A stretch of DNA of 58,961 bases, filler included, from Dimargaris cristalligena (lineage: Eukaryota), in the NCBI GenBank assembly GCA_003614675.1. It is 6 parts of 6 records of this genome, joined end to end, with 100 filler letters (N's around TTAATTAATTAA, not from the genome) between each part and the next. Parts side by side here need not be neighbours in the genome. Positions count along the whole stretch, not along the records: positions 9,859 to 19,612 come from ML003236.1; 5 more parts are not named here. The stretch is one strand, 5' to 3'. Positions 1-58,961 of the stretch are shown here, in pieces. Positions within the stretch are counted from its first letter, which is position 1; every line of letters begins with the position of its first letter. Below the pieces are notes generated by a model. It saw nothing but the letters and a program-made list of their open reading frames with translations. It did not search any database and was not told the origin of the DNA. The position numbers and the translations under genes were made by a program.

Positions 1-552
1 TTTTCCGTAAAAATATTACTTTCCCCGAAGTAGAAAGGAAAAATTTTCTAGCGAAAATTTGTTTCTCTATCTTTCTCCTTCTTTTATTCCTTCCTACCAG
101 CCGACCCTATTAGTTTATTCTATTTTTACGTTCAAATTTGTCTCTGCCGTGTTCTTTACACTTGTACACGACGACCTTTCGGTTATTATAGACCGTGGAC
201 TTGTCCATTGAGCGAAATAAGTATCGCCAATAAATAACAAAACGTCGACGGCATCTATTAACGATAATATGTGTATGGGAGAATATATGGGAAATCTATT
301 TTTAACTAGTAATATTAGCCGAATCTAATGAATTTTTCGTTATATAGCTCAGATGAACTTCTCCCATATTAACTAAGTCCTGGGCCAGTGAAAAATTGTG
401 ACTGGAAGGTAAGGAAGTGCCTATTTATCCCCTGGAAGCCCATTTTCTACTTAAAATCCATTCCGTGAATCTTCTATTGTTCTTTTTACGTGTGCCGCTT
501 CGCCTAATTCTGCTATAATATTATTGACAACGACCCCAATGGATCTGTTGCC

Positions 553-3069
553 ATGCGTTGTCCTCCTCTAAGCTTCCGCACAAGTCACCCGGGTAAAAGT
601 GGCTCTATTCTAGCTCGCCAGCGGAAAACGGGCGGGGCTGGACTATGTGCCTCCTCTCTACCACCGACTCAACCGGCAGTAGGGTGCCGACTCCCAAGCA
701 CGCCATGCGTCCTTCCATTGACCTTCATCGGGCGAGCCCAAGTCCGCACCCACCTACTGCTAACCCATGAAATCTGTTCCGGCGGGGTGCATTCAAAGTC
801 CCGGGCCTACAGCACGAGAAGTAAACCATCGTCGAATGAGCCCCACGACCCGACCCTCTACACATTAGTCAAACTCCTCCAGGCCCACGTTGGAAAGAGG
901 GCATTCAACGACAGCTGGCAAATCTACCGCCAACTGAAAGACCAAGACGCCCTCCATGCCATCCCCAGTTTCCTATGGCGTCAGTTACTCTTTTTCTATT
1001 CCCAGTTGGATGAGGTCAACTACCCTCCCCGCACGGGCTTTACACCTACGACCCGGTCCGAAGCCGCCGAAACGCCCGAAGCCCGGATCCTGCATAAAGT
1101 TCTCTATATTCAACAGAGCATTGAAACCGCCCCGGTGATTATTGACGTGACCATTCGCGGGCGCTTGAATCAGATGGCCCACGATTGGTTAGCCCTGTTT
1201 CCCACTTCTCCGATTTCGACAACTGAGCAGACGGACCCCGATTTTCAGCTGGTTTACGGGTCTCCGAAGGCGAATCTTGATATTTTCCAAAATGAATCGC
1301 CGGCGAGGACCAACCCTAGCGTTAACCCCACGACTCTAGACCTGAATGACCTACCCCCTTTTTCGGCGGTGGATTACCGGACTCTCCTGTATATTTTTAA
1401 CCAGCTTCGGGACCCCCAGGCGATGTTACACGTGCTTACCCACAAGCTAAAACGACAATTCGAGCCCGTCGGTGCCGAAGGCAATGCTCTTATGATCGCC
1501 TACCAACTAAATGACGACTGGGAGGGGAGTCGGCAAGTCCTGGACCTCCTCCAGAAGGATAAGTGTACGTGGGATTCCGACACTTACAAAATTGTGATTC
1601 GTATGAATGTGGAGACGGGCCACATCGTAGAGGCCGGCCGGCTATTAGAAGAGCTGATCCAACTCGGCTATATCCCAGAGGCCCGTCTGGTTAGTTTTGT
1701 TGTCCTAGGCTTGGCCCAGCAGTGGGCGTATGGTGATAGCGCTGCCGGGGCCCTGAAGACAACTCTCCGGCGGGCGCGACTGGAGCGCAAGAACCGACAT
1801 TCCTCAGTGGAACGGGCCCAACTCCACATGAGCCTCACCCGACTTTTCCAGGAAATGCGAACCCGGCCCGGGATGGTCTGGGATACCCGTACGGTGGAAA
1901 ATCTCATCAGGGCCTATGCAACCCTAGGCGAAATCGACCAGGCCTGGGCCCTCTTTTACGAATTACTCAACGAAGCCGACCCCACGGTCGATTTCGAGCG
2001 CTTCCAAACCGGTCCCCTTGACTATATCACTAGGCCCGTCGACGACCATCGGATCACTTATTCCCTGGACCACCGCTACCCGGGGCTGTACACCTACAGC
2101 ATCATTGTCAACACCCTCCTCAACGGCGGCGGCTTGATCCGCCGCATTCCCATCCTCTATGACTACCTGGCCTCCCAAAAAACCCAGGCACCCTTTTCCG
2201 CCGGCCGTTCCCAGCCGAGCCCGACCAATTCCTTACCCGGTCGGCTAGGGTCCGCCAGTGTCCTGCTACTCACCGACTTTATGTTGGCCTTTGGCCGGCT
2301 GGGCCGTACCCGCCAAATCCGGGACATTTTCGTGGCCCTCAGCGAACAACGCCAACTCATTGAACCCCGGCACTTCAACAAGATTTTACAGGCTTTTTGT
2401 TTCGGCCGCGATATGGAAATGGGACTAGCGCTTTACGCGCGATTTGCCCTTGGCCAGGTGCAACTGATGGGGGAGAAGGGAGGGCCACCATCCTCCCAAG
2501 CGCTCTTCCTATCCGAGGAGCTCCAGGAAAGTGTTCGGCTCTTCCCCATTCAGCACGACTTAGATGCCTTTGCCTATAGTATTATTATCAACGGCTGTAT
2601 CCGCTGTAACCGCCTGGACTGGATTCCAACCATCGAAAAGGACCTGGTGACGAACCCTACCATCATGGAAAGTCAGGTTGTGCAAATGGACTTGATCATG
2701 GCCCACGCGGCGGCCCGGGATGCCACTGGAGTGCTTTGGCTGATCCGGCAGTGGATTGCCCGTCAGCAAGCGGCGAAAAAGGCATCGCCGTCCTTGGCTT
2801 CATCAGCGCTACCGATACCGCCGCCCCCTACTTTTCCAGCGAAACTCGCCAGTAAATCGTATACCTATGTAGAAGGCGATAACTTGAAGTTCCAGGATTT
2901 CGTGGCCATGAATGTGAACCCATCCCACGTCAACCGACTATTTATCGCGCTTACCAAAGTCGGGGCGTGGAATAGCGCCAACCAGGCAATGCATTTTATG
3001 CAAAGATACCTTAAGATGAATGTGGATGCCCTTGCCCGTGCGGAAGCCCTGAAGCATATTGATCTATAA
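553..3069 (+). CDS. Pentatricopeptide repeat (PPR) protein, probably mitochondrial RNA-binding (838 aa)
   Basis: Uninterrupted ORF with several PPR-like 35-aa motifs (TYKIVIRMNVETGHIVEAGRLLEELIQLGYIPE; TVENLIRAYATLGEIDQAWALFYELL; HFNKILQAFCFGRDMEMGLALY; AYSIIINGCIRCNRLD). The R/S-rich, acid-poor N-terminus resembles a mitochondrial presequence. Confidence 0.8.
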   Translation: MRCPPLSFRTSHPGKSGSILARQRKTGGAGLCASSLPPTQPAVGCRLPSTPCVLPLTFIGRAQVRTHLLLTHEICSGGVHSKSRAYSTRSKPSSNEPHDPTLYTLVKLLQAHVGKRAFNDSWQIYRQLKDQDALHAIPSFLWRQLLFFYSQLDEVNYPPRTGFTPTTRSEAAETPEARILHKVLYIQQSIETAPVIIDVTIRGRLNQMAHDWLALFPTSPISTTEQTDPDFQLVYGSPKANLDIFQNESPARTNPSVNPTTLDLNDLPPFSAVDYRTLLYIFNQLRDPQAMLHVLTHKLKRQFEPVGAEGNALMIAYQLNDDWEGSRQVLDLLQKDKCTWDSDTYKIVIRMNVETGHIVEAGRLLEELIQLGYIPEARLVSFVVLGLAQQWAYGDSAAGALKTTLRRARLERKNRHSSVERAQLHMSLTRLFQEMRTRPGMVWDTRTVENLIRAYATLGEIDQAWALFYELLNEADPTVDFERFQTGPLDYITRPVDDHRITYSLDHRYPGLYTYSIIVNTLLNGGGLIRRIPILYDYLASQKTQAPFSAGRSQPSPTNSLPGRLGSASVLLLTDFMLAFGRLGRTRQIRDIFVALSEQRQLIEPRHFNKILQAFCFGRDMEMGLALYARFALGQVQLMGEKGGPPSSQALFLSEELQESVRLFPIQHDLDAFAYSIIINGCIRCNRLDWIPTIEKDLVTNPTIMESQVVQMDLIMAHAAARDATGVLWLIRQWIARQQAAKKASPSLASSALPIPPPPTFPAKLASKSYTYVEGDNLKFQDFVAMNVNPSHVNRLFIALTKVGAWNSANQAMHFMQRYLKMNVDALARAEALKHIDL

Positions 3070-3299
3070 GGTCGATGGCCATTTGAGGCTAGCCCGTGTC
3101 CCAAAGTTTTGGGTTTACAAAACCCTAGGTGTCTCAAAATCAATTGATTGACCCAATGTGTGCTTTATAAAGATTATATGATGTTTTACATTTATTTTAC
3201 TGTCAATACCTTTGCTATGTAAGATGGGAGTGGAGACAGGTGGTCTTGGTTTAATTTAATGACTAGAAAATCTGGCAAAGCACCATCCCCCAGAAGGCT

Positions 3300-5354
3300 T
3301 TATGATCCTGGCCTACCAGGAAACAATTGGGAAGGCGAAAAAAAGTTGAATGGAAATGGCGCGGGGTTAGCGACCGGGGTAGCCGTATGCTCCTGTCCCC
3401 AGTTGTAGTAATAGTAAAGATGAGAGTATGAGGCGGGGTGGAAAGCCCCCGATGCGGAAGGCGCTTGGTGGTATGCGTAATCCGTCGGCGAAGGCTTGAT
3501 GGGGGTTGTTTCGGAGAATTTTCTTTTGGGCGCTTGGGTAGTGGTAGTGGCGGTGGTAGCGGTGGAGGATCGGGACTTCTTGGCCCGTGGTTTTGGTCTA
3601 CGCTGAGATTTAACTGGGCCACCCGAACCGGATTCCTTGGCCGCCTTGGGTGAATTTGGTTCGGGTAGGGGTTCGACAGGGACGGCTAGGAGTGACTCAT
3701 ATGCCTGCTGCTCCTCGGGCTGCAGCTGCAGGCGAGGGCCAGCTGTTTTCAAGGATTCGAACAGTTGCTCCAGGGGATCTAAGCTCACCTTAAATTCGGT
3801 TTGAAGGCGGTGAAGCATAGGTCCCTCGAGGGTGGGGGCAACGAGACTGACGGTATAACCGATGGATCCGAACCGGCCGGTACGGCCCACCCGGTGAAAG
3901 TAAGTTTCCGGATCCCACGGCATGTCCCAATTTATAACCAGATCAACCCGGTCGATATCGATACCCCGGGCCATCAGGTCGGAACTAACAATTACCCGAA
4001 TCTGGAAGGCCCGAGCTTTACGCATCACATCCAGGCGTTCGGCTTGGTTCAGGTGGCTGGAAATCCAAACCGCGGGATATCCCAAATGGGTTAGGTAGTC
4101 GGCTAATTGCGGACCCCGCTGGTGGTGATTGAGAAAGATGAGGCACTGGTAAAAAGGCAGGTGGGTAAATAAATCGGCGATGGCTTTCTGCTTGCTCTGT
4201 TGGAGTTGGAAGCGGGCCGGCGCTGAGGTAGGCTCGATAGGAATTTCCAGATAAAATTGGCGAACCCCCGATAGGGTGGGTCCAGATTGGGTGAGGCGCA
4301 CGTGCTGGGGCTGGTGCATGAGATTCTTTTCTAGTTTGGCGAGTAGGGTCTCGTTATAGGTGGCGGAGAAAGCCAGGGTTTGGTGGGGCCGGGGTAGAAG
4401 CTGGGCAATATCCTGTACAGTGGATTGGAAAGACTCTTCCATGAGTTTGTCCGCCTCATCTAAAATCAGAGTACGGAAAGAGTGGGTCTGGAAGGCCCCA
4501 TTGATCAGTAGTTGGCTGAGTCGACCTGGTCGAGAGGTTGAAGGAGGGTTGGAATAGATATTGAAATATAGAGATATATGGGTTAGAGAAGTAGTTCCTT
4601 ACCGAAACAATTCCGTTTAACAAGTAATGGAGGTGTTCATGGGAAATAATGATTAATCAATAATGTAAATCGCGTAATTACCTGGAGTGCCCACAGCGAT
4701 GTGGCATTTGGTGGCTTTGGCGACATCGTCAGCGTAAGGGGTGCCCCCAATAAAGTAGTCGCAGATGCTCAGACCCATGAGCTCAGAAAGATGCTGGATG
4801 ACAGTGTAGCTTTGAAAGGCGATTTCACGAGTTGGTGCTAATATTATGGTCTGGTCGGGATAAAGCAGAATCAAAAAATAACATTATGGGTTAGATAACA
4901 TAAAAATTGTGGGGAAAATAATTACAGAGCCCCCTGCAAATAAGATGGGGTGAATCGATACTGCCTTAAATGTGTAGTGAAAAGGGGGAGTGTCTTTACT
5001 TACATGGAGTCCAACGGCCGCCGCGGCGCCTTCGATGGCCAGGACGCTAAATACAATGGTTTTTCCGGTGCCGGATTTGGCTTGGGCGATCAGGTCGAGC
5101 CCCAGACGACCCAGCGGAATAGCTTTCCACTGGATAGGGGAGGGGCTTTGGAACCCACTCGTTTGTAGAGCTTTCAGTAATTGAGGGTTCTGGATAAGGT
5201 CCTCGAACTCGCCCAGTTTGGCCAAATCGTGGTCAACAGAAGCAGTGTCTTGAGCTGCAGTGGCTCCGGCAGCCGCCGAGTCCGAGTCGGCGGGAATCTG
5301 GCGGTCAGGCCGGGCCAACAGTGGTCGAGCGGGAGGTTGGGCGTCGATCTCCAT
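3300..5354 (-). CDS. DDX20: DEAD-box RNA helicase, DDX20/Gemin3-like (3 exons, ~581 aa)
   Basis: Exons complement(5004-5354, 4682-4850, 3300-4525) with GTAAGT/GTAATT donors and CAG acceptors, frame preserved. Motifs: Q (GFQSPSPIQ), [64 protein letters not shown] and SATY are typical of DDX20. Confidence 0.8.
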
Positions 5355-5872
5355 GTGTGGATAGAGGGAGGGAATTGCACCTCCGAAAGACCGAGTAGAT
5401 CTAATAGTTTATAATGGAAGAGAAGGGTTACCCAAGTGGTAATGCAATTCCAAGTAGGACCGTCCCTTTACGGTAGCCTTTGTTGGCTAAGCCTGTCGCA
5501 GAAGACGAATGGGCCCCCAGATGAAGTCATTGCCTAGGAAAAATCGCACTCTTGCCCGAGACCTTTTGGGATTCTATGGTCGAGGCTATTCGACTCAAGT
5601 CTTCATAAATCATGTCGCGGGTTGCTGCGGTTGACCACAAGCTCATGGAGTGGAACCTTTGTCTTGCATAGTCCTCTATTCGGATTACGTGGAGCGTTAT
5701 GCACCAATAAACCGTACCACTATAGTCCTAATAAAAAGCAGCCGACCCGTTGCGTTAAGTGGCTGAGTCTGCTTTCAACTTGCCTATCTCCAACTTTATT
5801 TCATTCCAACAGTGTTCTTCCCACTACTACACTCATTACTAAATAAGTCTCGCCCGCCTCAATCCGAATACC
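5355..5872. promoter_or_regulatory. Probable bidirectional promoter between divergent DDX20 and NEMF genes
   Basis: 518-bp gap between head-to-head start codons; no specific element identified. Confidence 0.45.
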
Positions 5873-8800
5873 ATGAAACAACGTTTCTCGGCCCTCGATG
5901 TGTGCGCCTCTGTGGCGGACATCCGCCAAAAGGTCGTAGACCACCGTCTGCAGAACATTTACGACGTCAATTCCAAGACCTACCTGCTTAAGTTTGCCAA
6001 ACCTGACAGCAAAGACTTCCTTCTCATCGAGTCGGGCATCCGCCTACACACCACCGACTTTTCCCGGGACAAGGCCACCATTCCGTCCAACTTTTGCATG
6101 AAGTTGCGCAAGCATCTGCGAACCCGCCGCCTCACCGCCGTTACTCAGTTGGGCTTGGACCGTATCGTCGATTTCGAATTCGCTGGTAATGAGCACATCC
6201 CCACCTACCATCTCATCACCGAATTCTACGCCTCGGGCAATATTATCCTGACCGATGGCAACTACCGTATTATGACTTTGCTCCGCGTGGTACAACCGAA
6301 TGAAACCACCCGGATTGCGGTGGACACAATTTACGATATCCAGCAATTTGGTCGGCCGTTTACTCCCATGACCCAAGCGACCTGGGAAGAGCTAGTGGCC
6401 CAGGCCAAGTCCGGGGAAATGGTCAAGAAATTCCTCAACCAACGTACCGTCTACGGTCCCCAGCTGTCCGAACACATTATCCGCACCGCTGGTCTGGAGC
6501 CCAACATTAAGTTTGGCACGGGGCTTCCCCTGACCGCCGACTCGCCGGAGTCTCAGCGTCTGTTAAATCAGTTCGCCGAGGCGGACGTCTGGATTACCCA
6601 CTGCATGGCCCACCCCCAACCAGGCTACATTGTGTTGGCCCCGCCCGCACCCACCGAGATCGCCACTCCCACCGACGTGTTCCTGGATTTCCAGCCGTTT
6701 CTTTTTGCCCAACTACAGGACAAACCCATCCGCAAGTTCGACCACTTCGACAAGGCCGTCGACCACTATTTCTCGCTGCTCGAATCTCAGAAGCTCGAGA
6801 TGCAAACGCGCGGCCAGGAGGAGGCTGCCCTGCGGAAATTGGACTATATCCGTCAGGAACACCTCGGGCGGATCCAGGGCCTGGAGCAGGCCCAGGTACG
6901 TAACGTGGCCAAAGCCAACGCCCTCGACGCCCGCCGGGACCAGGTCGAACAAACGATTGCGGTTATCCGGAACGCCGTCGCTAGTGGACTTAGCTGGTCC
7001 GACATTGACGAGCTGATTCGGGACCAGAAGGCCCAGGGGAATCCTCTGGCGCTGACTATCCACGCCCTCAAATTAGAGTCGAACCGGATTACGTTGGCTT
7101 TGCCCAGTGTCGATTCGAATGACGAGGAGGAGTCTGAATCATCTGAATCCAACGATGACTTATTTGCTACCGATGACGAAGACGAAGATGATGCTGACGA
7201 GAAGGCTGCGTCCAAGGCCCAGGCCTCTAAGAATACTACCAAATCGTCGAAAACATCCTCCTCCACAAGCCCGTCTACTCTTCTCATCGATGTGGATATT
7301 TACCAGACCGTGTTTGCCAATGTCCGGAGCTACTTCGATGTTAAAAAGAAATCGGCATTTAAACACTCCAAGACAGTGGCCGTTTCTCAAAAAGCGCTTA
7401 AGAGTGCCCAGCGGACTATTGAGCATAGTCTTAAAGAAACGCGTATTACTGCGACCATCAATAAGATGCGTAAACCGTTGTGGTTCGAACGTTTCCTGTG
7501 GTTCATCTCCTCTGAGGGCTACCTCGTATTAGCAGGTCGGGATATGCAGCAAAACGAACTACTGGTCCAAAAGCATTTGCAAAAGGGTATGTATTTTTAT
7601 GTATATTAAAACCACGAACGGAGCGATAAATACTAGTCAACTGGATGATACTGTCTGGTCGGAACTATATATATTGTCGATCGTAATTTTGAATAATACC
7701 CCGCATACTAATACTGATCTATTTCTTAACTATATTCATTGTATCGCACCGTCCCATCTACCCTTTAATAGGCGACATCTACGTACACGCCGATCTCCAC
7801 GGCGCGGCGTCCGTCATTGTCAAAAACCACGGCCCTGGAGAGGTCCCGCCTAGCACCCTCCTCCAGGCTGGTATCATGTCTGTGTGTCAGAGTAAAGCAT
7901 GGGAAGCGAAGATCGTTACCAGTGCCTGGTGTGTCCAAGCCCACCAGGTCTCCAAGAGTGCCCCGACGGGTGAATACCTGACCACTGGTAGTTTTATGAT
8001 TCGCGGTAAAAAGACCTTCCTACCGCCCGCTCAGTTGGTCTACGGGTTTGGCATCCTCTTTCGGCTGGAGGAATCCTGTATTGGTAAGCATTTGGCCGAA
8101 CACCGTCGGGACCAGTCCGAAGCGCAGGAACTCTCAGGGGATCTGGATAATAGCCAACCAGCTGAAGTGAACGTAGCGGAGGCCGTCGCCACTGCCGATG
8201 AGCCTACCACCGTTGTGACTGCGGAAGATTTCGCTAAAGCCAGGGCCCGGTACAATTTGGACGATTTGAACCAACCAGAGGCGAACGATGAAGGCAATGC
8301 TGCTGCCCCATCGAATCCTAAAAATGGTCACCCCGACGTCGGACCACCCGCTCCGAACCAACGCCGCCCGTTGACCGCCAAAGAACGCCGGCTTCAGCGC
8401 CAGAATCACAGCAAAGGCCCGGAACCCGCCCCCAAACCTAAAGCTGCCCCACGTAGTCGCAGGGGAAAAACAAAAAAGAAGTCGGCCCAACAGGAGGACG
8501 AAGAATGGGAGCGCAAACTTCAGCAGCACCAGGCGCCATCCGACCTATCCGAATTCGCCCCACTAGCCAACTCGGAACCTGAGGCCGGGGCCGAAGCCGA
8601 AGCGACGGACTCGGCCGGTCCTTCCTTATCCACTAACTCCCCAGAGGTCTCAACCACAAACCCCCAACCGGAAGAATCGGCGCCTGTAGCCCAGGATCAG
8701 ATTTCGGTTTCCGAATCGGATCCCCGTCAGAATGCTAATGAAGCGGCCGAAATTCGGCAATTGCTCCTGGAAGAGAACATCGTGCCCATTGAACCCGAAG

Positions 8801-9123
8801 ATAATGTGTCTCTTCTGGACTCTCTGACGGCCACGCCATTTGCCGATGATATTTTATTATCTGCCGTCCCGGTTTGCGCCCCTTACACGGCCCTCCAAAA
8901 CTACAAGTATAAGGTCAAGCTGACCCCAGGTACACTGAAAAAGGGCAAGGCCTGCAAGTCCGCTCTGGCTGTGTTTTTGACCAACCCGGAGTCGACTGCC
9001 CAAGAAAAAGCCCTGATGAAAAGCGTGCCTGATACCGACCTCATATCCCAAATGCTGGCCAAAGTGAAAGTGTCGGCCCCTAACCTCGAACTGGCTAGAA
9101 AATCTCTGAAGAAAAAGCGATAA
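5873..9123 (+). CDS. RQC2: Ribosome quality control subunit NEMF/Rqc2 (2 exons)
   Basis: Exons 5873-7586 and 7772-9123; intron GTATGT...TAG. Splicing restores QKGDIYVHADLHGAASV. Motifs MKQRFSALDV, DRIVDF, WFERFLWFISSEGYLVLAGRDMQQNE, SKSAPTGEYLTTGSFMIRGKK, VCAPY..LQNYKYKVKLTPG..KKGKA. Confidence 0.95.
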
Positions 9124-9758
9124 ACCTAGCCTTTAATTCTTTACCGACTATAATTACTCGCAGTGGGCGGTTCTTTTATATATAAATATACGCTCGGCCA
9201 ATACAATTCATTTTATAATTTAATACATTTTATATAAGAGAATGCGATGTGTCGCTGCTATTGAAGTGCAGACCGTGTTGCAGTTCTTAGGAGCTCAATC
9301 TGAGAACACGCCTCGTAGTACCTTTGGTTAGAAATGGCAACACCAGACTAGATTAGATTACTGTGGGCTTTCACCCCATCTGTGCCTAAACGACAAACCA
9401 TGAGCCAGCATTAGTGTTTGGCTTGACTATCGCCAAGTGTCGTCCAATACATCTTGGGGTAGTTCATGGTCGAATACCACAAAATATATTCCTTGGCCAA
9501 GTGTGGACCAAACTCTATCAGAACGAATATCGGGGTGTTGTGGCCGGGCCTGCTTAAGCTCTAATAGCATATCCCGGCCAAGCTATTTTTAGTTTAGAAA
9601 AGATGAAGAACATCACCAAATATCAGTCTTCATCTTTTCCCACCCAGTTATAAGCCATTCGATGGCTAGGCCGTTTTTCCTATATTCAATATTCGATATT
9701 CAGTATTCATAGTTTTTACTCACAACTCGAGGATCATTTAGTTATAGGAGTCTGGGGC

Positions 9759-9858
9759 NNNNNNNNNNNNNNNNNNNNNNNNNNNNNNNNNNNNNNNNNN
9801 NNTTAATTAATTAANNNNNNNNNNNNNNNNNNNNNNNNNNNNNNNNNNNNNNNNNNNN
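9759..9858. other. Artificial contig-joining linker (N44-TTAATTAATTAA-N44)
   Basis: The same 100-nt spacer, with stops in all six frames, occurs five times. Confidence 0.99.
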
Positions 9859-9899
9859 CTATTGTTAGCTATTCTTTGAACAGGGGCGCAGTCGGGCCA

Positions 9900-11000
9900 G
9901 GGGCAGTGTGAATGCAGGGGTATCATCTGGTCAGGGGCAGGGGCTTATTCACTCATCAGGGGTGTACTTCCGATAAGTGCAAAAAATGGATTAAGAATAA
10001 AAGTAGGTAAAAAATGTGGTAAGTTCACCACAACAATCATCTGGTAAAAATTGGTAAAAGAATCGGTTATCTTAAGGGCAAGAAATAAGGCATTAAAGTC
10101 TGGTTTATTAAAGATGGGTGATTACCCCTTATTTATATGTCAGGAAATAAATTAAGGGGTTAGGGTATTCAGTGGTGGTGGAAAACAGTAGTTAGTCTTG
10201 ATACTATTTTTGGAATAACCACTGGTGGTCCTGGGTCACTTGATGTTGTTGGCTGGGAAAGTTGGGGATGTCAGTGGCATTGTTGGTTTTGATTGAGTTC
10301 CAAATGAGTTTGTTCTAATAAACTCGGTGGCTTAGCTGCTGGGGAAGTCATGGGGACATTTGGTACTTGAGGGTTAGGGATTCCTGTAGAATGACTGGGG
10401 AAATCATCAGACCAGTCCTAAGGATGTCTTGGTGACCTGGGCCTGGGAATAGCTGCCACTGAAGTTTGTGGTTCTTGGGGAGGCAGCACAATAATTTAGA
10501 ATATTCTCCACATTCCCTTAATAATAGTTAAATTGGTGGGTCCCAGAATTATTATCAGGGGTTTGAAACATTTCTTTTATTTACAGTGAACTGGGAAAGT
10601 GTATTTCTCAGTTTTTAATAAATAATATTTTACTTATTAATGATAGTTACAGATGTAACCACCAGAATGAGTAATAATGAGAAATAATGTCTTTTTACAT
10701 AGTACAATTTTGGTAACTGTGTAAATATTGTGGCAAACTAAAACATGACCAAAATGGTCTCCTGCAAACTAAATATAACTATTGTCTAAGTAATAAAATC
10801 CAATTACCATAATTATCTCAGGTTCCAGTGAATATACCTGCTGACCAATTCTAATTTATAAAGGTATTATTAGTACCAAGATTTATAAAAGCAGTAACAT
10901 TGGTATATTTTATCCAACTTTTCTTTCCGAATAATTTTTAATGAGTATTCACTGATTGTCACTACAGGTCCTTTAAATTTGGTGCTATTCTAAATGCTAA
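9900..11000 (-). pseudogene. AT-rich, CpG-depleted degenerate coding/repeat relic (possible decayed transposon)
   Basis: Only a handful of CG dinucleotides in ~1 kb. A minus-strand Pro/Ser-rich frame (PPQEPQTSVAAIPRPRSPRHP*DWSDDFPSHSTGIPNPQVPNVPMTSP...) is broken by stops. Lies at a contig start. Confidence 0.35.
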
Positions 11001-13371
11001 GTATGATTATCTATAACATTACACCATAACGGTGCCTTTAATACTATTATATCTAATTTCCAAAAATAGTTTAAAAAGCCTCTATAGGTGGGATTCAGCC
11101 CCACTATATAGGGTTTTGACTGATGCATGTATGGGAAAATTGGTGGGGGTAAACGGTTGAAACAGTAATATTTACCGCTTCTTATATATTTTTTTGCTTT
11201 ACAAATCAATTGAACCTCTCCTATAGCACTTATGATTAAATGCAGGTAACCAACCTACCCAGCCTTTAAGAATCAGCGCTATAAATGAAACATTAGTATA
11301 GGTGAGCAAGTACCAGCTTAAAGTATCAGACCATACTTCTGGTTCAGCCAAGGATGATATATTACTGTTACTATTAGTCGCAATTCATATATTTGGTGAG
11401 GGTACCGCTCATACAATATATTTCCAAGGAATGCTGATACTTAAGAGAATATAGACAAACCCTGGTCACAGGGATTACAGCGTGAAAATGGCAGACTTGC
11501 CATACATGATTCTTTGTTGATATTATATTGCGGCTTCGCGTAGGAAAGTGGAAAATCCATTTGCTTAGCCAGGTTCTTTATTTGAACATGGTATTATTGT
11601 TAATGGAATACCCTTTCTTTATAGCTGAAGCCGTATATGACCCACCACCAAACCTAATATTTATCAAAATCCTTGGAATAGGTTTCCCTTTTTGTCTCTC
11701 ATTTTCAGTCATTGTTGTTACGAATCTCTTTAGGAAACACAGCATGACGTGCCCTCGTTCGAATGGCGAATACAGCGAGCGATAATGAGCCCTGAGTGTA
11801 CCTGAAATAATATTTATCCTTATAGCATCTAAACTCCGTAGTTTCAACAAACTTAGAAACAACCGGTTTTCGAACAGGTCAAATTCATTTGTGTATAGTA
11901 TTATTTGACCCGCCTGTCAGACCAACAACCTTCCCCCGAAACTTCCATGATATGACAATTAAATCAAATACACCATCGAGATTGTCGGCTTTACCACAGG
12001 ATGACGTAATCTAAGGCCGTGCCAGTAGACTGGGACTTGACGCCACAGTACTGATTCAGTTTGCACATGCTGGACTTTTACTGGTGTCTCTTAATCACAT
12101 CGAGGCATGTGAGACCAGGCAAGCCTTATGGTGTGTTTCTGGGCACAGTTGGGGCAGCGTCAGCCCGACCCCAATATAAGAGTATTTACCCTGAATCCAT
12201 CTCATTCCCCCAGAGAAGACAAGGTCGGTTGCTAACGTCGTATCTATTTCCTGGATTGGCAATTTGAGTAGTATTTTAGTTGAAAACGACTGAACAAAGT
12301 ATTGTCTGGAGCGATTTTGATTTAAATTGTATTCTACGTATCACACTAAAAGGCACTTTTGATAATATAAAAGGGGGTTTCCTATTTTCAGAAGTTTAGT
12401 ATTTGGTAAAAGATGGTACCGACTGGACCTGGTTATTACTGGTATTACGATTTTCTTATATTTTAATGTTTACTGGTTTCCAACCAGCCCTGTAAGCGGC
12501 ATTCGCGAACCTTCGACCAGGCCCTGCATTATGTGAGTTGAATGCTGGGCATACGCTATAATACTTGCTGATTATATTGTAGTGGTTAGAGGACAAAAGG
12601 TAGTTAGTTGTACGAAATCACGTGGATAACAGCCTGCCATTTCGGGGGGGGGGGCGTATCGCCACCATGTCTCAGGAATATTTATTCTCCTTGCCCTCCT
12701 CTCTTCCCTTTCACGCAATCACTCTGGTGGGCGCAGTTTAATTTTGGTTGAGATAGGGTTGGGTGGATCTTTATTGGCTGGTATGGTACGCAATCTTGGT
12801 AGATACGCCATAGTTTAAGCAGCTATATTGCTAGGAGCCATCTCTCTCAGAGTCGAAAGGCCCTATACTACGGTGGGGGAACTGGGGCGCTCGTCACGGT
12901 TTGGCCCCCCCCCCCGTCGCCTCTTTCTACGCCAAGGGTGTATAGTAGGGAGTGGGCTTTTACCGCCCCTCCAAACCAACCCAACAACTACACCCCCCTC
13001 TCCCCACACCCTGTTTTCCCTGTTGTGATCGTGGAATCAGTTTCCTCTTCCTTTCTTTATCATTGTGTTTGTCCATTGGACCTTTTTTTATATTCCTCTG
13101 TCTCTATTAGTAGTCATATTGGGCTATCCGTTGTGATCCTCGCGCTTACTACTGTTGTTGCTTGTTCGGCGTTGCCCACGTAAGTCAGTCGTAGACCTGG
13201 TTGCCTTCACCTTTCCTGATCCGTCGACTAGCTCCGCATGGGCAATTTCTATACTGGCCCGAGAGAGGCCCGTAAATACTATTCCTTCGGCTAATCCAGC
13301 TCTCATGTATTTCTCGGTCCTATACTTTACCCGTATATAGTAACATTGCCCCCTAAGTGATTTCTCTCGCC

Positions 13372-15737
13372 ATGAAGTCTTCCACACTGTCGACCGTGAT
13401 TGCTCTCGGCACCCTGGGTGCTGCTGGCCTGGCGTACGTCGTCTACTTTGATTACAAACGCCGCAATGATCCCACCTTCCGTCGCAAGCTCAGTAAGTCA
13501 CTTTATCTTCGAGAATTGGGTTATTAAGGGTTATTTATATTGTGCGGTCCCGAATTCGTCGCCAAGTACAACTATAGGCTAGCATAATTGGGCCAATGAT
13601 GTCCATATCCTTACATCCTACTAATTCAGATATTACTCCTTTTGAATCGCAATACATCAGAGCGTGAAAAGAAGAAGGCCTTGAAGGACCAAGAGGAGAA
13701 GGATAGCATGAGTCAATCCCAGCTAGTCGTGAGCATCGAACGGGCACTGACCAAGGCCCTCGAGGAGCCCTTCCCGGCCGACCCCACCATGAAGGAGAAG
13801 ATGTTTATGGAATGCGTGGCTGAGGGCGAAAAGTTCGTGGCCATGGGCGAGACAGGTTTCGAAAACGCCGCCATTGTGTTCTACCGGGCTCTCAAGGTGT
13901 ACCCCGACCCCGTGGAGCTTATCATGATCTACCAGAAGACCGTGCCCCAGTCGGTCCTGAGCATCATCATGGGTATGCTCGGTCAGGATGTCAAGCGCCG
14001 CCAGGACACTTATTACGATAACTTCCCGCCCAAGTCTATGAACGTGACCATCAAGAGTCTTCCCGAGGGCGCTGAAAAGACTGACCCCAAGTACCACAAG
14101 GGGGCAGTTGCCGCCAAGGACTTCGCCATTGGGGATATTATCTATACCGAAGATCCCGAGGTTTCGCTCCTGATGCCTTCCCTCCAGGTATGCCCCAGAC
14201 CATTCTCCATTGCCCCTGGGTCTCCTATTGATAGCATCGAGTAGAAGGGGGAGCGTAGTGCTGTCCTTTACTGTTATTGATGGGATTGGCCCCGACGTAC
14301 CGTAGGCGTTCCGGGAATTATTTTATTTGTCAACGTGTTTCATTTACTAACCACACTCCTTTTATTGCTTTTTTGGTTTTCTGTCCGTAGGATGCCCCCT
14401 ACTGTAGCTTCTGTTTGAAGTACCTGCTTGACGACACTGAGGCACCTACCTGCGATTCCTGTAAGAAGGTCCGTTACTGCTCCACCCAATGCAAGGACAA
14501 GGCTTACGACGAGTTCCACCGTTACCTCTGCCCTGGCAATTACGCCGACCCCCACAGCAAGGCCCAGGAGCTCTTTAACCTATGGTCGGATAAGAGCGAG
14601 CTCTCGACCCTCATGATCGCTCGCTTCTTTGGTCACCTGATTGAAGTTGAAAAAAGCCGCCAATTAACCGCTGGTGAAGGCGACTTCACTGTTTGGGAGC
14701 GTATGGAACACCTCAAATTCCTCGAGCTGCCCGATTCCGCCATGGATCACTCCCGGCAAAATCTGATTAATGAGCTCATTTGCAAGAAGGTTCCCGGTCT
14801 GGATGAATTCATGACCGACGAGCGTTACCTCAGCTTCAAGGGCAAGTTGCTTTACAACGCTATTGCTATTCGCTCTGATGATCCCGAAGCCCCTTCAGGT
14901 ACTTCGACCGAATACGTGCGCTCACCATCCAACCGGGGTGTCAAGGGCTCCGGCCTGTATCTGGTATCCAGCTACGTGACCCACTCCTGCCAGCCCAACA
15001 CCGTTCCCGTGTTCCCCAAGGGTACGCATAAACTGGCCCTCAAGGCCACTCGGCCCATCAAGGCGGGTGAAGAACTCTCCATGAGCTACATTGTGCCCCA
15101 GGACCGCTCCGCGGAGGCCCGCCAGGAGGAGCTCGTTGAAAAATACCGTTTCCGCTGTAGCTGCCCTGCCTGCGAGACCGAAAGCGAGATCAAGTCTGAG
15201 GAGAAGCCGAAGACCGAAGTTAAACCTGAAACCAAGCCTGAGGCTGAAGCCGAGCCCGAGTCTGAAGTCCTGGTCGAAGTCGAAGCCGAGCCTGAGTCTG
15301 AAGTCCTGATCGAAGTCGAAGCGGAACCCGAGTCTGAAGTCCAGGTCGAAGCTGAAGCCGAGCCCGAGCCCGAAGTCCAGGTCGAAGCTGAAGCCGAGCC
15401 CGAGCCCGAAGTCCAGGTCGAAGCTGAAGCCGAGCCCGAGTCTGAAGTCCTGATCGAAGCCGAGCCCGAGTCTGGAGTCCTGATCGAAGTCGAAGCCGAG
15501 CCCGAGTCTGAAGTCCTGATCGAAGTCGAAGCGGAACCCGAGTCTGAAGTCCAGGCCGAAACCAAAGCCGAGTCTGAAGTCCTGGTCGAAGTCGAAGCCG
15601 AGCCCGAGTCCGAAGTCCAGGCCGAAACTGAAGCCGAGTCAGAAGTCCAGGCCGAAACCGAGCCCGAGTCCGAGTCCGAAGTCCAGGTCAAAGCTCCGTC
15701 TAAAGGCAAAGCTAAAAAAGGAGGCCGGAGAAGATGA
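13372..15737 (+). CDS. TOM20: Tom20 (MAS20) mitochondrial import receptor fused to a SMYD-type MYND/SET domain and an acidic repeat tail (3 exons, ~664 aa)
   Basis: Exons 13372-13492, 13661-14187, 14391-15737; donors GTAAGT/GTATGC, branch points TACTAAT/TACTAAC, CAG/TAG acceptors, frame preserved. Signal anchor plus YFDYKRRNDPTFRRKL and FYRALKVYPDPVELIMIYQKTVP (Tom20); GAVAAKDFAIGDIIYTEDP (SET-N); CSFC..CDSC..YCSTQC..HRYLC (MYND); THSCQPN, GEELSMSY (SET-C); FRCSCPAC (post-SET). Confidence 0.9.
15249..15690 (+). repeat. Coding minisatellite, ~36-bp unit (GCCGAGCCCGAGTCTGAAGTCCTGGTCGAAGTCGAA), ~12-13 imperfect copies encoding (A)EPESEVxxExE
   Basis: Head-to-tail repeats visible in DNA and protein; all length variants stay in frame. 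Confidence 0.95.
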
Positions 15738-16881
15738 AGAAATCGAGGAAATTGAGGCTGAGGCCAAATAGGGACCTAAAACTTGGGATACCAGATCTCC
15801 CCATCTTCTTAAGCAGGCATTGCTACCTAACATATCCACTCATTTTTATGCCCCAGCCGATTCCTCTTCCCAACCTTGGGATATTACTTCCTTCCCCCCC
15901 TCCCCCATCTTATCCACAAGTTTATCAAAAATTCACCCATATACATGTGGCGTAGCGTTTAATTTATGCCATCTAGTATCGCTAATAGTTATCATTCATA
16001 TAAAGTTATTTCATTTATTTCACAATGGCAGGAAAGATTGCTTACTCGATTTTACTAATTTTCGGTAATGTACTAAAATATAGATATGGGACTACCTCGA
16101 CTCGACTATAAAACCACAGGGTTTATGATGGAGCCAAACTACTGGTTGAAAGGTGAGGTTTTCTATATATCTCATTTTCCCAAGCGGGGTATACTCCTCC
16201 CACATACCGGCACATTACTCTGAACCATTGTCCGATTTCTCAGCCTATAAGGGGGACTCTTATTTTCATTTATTACAGACCCGGTGATATAGGAACTGAC
16301 TATCATTTGGAGACTTACAACCGCCACCTCCTTGCAGGGCTGCGTTGTGTCTCTATATTAGTTTTAAAGTAAAATCAACAACAGTTGCCATTCGGACCAT
16401 CTAACCAATAGAAGCAATTATTCAGTGGTGCCTTATTAGAAATTTGGGTAAAGGTCATCCGTGATTTAATGAGGGCTGAAATTTGCTGATCTATTGGGAG
16501 GAACTTTAGATGCAACCAACAGAGGCCCCAATGGCTAACCCAGCCACGGGTGTTTAACTGGGATCATTTCTACAAAAACTATCCCATGGTCCGACTGTAA
16601 ACTTACCTCGTATAGAAGGTAGCGGCCTCCAACCAAACGGCCCCAATCCCAGCGCCAATCCCCTCCCCCTTCGAACCTCGATTGATCCGGGTAGGTATTA
16701 CCAACTTCGATATACCCCAATCGAATTCGTAATATTTTAGTTAACGCGGTGCCCACATTGCTTTCTTATTAACTTTTATCTATAACTTACGCAGTTTCCT
16801 TGAGCATTCGAGCTCTATACCACTTTAACCACAAGTGGCTAGAGTCCCCGCCCATCTCACTTTAAACCACAGTTCGTCGTC

Positions 16882-19369
16882 ATGGACATTCCAACTACCA
16901 AGTCAAGCGCCGAGTACATTAACATCGGTGCCAATGCTGTTCCACTATCCGCAGTATGGGCCCCTGCGCCTGCCAAAGGTTCGAGCTTTACCCGGGGCTT
17001 CGTTGCTTTCGGGGCTAGTAACCAAGTAGCGCTCTTTGACCCCCTTGTAAGTAACCCAGTTTTTTTAGTGCTTTTAGTAAATGTTCATCCGCCCTTTCTA
17101 CTCTCGACCTTAGAATGTCGGGAAGGGCCTGCAATACCCCCACCTGCAATATCGGATTACATCATTGTAGTCGGTATAGCCAAGGAAAAAAATCCCCTCC
17201 ACAATTAACCTATTGTGACGCTGGTTCATTCTTGTACTGTATTTTATATTTATCACTAGGACCCTAAACAAACTGGGGTACGCTTTACCCTAAAGGGGCA
17301 TACCGCGCGCGTCAATTGTGTACAGGCCATTCAGCCGATCTCAGCGGAGGGGAAGCTTCATACCACTGCCCTTGTCTCGGGTTCGGCCGACAAAACCGCC
17401 CGAATTTGGCGTCCATCTCCAGCGACTGGCCGGTGGGTGTGTACCGCCGAGCTCACCGGGCACACCTACCCTGTGATTAGTGTGGGTGTCCTCCCCCGCC
17501 CTTCCGATTCTGACAATAATGGTATTCGGGTCGGTGAGGGTGATCTTATCGTCACGGGTTCCACCGATGGGACCCTGCGAATTTATCTCCGTACGGACCC
17601 GGCTGAATCCGAATCCGAGTCCGACCGTGACCAAATCCAATTCCTGCAGAGCATATCCTGCGGTTCCCGCCACCCTCTCGCCATTGCGCTGGCCTACCTT
17701 CCGCACTCCAACATTCCCATCCTGGCCACCGGTAATACCGATTCCAAAATCCATATCTATGCACCGCAGATGTCCGCTGATTCAGATACCGCAGAAGCCA
17801 CTCCACTCTTCACTCACCTTTTGACCCTCGCAGGTCACGAAAGTTGGGTTCGCTGCCTGGCTTTCGGGCAATTCACTGAAGGAGGCTCCGATTATTTGCT
17901 GTTGGCCTCGGGTGCCCAGGATAAGTATATCCGGCTTTGGAAGATCAAGGGCTATGTGCCCGAACCTATTGCGGCCAGCACAGATAACTCAGGCACACTC
18001 TCTTCCGAGCAGATGCTCGAGGCGCTCCAGGCATCGTTTGGTCAGACTGGCGCCATGGTCCGGGATTATTCCACAACTACCCAGCTAAGTACTAAAACCC
18101 ATTTACTGGTGATCCGCAGTGATGCGGGGTTGGCCCGCTTCACGGTAAAAATTGACGCTGTGGTGCTGGGTCACGACGACTGGGTCTACAGCGTTCAGTG
18201 GCATCCCGCCCAGAACACGGATGACCGCCCGGCTTGCCTCTTGTCGGCATCAGCGGATAAATCCATGATTCTTTGGCGACCCGATGAGTCTACGGGCATT
18301 TGGATCAGCGAAACCCGTGTGGGCGAAATGGGGGGCACTTCTCTTGGATTTTACGACGGTTCGTTTAGTCCGGATGGGCAGCAGATTATCGCCCACAGCA
18401 CAACTGGGGCATTCCATCTTTGGTCGCTGCCTTCTGAAACGCCCGGAACCGACGACAGCGACGATAGTAGAATCGTGGGCCAATGGCAACCCCAGAGTAC
18501 CATCAGCGGCCACACGCGGTCCGTGCAGGACCTCGCCTGGGATCCTACTGCCCGGTATCTCGTCTCGGCCAGTCTAGACCAGTCTGCCCGCCTATTTGCC
18601 CCCTGGCGCCGCTCCAACACCGAGGGACCCGTGCAAACATGGCACGAAATTGCCCGTCCACAGATCCATGGTTACGATTTGCAATGCCTGGCATTTACGG
18701 GCCCTTACCAGTTCGTGTCGGGGGCTGACGAGAAAGTCATCCGAGTCTTTGACGCCACGGGTAATTTTATTGATTCGCTGACTGTCATCAGTCAACGGGA
18801 CGGCCCCTTGGTCGATAATGCCGACCGGCCGGTCACGGCTAACCTGCCCCCGCTGGGACTGTCCAACAAGGCCGTTTTCGAAAATGACCTCCAGGCGGTG
18901 GAGGCCCAGGAGGAGGATTTTTTGGCCCGCCAGTACTCCACCGGTGGGCGTGGAATAACCGACCGTCTGCGCCAAGCCCTCGCGTCCCCTCCGCTGGAGG
19001 AGTTCCGGATGCAGCACAGTCTGTGGCCCGAAACGGGCAAGATCTACGGTCATGGCTATGAAATTATCGCTATCGCGGCCAGCCACGACGGCCGGGTGGT
19101 AGCGTCGTGCTGCCGAGCCACCAGCGAGAAACACGCGGTGGTCCGGTTGGTGGACACCCGTACCTGGTTGGAATACGCCGAGCCCTTGCCCGGCCACAGC
19201 CTGACGGTCACTAACCTACGCTTTTCCCCCGACGACCGGTGGTTACTGACCGTCTCCCGCGACCGGTCCTGGAACCTCTACGAGCGTCAGCCCACCCTCG
19301 ACGACCGCGAGCAAGCCCCCTACCGCCGGGTGCAAACCATGGCCAAGGCCCATGCCCGCATCATCTGGG
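16882..19369 (+). CDS. ELP2: Elongator complex protein 2 (WD40); 3' end displaced by an inversion
   Basis: Exons 16882-17046 and 17260-19369 (GTAAGT...TAG). Elp2 motifs GHDDWVYSVQW, LLSASADKSMILWRPD, WHEIARPQIHGYD, FVSGADEKVIRVF, ANLPPLGLSNKAV, LWPETGKIYGHGYEI, HSLTVTNLRFSPDD, AHARIIW. Confidence 0.95.
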
Positions 19370-19612
19370 CCGCCGCCGTGCCCTGGACGAGGAAAATAAG
19401 ACCATTTTCCAGACCCACCGCCAAATGGTAGGTATGGACTGAGCCGACGGAATGTTCCCGGAAAGCGACAGAAGTGACACTTTCGGGGAATTTCAAAGTG
19501 GTGGGGGAAACAGTAGGGCGCGTCGGGTCGGCAGCCGAACATTCCCAGATTTTCACCGTTTTATCTCGCGATCCTGTGGCGAACCAGCGACCGTCCGGAC
19601 TCCAGCTGGCGT
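19370..19612 (-). CDS. ELP2: Inverted continuation of ELP2 (next WD40 blades, partial)
   Basis: G19369 joined to the reverse complement from 19612 reads ...[27 protein letters not shown]...VTSVAF...YHLAVGLENGLIFL, the expected Elp2 continuation. Confidence 0.9.
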
Positions 19613-19712
19613 NNNNNNNNNNNNNNNNNNNNNNNNNNNNNNNNNNNNNNNNNNNNTTAATTAATTAANNNNNNNNNNNNNNNNNNNNNNNNNNNNNNNN
19701 NNNNNNNNNNNN
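19613..19712. other. Artificial contig-joining linker
   Basis: N44-TTAATTAATTAA-N44. Confidence 0.99.
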
Positions 19713-20900
19713 TTTATTCATTTATCTCAAAACTAACTTGTCCCTTCAACTGAGGGGATGCTACTAAGGTATATATAAGAAATCGACCAAACTAAATGAC
19801 TATAGCTAAGATTAAAGCTACGATAATTGTAGGATATAAAAAACCTAAAGATAGGGGAAAAACTGACCTACTGGCTAAACTATAGTCGTGAATGATTAAA
19901 ATGAAACAAAATATAGAACTTGGAAGGTTGGAAGACACAGCCTTCCTAGACCTCCTTCATGTCAGATATTGATAAAACTGAGAAAAAAGGAATTCATACT
20001 AAGAAGTTGTATGGTGTGGTTCCAAGAAGGAATCCACTGGAGGCTGGTTATTCCCAAGCCCTGCTCATAAAGGATCATCAATAGCATAAAAGTAGTAATA
20101 TGAGGTGGTCAATCATCATAGTTTTAAAATCACTATTGATTTTGACAACCTATAACTTCATCAATAATAGATGGAAAGGTAAATGAAAATATGATTTGGA
20201 AAGCTGAATGAAAAGAGAATCAGCTAGCATAAAGAAATAAAATAACATTAATGACCCCAGACTGTTCCCATGGAAATAACTCGTCAATTGTCTGGGGACC
20301 TTGAATTTATCCAAAGTATGACTACTTTTTGGATTAGCAATGTGTACTGGGGCTTATGCGGTCTCTGGCCAGCTGCCCACGGCAGCACACTATAAGGCTT
20401 AATAGGGGTGGATACTAAGGTGTTCAGATTAAGGTGGGGTAGATTGGTCTGACAGGGTAGATAGCCAATGGGTAATTTGGTTTAGCAGTTGACAATAGTA
20501 GGGATAAGTTGTTTTATATATTTTAATAGATACTACATCCAAATGAGCTCTATAGTTTGGGCATCTAAAATAAGTAACTACACAATCTAGAGGCTACTTA
20601 AGCTAGCCTCATAGTATTTATATTCAGAGGCTTACTACCCTTACACTTCCAGTATACCTAGGCTTCTAGTGTCATAGCAGTATTTAATACAAATTACATT
20701 ACCACTAATCTACCCAAACATATTGGTAGTGAATATCCCTTAATACATTGTCAATTTAAAGCCCGCAAAATAGGTGTAAAACAAGAGAAACCTATAATAC
20801 CCATCACCTCTCTGCCACTGCATCTCTAAAGGGGGGATTAGAAGTCCCCACTACTCTCATTAAAATTTCTGCCTTATCTATCTGGTATACCGTCTACCCC
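19713..20900. repeat. AT-rich, CpG-depleted segment, probable degenerate repeat/TE relic
   Basis: Few CG dinucleotides, stop-rich in all frames, at a contig start. A purine tract (AAAGGGGGGA, ~20828) is weakly PPT-like. Confidence 0.3.
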
Positions 20901-21325
20901 ACCTGTACAACTGCTGTGCTGGTGGGCTAGCGAACACTTGGTGGATTACTAATAATAGCAGTGACAACTGCACCATTTCCATACATAAGGCTACCAGTAG
21001 AAGTTTTTGTGGCCAGCGCGGTAACCGTACCCTTTAATCCGGGTACCCTAAACACTAGTCGAGCACGCCCTAATAATGTCCACTAGTGAAGGCAAAAGGA
21101 ATGGTCCCTTAGGGCGGAGGGGGGCCAGGCAAATTAATATCTCACCATTAATGGGCGCCGGCCCACCTAAATGAGTTAGGGGATACGCCCTCATTCCGAC
21201 CTCCTTTCTTTTATTCCACTACAGTTTTCCATATATATTTTTTATATTTTCAAAAATGTCTTAACTCTGTCTTCCTATTCACTCTATTTAGGCCACAGTG
21301 CATGGGTGGAATTACGAATGCGGCG

Positions 21326-21333
21326 TATATAAG
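21326..21333 (+). promoter_or_regulatory. Putative TATA box (TATATAAG) of DPBB paralog 1
   Basis: 243 bp upstream of ATG 21569; paralog 2 has a TATA at a similar distance. Confidence 0.5.
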
Positions 21334-21568
21334 GGCAGTAAAGGCACACCTTCTCAAACATTCACACTTATCATACAATCTTACGCCCTACTGCTTTCAT
21401 CTTGACTGCTAATATTCACACATCCACATTCTTGATTTAGAAATCTAATTTGATCCCTTAATTGTTTTTATTCTTTTTTTGGATTGCGCACCGGGAAACC
21501 ATAATTACACAAAGGGCTGTATTGTTGATGCCCACTGCTTCTGACTGCCAGTGTGCTACTATTCCGCC

Positions 21569-22476
21569 ATGAAATTTACTATTCTGACTTCCATCACTCT
21601 TTGGGTTCTAATAAGTGCCGCTCCGCACCCAAGCAATGCCCTGGTTCGACGCCAGGCCCCCGCTGTCGCCATGGCCTCCCCAGCACCAGCCGTCGCTACT
21701 CTAGCTGCCGTCCCTCCAGCTCCTTTCAGTCCCTCTGCGCCCGTGACCCCCGCTTCCCCTAGCTCGGCTGCTTCTACACTCGCTGTCTCAACATCTGCCA
21801 CATCAAAGCAAGTAAAGAAAAGCGTCAATAAGACCATCAATCTTTTATTGCCATTACCAATACTGCCCGCTGCGGCACCTTCCCCAGCGTCGGCGTCCCA
21901 GCCAGCCACGACAGTCTCTGGTCAGGCGGGCTACGAGAAATCTGGTTCCAAGGGGGCGGGATCATGCGGTACCCTAGAAGACCCGAAAACCCTTACTGTA
22001 GCGATTGTAAGTACTTCACATATTTCGGTTGGGTTTAATACTTAAGGATACTCATTGCACAACACTGCCATTAGGTAGTACATGTCAGCAGTATTGTCGA
22101 TTCTAGTCTAAGGGTGGAGTATATGCTGCCTTTGGGCCACCACCCCTTCTGCATACAGGCAGTATTGACCAGTCTCTATCCTTTCTGACTGCCGCGATTT
22201 ATAATAAATACATACACATATTCTTATACCACATACGATACACCAACCTAGAACGCTGGGCAAATGGGCAATGGCGCTAATCCGAATGATAATCCCACAT
22301 GTAATAAGACCATGACCATAAAGTTCGAAAACAAATCCATACAAGCTAAGATTACCGATACATGCATCAGCTGCCAGCCTGGTGAGATTGTTCTGAGTTA
22401 TTCAGCCGCTGTTGCCCTCGGTACATTTGATGCAAAGTCTGGGCGTGCCCCTGTAACGTGGTCCATTAACCCTTAG
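21569..22476 (+). CDS. Secreted RlpA-like double-psi beta-barrel (expansin/loosenin-like) protein, paralog 1 (~220 aa)
   Basis: Exons 21569-22006 and 22252-22476 (GTAAGT...TAG). Signal peptide MKFTILTSITLWVLISA, dibasic LVRR|Q, A/P/S-rich linker, then GAGSCG..TVAI-NAGQMGNGANPNDNPTCNKTMTI..KITDTCISCQPGEIVLS..VTW. Confidence 0.85.
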
Positions 22477-23342
22477 ATAGCCCAAAATAACTTGCAATGA
22501 CCGCCCGAGGTCAAAACTACCGCTATTTAACGATTATCCGTACCAAACTAATGTGTTCATTAGTATCACTTAATATTAATATACTATCTTGGTTTGACAC
22601 CGAAAACCCTGTATAACATACGTAAATAAACCCATTCAGTATCAAAGACGCGTTTGGGCTGGTGATATACCCTACAACATGTCTCGGAAAAGAGTCTGTA
22701 TTGCACAACTGGTTGTGGCGAATGGGTTGAAGTGCATCTTGTGATTTGGTATCTTCTTTAACAACCATTACTTGGCCATTAGTCACAGGGAACTGTAAAG
22801 TTGGTGCACTTCTTCGCTGGAAACCATCAGTACTTGTGAATGGTCAGCATTTTAGGCCAAGCTGTCTGTTCCGCGGATTCGAGAGCATGCCAAAAACCGG
22901 TGTGAACTTATTCGGTGAACTCGGGGTACATAAAGCACTACTGGGGCGAGCAGAAAGCTATCCAGCCATTTGAATCATGGACCTGCATTAATCTAAAAAA
23001 CAAACCATACAGTCGATTGACGGGATGGCTAGTGTGCGCCATGGTCGTTCAGAAGATTCAATTGTTTTACTATACTGGACACTTGTAAGTCAATTAAAGG
23101 TTCACCAAATATTCTCATTTTATATCACATACCCCCCAAGATTATGGCACCGGCTAGGTTTAGGCCATTATGATCACCGAATTTCTACCTAGTATTTAAC
23201 CCTCATTTAGCTATATATTTGGGTTATACAGATGGTATCAAAAACTAATAGCAATTGCAGGGAAAGAGACGGAAACCAAGGATATCCCAAAGTGCTAACG
23301 CATGCCCACAATAGATCTGCAACTCTCTCAGTAGCAGTACAA

Positions 23343-26309
23343 TTAGGCTGTAGGGACTAAATTAGTAAAGATTTGAATCGGCTTAACCAGTAAGTCCACA
23401 TAGGCTAAATCCGAAACAGTGGATTCTTCGGATGGATTATCATCGTTGTCGTCGCTTGTGGCCTGCGAAAGACACCGCTTCTGGTCCGAAGAGGAATTCC
23501 GCGAAAGCGAAGCGTCAATTTCGGGGCATTCTAAAGGATACGCTAGAACCAGCGCGAGTTCGACTGTGGATAATCCACTATAACCCGACAGTGAGTGACC
23601 CACGGTAGTTTGAAGACGATATGAAAGGGGCCCCGTCGGTGTAAAATGGATCAGTGGGGGTTGGAAGTAGACGTTGGTAAAGTCGGGCAGTGTCAGCCGG
23701 ATCCGGATGGCACTAAGATCGTGTATCCAATAGAGGGTTGCCTCGATGGTCAATGATAGCGGAAAGGCCCCCAGGACGGTGAGGGGTTTATCGGGATTGC
23801 TAATGGGTTGGGTTATATTGACCGACACGGGTTTAAAACAGTCACGGTCCCCGCAGGGCTCTAGTTGCAGCTGCTGGGCAAATCGGTATAACTGGCTATT
23901 GAATTGCGTTGCTGGTACTTCGGTTTGCACCAGCTGGGCACGGAGAGCCTGGAGCTGGGGCGGGTCCTGGCCGACCCGACGGGCCCGCTGTTGCACCTCG
24001 CGCAAACGGTCTAGCAGAGCCGGGCGGGATACCCGCCGCTCCCCCTTCGACGCTGGAATGAAGGTAAACAGGATATGGGCGAATAACCGCAGTAGCCCCA
24101 GCGCATACCGGGTTTGCGGGGAATGGCCCAGATAGGCATGTTCCAAGCGGTAAGCCCGGGCCATGAGGTCACCCGGGAGATTACACCAGGCCGCCGTATC
24201 ACTGGTGCGACCGACCAGGGCCTGGGCATTAAGCACCAAGGCCAGCGATTGCAGAAACGGCTCAAGGAAATGGCGGGCGTAACTGGCGGCCTGGTGGACC
24301 ACTGCCACTTGGACGAGCTTACCCGGTGCCGGCGTGATCGGGGACGGGTCAAAGGCAATCGTTGTACGGAGCTGTTGGATTTGCTGTCGGATAAAGCGCT
24401 GCGCTCGACTACGCTGGCCTTGTTTAACGAGGGTCAGTACAGCCGGAATACGCAGACAAATGTCACGGGGGACGGCGGTGATGTTATCCAATCGAGCCCG
24501 TGGAACGATAGACGTCTTGAGGACGGAATCGGTGAGGTACTCGGTAGCCCGGTCGCGGGCCGCTCCACCTAGACGACGGGGTTCCGGGAAGCAGTCAGGA
24601 AATTTGTCATGCAGGTAGGGGATATAGTTGAAGATAAACGGGGGTAAAATGGACATGAACGCCGAACGGTTTTCAGCGGCGTTCAGAATGAGGGCGAGGT
24701 GGGCCGTGAGCACCAGGTCGTCCTGGTTAATCTCCCGAGTCAGGAAATGTTTTTCAATTTTCAACAATTTCTCCACTAGGGCCGAGTCAATAGAATTGCG
24801 GTGGCGGTAGCCCACGGACCGCAGACAGCGGTATATACTGGCTTGGTCGTCGGAGTGGCGTAACAGACTGTCACTGAGGGTCTCCACGGTGGTCATGAGG
24901 GCGGGCACGTCGGCCAGGAGTACCGAACTCACTAGACTATGAATACTCTGACGAATTTTCGGGTCGGCGTCTTCCATTACCCCAAAAATAATCTGGAGCT
25001 GCTCTCTATCCAGTGTAATGGGGTAGCGGGAAGCAATCTTGGTCAAACTGGTGATGGCATTCAGGCGCACATAGTCAATTTCGTCATTGAAAATATCCAC
25101 CAGGTAGTCAACGGCCTGCTGCGAAAATTCGGCGGATTGGAGGCATAGTTCGCAGATGGAATTAATGGCGGCGTTGCGTACTTCGCGGTACTCGTCCTCC
25201 AGGCCGTGCACGAATGCCCCGCACGCCCCCGAGTCTAAAATCCGAAAATCGTCGGATTCCACGTCCATATCCCCTTCTGCGACGGGGATAATGTTCCGGT
25301 TAGACCGGCCCGAGCCACCGTCCCGCTTGGAGCCCCCCTTGGCGAACGCCGGCCGCCGTTTCAAGTGGGACATAATCTTTTTGCTCAGGGTTTGGGAGAG
25401 ATAATTGAACTGAACGTCGAAGTAGCTGCCCAGGAGCACACAGGCCTCCGTGCGGATGGTCATGGAAATGTCATTGACCATATCACACACCTTTACGAAG
25501 GCGTCGTCCACTAGTCGGATGGAGTCGCTGTAGTCGTGCTTACGGACCTCAATGACTTCTAATGGGTACAGTTTGCTGATGAGCCACACGATTCGAAGGG
25601 CGCCCAGCCGTACATACTCGTAGTCATCTTTGAGGCATTCAACGCTGACGGGGTACAGTGAGGCGCTAAGGGGATAACCCGAAAGATGGCAGTAGTATAT
25701 TAAATCTAGGGAGGCTTTGCGTACTTTGGGGTGGGGGTCGTGAATGAACCGGCTCAGAGTGGCCGGTAGCTGTTCGTCTAGCTCAGGGACCCGATCCAGC
25801 AGCAGCCCATTGGCCCGAGCCAAAGTATTCAGTAGGGCGTAGAGTTTGAGGGAAATGACCCGGACCTGGGCCGTAAAGTTATTAATTTCTGAGGTAATTC
25901 GGCGGAGGAGGGCCCGGAAGGGGGCGCCGCCTTCCTGCTGGACCAGGGTATGGATGAGCGAAGGGTCGGCCAACAACAATTCGTAGAGGGTGGCCAATAG
26001 GGATCGGGTCGTCTTGGGTGGTTCTTCGGCGGTAGCCCCCGCTGAGTCGGCGGTGGTTAAGACTCTTAGGAAACGCTGAAAGAGGGGCCCGCGTGCAAGA
26101 CCAGGGTGAAAGGCGACTCGCGTACCGATGCGCTGGAGGAACAGCCCGTCTTCGGCATTGGGCTCCGCCTCTAGGCGCTCCTCGATGGCTCTACCCATGT
26201 GGCGAATCGTTTCATGGTCGAATAAAGGTAGAAGGTCAGTCAGTAGCAACAAGCCTTCGGTGCGGCGACTCAGATTGGGAGCTCGAATGAGGTCAAGTAA
26301 TTCCCGCAT
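23343..26309 (-). CDS. INTS4: Integrator complex subunit 4 (HEAT repeats, 988 aa)
   Basis: Long intronless ORF with motifs RLVDDAFVKVCDMVND, QTLSKKIMSHLK, DSGACGAFVHGLEDEYREVRNAA, LVDIFNDEIDYVRLNAI, matching the conserved INTS4 core. Confidence 0.88.
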   Translation of the reverse strand: MRELLDLIRAPNLSRRTEGLLLLTDLLPLFDHETIRHMGRAIEERLEAEPNAEDGLFLQRIGTRVAFHPGLARGPLFQRFLRVLTTADSAGATAEEPPKTTRSLLATLYELLLADPSLIHTLVQQEGGAPFRALLRRITSEINNFTAQVRVISLKLYALLNTLARANGLLLDRVPELDEQLPATLSRFIHDPHPKVRKASLDLIYYCHLSGYPLSASLYPVSVECLKDDYEYVRLGALRIVWLISKLYPLEVIEVRKHDYSDSIRLVDDAFVKVCDMVNDISMTIRTEACVLLGSYFDVQFNYLSQTLSKKIMSHLKRRPAFAKGGSKRDGGSGRSNRNIIPVAEGDMDVESDDFRILDSGACGAFVHGLEDEYREVRNAAINSICELCLQSAEFSQQAVDYLVDIFNDEIDYVRLNAITSLTKIASRYPITLDREQLQIIFGVMEDADPKIRQSIHSLVSSVLLADVPALMTTVETLSDSLLRHSDDQASIYRCLRSVGYRHRNSIDSALVEKLLKIEKHFLTREINQDDLVLTAHLALILNAAENRSAFMSILPPFIFNYIPYLHDKFPDCFPEPRRLGGAARDRATEYLTDSVLKTSIVPRARLDNITAVPRDICLRIPAVLTLVKQGQRSRAQRFIRQQIQQLRTTIAFDPSPITPAPGKLVQVAVVHQAASYARHFLEPFLQSLALVLNAQALVGRTSDTAAWCNLPGDLMARAYRLEHAYLGHSPQTRYALGLLRLFAHILFTFIPASKGERRVSRPALLDRLREVQQRARRVGQDPPQLQALRAQLVQTEVPATQFNSQLYRFAQQLQLEPCGDRDCFKPVSVNITQPISNPDKPLTVLGAFPLSLTIEATLYWIHDLSAIRIRLTLPDFTNVYFQPPLIHFTPTGPLSYRLQTTVGHSLSGYSGLSTVELALVLAYPLECPEIDASLSRNSSSDQKRCLSQATSDDNDDNPSEESTVSDLAYVDLLVKPIQIFTNLVPTA

Positions 26310-27847
26310 GGCCCAAGTTAAGGGTTAGAAATGGTACTAGACGATCTAATGAGGAGAGGTGTCTGAAGGTAAAAGACCAGGAATTCAACGATGGTGAAGG
26401 GGATAAATTGGCGAACAGTCCGCTGAAGAAGGAAACGGTAAAGGAATCTTCGAAACGTATGGGCATTGGAAGTCCTACTCTTGTGGAATTACAGCTGGAT
26501 GCCACCTCATTAGCTTGACCCAAGTCAGTTTCCGCGTTTTTACAGACGCCCTCAATTTTGGCTGGGCTTTATTGCCTTAAATTCCAAGCCTCGTTGGTTC
26601 TTAAGCATAGGGGCTCATTATCAATAATACGATAAGCACACTAACAATAGAGAATACTGGCTGCAGTACGAATTGACATTATCCATACGGTATATAAACC
26701 TAGGCTGCTACCCAAGCCCATCACCCCGGCCCGTACTAATCAAGCTACTACATAGACCAGTCCAATACCAGTCCTGTCGTCCGCAATTAGATACTAAGGA
26801 AGGGTTGGCCAAGGCGCTTGAGCAGCTGGGAATTATATATATGGGAGTAATTCAACAAGGCTGTATAACAAAAAATCCATTTGATAAGGCAAATACTACT
26901 GGTTGAAAATAAACATACCACCGATTTCCCCATACGCATAACAGTTAAAACCCTATACAACCGAGCTGAACTTCACCCATATTCATTGAAACTCGCTACT
27001 AGCACCGTATATTGGTGGGAAAAGATCCTACATGCGCTAATAAACTGTGCCGCTTTTGTAAGAATTAATTTTAACCTTATGATTTGCGGCGATGTTCACT
27101 TTTTGTACATTGCGAGGATAAAGCGACATAATAGGGCAAAATACTGTACTAGAAACGCGGCCCAGTCCTAGAAACATCTATGACCAGTCTATTGTAAAAG
27201 GGGAAAATTATTACCACCCCAATGAAAAAATATATTACCCGTAAGTTATCTGAAAAGCAGTTTACTTGCCCAGTGCAATTCACCGCCGAAATAATAGGTA
27301 TCGGAATGGACCTTGTGTTGCACTACCAGCCCTCGAAGTCCATAAAGGCGCAATTGGTGAACTGGCAGGCGCGCGATCAGTGGCTTAAGTCATGTATTAT
27401 TTTCGGTAAACAGGGCCCGGATGACTCGAAGGCGGGCTCCCCATCCAACTTGGTGGCCTGGGCGTGATTTTGCAGTCTCCAAATGGCCCGCTTAGCCGAA
27501 TGGTTTGCGGGAGTTTTTCTGAGGTAAGCTGGTCAATTTACCGGAGAGGGACCTGGCTGGACAACCTTCCCAAAAATAACCAGTCCCGGTTGCGAATAAC
27601 GAAACGAAGAGGCTCTACCCCCTGCCTAATTCGTTGACGATTACCCTCTCCCAAACGCCGCGCCCTACAAGATTTACCGCTGGAGTTATTGGTGGGTGGT
27701 TCGGGCACTTTTAACACTCGGGACCTTGAGAGGCAGTTTGGCCTCATACCTGACCTCAGCGATTCCTAAAGTGCCTCAATAGCCCATCGAATTCGTTTAT
27801 ATTTTCGGAGATGAATGAGGCTGGAAAGTAGGGCGCGATTTATGAAA

Positions 27848-27855
27848 TATAAAAG
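27848..27855 (+). promoter_or_regulatory. Putative TATA box (TATAAAAG) of DPBB paralog 2
   Basis: Canonical TATA 236 bp upstream of ATG 28084. Confidence 0.5.
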
Positions 27856-28083
27856 GGAGGCTAGCCGGACTCCCCTAGATTCACCAACAGCTGAGTTTTC
27901 TCATTCCATACATCGACCTGGACTATCTTTGTCTGCCAGTTTTTAGCTATGACATCAAATTGGTCTCGTCTAATTCACCAGTAAACAAGTGGCTATAGAT
28001 ATCGCTTTAATTGTATTAGTAGGCCCGAAATACTATCTATACTATCTTGTCTTCACCATTGATTACTTGACGTAGATTTCACC

Positions 28084-28934
28084 ATGAAAATCGCACTCAT
28101 GACCATGGTTACCCTGTCGGTAATGGCTGGTGTCCATGCTTTACCGAGCCACGGGTTAGTACGTCGTCAAGTTCCGGCTGCGCCGGTTCAAGCCAACCCC
28201 GCTCCGCCCCAACCAACCCCACCAGCTTCTGCTATTCCGGGCCCACCCGCCCCGGCTACTCCAGCACCACCTGCTCCAGCCACGCTAGCTCCCCCGGCTC
28301 CTGTTGTTCCCGCACCCCCAGCTACCCCTGCACCCGCCCCTGTCACTCCGGCACCAGCACCCGTCGTTCCAGCACCAACGCCGATACCGGCAGCGCCGCC
28401 TGCTGAAGTTGGTAAGCCTATCCAGGGAATGGCTAGTTTCGAGGATGAAGGCCCCAAACACTTCGGCTCGTGTGGGTCTATAGAGACCCTTGAAACCTTT
28501 ACGGTAGCAATCGTAAGTTAGGCTCATTGGTGTATAATATGGTTGGTTGGTATACTCTGCAGTGGCTATACTTCCCCCTTCCCCTAAAAAATAGGATTGC
28601 TTCCATTCAGGCTCACAAGTTAGAGGGCCTTTAAATCACAACCCCGATATCCTTACAAGGCTAAGCTAATCATACCATTTACATGAATATTATTCAAATT
28701 GGTTAGAACAACGCCCAAATGGGCCCAAGCCAAACTCCGCGGAATAACCCCAACTGTCGCAAAACAATGACTATACAGTACATGAACAATCCCCCTCTAC
28801 AAGCATTGATTACTGATAGCTGCGACATTTGTCCACCAGGCGAAATTGTATTGAGCGTATCGGCAGCCAAAGCCCTCGGACCGGCCTTCATTGAGGCAGG
28901 CCGCTCCTCTGTAACATGGACTATTAATCCATAA
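28084..28934 (+). CDS. Secreted RlpA-like DPBB (expansin/loosenin-like) protein, paralog 2 (~218 aa)
   Basis: Exons 28084-28512 and 28707-28934; intron at the same position as in paralog 1 (after TVAI). Signal peptide, LVRR|Q, PAP-rich linker, FGSCG..NNAQMG..NNPNCRKTMTI..ITDSCDICPPGEIVLS..VTWTINP. Confidence 0.85.
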
Positions 28935-29463
28935 ATGCCGCACTGGGCGGAATCTATCACCACTTATGGTTATCCCATAGTCTATTCGTATATATCAACA
29001 TAAATCTGTCTTTATCACCCCAAGTGACACTGTACCATCCAGTCTATCAATAGTTCTTCGTGTACATTACCCATATAAATAAGTTGAGTTATGTAGCCAT
29101 GTTCGTAACTGGGCCGCCAATCCTCTAATTGTCATTTTATTTGAGTTAGGGATTGTCAATAATTGGAATGTATGAGTTGAAAAAATCAAAATATTGAGGT
29201 ATATTGGCACCCTCCAAGAAGGACTTCTTTCGGCTGAATAGCAAATAAAGCTGCCGGCCATCGAATTCTATCTTGACAGTCCATTTTTTTACCACACTGG
29301 GTTTGATTAATTTGGTTTAATTGATAAAATGGGATATGTCTGAGCTCCAACGGACGGCAGTCTATTTAGTAAATTGCTGTACATACTCAACCACCACGGC
29401 ACCCATAATAATCAGTCACAGCCTAGAATTGGGAAATATGCTCAGTAGTCCGCCCTTAATTAT

Positions 29464-29563
29464 NNNNNNNNNNNNNNNNNNNNNNNNNNNNNNNNNNNNN
29501 NNNNNNNTTAATTAATTAANNNNNNNNNNNNNNNNNNNNNNNNNNNNNNNNNNNNNNNNNNNN
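29464..29563. other. Artificial contig-joining linker
   Basis: N44-TTAATTAATTAA-N44. Confidence 0.99.
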
Positions 29564-29902
29564 AAAGTGGGGCGTTCTACTTAGAAACTAGAGAACACGA
29601 GGGTGGTGGTAGTGGTGGGAGAGGGTAGGGGAAAAGGTCGAATAGGTCAGCTATTAATTAGGCCAGCAACCCATAAATAAGTGGGCAGGTAAATGACGCG
29701 GAACCTTTCGAAGCCACTCCAACTACCATTCTAATCCGATTGCCGGAATGTGGCCCGAGCTCTTTAAGCGGCAGTTTTTTTTTTACTTTCAGGGGCCGCA
29801 AAAACTTGCCTTTCCCAATTTTTTAATACCTTAGACCCCCTTATTTTTAATACTTAGGAGTTTTTATTATTATTTATTTATAACAATAAGGTCGGTTAAT
29901 GT

Positions 29903-29956
29903 CACACACACACACATACACACATACATATATATGTATATATATATATATACATA
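29903..29956. repeat. Compound (CA)n/(TA)n microsatellite
   Basis: cacacacacacacatacacacatacatatatatgtatatatatatatata. Confidence 0.85.
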
Positions 29957-32900
29957 GTGTCTTCGACAGGCGGGTACAGGCGGGAGGGTGACCTATATCC
30001 CCTTCCTCAATCAGCCCATCCGATGGGTGGGTCACGCAGTCGGCCCCTGGTTGACCACTTGACTCCGCCCCTCCCTTCCTCCCTCTCACCTTCAAATGTT
30101 ACGCCGATTTCTTACGTATTAGATTTGAGCTTCTAACTGGATTTTTCCGCATGTGCCACCGTCCTCTATGTATCGGAATCCATCATGTAAATAGAAATAA
30201 ATAAATAGGAACGGGTAAATTTGGGCCCATGGTATGTATGATGGATGCTACGCAATAGACATTAAAGGCGGGATGCCACAAGTTGAACACATTTAAGTAT
30301 ATATATATATATATAGATAGATGTGTGTACGAGAGGGTCACTAAGGACCAGAACTAGGGATAAGACAGGAAGAAGCACATACCACATGCGTCGGTTGTGG
30401 TGCCTACGAATCCGGCCTATGGTGGCCCCAAGCCATCTAGTTACTCTGGGCGATACTCTTTATTCCCCGCTCGGGAAGAATGGGGATGTCCAAGGGGTAT
30501 GAACGCGGGTTCAGGGCACATTTTTTTTTTTAAAAAAATCCTTTCCGGTAAAACAGGTCTTTAGAGGAGGAGGGAGAAGCTAAGTGGGTTTCATATTTCC
30601 CCTTCAAGTGCTCTCCCCGCACCATCTGACGACTCATATGAGCAAACCGTGACCCCCCTTATCTCTGTTCCGTTCCAACGTACACCATATAATATGCCCC
30701 CCCTACCCACACTCGCGCTCTAAGGAAAGGGACGCTCTGGGCTTCACCATACAATCTCACCCACAGTGGAAAAGACGCTGCCGATAGTTGTTGGGTGACT
30801 GGATCAGCCCAAAGCGTGACCAAAGCGAAATTTAGTAGTATTAAACTGTATTCCCTAAAGCATGGCCACTGGGTCCCGAGGGTGTTTTGTATGTTGGTAG
30901 CTTGGTGCTCCTCTCCCGCTAGTGTAGGGGCCATATAGTATGCTTCGAGCGGTTTATCCCTCATTCCAAGGATTGGGAAAAGAGTCAGGTGAGAGAGAGT
31001 CCATACTATTTACCAATTCTCTCACTCCACACACACACACCCCACTTGCACTCCACTTGTGGGTCCCGTGGATTTCAAACTTACACTCACTCTCCTTCTG
31101 GTGTTCGAAGTATTTATTTATTCCATACACCCATTCCATTCGCTCGCCGAACGAAGTCTGCGGTTCGATTGTCATACCCGTTTCTCTAGATGGTTGTTCG
31201 TAAGCGGTATGATGTTCTGCTCCACCACCAGTCTTCTCACTAAATGTCACGATGTCCAATTAACCATTCCCATTGGACAGGTATTAAAATACAGGCGAAT
31301 TGTTGGCATAATGCCATCAGACCATGGTCACCATATATATATAAATTAGAGTCGATTATTGGTGTTAACCTCCGCACCACGTTACCCTTTCGCTAGACCA
31401 ATTAAACGAATGCGGAGAGATTCGAAAGGAACGAATGGCACACTAGCGGTGACAGCTACCGCAGCCAATCCGTTGCGTAGTAGTTATCAGCCGATGGTGG
31501 GGGGGGCAGACTTCACACCGTCTATGGAAGGAGGAGTCTCTTATTGGGGCTAAACAGAGAGAACGCGAAACCCAAGCAAACATAAAGTATTCTCACTGTT
31601 CATGGCGATCACGGCGTATTCCCTTACCAATCACATTTGGTAATTTATGGTGCATGGCGTTGTTGGCCTTGCTTTGGGGTCCCCTTCATTGACCCACTGC
31701 GCGAATAGCCGAATCACAATGAACTGCCTATATATATATATATTTCTCCGCTGTCAGATAACCGGCGCCACTTATACACCCCCCCTTTCCCTCCATCTTA
31801 CCTCGGCCTATCCCTCAGTCCTATACAATACACTCTATTTTTTTTCTACACTTCCCCCATATTTACCATGATACACACCCATATTCACTCACACGTACCA
31901 ATTACCACTAAGCAAGACTGTGGAATCGCAGCACTATCCGTTGATGATGAACATCCCTCTCCCCCCAATATGTCTGACAATCCGGGGAGCACCTAACTAG
32001 TTGAGGGGATTTCGATCAGGCCCGTTGATTCATTGGGATGGGAATAGAACCCTCCGTGATGTAAGTTTACCCGGCCGGCAATTCCGTATCTTTTATTTTC
32101 CCGTTCTTTTCCACTGATAGACAGGCCTATGAAAATACCCTCAATGTTGGATTCCAGGGATGACCCATTCATTATTCCCCATTCCACCCTAGGTCATTTT
32201 CCTAATCCAATTATAGTTAAACTATCTGATGGCAAACACCACTCAATTCCTCGGAAGCCGGAGGCTGGAAGAGGGGATTGGGCCATTGGGCGCCTATATC
32301 CCCTTCAACCACATGGCAAAGGATGGAGGGCGGCAGGCTGTAGGGAGGGGGGTCTCTCTCCCTCTCCTTTCCATTGCTTGCACAATACTTTTTGGTTACG
32401 ATATGATTCAAGAACAATAAGGCCAGGTGGGGAAGAAGCGCGGGTGGGCTCGGAACAAATCGGCGGGCTTAACTGGAGGGGGACTGTGAGCGTGAAACAT
32501 TTATTAGTAGGATCTACCACCTCCTTACCCACCACTGTGCCTCTGTTTTCAAGATGCAGCCACGCCATTGCTTGTATTTTGTGCTGTTTTTTTTTTCTTC
32601 TTCTTTTTCTCAAAAATACAATAAACAAAAAGCCATTTCCATATTTTCAGGCTGGCGTGGACTGTTACTTTGTCAGCAAGGTGCGGCTACCCTACAATTT
32701 GATTCATTCCAATCGGGCGCTGTGTAGGGTCGAGTGTATAGAGAGATAAATAATCGACTGTGTTTATATATATATGTATGTATATACGCCGGGAAGAACA
32801 TGCCAATAATAATTCAGTTGGGCTGGACTGAATTAGATATCCCTAATATGGGTACTGGCGCCATACCGATGAGTCAAGCGTGACTCGGCCGGTGAGGGTG

Positions 32901-35201
32901 TGGAGTGGCGATGAAACACTGAGTTGGTAGTCATTTTACTGGTAAAAACTAATGGTGATTCGATGGACCATTTGGAAACTGAGGCTGGCTCCTCATGAGG
33001 TTTGGACTGTACTTCCTCTTCATTTTTTTCTTCGGTTTTGGTCATGTTATCCTAAAAAGGCCATTTTCCATCCACTACGTTCACCACCCTGAAGGTAGCT
33101 GGATATAAGTCCGCAACATCGTCCAAAAAACCAACAGATGATGAAGATGCCTTTACATGTGCCCTCCGCTCCCTATTATTATGTGACCTACTAACAATAT
33201 AAATAATAAGTTTTATTTTATCTTAAAATTGCGTAGTATATAAGTGGTATATAGTATATACAGGTATTCGTCAGTAGTGCGTAAACCAGTTAATGAAACA
33301 TAGACCCAACGGACCGACGTAATCTACACCATTTTTGGATTTTGACATTCGCAATGGCCGACTCGTTTTTGCTGCATCAGACAATCGGCTATTTTAGCCC
33401 TCCGATCCTACGCAAAAAGGATGCGGGTGGGATGCGGTATTCTCCCCTTCCTTATCCCTTCCATGCCCAACAGCAGCAGCAATTTTTTTTAACTAAACAC
33501 CACCACACAAAAGGCCCTGCAGCTAACTGGGCAACCTATTGTCTATTGAAAATAAATGAATGTCGATCTCATCCGCCTGATGGGAATACCGAATAATTCG
33601 GTGGGAGAAAGCTGGAATGAATGGGGGAGAGTGGTAGATAGACCAAGTGGAATGGACCTTCCACCCCCAAATATCAGTTTTTTGTTTATCCGGGAACCTC
33701 GTTCCCCCTATACGTATGGGGTTCCTACAAGTTCCCCTTTCCTTTGCCTCTCCCCATTTTGGTTTGCCCTTATCACTCGATACACCCCCAGAACCGTAAT
33801 GATGTTATAGCCTGTAAATCGAAGAACAAGGGGAAATGTCGCAAGGTTTTAAGGGAGGGCAAGTCGGTTCCTCTGTCTCTGGCCCTTCTGTTGGTCTATG
33901 CCCCCACCATGTCCGAAATAGTAGTGTGATTGGATGGACAAACCAAAGTAGGGTCTACGTCTTGAAAGCCGGTGCCGTTTGGTAGAAGGGGGGTGAACAA
34001 ATCGGTGCTGTAAATGGCCTTGTACCATGTCCCTTATTCACCCTCTCGTATTCTCGGGAGGTAATCTCGGCCGTGTGGTTTCAGGCATGCCATATGCCGT
34101 TGGCTATAAACCATGTGCGTGGGAGAGGAGGACCAAGAGGGCACTATCCTAACATCATGGACCTGGCTTGCTATTGTCCTATCAATGCCATGCGAGATGG
34201 TTTTTCAATTAGAAAGTCCGCCGGGGTGGACCAATGGCCTATTTGTTCTTTAACCCAAGCCGCAAAGTGGCATGTGAGCACAACATACAGCTGGTTATAC
34301 CTTGTGGTGGGCCTGATGGGCTCGTTCGTTATTATCATTATTTTCCGCTTTGACGAAAACCATAAAAAAAACGGGGTTTACGGCAGGATCGGTGCAATAA
34401 TAGGGGATTTCGACCAAATAGTAATTGGCCCTTTGGGGGTGTCTAGTCCTCACGTAGGATCCAGGTTGGGGTGGAAGGACTATCCCTTGTCCAAACCCTA
34501 CCCAGCTTGGCACTATCGATAGAAATAATCACTTATCTACCGTTGATGACCTCATTAGATAATAATTAAACCATTATTGTCACCACGACGTTTCAACAAA
34601 ATTTTGACTTATGGGGAGGAGGAAACATCATAGATTTCCAGGCATGTAAGCGGGGGCGGCATGACGAGTTCATGACGACGGGCCTTAACCCCTCCTGTAC
34701 CTCAATTCTCAAAATGATATCTAGTGAGTGCATTTCGTTAATACGACGGATATACACACTTTGATATGGTCAGGGATATTGTCATTGCCGTCGTCATGGT
34801 CGACGGCAGTATCGCATAAATTAGGTCAATCCAGAGCAGCAAATGATACTGCCCATGTTCGAAAGCTATTCCTAATCACTTATTGTAGACCATTGTTGCG
34901 TTAGGGACAAACTCGGAAAACAGTATCCCTTATCCCATTCCTTCGGCCGAAATACCGATATCCGTGTTTAAAACTATATCATGTAATACAATCCGAGCAG
35001 AAACCCACTCGGCGATGTAAGGTTCTGCCTTGGTAGCTGTGTTATTTTTAGTTGCACCACCCCCTTAATTTTGGTTTCTGGTATTCAAACAAGTGGTACA
35101 GCTGCATTGCATTTCAGCTCTACGCATTCCCTTTTCTACATTGCTCCATTTCTTACCCTTCCTCGTTTCCCTAATTCCTACCTTTGCCTCGTTTGCCCCG
35201 C

Positions 35202-36099
35202 ATGCCTCCCAAAAAACTCACTCCGCATCAAATGCGCCAAAAGGGACTCACATTCCAACAGGAAACCCCCACCTTCCTCCGCAATCTGTATTCGCAATTG
35301 GGCATGCCCCAGCCCAGGCGGACCGATTCCTATGCGGAAGACGATGCCCCTGCCAACATTGGCCAGGTCCCTGGGGAACGTCCCCTACGTGCATTTTCAA
35401 CATCCGCCACCTCGCGGACAGCTGGGTCCATGCCAGCAGCAGCCGTAACGGAGGAAGACAGTCAATCCGAACCCGAGGACGAAAAACCCCAGATTGTGGT
35501 GGTGAACCCCGGGCGCGACCTATCGGCGAAGGAGGTGGAAACGTTTCGACTGGGTAAACGAAAAGGCGCGGCGACTGACAAGGTAGATGAATCGGCCCAG
35601 GATGATTCAGGTAAGTTGGCCAATTTGGCTTGGGCTTGTTCCTATATATATATATATACATCGTTATAAATACTATTGCGTGTTTCCAGTGACTTTACCC
35701 TTCACTACTAAACCCAATCGTTCGTTGATCCGGGCTCCCCTCTTCTCTGCCTCGCTCTTATTCACCTTCCAATGTCTGCTGAACATACCCCCCATACGAT
35801 CCTTCGTGGTTTATTATATACACCAATGAACAGCCCAACCCCCCGAACGCGTTGCCTTCCGACCCCGCAGTATGCGGCAAGGCAACACCGCTTCCACTGT
35901 AGATGTAAGCTCGTCAAAGGCTTCATCCCACCCCGACAGTAAGAATCGATCTGCTACCAAGGTCCCGGGCCACGGGAAACTATCCCCAAACCATTTGCCG
36001 TCTCATGAAGCTAAAAAGCCCAAATCCGAATCAACCTCAAAGCGGCGGTCCACTAAAGCCGCGGCAGGGCCTTCCCTTTCTTTTGACGATGATATTTAA
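35202..36099 (+). CDS. DUF4604 / KIAA1143-like small disordered protein (2 exons, ~224 aa)
   Basis: Exons 35202-35610 and 35834-36099 (GTAAGT...CAG, phase 1). Motifs LTFQQETPTFLR, EDEKPQIVVV..DLSAKEV, RVAFRP and C-terminal LSFDDD. Confidence 0.78.
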
Positions 36100-39000
36100 T
36101 CAATTTTAGTATTCTATTTATATATATACATGTGACACTGACAATGCAGTGGATTGCCTATGGATATGGGTGAAATTCAGCCCAGCTGTATAGGCTTTTG
36201 AATGATATGTGTACGGGAAAATAGGCGGGATAGGCGTGTTTAACCAGTAGTATTCGCCTCATCCAAAGGACTTTTATTTATACAGCCTGGTTGAACCTTT
36301 CCCATATGCCATAAAACAATCGAATTCCTTTTAGCCGCCCATGGACCAAATGTGTCACCCTTAGTTTGTCATGTATGACTTGGGAATGGGAGATCCGGTT
36401 GATTCAATACAGCCGTTACATTAAAATATACGTTGGCCTGTAAATAAAAATATTGATAATGGCGGATTAATGGTGGAATGTTTGGCCTGCCATCTTATCT
36501 ATGAAGCTAGTGGTAGGCTTTCCAGACCAACTGCTTGACGGTTCTAGGGGTGCTGCATGTGTCATTTATAGACATAATTTATAACCTCGGAGGGGCATAA
36601 TGGCTACGAATCATTGGGGAATTAGTTATTGCCGGACTCTAGTATTTGGGGAGAGGGTGCTGGAATCAATGAGTTTCAGAGCCCAAAATACAGGCTTAAT
36701 ATTTCCCCTAGTGGGTTCAACGTAGGTCGAAGGGAGGTGTAATAAACCTTTTTGATTTTTAGGCAAACCCATTTTGAATGTTTCGACCGATTTTAAAGTA
36801 TGCCGCCGGGGCAATTCGTGTCAAAACATTTGGCGAATTGGAATAATCCAGGTAAAGCGTTCAATTGGTCTACCAAAACAACGTACAGTCGAAACGAAAA
36901 GCATACCACATCAGGTAGTATTGAATGGCTCTTAATGTTTGGTTTATTTCCATCCATCCCATCTCATCTCATCCCACCTCACCACACATCAATTCAAATA
37001 CGACCATGCTAGATTTTCTACGTAGTAGTCATACTAATATGACCTGGGTGCTCAGGTATAGTAGTAGAACCTTTGGCCGTAGTTATTCACTTGTTCGACA
37101 ATGGTGTCCTGGGTATTCCGCAGCTGGGAGGGACGCCACCACCCACTATCCCGAGTTCCCCGCCGCGAGTGTCTAATATCTTTTAATCGCTATTCCGCTT
37201 TGGTTCATCCGTGCCCAAAATATTAGGTGTCTATCCATGTCGTATTGTATGCTCACCCCCCTTTAGTACCCAGTACCTGGATACCTTCTTATATATATGG
37301 ATACGCCACTCCCTGCCTCGCTGATAATAAACGTCAGTTAGCAGACATCCCTATTCTAGTAGGCTTCTATTCGATGGAATTGGGCGGTTAACCTTAGCGA
37401 CGACGGTCCGCCAGGCTCGAACCGAAGGGCAGTATCGTAATATACACTGCACTGATCTATGGCACTACAGCTATTGGGGAGTCAATTAAACCCCAGGCCC
37501 CCGTTTGCGTTCACCGTAGGGATAAAATGGCAATACGCATACCCCCGACTAACGCATTCACATGGCCATCAATTCAATGGCGAAAAATGGAACATATATT
37601 TAAATAATTATTAGACCGGGTTACACAAATGGAGGATACCATATAAATAGTATCTAGGTATTGGGGCCGAAACGGAGCTCTGTATATGCAAAAAGAAATA
37701 ACATACCATGCCTTGTTTTCCTGCCACTATCAACCAAAGGTACAATAACAAACGTGGTAAGTCACTAAAACTGGCGGCTGCTATAAGATAAAGTGCCGCC
37801 GGTGACGGTAGATTGGTTGTTGCCCTCACCTCGGCAAACCAGGTGTAAGTCGGTTGAGGGGATATGGACAGATAGCCAGGTGTCCCTTCCACTCAAACAG
37901 TGCTACTCGGGGGTGGTGGGTTCTTATTGGGAGTGGCCTGGACCTTGGGCTTGTTCGAGAGCAGTTGCTCAAGTTCGACGCCCGTAGGCAATGTGGGTCT
38001 TAGTAACTGTATTCGCCTTATCATAAGGAAAAATTGTTAGAAGTTTGGGCCGGTTTTCAGTCCAAGGTTCATTAGAGTGGATTATAGATTCGACGAGCTA
38101 GATGGACATGGTAACTTGGACCAAATAAAGTGATATCCATTATCTTGGCAACATCGAGCAAACCAAAAAGGGTGGCAAGGGCGGAAGACGGACAAATGTG
38201 AGAATAGTCAGCACTAGCTGAGGATAATTGGTATAACTATTCGAGAAATATAGCAAGGTCGAAGGTTCGGAATATGATATCTTCATATTCGCCCCTCCCT
38301 CAAAATTTGCATGAAAAACTACGAGCGGAAAGAAAGAGGTGTGGATGCAGTCAAATGGCAAAGGCAGATACAATAAATGGTAGGCCCGCCTATTCATCCG
38401 ATCTCCCAATCGGCTGGGATGAGTCCCGCTTGAAATACCTTCGTTGTCAGCTCTCTATTGCCCCATTCATTGAGGGTATTGGACGGAGGGAGGGAGGGAG
38501 GTGCCTCAGGCATAGTGGGGCACCATCACAATTAGATATAATATATTTAGTGGGGATAGAAGGGAAAGGGTGAATCAAATAGCCAACGCAGTCTCGATAT
38601 CAAGTGAACATGATGCACAATGGGCGGCAACAAAGCAATCTAGCCTTGGAAATCATCAAGATGGACCAGAGTCTGATTGTCAAATTGAATTGATACAACC
38701 AACACCGTCGGCCACTATTAGGATCATATATATTAGCTAACCTTTCTCTTCTCCCACTTTTATTGCATCCAGCGTACCACTTCAATTTCGCTCTGGTATG
38801 TGTAGGCGGATATCGGCACTTCGAGTATCATCACCTGCCTCTATTCAGGCCTCTGTCGATGTAATCCGAACTCCCTTGCCCTCGAACCAATGCAGGGCTA
38901 ATCATTAGTTTTTTCTGTAGTACGGTGAGGATGTGCTAACCGGAGAAGAATATAGTAGCTACTAGGTATATGTGGGTGGGATTAATGGAAGGCAGCTGAT

Positions 39001-39304
39001 AACCCCGACTCTGCCTATACAATGGCTGAAATGATGATCCGTGATTTTTTATGAACTTTGGGCTTTATAATCTTTTTATTAAAAAAGGCCCGCTATCCGC
39101 TCTTCTGTTACATTGGAAGTCGGGTTGAAGAAGGATGGGGGTATGTAAATGCAGATGGGACAGCAGTAGGATGGGTTTGAAGGAGCAGCATACTACTGTT
39201 GTTTAAAGCTTGTTCTAAAGGTATTAGTCAGAGTAAACAGGGTCAATTAATCTGAGGATAGATGCGGCATATGGACCGCTACAGTCCGAAAACAGGGTTT
39301 GGCC

Positions 39305-39404
39305 NNNNNNNNNNNNNNNNNNNNNNNNNNNNNNNNNNNNNNNNNNNNTTAATTAATTAANNNNNNNNNNNNNNNNNNNNNNNNNNNNNNNNNNNNNNNN
39401 NNNN
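39305..39404. other. Artificial contig-joining linker
   Basis: N44-TTAATTAATTAA-N44. Confidence 0.99.
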
Positions 39405-39529
39405 ATTACGAAGTGATGGTAGATTGTGAACAGGTGGTAAATGATGAATTGATGGTAAACGGCGAGCTTGTGGTTGTGATGATGAACCGGCAGTATGATG
39501 AGCTGGTGATTTCATCACACAATATGCAA

Positions 39530-39603
39530 GGTCGCATGGCCAAATTGGATAAGGCACCTGACTACGGATCAGGAGATTGCAGGTTCGAGTCCTGCTGCGA
39601 TCG
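39530..39603 (+). tRNA. tRNA-Arg (anticodon ACG), intronless
   Basis: Acceptor stem GGTCGCA/TGCGATC; D-arm with A-box TGGCCAAATTGG; anticodon arm CCTGA-CTACGGA-TCAGG; T-arm GCAGG-TTCGAGT-CCTGC; T-run just downstream. Confidence 0.97.
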
Positions 39604-42464
39604 CATGTCGTTTTGCCTATTGCTAGGTGGGGGAAGTATTGGGCTTTTCTCGGAGCCTCAGTCTAAATGTAACCCAGCTGAAGAACGCCGTATAGTGGCT
39701 AAACACCTTTTTGATCAATAATGGCTAGTCGGATACACGTCATCCGGTAGTGGGATATTCCACAGATCTGATCGTTGGCTCAATCAAAAGCAGGAGGGGA
39801 CGACAGGCACGGAAGCTATCGCAGGTAGGTTTTTTTTTGGGGGGGGTGTAGTAGGGTTTATTGCCTACATACTTTAGCTAGGGGTATTAAAATGATCGAT
39901 GCATGGGGAGAGGGAGGAGAAGCCCACCTTCTTGGCTATCGAATACACTTTGCAAAATTGTCTCCCACGGCGGAACCTCGACGGGCTTTGCTGCTTAAAA
40001 GGGGGAGGGAGACTAGGGCCATTTAGGCGGCCCGCCCCGGGGTATTTTTTCAAATTAATGTGATATTTTTCTTGTATGTTCCTCCATACCGCTTATGCTA
40101 CAATGGAGATGGGTTTTTTATGAGACGGACCTCGATCGAACTGTGTATGTAGCGAATGTGTCAGTTAGAAGAAGGAAAGGGTGGCTAGAGAGAGGAAAGG
40201 ATCGGCCCCATATCGCCCTTACGCCCGGGAACTGGGGGGGTGGTGGCCCTCCTATACATTCTATGGCATTAGTGAGAGAGTAGAGTGATCCGCCCACATT
40301 TTTTAGAAAATGGAGTGTGATTGGGGATGGGGGAAATTCAAGGTCGCATAATTAGCGATTTCTCCCCATATTCCTTCTCCCCCTATCAGTCACCTGATGG
40401 GTCAGGGTAACTGGGGTGGTGGTGGGCCAATAGAAGCCGGGCCAGGCTGACCCGGCGGGATGAATTTTTTCTGGATATACACACGGATAGGGGGAAAAGT
40501 ACGAGGAAGAGAAGTCATGATGGGGGTGGGAAGCGAAAAGCGTAAAATATAATAATCCCGCGGGGCCAAAGAACTCCCTCGCCTTTTCCGAGGTTTCCGG
40601 CCCCGCCTTTAGGAGGGAGAGGTGAGCATCATTCCTTCTATTTAACAGAAGAGACCATGCACACAGATACTATTGCCCCAGGAGGATTGATGATATAATA
40701 GTTGCAATTAACGCGACCTTCCCCCATAACCGCTAAATTTACTCGCGAATCCCCTTAAATAACCATACTATCACACCCGTTTCGCCCCGATTCTGGAGAA
40801 GGGAGGAGATACTATTCTTATAAATCATTGACCGGGACGAGAGAGGGGGCGTGGTAGCCTCACCTATATATGCGTTTATACCTCTGCCCATGATGGCCAC
40901 TATATGCGAGCAGCCCTCTGTATATATATACCTGGCATAGCACCCCGCGCAATACCTTACTTTACTCTACTCTACTCTATTCTATTATATATTTTTCCGC
41001 ACTTCGCGGTTGGCTTGACTTAACTATCCTCCCCCTCTTTCATTCCTTGACCTATTGTATTTTTTGGTGACCTGTTATACTCGTGGACAGGGTCCTCCCA
41101 CACCACATAATACACTCTTACTTGTCCCCCCTCCCCTTACAAAATCTTTCCCCTTCTGTCACTCCATTGCCTCCCTCATCTCTTCATTCCTCTGTCCCTT
41201 GCGAGACCCTTCTACATTCTACTATCCCGGCCCGGTGCTTTCTAAGCCTTCACCCTTTTAGTCCAGTGACAGTGCCCGTCTACTACTACTACTATTAACC
41301 ACCCCTTTTTGTCGCCTACTCTCTTATATATATCTATATCTATATTTATACATATGTATATGTATAGGCTTGCTTGTCGACTATTATTTTTCAAAAAAGC
41401 AACTGAATAGTACACAAAGTGCCTTTTTACCCAACTTCTCCTATCGTCCACTTTTTTGATAACCACGAGCAAGTGTGGTTGGCCCCAACTCGCTATCTCC
41501 CGTGGCCTTTCCTTTTGTTTGGTTCGCCCTTTACCACACCAACCCCCGCATAGTATAGCGCTACAACGCCGACGACATTCCCTCTTTCCTCCACAGTAAG
41601 TCAAGTAGGCCTGGTACCAGCTTCCTCCTTCTCCCCCTTTCTCTTCACCTTTCCCTTTATTTCGTTCCCAGCCCGCTTCTTCCTGGCCTGGCCTTCTCAT
41701 ATATACGCGTGTCCCCTTCAGCAACCTCCCTTTTTACTATCCTGCTTCTATCCTTTGAGTGCCCCCCCTGGCTATATAAAACCCACCGCCTTGTCCACCT
41801 ATATTGGTGGCCACTCCCTGTGATTTCCCCCGGCTGTGCTTCTCATCATCCCCTCACTCCTTTCCCTCTCTCTTAGCCTTTTCCTCGGACGCGTGTCCAG
41901 GGCTCTATTTAGCGTTCTCCCTTTTCCCATTTCCCTTGTAACGTTCCACATTATTTAACCCACGCCCTTTCAGTGACCCCTTTTCCTCCCTAGTCCCGGC
42001 GTTTCCCGCTTGCTCTAGCGTCCCTTTTCCTTCCTATTATACCGTCTTCCCCTGGACCACCACAATTCAGACAGCCCTTTAACCCTCTCCTGCTTACCTT
42101 TGCTGTCCATCCGAATCCGCCGAACGGCTACTATTTTAGGCGCGTGCTTTACACGGTCATCCACCCTTAGCAGCGTGTCTTTCGTTATTCTGTAATATTT
42201 TTTTTGAACCCATCTGTCCTTGCCGTGCTACCCCAATAGCCGTCCTGTCCAACTTTGCCTCTGTATTTTATTTAAAGTGACCCAGCCCAGTAGTATCCTG
42301 TCTTTCCGAGTATTCGGCCTGACTTTAGCCGTCTCAAGTAAATTTTCTTTTGCTTTAGCCTTCAGCCAAGCCCAAGCCCCCCTAACGCGCATTTTCCTAG
42401 TCTTTTCCGGAGGGTGGAGTAAAGGCCCAGCATTCACTCCTTGGACTTGTCACTCCCCCCACCT

Positions 42465-45396
42465 ATGACGGCAACGACGCAATTCATGGCCAATAACGGG
42501 ATCAACAACCAATTTCCAGCGCAAATTATGCGCCCGAACCAGCAGCATCAGTATGCGAACGCCCACAGCATACAGCCCACCATGATGTCCAACCTCCCCC
42601 AGTCTAGTATGATGCAGCCGATCTTAAACGCGCAAATGTTCAATCCCATGGCTGCCAATATGGCAATGGGCCACTATGGCATGCCCATGACTGCCGGTGC
42701 CGCTAACCAGCCCAATCAACAGCCCATGCTCATTAATAACCAGATGTTAAGCCTGTTCCAAGCTCAACAGCAGCAGGCCATGGGTAGCCCGGCCCAAGGT
42801 CACCACCCCGTCTCCTATCAACAAATCCACCAGCTAGCCCAACCGCGTCCGATACCCCAGCCCCAAGGAATTAATCCCTCCCTGGCCCAACAGTCGATGG
42901 CCGCTCTTCATTCGATGCCCAATAACCCCAATAACCCCAACAACCTTGCCCATCTAGCCCAGCAGCAACAGTATCTTATGATGTATCAGGCCCAGATGCA
43001 CGCCCAGAGCCAGCAGGCTCACAGTCAAGCGGCCTCTGGAGCTGGTATGACTGTGCCCCTTTCGGCTCTACCCCCGAATTATATGCTCAATAACCCGGGA
43101 GTGGCTCCATCCCCATCGACCCCGAACCCCAATACCGGAATCGTCCGGCCTCCGCCTACTCATAATACGGGGCCCATTAACATATCCAAGGCCGGCAGCG
43201 TGCCCGCCCAGGCCACACCGACTAATGCTCGGCATACCCCCGCCCTTCCCAGCACCGCCCCTACGCCCGGTCCCCCGCCGCCATCCCACCCCCCACAACT
43301 CCAGCAGCAGCAGCACCATCTTCAACCGCCACAGCCACCACCCCAGGCGCAGTCCCAGCCGCATACCATCGTTGCCCCTACCCCTATTGTTGCCCCACCT
43401 GCTCCGGCCGCCCAGACTCATACCGCCCCCATGCCCAGTTCCGCCCCGACCCCGTTACTATCTCAAGGGGGGACCATGAGTGCTACCACTGCCACCCCGG
43501 GTGGTCACGGTTTGGGCCTTCCCGTTGGAGAACGGCCGGAATTGTCCATACCATCGCCCGCCACCGCTGCCGGTGGCCCACCTACTGAGCCCTGCTTTCT
43601 CAAGTTTAACCAATTTTTGTCGCGGTGTAACCGCCTGACCGATGCCGACCCACGGGAGGCCTGGCTCCAGTTGATCAATCAATTTTTCGCCCCCGACGCC
43701 ATTATCCACTTTCAACTCACCTGCGAGGAGAACGAGAACGTCAAGACCCGGTCCTTCGAACTCAACCCCCATACTCTTGCCCATTATTTCTATTTCAACC
43801 GCAAGAGTGGAATTATTAAGCAATGTTATTCGATGGAGAACCCCACCGAGCACATGCTAGGTCCTCTGGGCCGACTTCTCGAGTGCGATACAACCACCGT
43901 ACTGGACGTCCACAAGAACGGAACCAAGGTACACCACGAGGCCGGGTTGTCCATCTATTTCAACACCCAAAACCTGATTGACCTCTGGGAATTTCGGACC
44001 CATACTCACATTGAGCTACTGCCCCGGGTATTTGTGGACACCCTCCGGAATAGTAGTCACCACAACACCATGGGGTCCAAAAAATTGGGGTCGGGGAAGG
44101 GGGGGGATAACCACCCCAAGCTGAACAGTAGCATGACCCTCATCCCCGAATCACCCGTGACGGGTTACGGCGTGCCCGAACAGACCATCCGGACCCTGGA
44201 GATTTCCGAGACCTTAAATCACATGAAGGATATCATGGCCTACGTTAATATGACCAATGCCCCGCCACTCCAGGCCTTCCAGATGGCAGCCAACAACCCC
44301 ACCCAGTTTCTCGAGCATATGCGGTCCATGTCAGACTCCGCAGCGGCCCACGCCAGTGCCGCCTCAGGGCCCGGGGGGGGCGTCCCAATGGGTCTGAATA
44401 TTGGGGTGAATGGACACCATCCCCTGATCGGCCTTGGGGCGAACGGGTCCGTTGGTGGCCTAGGAGGCAGCGGTGTCGGGAACCAGGGCGGCGACGGACG
44501 CCCCCCATCGACGCCCGTTGATTCCTCCATGGGTGATTTGCCATCCCCCGCCCTCTTAGCAACACCCGGATTTAACGTCCCCGGACACTTGAGCGAACCT
44601 ACCCATGCCAAGAAAGGCTCCCCCAAGACGACCAAGAAGCGACATGTCTCCCAGACCAAGTCCTCCAGCCACGCTGCCGGATCAACCTCTAAACCGTCGG
44701 TGGGGGATGCCACCCTCCCACTCGTGTCCCCCACCCTATCCAACTCGTCGTCCCTCATGTCCCCGGTCTCCATTGGTCCCGGTAATTCCAACACCTCGCC
44801 GAACCTCTTGTCGGGGACTGCCACGACCACCACCACCATGCTTAGCGGTGTGGGGGGATTGGGCGGAGTTACAGTCTCCTCTGTTGGCGCCGGCGCCAAC
44901 AACCACCCCCTGACCTCCATGCCCCCCCCCTGACATGAACGGTAAATTTGTTATGGCCAACGGCGGTGTGGGCATGGTCAATGGCGTCGGAGGGATCAAC
45001 GGCGGCGGGGTAGGTGGCAGTCCCGCGTATACCCTCATGTCCCCTACGCTTGGCCAGGTGAATATGGTGGGACTAGGTGGGGGTGCTGGAGGGGGAGGCC
45101 CCGGTGGTAACATCGGTGGAGTAGTTTCCTCCCCGTCCCCCAATCTGGGTAAGAAAAAGGCCGGTAGTTCGGCGGGTGGGTCTGGGCCCGACGGAGGTGC
45201 TGGTAAAGCCAAACGGTCACGGACGACCAATCCCTCCCCGCGGGGTCGGAAGCCAAAGGGGTCGTCGTCCAAATCATCAGTTCCTTCCACCCCAGTAGGG
45301 GTTCACCATCCCCCGCCCGGTGCGCTGGGCGGGGGAGGAGGCCCCCCTACCCCAGGGACTATGGTCATGCCCGGTAGCGGACCTGATCGCCTATAA
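42465..45396 (+). CDS. LIM-domain-binding (LDB1/SEUSS/Mfg1/PtaB/Adn1 family) transcriptional co-regulator, with apparent frameshift at C9 44922-44930
   Basis: Q/M/P-rich N-terminus; central LIM_bind-like domain (W.QLINQFFAPDAII..KTRSFEL..LAHYF..IDLWEFRTHTHIELLPR..PESPVTGYGVPEQTIRTLEISETLNHMKDIM); G/S-rich tail. ORF1 stops at 44933 and ORF2 (44935-45396) continues with the same composition. Confidence 0.8.
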
Positions 45397-47966
45397 ACCA
45401 ACCCGTCCCACCTTCGTTGGTTTCTTCATCTACGTATTAAAAAGAAAACCTATTCTCTTTTCCCTCGCCATTGTCTGTTATTTGTATGTAGGGGGATCAT
45501 TAATTCAGCCTATCTTTCTCCTTACCTAATTACTATTTGGTCCTAAATGTACCACCCTCCCTTCCGGCCCATCTTATTCAGCCGACCACGCTCCTCCTTT
45601 GTTATATTTTTTAATGTTTGTTCTCGGAGGGAAGCTTGTAAAGGTAGGGGAGGAGAGGGGGTGTTAGTGTCATTTGGTCTACAGGGTGTGCTTAGACGGC
45701 ATATCCCCCTATGTAAACGTTCATACCTAATGCGAGATTTCGGCCTATCATTTGTCGAAACTTCTATATCTCCCAATACCCCACAATATTCGGGGACAAT
45801 CAAGAGTCCAAGTAACGGTTGATGCCCCTCCCCCTTATTCCTTCCCTTTTTCACTGATTTTCATTATGGCCCCAACCATATACATTCCATTATCTACTCG
45901 CCCATCCACACACGCACATTTATACATACCCATTTCTTACATCTGGACTAATAATTGTAGAGTTGCTTATTTATCGCCTTCATTCTTTAATCTCTGTCTT
46001 CATAGTGCCCCTCCTCCTATTTCTACTACTCCATTGTTTTTTGACATTTTGTTGAACCTTGATGACTTCCTTTTTTTCTATCACTTATCTTCTATTTCCG
46101 GCAGATGCTCTCTCACTTTCTCTCTCGGAATTCCCCCCATTATTATAGTTTGATTATATCAATTTATCCTAGTTAAAATTAGATGCCTGCGACTTTTGAT
46201 TATTTTCGCCTTGCTTCCTGCTCTACCGCATATATTTTTATTATTGACCAGTGCTACTACAATTGCGAATTGGTTTCAACCCCTTATACCTTACTACGAA
46301 TTTACCATACTTTTATTTTTACTATTATTGGTAGGGTGGATGACCTACTCTTTTCCGTCGCGCCAAACCAACCAGGAACTCCATCCCCTTTCTTCCCTCC
46401 ACATCGTTCTAATCCCCCCTCCCCATTAGGCTCTTTCGTTTACTATCTTATCTACGATTTTCCCAGTGTTTCAGTATTCCGTTTTGTCCAATATAAATAT
46501 GTATATGTATAAGTTGGGTTTAATCCTAAAAGTGATACTAATAATGTTGACGTAAAGATCATCAGCATACACTATTGACCCAACTCACCCACCCCCGTGA
46601 TTTTCGAATATGTAACGGACGATCATAATAAACCGAAAGCTTGACGGCCGAATTAGTATAGTTTGATCGATGAAGCTTTAAATCGGGAAGGGAGTTCCAG
46701 GGTGTCGGATACTCCGAAACTGTGTATAAATATGGGTAAAATTCAAGTCGAATGTAAATGCATTCAAAAAAATCCCTGACGAAGGACAACACCCCCCTTT
46801 TTCCTACCGTTACTCCTAATCCACTATTAGTATCGCTGAAACTGTTGTAAAGCCCTGACGAGCATGTCGTTTGATTGTTTTTATCACGCCATTTAAGTTA
46901 AGGCTCGACCGAGAGATAGTTTAGTTGAGTCACACTTCTCGACTCTTCAATCCCAACGTAGGATTCTCATTAAGCGAGCGATTCGACTTGGCCAAGACTT
47001 GCGATGCTATATGATAATCTAGGGGAAAATATGCGTACAATTGGTGGATGGCTAGCTTTGTAATACGTCTTATCAGCCGGATTTTCCGCTATATAGCCAA
47101 GCCGAGCCTCTTCCATTCCATCGCAACGCATCAATATTTCTCTTTGCGGCGCTTTTTTCTATGCCTAATCTATACTCGCAAGATTCAATTGTGATTAATC
47201 GGAAATCTCTTCGGTGGCTTTACATCAAAAATAATCACCAATAATTCGATGAGGACTCAAACCTACCGCCGAAAAAACAACAACGCAAACCTTTATATCT
47301 ATTCAATGCCCGTATACTAAGATCCTAAATCCAAGCGACCCCTAGGGAAGCAGTTGGTTTATACACGACCACAATGTGCTCACAGTCTAATCCTGACTCG
47401 GCCTGTTAGGGGTTTGCCCGGCCTAGACAGTCGATGCCAATGCGTACTATACAGTTCGTCAACCCAATTGGGGAATTAACTAAAAACGCGTTTCTTTTTT
47501 TTCGCCGAGTATCTGGGCGCAAATTATCCCTAAACAGGGCTGAGCTATACTAATGCTGTAGACAATGGGTCAGACCAACTACTGCCTTCGCCGTTTAAAA
47601 TAGAAACTGACTTGCAATAGACTTGATAGCTCTCACCAGTCGAAGGAATGGGCAAGAAATGCCGCTTCTTTGCATATTCTTGGCCCTAACCCCTACAGCT
47701 GTAAACCATACGTAGTTAGCATAGTCTGTAAGGGATAGCCTGGAATACCTGTTATATGTTAACCCGAGTTTTTATAGGTAGAAGACGGCAGCGGGAAGGG
47801 GGGGCATTGCAAAAAAAATGGGAGCTTTTATAAAAAAGAAGCAAGGGTGAGTCACCACATCATCCATAGAGTCCAACTAAGGGGTAAAGAAATATGGCAA
47901 GTAGGCACCACAAAAGTAAAACCCTTCAGAAACTGCCCAGGGCGACCAAGAATGGAACAATCACTC

Positions 47967-48943
47967 CTAGGGCGGATCTAGTGGATGCGGCAGTTTTGCT
48001 CGCTTTTTCACCACGTACAGCTGTTCATTAAGAACGCTGGAAGGTAGCCACAGGAACTCATCCACCTCGAGTCCGTGGGGTTGGAGTAGTGCCTCGGTAG
48101 CCGAACGGTAAACTCGGATGACCAAATTGGGATTGTCATTGGCATCGCAGTACGGGCATACACATCCGCCGGCTGTCCCCTGGCCAAGAAGCGCGAATTC
48201 AAATTCCGAAACTGCACTATAAGTCTCACATTTTTGCTTCGCCTTCTCGAATCCCAGTGCGCTGGCATAACCACATTTATATATATAAATCGACCGGCCA
48301 TCATATCATCTAGGCCGGGGTAAGATTCATCGAATTCCCAACGTAACGATGTCAAGTATGGTTCAAAGCGATCGGAACTTTGTCCAAAGTGACTGTATAA
48401 ATCATTCGCTAGATCATTCAACGTAGTCAGTTGACCGGTGGTGGCCAGGACCGCGCTCATACTGATTATCATTTGGTCCGCGATCTCGTGTATGGCGTTT
48501 CTCTCCCATGCCGTTTGAAATCCATCTCCGAAGCTTTCGAGTACTTCTTTGTGTCCATACTGCTTCTCAATGGAATTGATTGGTATATCGGCCAGGGTCG
48601 GGGCACTCACCGCTTGGTATACGTTTTGAATGTCCCGCACGGTCCATGTCGATAAAGAATATAGCACCGGGAATGTGACACGTCTTTGGTCATCATTTAG
48701 CCCAGTATAGTCCAAATATGCCTATTCCGCCTTGATTTTAGTCAGGCTCGAATTGTTGGGCCTGGAAACCGGCAATACCCAATCGTTAAAGCTCCGAGCA
48801 GGATATCCATCTACTTCTGGATTAAAGAGACCACTGCCTTTCCAAGCCGCGGTCATGAGTGCATCCATTGGTTGCATAAGAAAGAGGGACTGCAGACTTT
48901 CCAAGGTCATCAATCTACTCGATATTATAGTTTTGATTTTCAT
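47967..48943 (-). pseudogene. Disrupted orphan gene (in-frame TAG and probable frameshift), 5' end near contig edge
   Basis: ORFs 48722-48943 and 48008-48715 share a frame and are separated by one TAG. Removing one TA from the (TA)n at ~48280 gives an alternative open tail (YKCGYASALGFEKAKQKC...LDPP*) ending at 47967. Confidence 0.5.
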
Positions 48944-49133
48944 CTTAAACTTTCCATGTCGCCCCCCCTAATCCGTCCTAATCCAACCGATATGACCACC
49001 ATCATATCAGGCCGTATAGCGCCATATTGTACCCCCCCGGCCCTAATAAGGCCGAGCATCATTGATATCCCCTTACCGGCCGGGCCTCCCAGAGTTCGCA
49101 CTAATCACTCATAGGTGATCTTAGTGCCTTCCA

Positions 49134-49233
49134 NNNNNNNNNNNNNNNNNNNNNNNNNNNNNNNNNNNNNNNNNNNNTTAATTAATTAANNNNNNNNNNN
49201 NNNNNNNNNNNNNNNNNNNNNNNNNNNNNNNNN
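49134..49233. other. Artificial contig-joining linker
   Basis: N44-TTAATTAATTAA-N44. Confidence 0.99.
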
Positions 49234-50963
49234 GAGACTGAGTCTAGAATGCAAGTTATAAAAAAGAAGGGAAATGGAAAAGAAAAGAATCTGGATAAGA
49301 GGCGGAGTTGGTAGGTGCAAAAGCCTAAAGGAATGGGAAGAACCGAGAAGGTTTGGGCAGAATCAAAGCACCTGGACAGCCACTTGGGCGAACTGCCGTC
49401 AGTCGTAATATAGTGTAGTATAGTCAAACAAAAACCAGCCGGGAGAAATGGCGACAAAAGAAGAGACAGAGTGAGAGAAAGAGAAAGACAGAGAAGAGCC
49501 ACCATAAATGAAAGGAGATGCCATCAACCCTATATTGCAATCAAGCCATGTCGCGCATATATACGGGGATCATCATTATTGGCATTCATTGTAAGCATAA
49601 AGACATGCAGCAGCGAGCCAACCGCCGCCATTCAATCAATACCCTCATTTGCTTTCTTTCCCGGCCCCCCTTCCCTTGGAATGTGTGTGTGTGTATGTTG
49701 TGTACGCGTAAATAAATAGAGCTCGGCTTGAACACACCTACCTACCTACTCAAGGGGCAGCTAGCTCTACACACCACAGCCGCTTCGGGTCGCTACAATG
49801 CCCCCGGGATTCCAAGGGGAGAGCCCCCCCCAGATGCATTCGAAGCCACACTTAGGGCAGTGGGTGGTGGTCTATACCCTGTAATACATATAACCAATTC
49901 CTCTTCCTGAAGCTGTAGTACGTTTAACCCGTCAACCTGGCCGGCTCTTTCCCGAACCCGGCCCCTCCTTATCTGGAACAGTATAACCGACCGTTCCAAG
50001 TCGCATCTCAAGCGTGTACCACGACGGTCTTCACTATTGAATTATTAGGTCAAAATTACCATGATTGTCACCTCCCCCATTACATATTAATGTACGTTGC
50101 ACACCTTATCTCCCTGTTGACCAGGGTCCCTAATGTATTAAAGGTACAATGGGCCGATAATGATTCGCATATCCCATCAACACATCGGTACAACGGATGG
50201 ACAGTCCCCCAAATATCAATGTGAAAGACTGGATGTTAGATGACTTGGGGTGCTACTACTATTAGCTTAATTAATATGGTAAGCGCGAGGGGATGGCGAG
50301 AATATTGCAACCATACGGCTTGGGATTAGACCGTCTGGTTTATTTTAGTAGCGCCCATACTCCATCAAAAATATAGCCAGAAAGGGAAAATTTTATTTTT
50401 ATTTGGCGGTCGCTAGCTTCAGGTGACACAAATGAAAAACCATGGCCCCAAATATATCCCCTCCCCCCACCATAGCCATTCTACGGTATATAAAGATATA
50501 TATATATATATGGTAAACCAACAACTACACCGCCCTTAAAAGCTTAGACCACACCATAGCCAGTACCAACTTCAATCTCTTATTAGATTAAAGCAGCGGT
50601 TAAACCTGACGTTACTGAGGGGCTGGTATCATGGTTAGTAGCTATAAAAACGCAGCGTATCATATCAGTCGCGCAAATACAACTTTGCAGTATCTCCATC
50701 CGAAGAATCCCTATAAAACGCTCGTCATTCAGGAAAATGTACTTTTAATTAACAAATTAATCGAGTGGCAACGACCCAGCTATAGGCACGGATTAGCGAA
50801 GTGGCCTACTCCTTTCGTTGATCGATATATGAATATAGAATATATTTAAGGGCGGGTTTGCGCTTGGAATAACATTACACGTAAATACATTGTCCATTGA
50901 GAAAAAATAAACGCCTGGCCCCTTCACTCGGGTTAATCCAGACGCAACAGTACACATGCACTT

Positions 50964-50985
50964 ACACACACACACACACACACAC
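50964..50985. repeat. (AC)n microsatellite just 3' of the ACS stop codon
   Basis: About 11 AC units. Confidence 0.85.
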
Positions 50986-51007
50986 GGATTGAAATCAGAT
51001 GTATTAA

Positions 51008-53395
51008 TTAGATGCCCAATTTCTCATTGACCATCTTGACGAGGGTTTGAACCACCGCGGGCTCGGATACCGTACTCAGATCACCTAGAGAATCCGCTTC
51101 GCCGGCCACGACTTTGCGCAGAATACGACGAATAATCTTGCCACTACGGGTCTTGGGCAGATCATCCACAATCATAATCGCTTTGGGGCTGGCGAAGGGT
51201 CCGATGATCTTACGCACCTGGAGGACCAGGTCGCGGGTGAGTTGAATGGTGTCATCCACTTTAGCTTGGGGCTTCAGAGTCACAAACGCGCAGATACTTT
51301 GTCCAGTCACATCATCGTGGGCACCCACCACTGCTGCCTCGGCCACAGCGGGGTATAGGACCAGGGCGGACTCGATTTCCGAAGTGCTGAGTCGATGGCC
51401 GGAGACGTTAATCACGTCATCCACGCGGCCACGGATCCAAATGTAGCCATCGGCATCGCGAGTGGCCCCATCACCACTGAAGTAGTAGCCGCGGTAGGGG
51501 TGCATGTAAGTAGTCAGGTAGCGCGGGTGGTCCCCAGCGATGGTTCGGGCCATGGCTGGCCAGGGGCGCTTCAAGGCCAGTACGCCCGTCACATCGGGGC
51601 CTTCCAGCTCCTGACCAGTGTGGGCGTCCAGAATGGCCACCTCAATACCAAAGAAGGGGAAGGTAGCCGAGCCGGGTTTGGTGCGGGTGCAGCCGGGGAG
51701 CGGCGTAATAACGTTGGCCCCAGTTTCCGTCTGCCAGTAGGTGTCCACCACCGCACAGCGGCCATGACCAACCACTTCATTATACCAGTTCCAGGCCTCG
51801 GGGTTAATAGGCTCCCCTACGGAACCAATCACACGCAGGGAAGACAGGTCGCACTGATTGACCCAATCATCCCCCAACCGGCGCAAGGCCCGGATGGCAG
51901 TGGGCGCGGTGTAGAACTGGGTGATTTTGTGATCCTCGACCATCTTCCAGTAGCGGCTGGCATCGGGGTAGGTGGGCACACTCTCGAAAAAGACAGTCGT
52001 AATACCCAAGGAAAGGGGGCCGTACACCAGATAAGAATGCCCCGTGATCCAACCGACATCGGCCGTGCAGCCGAAAATATCGCCATCATGGGCATCGAAC
52101 ACGTATTTGACGGTGGCGGCCACGCCCAGGAGGTACCCACCAGTGGAGTGGACCACGCCCTTGGGTTTACCGGTACTGCCCGAGGTATAGAGCAGGAACA
52201 GGGGATCTTCGGCATTGACCGGGACGGGTGCGCAGTACGGGCGCTGGCGGCTCACCACTTCGTGCCACCACACATCGCGGGTAGGGTTGAAAGGGATACC
52301 GGTGGCCCCTGTGTGGGCGAAGGTAAGCACCCGTTTAACATTAGGGCACTTTTTCAGGGCATCATCAACGATACGCTTGGTGGGAATGACTCGGCCACCG
52401 CGACGGCCCTCATCGGCAGTGATCACCACCGCACTGTTGGCATCCAGGATACGCTCGGCCAGCGAATCGGCGGAGAAGCCGGCGAATACCACCGAGTGAA
52501 TACAGCCAATACGGGCGCAGGCCAGCATGGCGATGGCGGCCTGGGGAATCATGGGCATGTAGATGGCCACGGTATTACCCTTGCGCAGACCAAAAGAAAT
52601 CAATAAATTGGCCACCCGGCACACTTCGAGCAGCAACTCCTTGTAGGTATAGGAGCGGGCCTGGCCGGGTTCGTCGGCCTCATGGATAATGGCGATCCGG
52701 TCGGGATGACGCTGGGCGTGGCGATCCAAGCAGTTCACGGAGGCGTTCAATTCACCGTCAGCGAACCAGCTTACATCGCCGTCTTCGAAGGTACCGTTGG
52801 TGATTTGGGTAAAGGGCCGGCTCCAGTGCAATAGGTCCCTAGCCATGTTACCCCAGAAAGTATCGGGATCGTTGAGGCTCTGGTCGTACATGGTGCGGTA
52901 TTGTTCCATGGAAGTGATATGAGGAGTGGGGCACTGGGCGGGGTCCAGGAGGCGGGCGGGGACGGAATGGATCGGCTTGGGGTCGACCTCGCCCTCGGGC
53001 CGGGCGTGGGCGAACTGGTCCACGACCTGTTCGGTGAAAACTTGCTTCTCAATGGGGGTCTGGCCGGGGGTGACCGGAAGGGCAGCTTGTTCATGGGCCA
53101 ACATGGTATTAGGGGGGGGTAGTGGTGGACGGGGTGTGTGCTCGGCGGCTTTGCGCTTGGTGGCTGGACAAGAGAGGGAGGGGAGGGGAGTGCGTAAAAT
53201 TGAAGGGCAGTTGGCGGGCGGGAGGGTGGTAATACAGGTGTGGGTGAGAATTTATCAAGAGAATTAAATAAATAGAGCGGTTGGGTTGGGTGTATAGATA
53301 CAGCAGGGCGTATGGGATAAGTAATTAAATAGGGTTGGAGGAAGTGGTCAGTACTTACGAATAACAGAAGGCGAGGTCAGACTATTTATATCCAT
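51008..53395 (-). CDS. ACS: Acetyl-CoA synthetase (AMP-forming), 2 exons; ~730 aa, or 698 aa from the internal ATG at 53104
   Basis: AMP-binding motif [12 protein letters not shown]; also [63 protein letters not shown]. Upstream exon complement(53359-53395) splices in frame (GTAAGT...CAG) to complement(51008-53163). Confidence 0.95.
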
Positions 53396-56300
53396 GGCGC
53401 GATAAGAGCCAGGCTCGAAGGGAATGCCTACTGGAGGATGAATGCGGACAAGGCAAATGGGAGGGGTATAGAGCGCGTGAGCGGAGAAGGGACCAACTAA
53501 TAATAGAGAGACTTAATAGACAAGTAAGCACTGGGAAAATAGATAGACCGAAGGAGAAGCGGCGAATAGACGAGCGGGGTAGTGCAATATACGAGGGAGA
53601 AAGGAGAGACTACGAAATTGGTAATAGCCGGGAAGAAAGGAGAGAGAGAGAGAGAAGAAAGGGGAAAGACATCGCATCACACTCACCCCAGTTGAATAAA
53701 TAGATAACCCAGCCGTGCTGCATATAAGAAGAACGTGCACGAATAGGCGCATCCCCCCAATACTATCTCTAGCCAGTCTCCGTGGTTCCACCTGAGCAAC
53801 TGGCCTCTCTCTCTCTCTTTCTCCTTGCCTGCAAATCACTGTGAACCCCCTCCTCCTCCTTAGATAAATGGGAAGATGCGATGCACAATACAATACGCTG
53901 AGACTGAAGAAGATTATAATAGCGTATAGCTACTGACACACGCACGCCACTCTTTCCTTACGGATAAAGCAATGGGCAATAAATATATAGACCCAGCCTG
54001 GTCAACTACATGTTACCATTACCGCATCCGGCTGATCATACGGGCCATTGGCGAAGAGACTAGCGCATTGGTGGATATATGCATGCATGAGCGAGCCGTC
54101 CTACCCACGGCCTAGATAAGCATGCTTCGAACATGTCATACCGCCTTGTTAGTAGCGTTTCCTTTGTCCCAACCTCAACCTGTTCCTCCCTTGTTGTCTA
54201 TACCTACCGGACCGTTTCAGTATTAAAATCCAATACCTGGCGCACTCATTCCAAGCCATTGTCCCTGGGTCTGTACAACGCGACTCCTGGGGTTTCATTT
54301 CTAAGTTTAGAGTCATCGGTCACCCCGCGAATACACCGTATCTGATGCTGTTGAGGCAATCCATTATCATTCCCGCCCATCGGAAGCGAGTGAATGCTAC
54401 TGAACCAGAAGCAGTACGGCCCGTGGGACACGCCAGCAAGCTGACTAGACAGCATGTACCCATATCGTTACTGCGATCCGGCTGAGGCACCTTCTGTTAC
54501 GTAGTGTGGGGTGTGAATTGTAAAAGTGCTCGGACCTAGTACGCATCTCCAATTGAGGTCCGTCGGTAGGAACTGTACGGTAAATGCTGACTAGGCCTTA
54601 GTGATTCATTGGCTCACTCAATACTGTACCCCCCCCCTCCGGTGCAGTGTACAGTGGGAGAGGGAACTTGGTCAGATAACTAACTAATCAACTAATTGAC
54701 CAGCTGGGTACCACGACGAAATGACGCTGCACCAACTATCATTCGAGAGCTTCTTCGCTAATCGACTATCTATCGAAAGTGTCCATCAGCAATAAGTATA
54801 ACTTCACTCCTGGCCAGCCAACTAGTCGCTAATGAGCACAGCTTTTCAGCCGAGAATCGGTAGGTAGAATGGCCCAGGGGAAAGCCATGTATGACACTAA
54901 CTTGCACCAAACATAAAGAAGTGGTGATTCTGCGGAGGTGTAGGCTAGTACACTAGATGCGTAATGCTGACCTCAGCAAAACTAGTTAGTTATAGGACCG
55001 GATCCATCCCCTTCATTTGTTGACCAATGCGCCCAATAATGAGTCCTACGCGTGCTACACAACACATGTCCCGGTCTTCAGTCTTAATATTAACCGAACC
55101 TAAAGGGGTGAAGATATACATTTACCACGATGGTACGATACGCGACTACCAATCAGTTAGGTCCCTGCTCCCCTCTTCCCTTGGACCTGCACCGCTAATA
55201 TCCTCCAAATGACTCAGAATAAGCCGGGGGTCCAAATGCCCTAGCATAGAAAGCGGGCAAATAATCCGCGTGATGACAGTAATATGGATATGTAAGCCAA
55301 TTAAAAGCGATCTAGGCCAGGTATGAGCCTTCTTTATCAACCATCCTTGCTCAATAGGTGGGGATGGATGGTGGTTTGGCTTACAAACCCCACCCGCCCC
55401 TTCAAACTCATCCCGCCAGTCTGTCCCGTTGAACTGTCCAGGATCTTCCTCCTTTGGAACTGAGACGTACAATTGTCCTCTTTAATCTGGACTCTATCTC
55501 CCCTGACAATCCCAATTAATTCCCATTGAACCTTTTGTACTAGGCTAATCCTATCACGCGCACTTCAAAAAGCCTTTTCTCGGCCTGTCCACTATAAAAT
55601 AGATAAGAGAGAGCAGGTAAATATATCCCATACACAGTCCACTTCCTTATGCGATTTCCGGAGATACTTCTTTTTTTGATAGTCACGTTCACTTAAAAAA
55701 CCGGCCTCACTATAATGTTTCCAAGGTCCCAATGGAATACATAATTGATTTGCTAATCTATGGTGCAATGTACGCCCCCTCAATCTAACCCAACCTTGCC
55801 CCTTCCTTAAAGGACCAGAGATTAGTGGCTATTCCTGGCTTTATGAAGGCCCCAAAGTCGCCATACTAATCACTCCCAATGTTGTTTAATCAATGCAGGG
55901 TTTAGCCATATACCCCCGCACACACGCTCGAAATATCCGTCCCCATATCACCGGCCGGGAAATCAATTACTGAAGAGATCAATGTGACTTGAGTATTGCT
56001 ATCCAACTAGGTATATTGCAAGCGAGTTGAAAAACTTTGCCTCCAAGTATAACACAGTCTCATATAATACCCTAAATACTAAACCCACCCCTACTGGGAA
56101 TGGCCAATGGGGAACAAGGCGGACCCTGGATCTGTGGGACGAGCCGTTTCATAGATTACCACGAACCTGAAGTCTAGTTGGTGGTAGAAGGCTGCCCCAT
56201 GACCTTCGATGGACCGACCCAAAGGCCACGGGTAGGCGGGGGACTTATTGAATGCCTACTATATCAACCCTGGTCATTTATAGAAATCGATAATATACTT

Positions 56301-56858
56301 AGACCAATTGGCGCTGTGATTAGATGTGAGGGGATGGGGTATTGATACATATATGGCATTTTAGGTAGTGAGGGGACGTTGGTCAAAAGTGGGGCTTGGG
56401 GGAACATGATTACGAATGATGTTAGGGTTTCCTACCACCGTAGATATTAGAAATAAAGGGGGAATGCCGATAAGGTGCTAAATGGTACAACTGACGGACA
56501 CTAAAAAGGGAATCTCAAGAAATTAGTGTTATAATCGGTCGCTTTATTAATCGATCGGTGGTTCCATCGGTATTTATATTATAAAGTGAGGAGCAAGAAT
56601 TGTTGCTAAGTTGCCATATTGATAATGATGGCTAGAGAGTTGGTGTGGGTTATTTGAGGGTGATCCATTATCGTTTAATGAGTCATTGGAATTGTAATGC
56701 AGCGGAAGTGCCGTCTTGTATAAGCTTAGGCAGATGTGGGCAGATATTCGAATTATGTATATTCGGGGTTTGGTATAGATGATAAAGCCCACCATGTATG
56801 ATAACGACCTTAACGTTGGGCATAAAGGGGTCAATACGGCTTAGGCATTCCGGATTTT

Positions 56859-57419
56859 TTACTCTGAAGCTGGGTTGTTGGGAACTGTCATTGTGTCAGG
56901 TCCATTAGCACAGCTACCCCCACAAGTAAATATGCATGCAATGGCTTGAGTGGGTCCGGCTATGAATAGATTGAAAAGGCCAATGGGAATGGTGCAAAGA
57001 AGGCCACCTAGACATTCCGAACATTCGCCAGGCCCAAATTCATCGTCGACATATTTCACAAGGTTGACACAGGGAATGGGGCACTCGCCAGGGCTATTGG
57101 CTATGGTCGAAATCAGTCGGGCCTCCGGATTACTCGCCACGTAGCCAGCTAGTTCACCTCGATGGCGGGCGCATTCCACTTCGCCTTGACAAGCCTGGCC
57201 GTTGTAACCCTTTTCCTGAACAAATTTTTCTACAATTTCGCGGGCCTGGGTTGGCTCAAAGCGGCACAGGATGCTGTTAAAGTCTACTATCGCCAATTTC
57301 ATCTCAAGGGGGACCGCGGGGGAACATTGGAATGAGTCGGTATTCGGAACGATAGGGAGGCTTCCGGCGAGGGCGGATGGCATGGCGAAAGCCAGGGTAC
57401 TAATGGTGAACAGCTTCAT
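56859..57419 (-). CDS. Small secreted cysteine-rich protein, unknown function (186 aa, 12 Cys)
   Basis: ACCATG start, signal peptide MKLFTISTLAFAMPSALA, 12 cysteines, TATATAAA ~140 bp upstream. Confidence 0.75.
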   Translation of the reverse strand: MKLFTISTLAFAMPSALAGSLPIVPNTDSFQCSPAVPLEMKLAIVDFNSILCRFEPTQAREIVEKFVQEKGYNGQACQGEVECARHRGELAGYVASNPEARLISTIANSPGECPIPCVNLVKYVDDEFGPGECSECLGGLLCTIPIGLFNLFIAGPTQAIACIFTCGGSCANGPDTMTVPNNPASE

Positions 57420-57558
57420 GGTGGTCGGTGGGTATTGGGAGAGGTGACTGAATGTAATTCCTATAAAGGGAGAGGATTGGTAGTCGTCGATGGGATTATT
57501 AAATCCGGTGGGTTGAGAAGGGATTGATTTGACTGTTGAGAAGCCCCTAACCCCATTA

Positions 57559-57566
57559 TTTATATA
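57559..57566 (-). promoter_or_regulatory. Putative TATA box (TATATAAA) of the Cys-rich secreted protein gene
   Basis: Canonical TATA at a plausible distance from ATG 57419. Confidence 0.5.
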
Positions 57567-58961
57567 CCACGGTTGCAAGAAAATAAGATATGTTGTTTTG
57601 GGGGTGGTTCTGTGGCCGAGTATTGCCGTGGCCTTAATCTTGGTACTGGAGTCTGTTGGTGAGGTTGGCAGGGTTCTACTTTAGGCATTGGCGAAGGGAG
57701 TACCGAGTGTCGAATAGTAAAACCCTTTCGTATTCAAGCACCAACTTTAGGTCGTTTCGGCAATTCATGCTGGATACTTTTGGTTGACAAAGGCTTGTAG
57801 CAAACTCTCATGCCACTCTAGTTACAGTAACTAATAGCAGCATATTTGAATTGTGAAATCCCGATGTAACCATTGCGGGTGGCCAAGGTAAAGGCCGCTA
57901 CTTCCAATTACATAAACTGTGCAACTCCATTCCCTTTTTTTGAAGCTCTAAATGGATCCTACCGCGTGGTCCCGAAATCCCCCTTATTAATTTGTTACGA
58001 ATTAGCAACTATTTATACCTTGCTCAGACAATATCAGTCCTAAACCCACTGGACTACGGGTCGCACTACCAAGACCTTGCACACGTACCAGGCGCATTGG
58101 TCAGACAAACATGCATTTCAGGAGGAATAGATAATTCTTCTAGACAAAAGCACATGGAACACCTAGTCTTTTGCTAAGAACTATCTCCCCCTACGGTGGT
58201 TTGGGCAGGGCAATTATTCTACAGGTACCACTGACAGTATAGTTATAACCCTTCAAGAAAGTATAATGTTTCTGGGGACATTTTGATTATATAGGGTAAG
58301 CAATTGATGCTTTAGCCAAGCAGGCCGGGTAGGGTCAGAAATCATTGTGTGGAATAACTAAAGATACCGAGAGGGGCAGGTATTTTAAATAATAATTAGA
58401 TCGAGCTCTATAAAGTAATAATGCAACTGATATTTTATTCAAAAACACAGGTCCATAGTTGGCCGCTTGGCGCGGTATGTTTTTTTCCTATGAGGTGAGG
58501 TGTTGTTCCTGTGTGATTAGGGTAAGGCCATCCTCTACTAGTGGGGCGGCTGAATGGACCACAACATAGTTCAGCGGGTCTCCCTCACTCTTGTGAGGTG
58601 TACTGTGGAGGGTAATGGCCCCTCTAGTTTATGAGTAATGGTGGTCTCTGTCGAAAAATGTCTCAATGGGTCTACCATTATCTCCTGTTTCTGACCAATA
58701 ATGTTAGCTTATTTAGGTATCCTGCGGCCTTTCATTTTAACCGCTTAAAATGCCCCTTGCCGATGTCGCCCGAGTTGACCACTCTTAGTCCGTCAAGAGT
58801 CTCAGGGATAGGCTTCTAACAGTAGGCGGGGCGTTGGACACGGCCAAGCGGGCTGCTAGTGTTAGGGGCGGTGACAAGACTAACCGAATAAAGCAAGCGT
58901 AGGACATAGGCGAGGTCCGTGCACTAAATGCACACTTACTGGTCAGTACTAGGGGGTGAGC

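Follow-up and report, generated by a model that had tools for sequence, protein, structure and literature searches.

A three-exon gene of Dimargaris cristalligena in which Tom20 runs directly into a SET/MYND lysine-methyltransferase domain

Textbooks present Tom20 as the presequence receptor, and almost all work on it has been done in ascomycete yeasts, Neurospora, and animals, whose Tom20 is small and stands alone. A locus in the fungus Dimargaris cristalligena was predicted to encode Tom20 in one frame with a SET/MYND module. This raises the question of whether such a gene is real and, if so, what a lysine methyltransferase might do on an import receptor. We analyzed the locus within a window, meaning the whole stretch of DNA of 58,961 nt, in which the gene lies on the + strand.

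The gene has three exons. Exon 1 (13372..13492) begins with an ATG at 13372 and contains 40 codons and 1 nt, exon 2 (13661..14187) contributes 2 nt and 175 codons, and exon 3 (14391..15737) adds 448 codons with a TGA at its end. Intron 1 (13493..13660) is 168 nt long and in phase 1, with the donor GTAAGT at 13493 and a CAG acceptor ending at 13660. Intron 2 (14188..14390) is 203 nt long and in phase 0, with the donor GTATGC at 14188, a TACTAAC-like branch site, and a TAG acceptor ending at 14390. The codon phases are compatible and splicing of exons 1-3 yields a single frame of 664 aa. We compared this model, read from the sequence and its stop-to-stop ORFs, with an annotated 664-aa D. cristalligena protein (P0001). 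Exon 2 is 100% identical to P0001 over 100% of the exon, the translations of exons 1 and 3 are also present, and both splices reproduce P0001 exactly. Thus, the original prediction of three exons with canonical splice sites in a single frame is borne out. The same is true of the stop at 14244 that it expected if intron 2 is left unspliced, since retention of this intron brings in a frame stop at 14242-14244 (ORF 13600..14244). The junction between Tom20 and the N-terminal SET strands had been placed inside exon 2 and does lie there, with MAS20 and the first SET strands in one open frame. These results confirm that this is a real three-exon fungal gene with Tom20 running directly into a SET/MYND lysine-methyltransferase domain.

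Exon 1 encodes a hydrophobic anchor (approximately 13390-13452, residues ~7-27) followed by a basic flank and the start of MAS20. The hydrophobic residues and the K/R-rich stretch next to them align with the same segment of Tom20 from Chaetomium thermophilum (PDB 9i7s chain K, from the TOM holo complex), and residues 3-32 form a long helix in the AF2 model. The remainder of the cytosolic Tom20 (MAS20) domain is encoded at 13661..13971 and extends to residue 144. Pfam MAS20 was matched in exon 1 with 41.7 bits (profile positions 2-29) and in exon 2 with 86.3 bits (profile positions 36-131), where the cut-off is 27. The sequence match to 9i7s_K covers residues 7-160 (E 1.4e-26), Foldseek aligned the AF2 model to Tom20 with a TM of 0.71 (normalised to target) and 39% identity, and VIA aligned 134 of 135 residues of model residues 20-154 to 9i7s_K (Z 15.8, rmsd 4.1). 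The signal anchor and Tom20 domain that had been predicted are therefore both present. The C. thermophilum protein and that of D. cristalligena have in common an N-terminal anchor, a basic flank, and a helical cytosolic receptor domain. By contrast, plain Tom20 has a short acidic tail and ends at ~160-230 aa, whereas the D. cristalligena protein continues with a SET/MYND lobe of 330 residues and an acidic repeat of 180 residues. A search of all six frames of the window for a second MAS20 locus found none, the sole match being this gene.

The lobe begins with a conserved linker (RQ..YY..FPP..NV) and the N-terminal SET strands (13972..14187), in the open frame shared with MAS20 and with no intron at the junction. 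F162 and P163 of the linker are present in at least 90% of the 46 fused proteins described below, and model strands 169-211 are within the stretch aligned to SMYD2 from its residue 5 onward. Next is a MYND zinc finger (14403..14531; Pfam zf-MYND, 27.0 bits, cut-off 22.7, exon-3 residues 5-47) whose C221, C224, C246, and C250 are invariant in the 46 proteins. It is followed by a helical, I-SET-like insert (14532..14945; model helices 248-372, inside the SMYD alignment) where K368 and N372 are each found in at least 90% of them. The C-terminal SET core is encoded at 14946..15089 (Pfam SET, 37.1 bits, cut-off 22.4) and a post-SET C-x-C-x-x-C (C472, C474, C477) at 15156..15173, where it aligns with CDCFRC of SMYD3. 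All three profiles proposed as a check, MAS20, zf-MYND, and SET, thus matched above their cut-offs. The AF2 model, made with 46 family sequences as input, has a mean pLDDT of 77 and a pTM of 0.68, and its 10-residue block means are 70-98 over residues 11-490. The protein matches SMYD3 in sequence (E 3.3e-13) and Foldseek matched the model to SMYD3, SMYD2, and SMYD1 at E ~1e-14. VIA gave Z 21-22 for SMYD2/3/1 over model residues ~164-497 with ~270 residues aligned (for SMYD2, Z 22.4 with model 166-497 on chain 6-287). Together with the Pfam matches, this agrees with the expected SET domain split by MYND and followed by a post-SET motif.

Human SMYD2, SMYD3, and SMYD1 (PDB 3tg5, 5ex3, 3n71) share with the D. 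cristalligena protein the split SET, the inserted MYND, the helical insert, the post-SET CxCxxC, and the active-site His, Cys, and Tyr. They differ from it in that identity is only ~20%, the Asn of NHSC is a Thr here, and the D. cristalligena protein would be membrane-anchored via Tom20. In addition, SMYD is matched only up to residues ~285-300 (~5-287 in SMYD2), and nothing in the protein corresponds to the C-terminal helical domain of SMYD1-3; a SMYD1-4-type C-terminal helical (TPR-like) domain is absent, as the alignments end at that point and the model is disordered after residue ~490. Because this domain is absent, the link between SMYDs and Hsp90 is no simple carry-over, and docking of Hsp90 via a C-terminal domain, as in SMYDs, is not favoured. 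The post-SET motif is followed by a tail (15183..15737) that closes with a short basic stretch and the TGA. It was predicted to be acidic, and it is both acidic and disordered, with pLDDT <50 from ~residue 496. A 36-nt tandem repeat is present in 12.9 copies at 15246-15693 (TRF). The remaining four Dimargaritales proteins are 459-490 aa long. Thus, every structural element named beforehand (anchor, Tom20, split SET/MYND, post-SET, and acidic tail) was recovered.

Alignment with SMYD3 showed that T-H-S-C (14979-14990) takes the place of the SMYD N-H-S-C. The canonical N-H-S-C cofactor motif is thus not found in the D. cristalligena protein, and the cofactor pocket is non-canonical because Thr replaces the Asn. 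His414, Cys416, Tyr449, the post-SET CxCxxC, and Phe470 all align with SMYD3. This includes the Cys of NHSC (C416) and the post-SET zinc-site cysteines (C472, C474, C477), and Tyr449 (ELSMSY, 15087-15089) aligns with the Tyr of SMYD3 ELTICY at the catalytic position. Across the family, 17 fused proteins retain H-S/A-C and only 3 of these have the Asn of NHSC, and Basidiobolus and Spiromyces have a fully canonical NHSCEPN. None of 19 Mucorales rows aligned at the C-terminal SET motifs keeps H-S-C or the post-SET cysteines, nor does any of five Harpellales; a twentieth Mucorales protein, from Mucor circinelloides, ends before these motifs and is outside the count of 19. From the residues that it retains, methyltransferase activity of the D. 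cristalligena lobe is plausible.

These motifs bear on an alternative in which the SET/MYND lobe is a pseudoenzyme, that is, a non-catalytic binding or regulatory module that widens recognition or docking by Tom20, for instance via MYND or the substrate cleft. Because the Mucorales and Harpellales have lost the motifs, the conserved role of the MAS20-SET family may not need catalysis. Of the 17 members with the motif, 14 (D. cristalligena included) have another residue in place of the canonical Asn, and despite the motif loss the MYND cysteines are invariant and N372 is kept in at least 90%, which indicates conservation at the level of the fold. However, D. cristalligena and its order keep the His, the Cys, the Tyr at the catalytic position, the aromatic residue before the post-SET, and the full CxCxxC, and the canonical motif of Basidiobolus and Spiromyces also argues against a pseudoenzyme. 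Moreover, motif loss coincides with gene duplication in the Mucorales and looks like secondary decay. We consider a non-catalytic lobe unlikely, while regarding it as a serious alternative to the lysine-methylating lobe that we favour.

The architecture itself is not new, and the D. cristalligena protein is a member of an old, widespread fungal MAS20-SET family. Using exon 2 as the query we found 46 fused proteins. Further fused proteins are present in Basidiobolus, Piptocephalis, Podila, Ambispora, Paraphysoderma, Spiromyces, and Dipsacomyces, with the Pfam domains verified in all of these except Ambispora. The fusion ranges from Blastocladiomycota to Agaricomycetes, and no ascomycete occurs among the 46 fused matches and 10 further named proteins. 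The same domain order and taxonomic pattern characterize "Group 25" of fungal SET proteins in a 2022 survey, in which MAS20 is upstream of SET and there are no members from Ascomycota (PMC9692433). In its available part, this survey covers 20 representative species and architecture only, and is silent on mitochondria, splicing, and catalytic motifs; compared with Group 25 as described there, the D. cristalligena protein has an additional tandem-repeat tail. Searches of the literature outside subscription journals found no functional study of a Tom20-SET/MYND (SMYD) fusion, and among the matches listed for D. cristalligena none was on this gene. The original prediction had mentioned similar MAS20+SET architectures in some fungal annotations and no functional study of them, and this agrees with Group 25, as far as the available part of the survey goes, and with our searches. 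Since the architecture is already in databases and in one survey, the value of the locus lies in function and evolutionary pattern and not in the discovery of a fusion. Among the five Dimargaritales, identity is 47-65% per domain in the SET part, suggesting that it is under purifying selection, and 66-72% in MAS20, the best-conserved part of the protein.

It could also be that the Tom20-like anchor merely tethers a methyltransferase to mitochondria and that a separate plain Tom20 carries out import, as in the Mucorales. A near-length search with exon 2 alone was insensitive, giving only 5 matches, and was replaced by a 7-sequence profile from which the best 120 of 570 matches were examined. 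Including these best 120 of 570, the Mucorales have a plain Tom20 of 161-184 aa plus a separate fused protein, and both forms are found, for example, in Radiomyces, Cokeromyces, Absidia, Gongronella, Hesseltinella, Apophysomyces, Rhizopus, and Lichtheimia. The fused proteins of Mucorales and Harpellales (Radiomyces, Rhizopus, Smittium) resemble that of D. cristalligena in the order of MAS20, linker, N-terminal SET, MYND, and insert, with MAS20 36-48% identical, but they are without H-S-C and the post-SET cysteines, and the Mucorales have the plain Tom20 as well. In Kickxellomycotina, on the other hand, no plain Tom20 was seen among the named matches (again including the best 120 of 570), 17 of 17 being fused or partial with the linker. 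Nor is there a plain Tom20 among the closest representatives: when the MAS20 part was compared with 1.84 billion representatives, no short protein exceeded 50% identity except four short, partial matches. In the MAS20 tree the plain Mucorales clade is nested in a Mucorales-only clade that includes fused copies (SH-aLRT 98), so the duplication is specific to that lineage and not common to Dimargaritales. The strong conservation of MAS20 noted above also argues against a role as a simple tether, and we regard this explanation as improbable. The fused protein is probably the working Tom20 of this fungus, given that the named matches from Kickxellomycotina included no stand-alone Tom20.

The relationship between plain and fused forms differs again in Agaricomycete-like metagenome loci. 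The Val-Ser codons that open the Tom20 tail read GT[AG]AGT in 26 of 28 non-duplicate loci, and in 17 of the 18 loci with the linker MAS20 is connected to SET, in frame, by a 19-nt micro-exon bordered by AG/GT. From these DNA signals, a single gene at Agaricomycete loci appears to give rise to both forms by means of a splice donor embedded in the Tom20 tail codons, and conservation of the donor and micro-exon suggests that the fusion is under selection there. We looked among 80 metagenome loci for cDNA-like intronless contigs corresponding to the two isoforms and found none with the linker or a SET motif. All but two of the single-frame MAS20 ORFs in these loci are ascomycete-type plain Tom20; since neither of the other two has the linker or a SET motif, it is the DNA signals that carry the two-isoform reading. 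Literature outside subscription journals yielded nothing relevant on alternative splicing of Tom20 in Basidiomycota.

A final explanation, that neighbouring Tom20 and SET genes were wrongly joined in annotation, is highly improbable, for although some public models of the family are clearly over-merged (a Botryobasidium protein ends in an Hsp70 fragment) and basidiomycete models of the same locus disagree among themselves, here the SET part lacks a separate start, conservation of the linker extends across phyla, the same domain order recurs in 46 proteins and further ones, and the uninterrupted exon 2 that holds both MAS20 and the first SET strands excludes a merged model at the DNA level for the junction.

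With gene structure, both folds, and membership in the MAS20-SET family established, we favour a reading in which a single polypeptide combines Tom20 with a SMYD-type catalytic lobe, is anchored in the outer membrane, probably serves as the working Tom20, and probably methylates lysines. Taken jointly, we give these proposals a slightly better than even chance. The anchor and Tom20 domain run into the N-terminal SET, MYND, insert, C-terminal SET, and post-SET without a splice choice at the junction, and by analogy with the topology of Tom20 the anchor would sit in the mitochondrial outer membrane and all of the chain beyond it would face the cytosol. The SET lobe has probably retained S-adenosylmethionine binding and probably methylates lysines of proteins that reach the TOM entry gate, the candidate substrates being incoming precursors, TOM subunits, and docking chaperones. 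Methylation of a mitochondrial precursor on lysine prior to import has a precedent in Ctm1, the cytosolic methyltransferase of cytochrome c. Ctm1 and the yeast SET-MYND proteins Set5 and Set6, compared here by description only, differ in that they have no Tom20 domain or membrane anchor. The available part of the survey (PMC9692433) assigns Set5 and Set6 to the same grouping of fungal SET proteins, "Cluster 3".

The pattern among relatives probably reflects one ancestral gene that was resolved in different ways. We put forward tentatively, as a possibility that as a whole may well not hold, that the fusion is ancestral for fungal Tom20 from Blastocladiomycota onward, that in Kickxellomycotina it is the sole Tom20 and is constitutively tied to an active methyltransferase, and that the two activities were later uncoupled in three ways. 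In Agaricomycete loci, which have a plain Tom20 ending and in-frame SET exons, the conserved donor in the Val-Ser codons would act as an alternative 5' splice site that switches between them. In the Mucorales, duplication would have given a separate plain Tom20 gene and a fused copy with decayed SET motifs. In Ascomycota, which have plain Tom20 only, SET would have been lost outright.

If the fused form is common across fungi and the sole form in some lineages, an enzyme would be placed exactly where precursors and chaperones arrive, and a connection of mitochondrial import with lysine methylation could be put to the test. The splice forms of mushrooms, the duplicates of Mucorales, and the loss in Ascomycota would then be natural experiments on the role of SET. 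Should the ancestral, sole-Tom20 reading prove true, import and lysine methylation would be physically coupled at the TOM gate.

The gene at 13372-15737 on the plus strand consists of three exons, called by reading the sequence of 12900-16300 together with its stop-to-stop frames. Exon 1 (13372-13492, +) starts with ATG and supplies 40 codons and one base, exon 2 (13661-14187, +) supplies two bases and 175 codons, and exon 3 (14391-15737, +) supplies 448 codons with TGA at its end. The 168-nt intron 1 (+) is bordered by GTAAGT...CAG and the 203-nt intron 2 (+) by GTATGC...TAG; the latter also has a TACTAAC-like branch site. The joined exons are predicted to encode a product of 664 aa. Dimargaris cristalligena is a mycoparasitic fungus of the Kickxellomycotina. 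A 664-aa database protein from this species (P0001), labeled hypothetical protein by NCBI and SET domain-containing protein by UniRef, was 100% identical to exon 2 over the whole exon and likewise contains the translations of exons 1 and 3. The MAS20 (Tom20) profile of Pfam matched exon 1 at 41.7 bits and exon 2 at 86.3 bits (cut-off 27), and exon 3 matched zf-MYND at 27.0 bits and SET at 37.1 bits. Because exon 2 runs unbroken from the last part of MAS20 through a conserved linker into the initial SET strands, the fusion is independent of any splice call, and an artefact of merged genes is excluded. The original prediction of a three-exon, single-frame gene with its Tom20/SET junction inside exon 2 was thus borne out by the sequence, the frames, the identity to P0001 and the profile matches in the expected exons; the Tom20-SET finding is real and its architecture had been interpreted correctly. 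The other ORFs that we noted in the window, within 508-9123, 17260-19431, 23343-26324, 42423-44933 and 51008-53251, are ordinary eukaryotic housekeeping genes. These include a DEAD-box helicase (3300-4598, minus strand), an NFACT/Rqc2-like gene divided over two frames (5843-7609 and 7693-9123), and PPR, WD40, Integrator subunit 4-like, LIM-binding-domain and acetyl-CoA synthetase ORFs.

The protein contains two recognizable folds. Among solved structures, its best sequence match was Tom20 chain 9i7s_K (E 1.4e-26, query residues 7-160) from the TOM holo complex of Chaetomium thermophilum; SMYD3, SMYD2 and SMYD1 were also top matches (E 3e-13 to 8e-9). An AlphaFold2 model made from an alignment of 46 family members had a mean pLDDT of 77 and a pTM of 0.68, with ten-residue block means of 70-98 over residues 11-490 and disorder from about residue 496. 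Foldseek ranked SMYD3, SMYD2 and SMYD1 at the top (E ~1e-14, ~326 aligned columns) and gave Tom20 9i7s_K a target-normalized TM of 0.71. VIA-align paired model residues 166-497 with residues 6-287 of the SMYD2 chain (Z 22.4) and residues 20-154 with residues 22-156 of the Tom20 chain (Z 15.8). The match to SMYD is confined to the catalytic lobe, and nothing in the protein corresponds to the C-terminal helical domain of SMYD1-3. In the alignment with SMYD3, His414, Cys416, Tyr449, Phe470 and the post-SET cysteines C472, C474 and C477 are in place, but the Asn of the canonical SMYD motif NHSC is Thr413 in this protein. The acidic tail contains a tandem repeat (15246-15693; 12.9 copies of a 36-nt, 12-residue unit) that lengthens the protein by ~150 residues. 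Since the other four Dimargaritales proteins stop soon after the post-SET, at 459-490 aa, this expansion looks recent and species-specific.

Using exon 2 as the query and longer proteins as targets, we found 46 proteins with MAS20 followed by MYND, SET or both: 5 from Dimargaritales, 1 from Mycoemilia, 5 from Harpellales, 20 from Mucorales, 1 from Umbelopsis, 3 from Glomeromycota, 10 from Agaricomycetes, and 1 unnamed protein. When the MAS20 part was run against 1.84 billion representatives, the hits and subsequent look-ups added Basidiobolus, Piptocephalis, Podila, Ambispora, Spiromyces, Dipsacomyces and Paraphysoderma (Blastocladiomycota), all with Pfam confirmation of the domains except Ambispora, which was not scanned. 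No ascomycete occurred among the 46 proteins or the additional taxa. A survey of SET proteins in fungi published in 2022 describes a Group 25 with MAS20 upstream of SET and no member found in Ascomycota, gives the functions of such groups as unknown, and does not discuss mitochondria (PMC9692433). Group 25, as described there, is the family found here. It also matches the fungal MAS20+SET proteins without a functional study that the original prediction mentioned, and our literature searches found no functional study of MAS20-SET proteins. The architecture is therefore not new; the window protein, with its species-specific repeat tail, adds one member to an old family that is documented but uncharacterized. 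Among matched proteins P0182, P0235, P0289 and P0187, MAS20 has unusual company (a protein kinase, a RhoGEF, NACHT-ankyrin), and a Botryobasidium MAS20-SET model in this set has an Hsp70 fragment at its end and is probably over-merged.

Judged from its motif pattern, the SET lobe would bind SAM and methylate lysines. The main rival to this reading is that the lobe serves for binding without catalysis, as it probably does in Mucorales and Harpellales, where neither H-S/A-C nor the post-SET CxCxxC was found in any of the 19 aligned Mucorales rows or the 5 Harpellales (Mucor circinelloides supplies the twentieth Mucorales protein, which breaks off ahead of both motifs). Across the 46 aligned proteins, H-S/A-C was kept in 17 and CxCxxC in 19, the keepers being Dimargaritales, Glomeromycota, Umbelopsis, Mycoemilia and Agaricomycetes. 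The residue preceding the His was Asn in 3 of the 17 and Thr in 7, including the window protein; a fully canonical NHSCEPN occurs in Basidiobolus and Spiromyces. The insert residue N372 and MYND cysteines C221, C224, C246 and C250 were nearly or fully invariant across the 46. Among the Dimargaritales proteins, identity is 47-65% in the SET parts and 66-72% in MAS20, which argues that the SET lobe is under constraint. We infer that the motif loss in Mucorales and Harpellales is secondary decay and that the enzyme is probably active in Dimargaritales.

Another rival reading places a plain Tom20 at some other site in the D. cristalligena genome; the fused gene is the only MAS20 locus in the window. 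A profile from seven MAS20 parts matched 570 near-length proteins. Among the best 120 of these, which we examined, a plain Tom20 with a tail of its own occurs in many Mucorales that have the fused protein as well (for example Radiomyces, Cokeromyces, Absidia, Gongronella, Hesseltinella, Apophysomyces, Rhizopus and Lichtheimia), in many Basidiomycota and in Ascomycota. The fungal survey proposed with the original prediction found MAS20+SET to be widespread, and none of the 17 named Kickxellomycotina homologues among the matches listed is a plain Tom20: all are fused or are partial models that extend through the linker into the initial SET strands (5 Dimargaritales, Mycoemilia, Spiromyces, Dipsacomyces, Linderina, 2 Coemansia, 5 Smittium and Furculomyces). 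Within the 1.84 billion representatives, more than 50% identity to the window MAS20 was limited to itself, the fused Tieghemiomyces protein and four short partial matches. This pattern supports, rather than proves, that the fused protein is the sole Tom20 of D. cristalligena.

A quick maximum-likelihood tree with SH-aLRT support only (72 rows, 155 columns) was computed from the MAS20 envelopes of 34 of the 46 fused proteins, 2 partial Coemansia models, 35 named plain proteins of the 120 listed and 1 partial Mucor model; unnamed and redundant rows were omitted. The tree tracks taxonomy, not architecture, and the fused/plain label needs 9 changes, at least 7 of them forced by starred branches. 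A plain Mucorales clade (support 95) is nested in a Mucorales-only clade with fused copies (support 98), which indicates that this plain/fused pair is a lineage-specific duplication. In Radiomyces (P0008/P0081) and Cokeromyces (P0012/P0082), the plain Tom20 and its fused, motif-less paralogue come from equally long contigs (1,914,128 and 2,298,495 bases, respectively), and each pair may lie on one contig. Agaricomycete fused and plain rows were interleaved by family (Agaricus with Leucocoprinus; Lyophyllum and Sphagnurus with Tricholomella; Auriculariales species with Exidia), and no basidiomycete species was in both lists among the matches listed, suggesting a single basidiomycete locus modeled two ways.

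Fused Agaricomycete models differ at the plain-Tom20 tail: some read through it in frame, others leave it out. A metagenome scan gave 80 loci, ~30 of which were colinear for MAS20 and SET across ~2.3 kb. In the Agaricomycete-like loci (L002-L032 range), the last MAS20 helix and the conserved tail are on one exon, upstream of the SET linker exon, and at all 28 non-duplicate sites, including L045 as a probable false regex match, the tail exon closes with a stop codon. The first two residues of the tail, Val-Ser, have the codons GT[AG]AGT, a consensus 5' splice site, at 26 of 28 sites (25 of 25 under a stricter pattern), for instance in L003 (2886-3343). At these sites Ser is always AGT and Val always GTA or GTG, with synonymous variation in adjacent codons. 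Of the 18 loci with the linker pattern, 17 have a 19-nt micro-exon, bordered by AG and GT, separating the tail from the SET exon; the upstream exon, micro-exon and SET exon form an open frame with the same junction as annotated fused proteins. From these DNA signals we conclude that one Agaricomycete gene can yield plain Tom20 when unspliced and Tom20-SET when spliced, and an alternative 5' splice site seems to make both forms. The cDNA-like contigs among the metagenome loci, almost all ascomycete-type, gave no two-isoform support, and our literature search found no paper on this arrangement. An intron right after the VPK/VFK of the last MAS20 helix is common to ascomycete-type (L034-L073) and basidiomycete-type (L002-L032) loci, with Val (GT...) as the read-through codon; the window gene has no intron there. 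Its junction is intronless with flanking residues corresponding to the spliced basidiomycete form, and the fusion is therefore constitutive at that point. In Glomeromycota, fused models came from Acaulospora, Racocetra and Ambispora, and the short MAS20-only proteins P0306 and P0130 (Gigaspora margarita and a relative) have a Val-led tail just past the last helix; these models may be truncated or another read-through form.

Tom20 is held in the outer membrane by an N-terminal anchor, with its receptor domain in the cytosol. By analogy, the anchor of the fused protein would fix it in the outer membrane and leave the receptor domain and all downstream parts in the cytosol, and this position implies that putative substrates of the SET lobe are visitors to the TOM gate. 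The interest of the finding lies in the biology of the family rather than in the architecture itself: the fused form may be ancestral for Tom20 and the sole form in Kickxellomycotina, with relatives having three different ways of separating Tom20 and SET functions.
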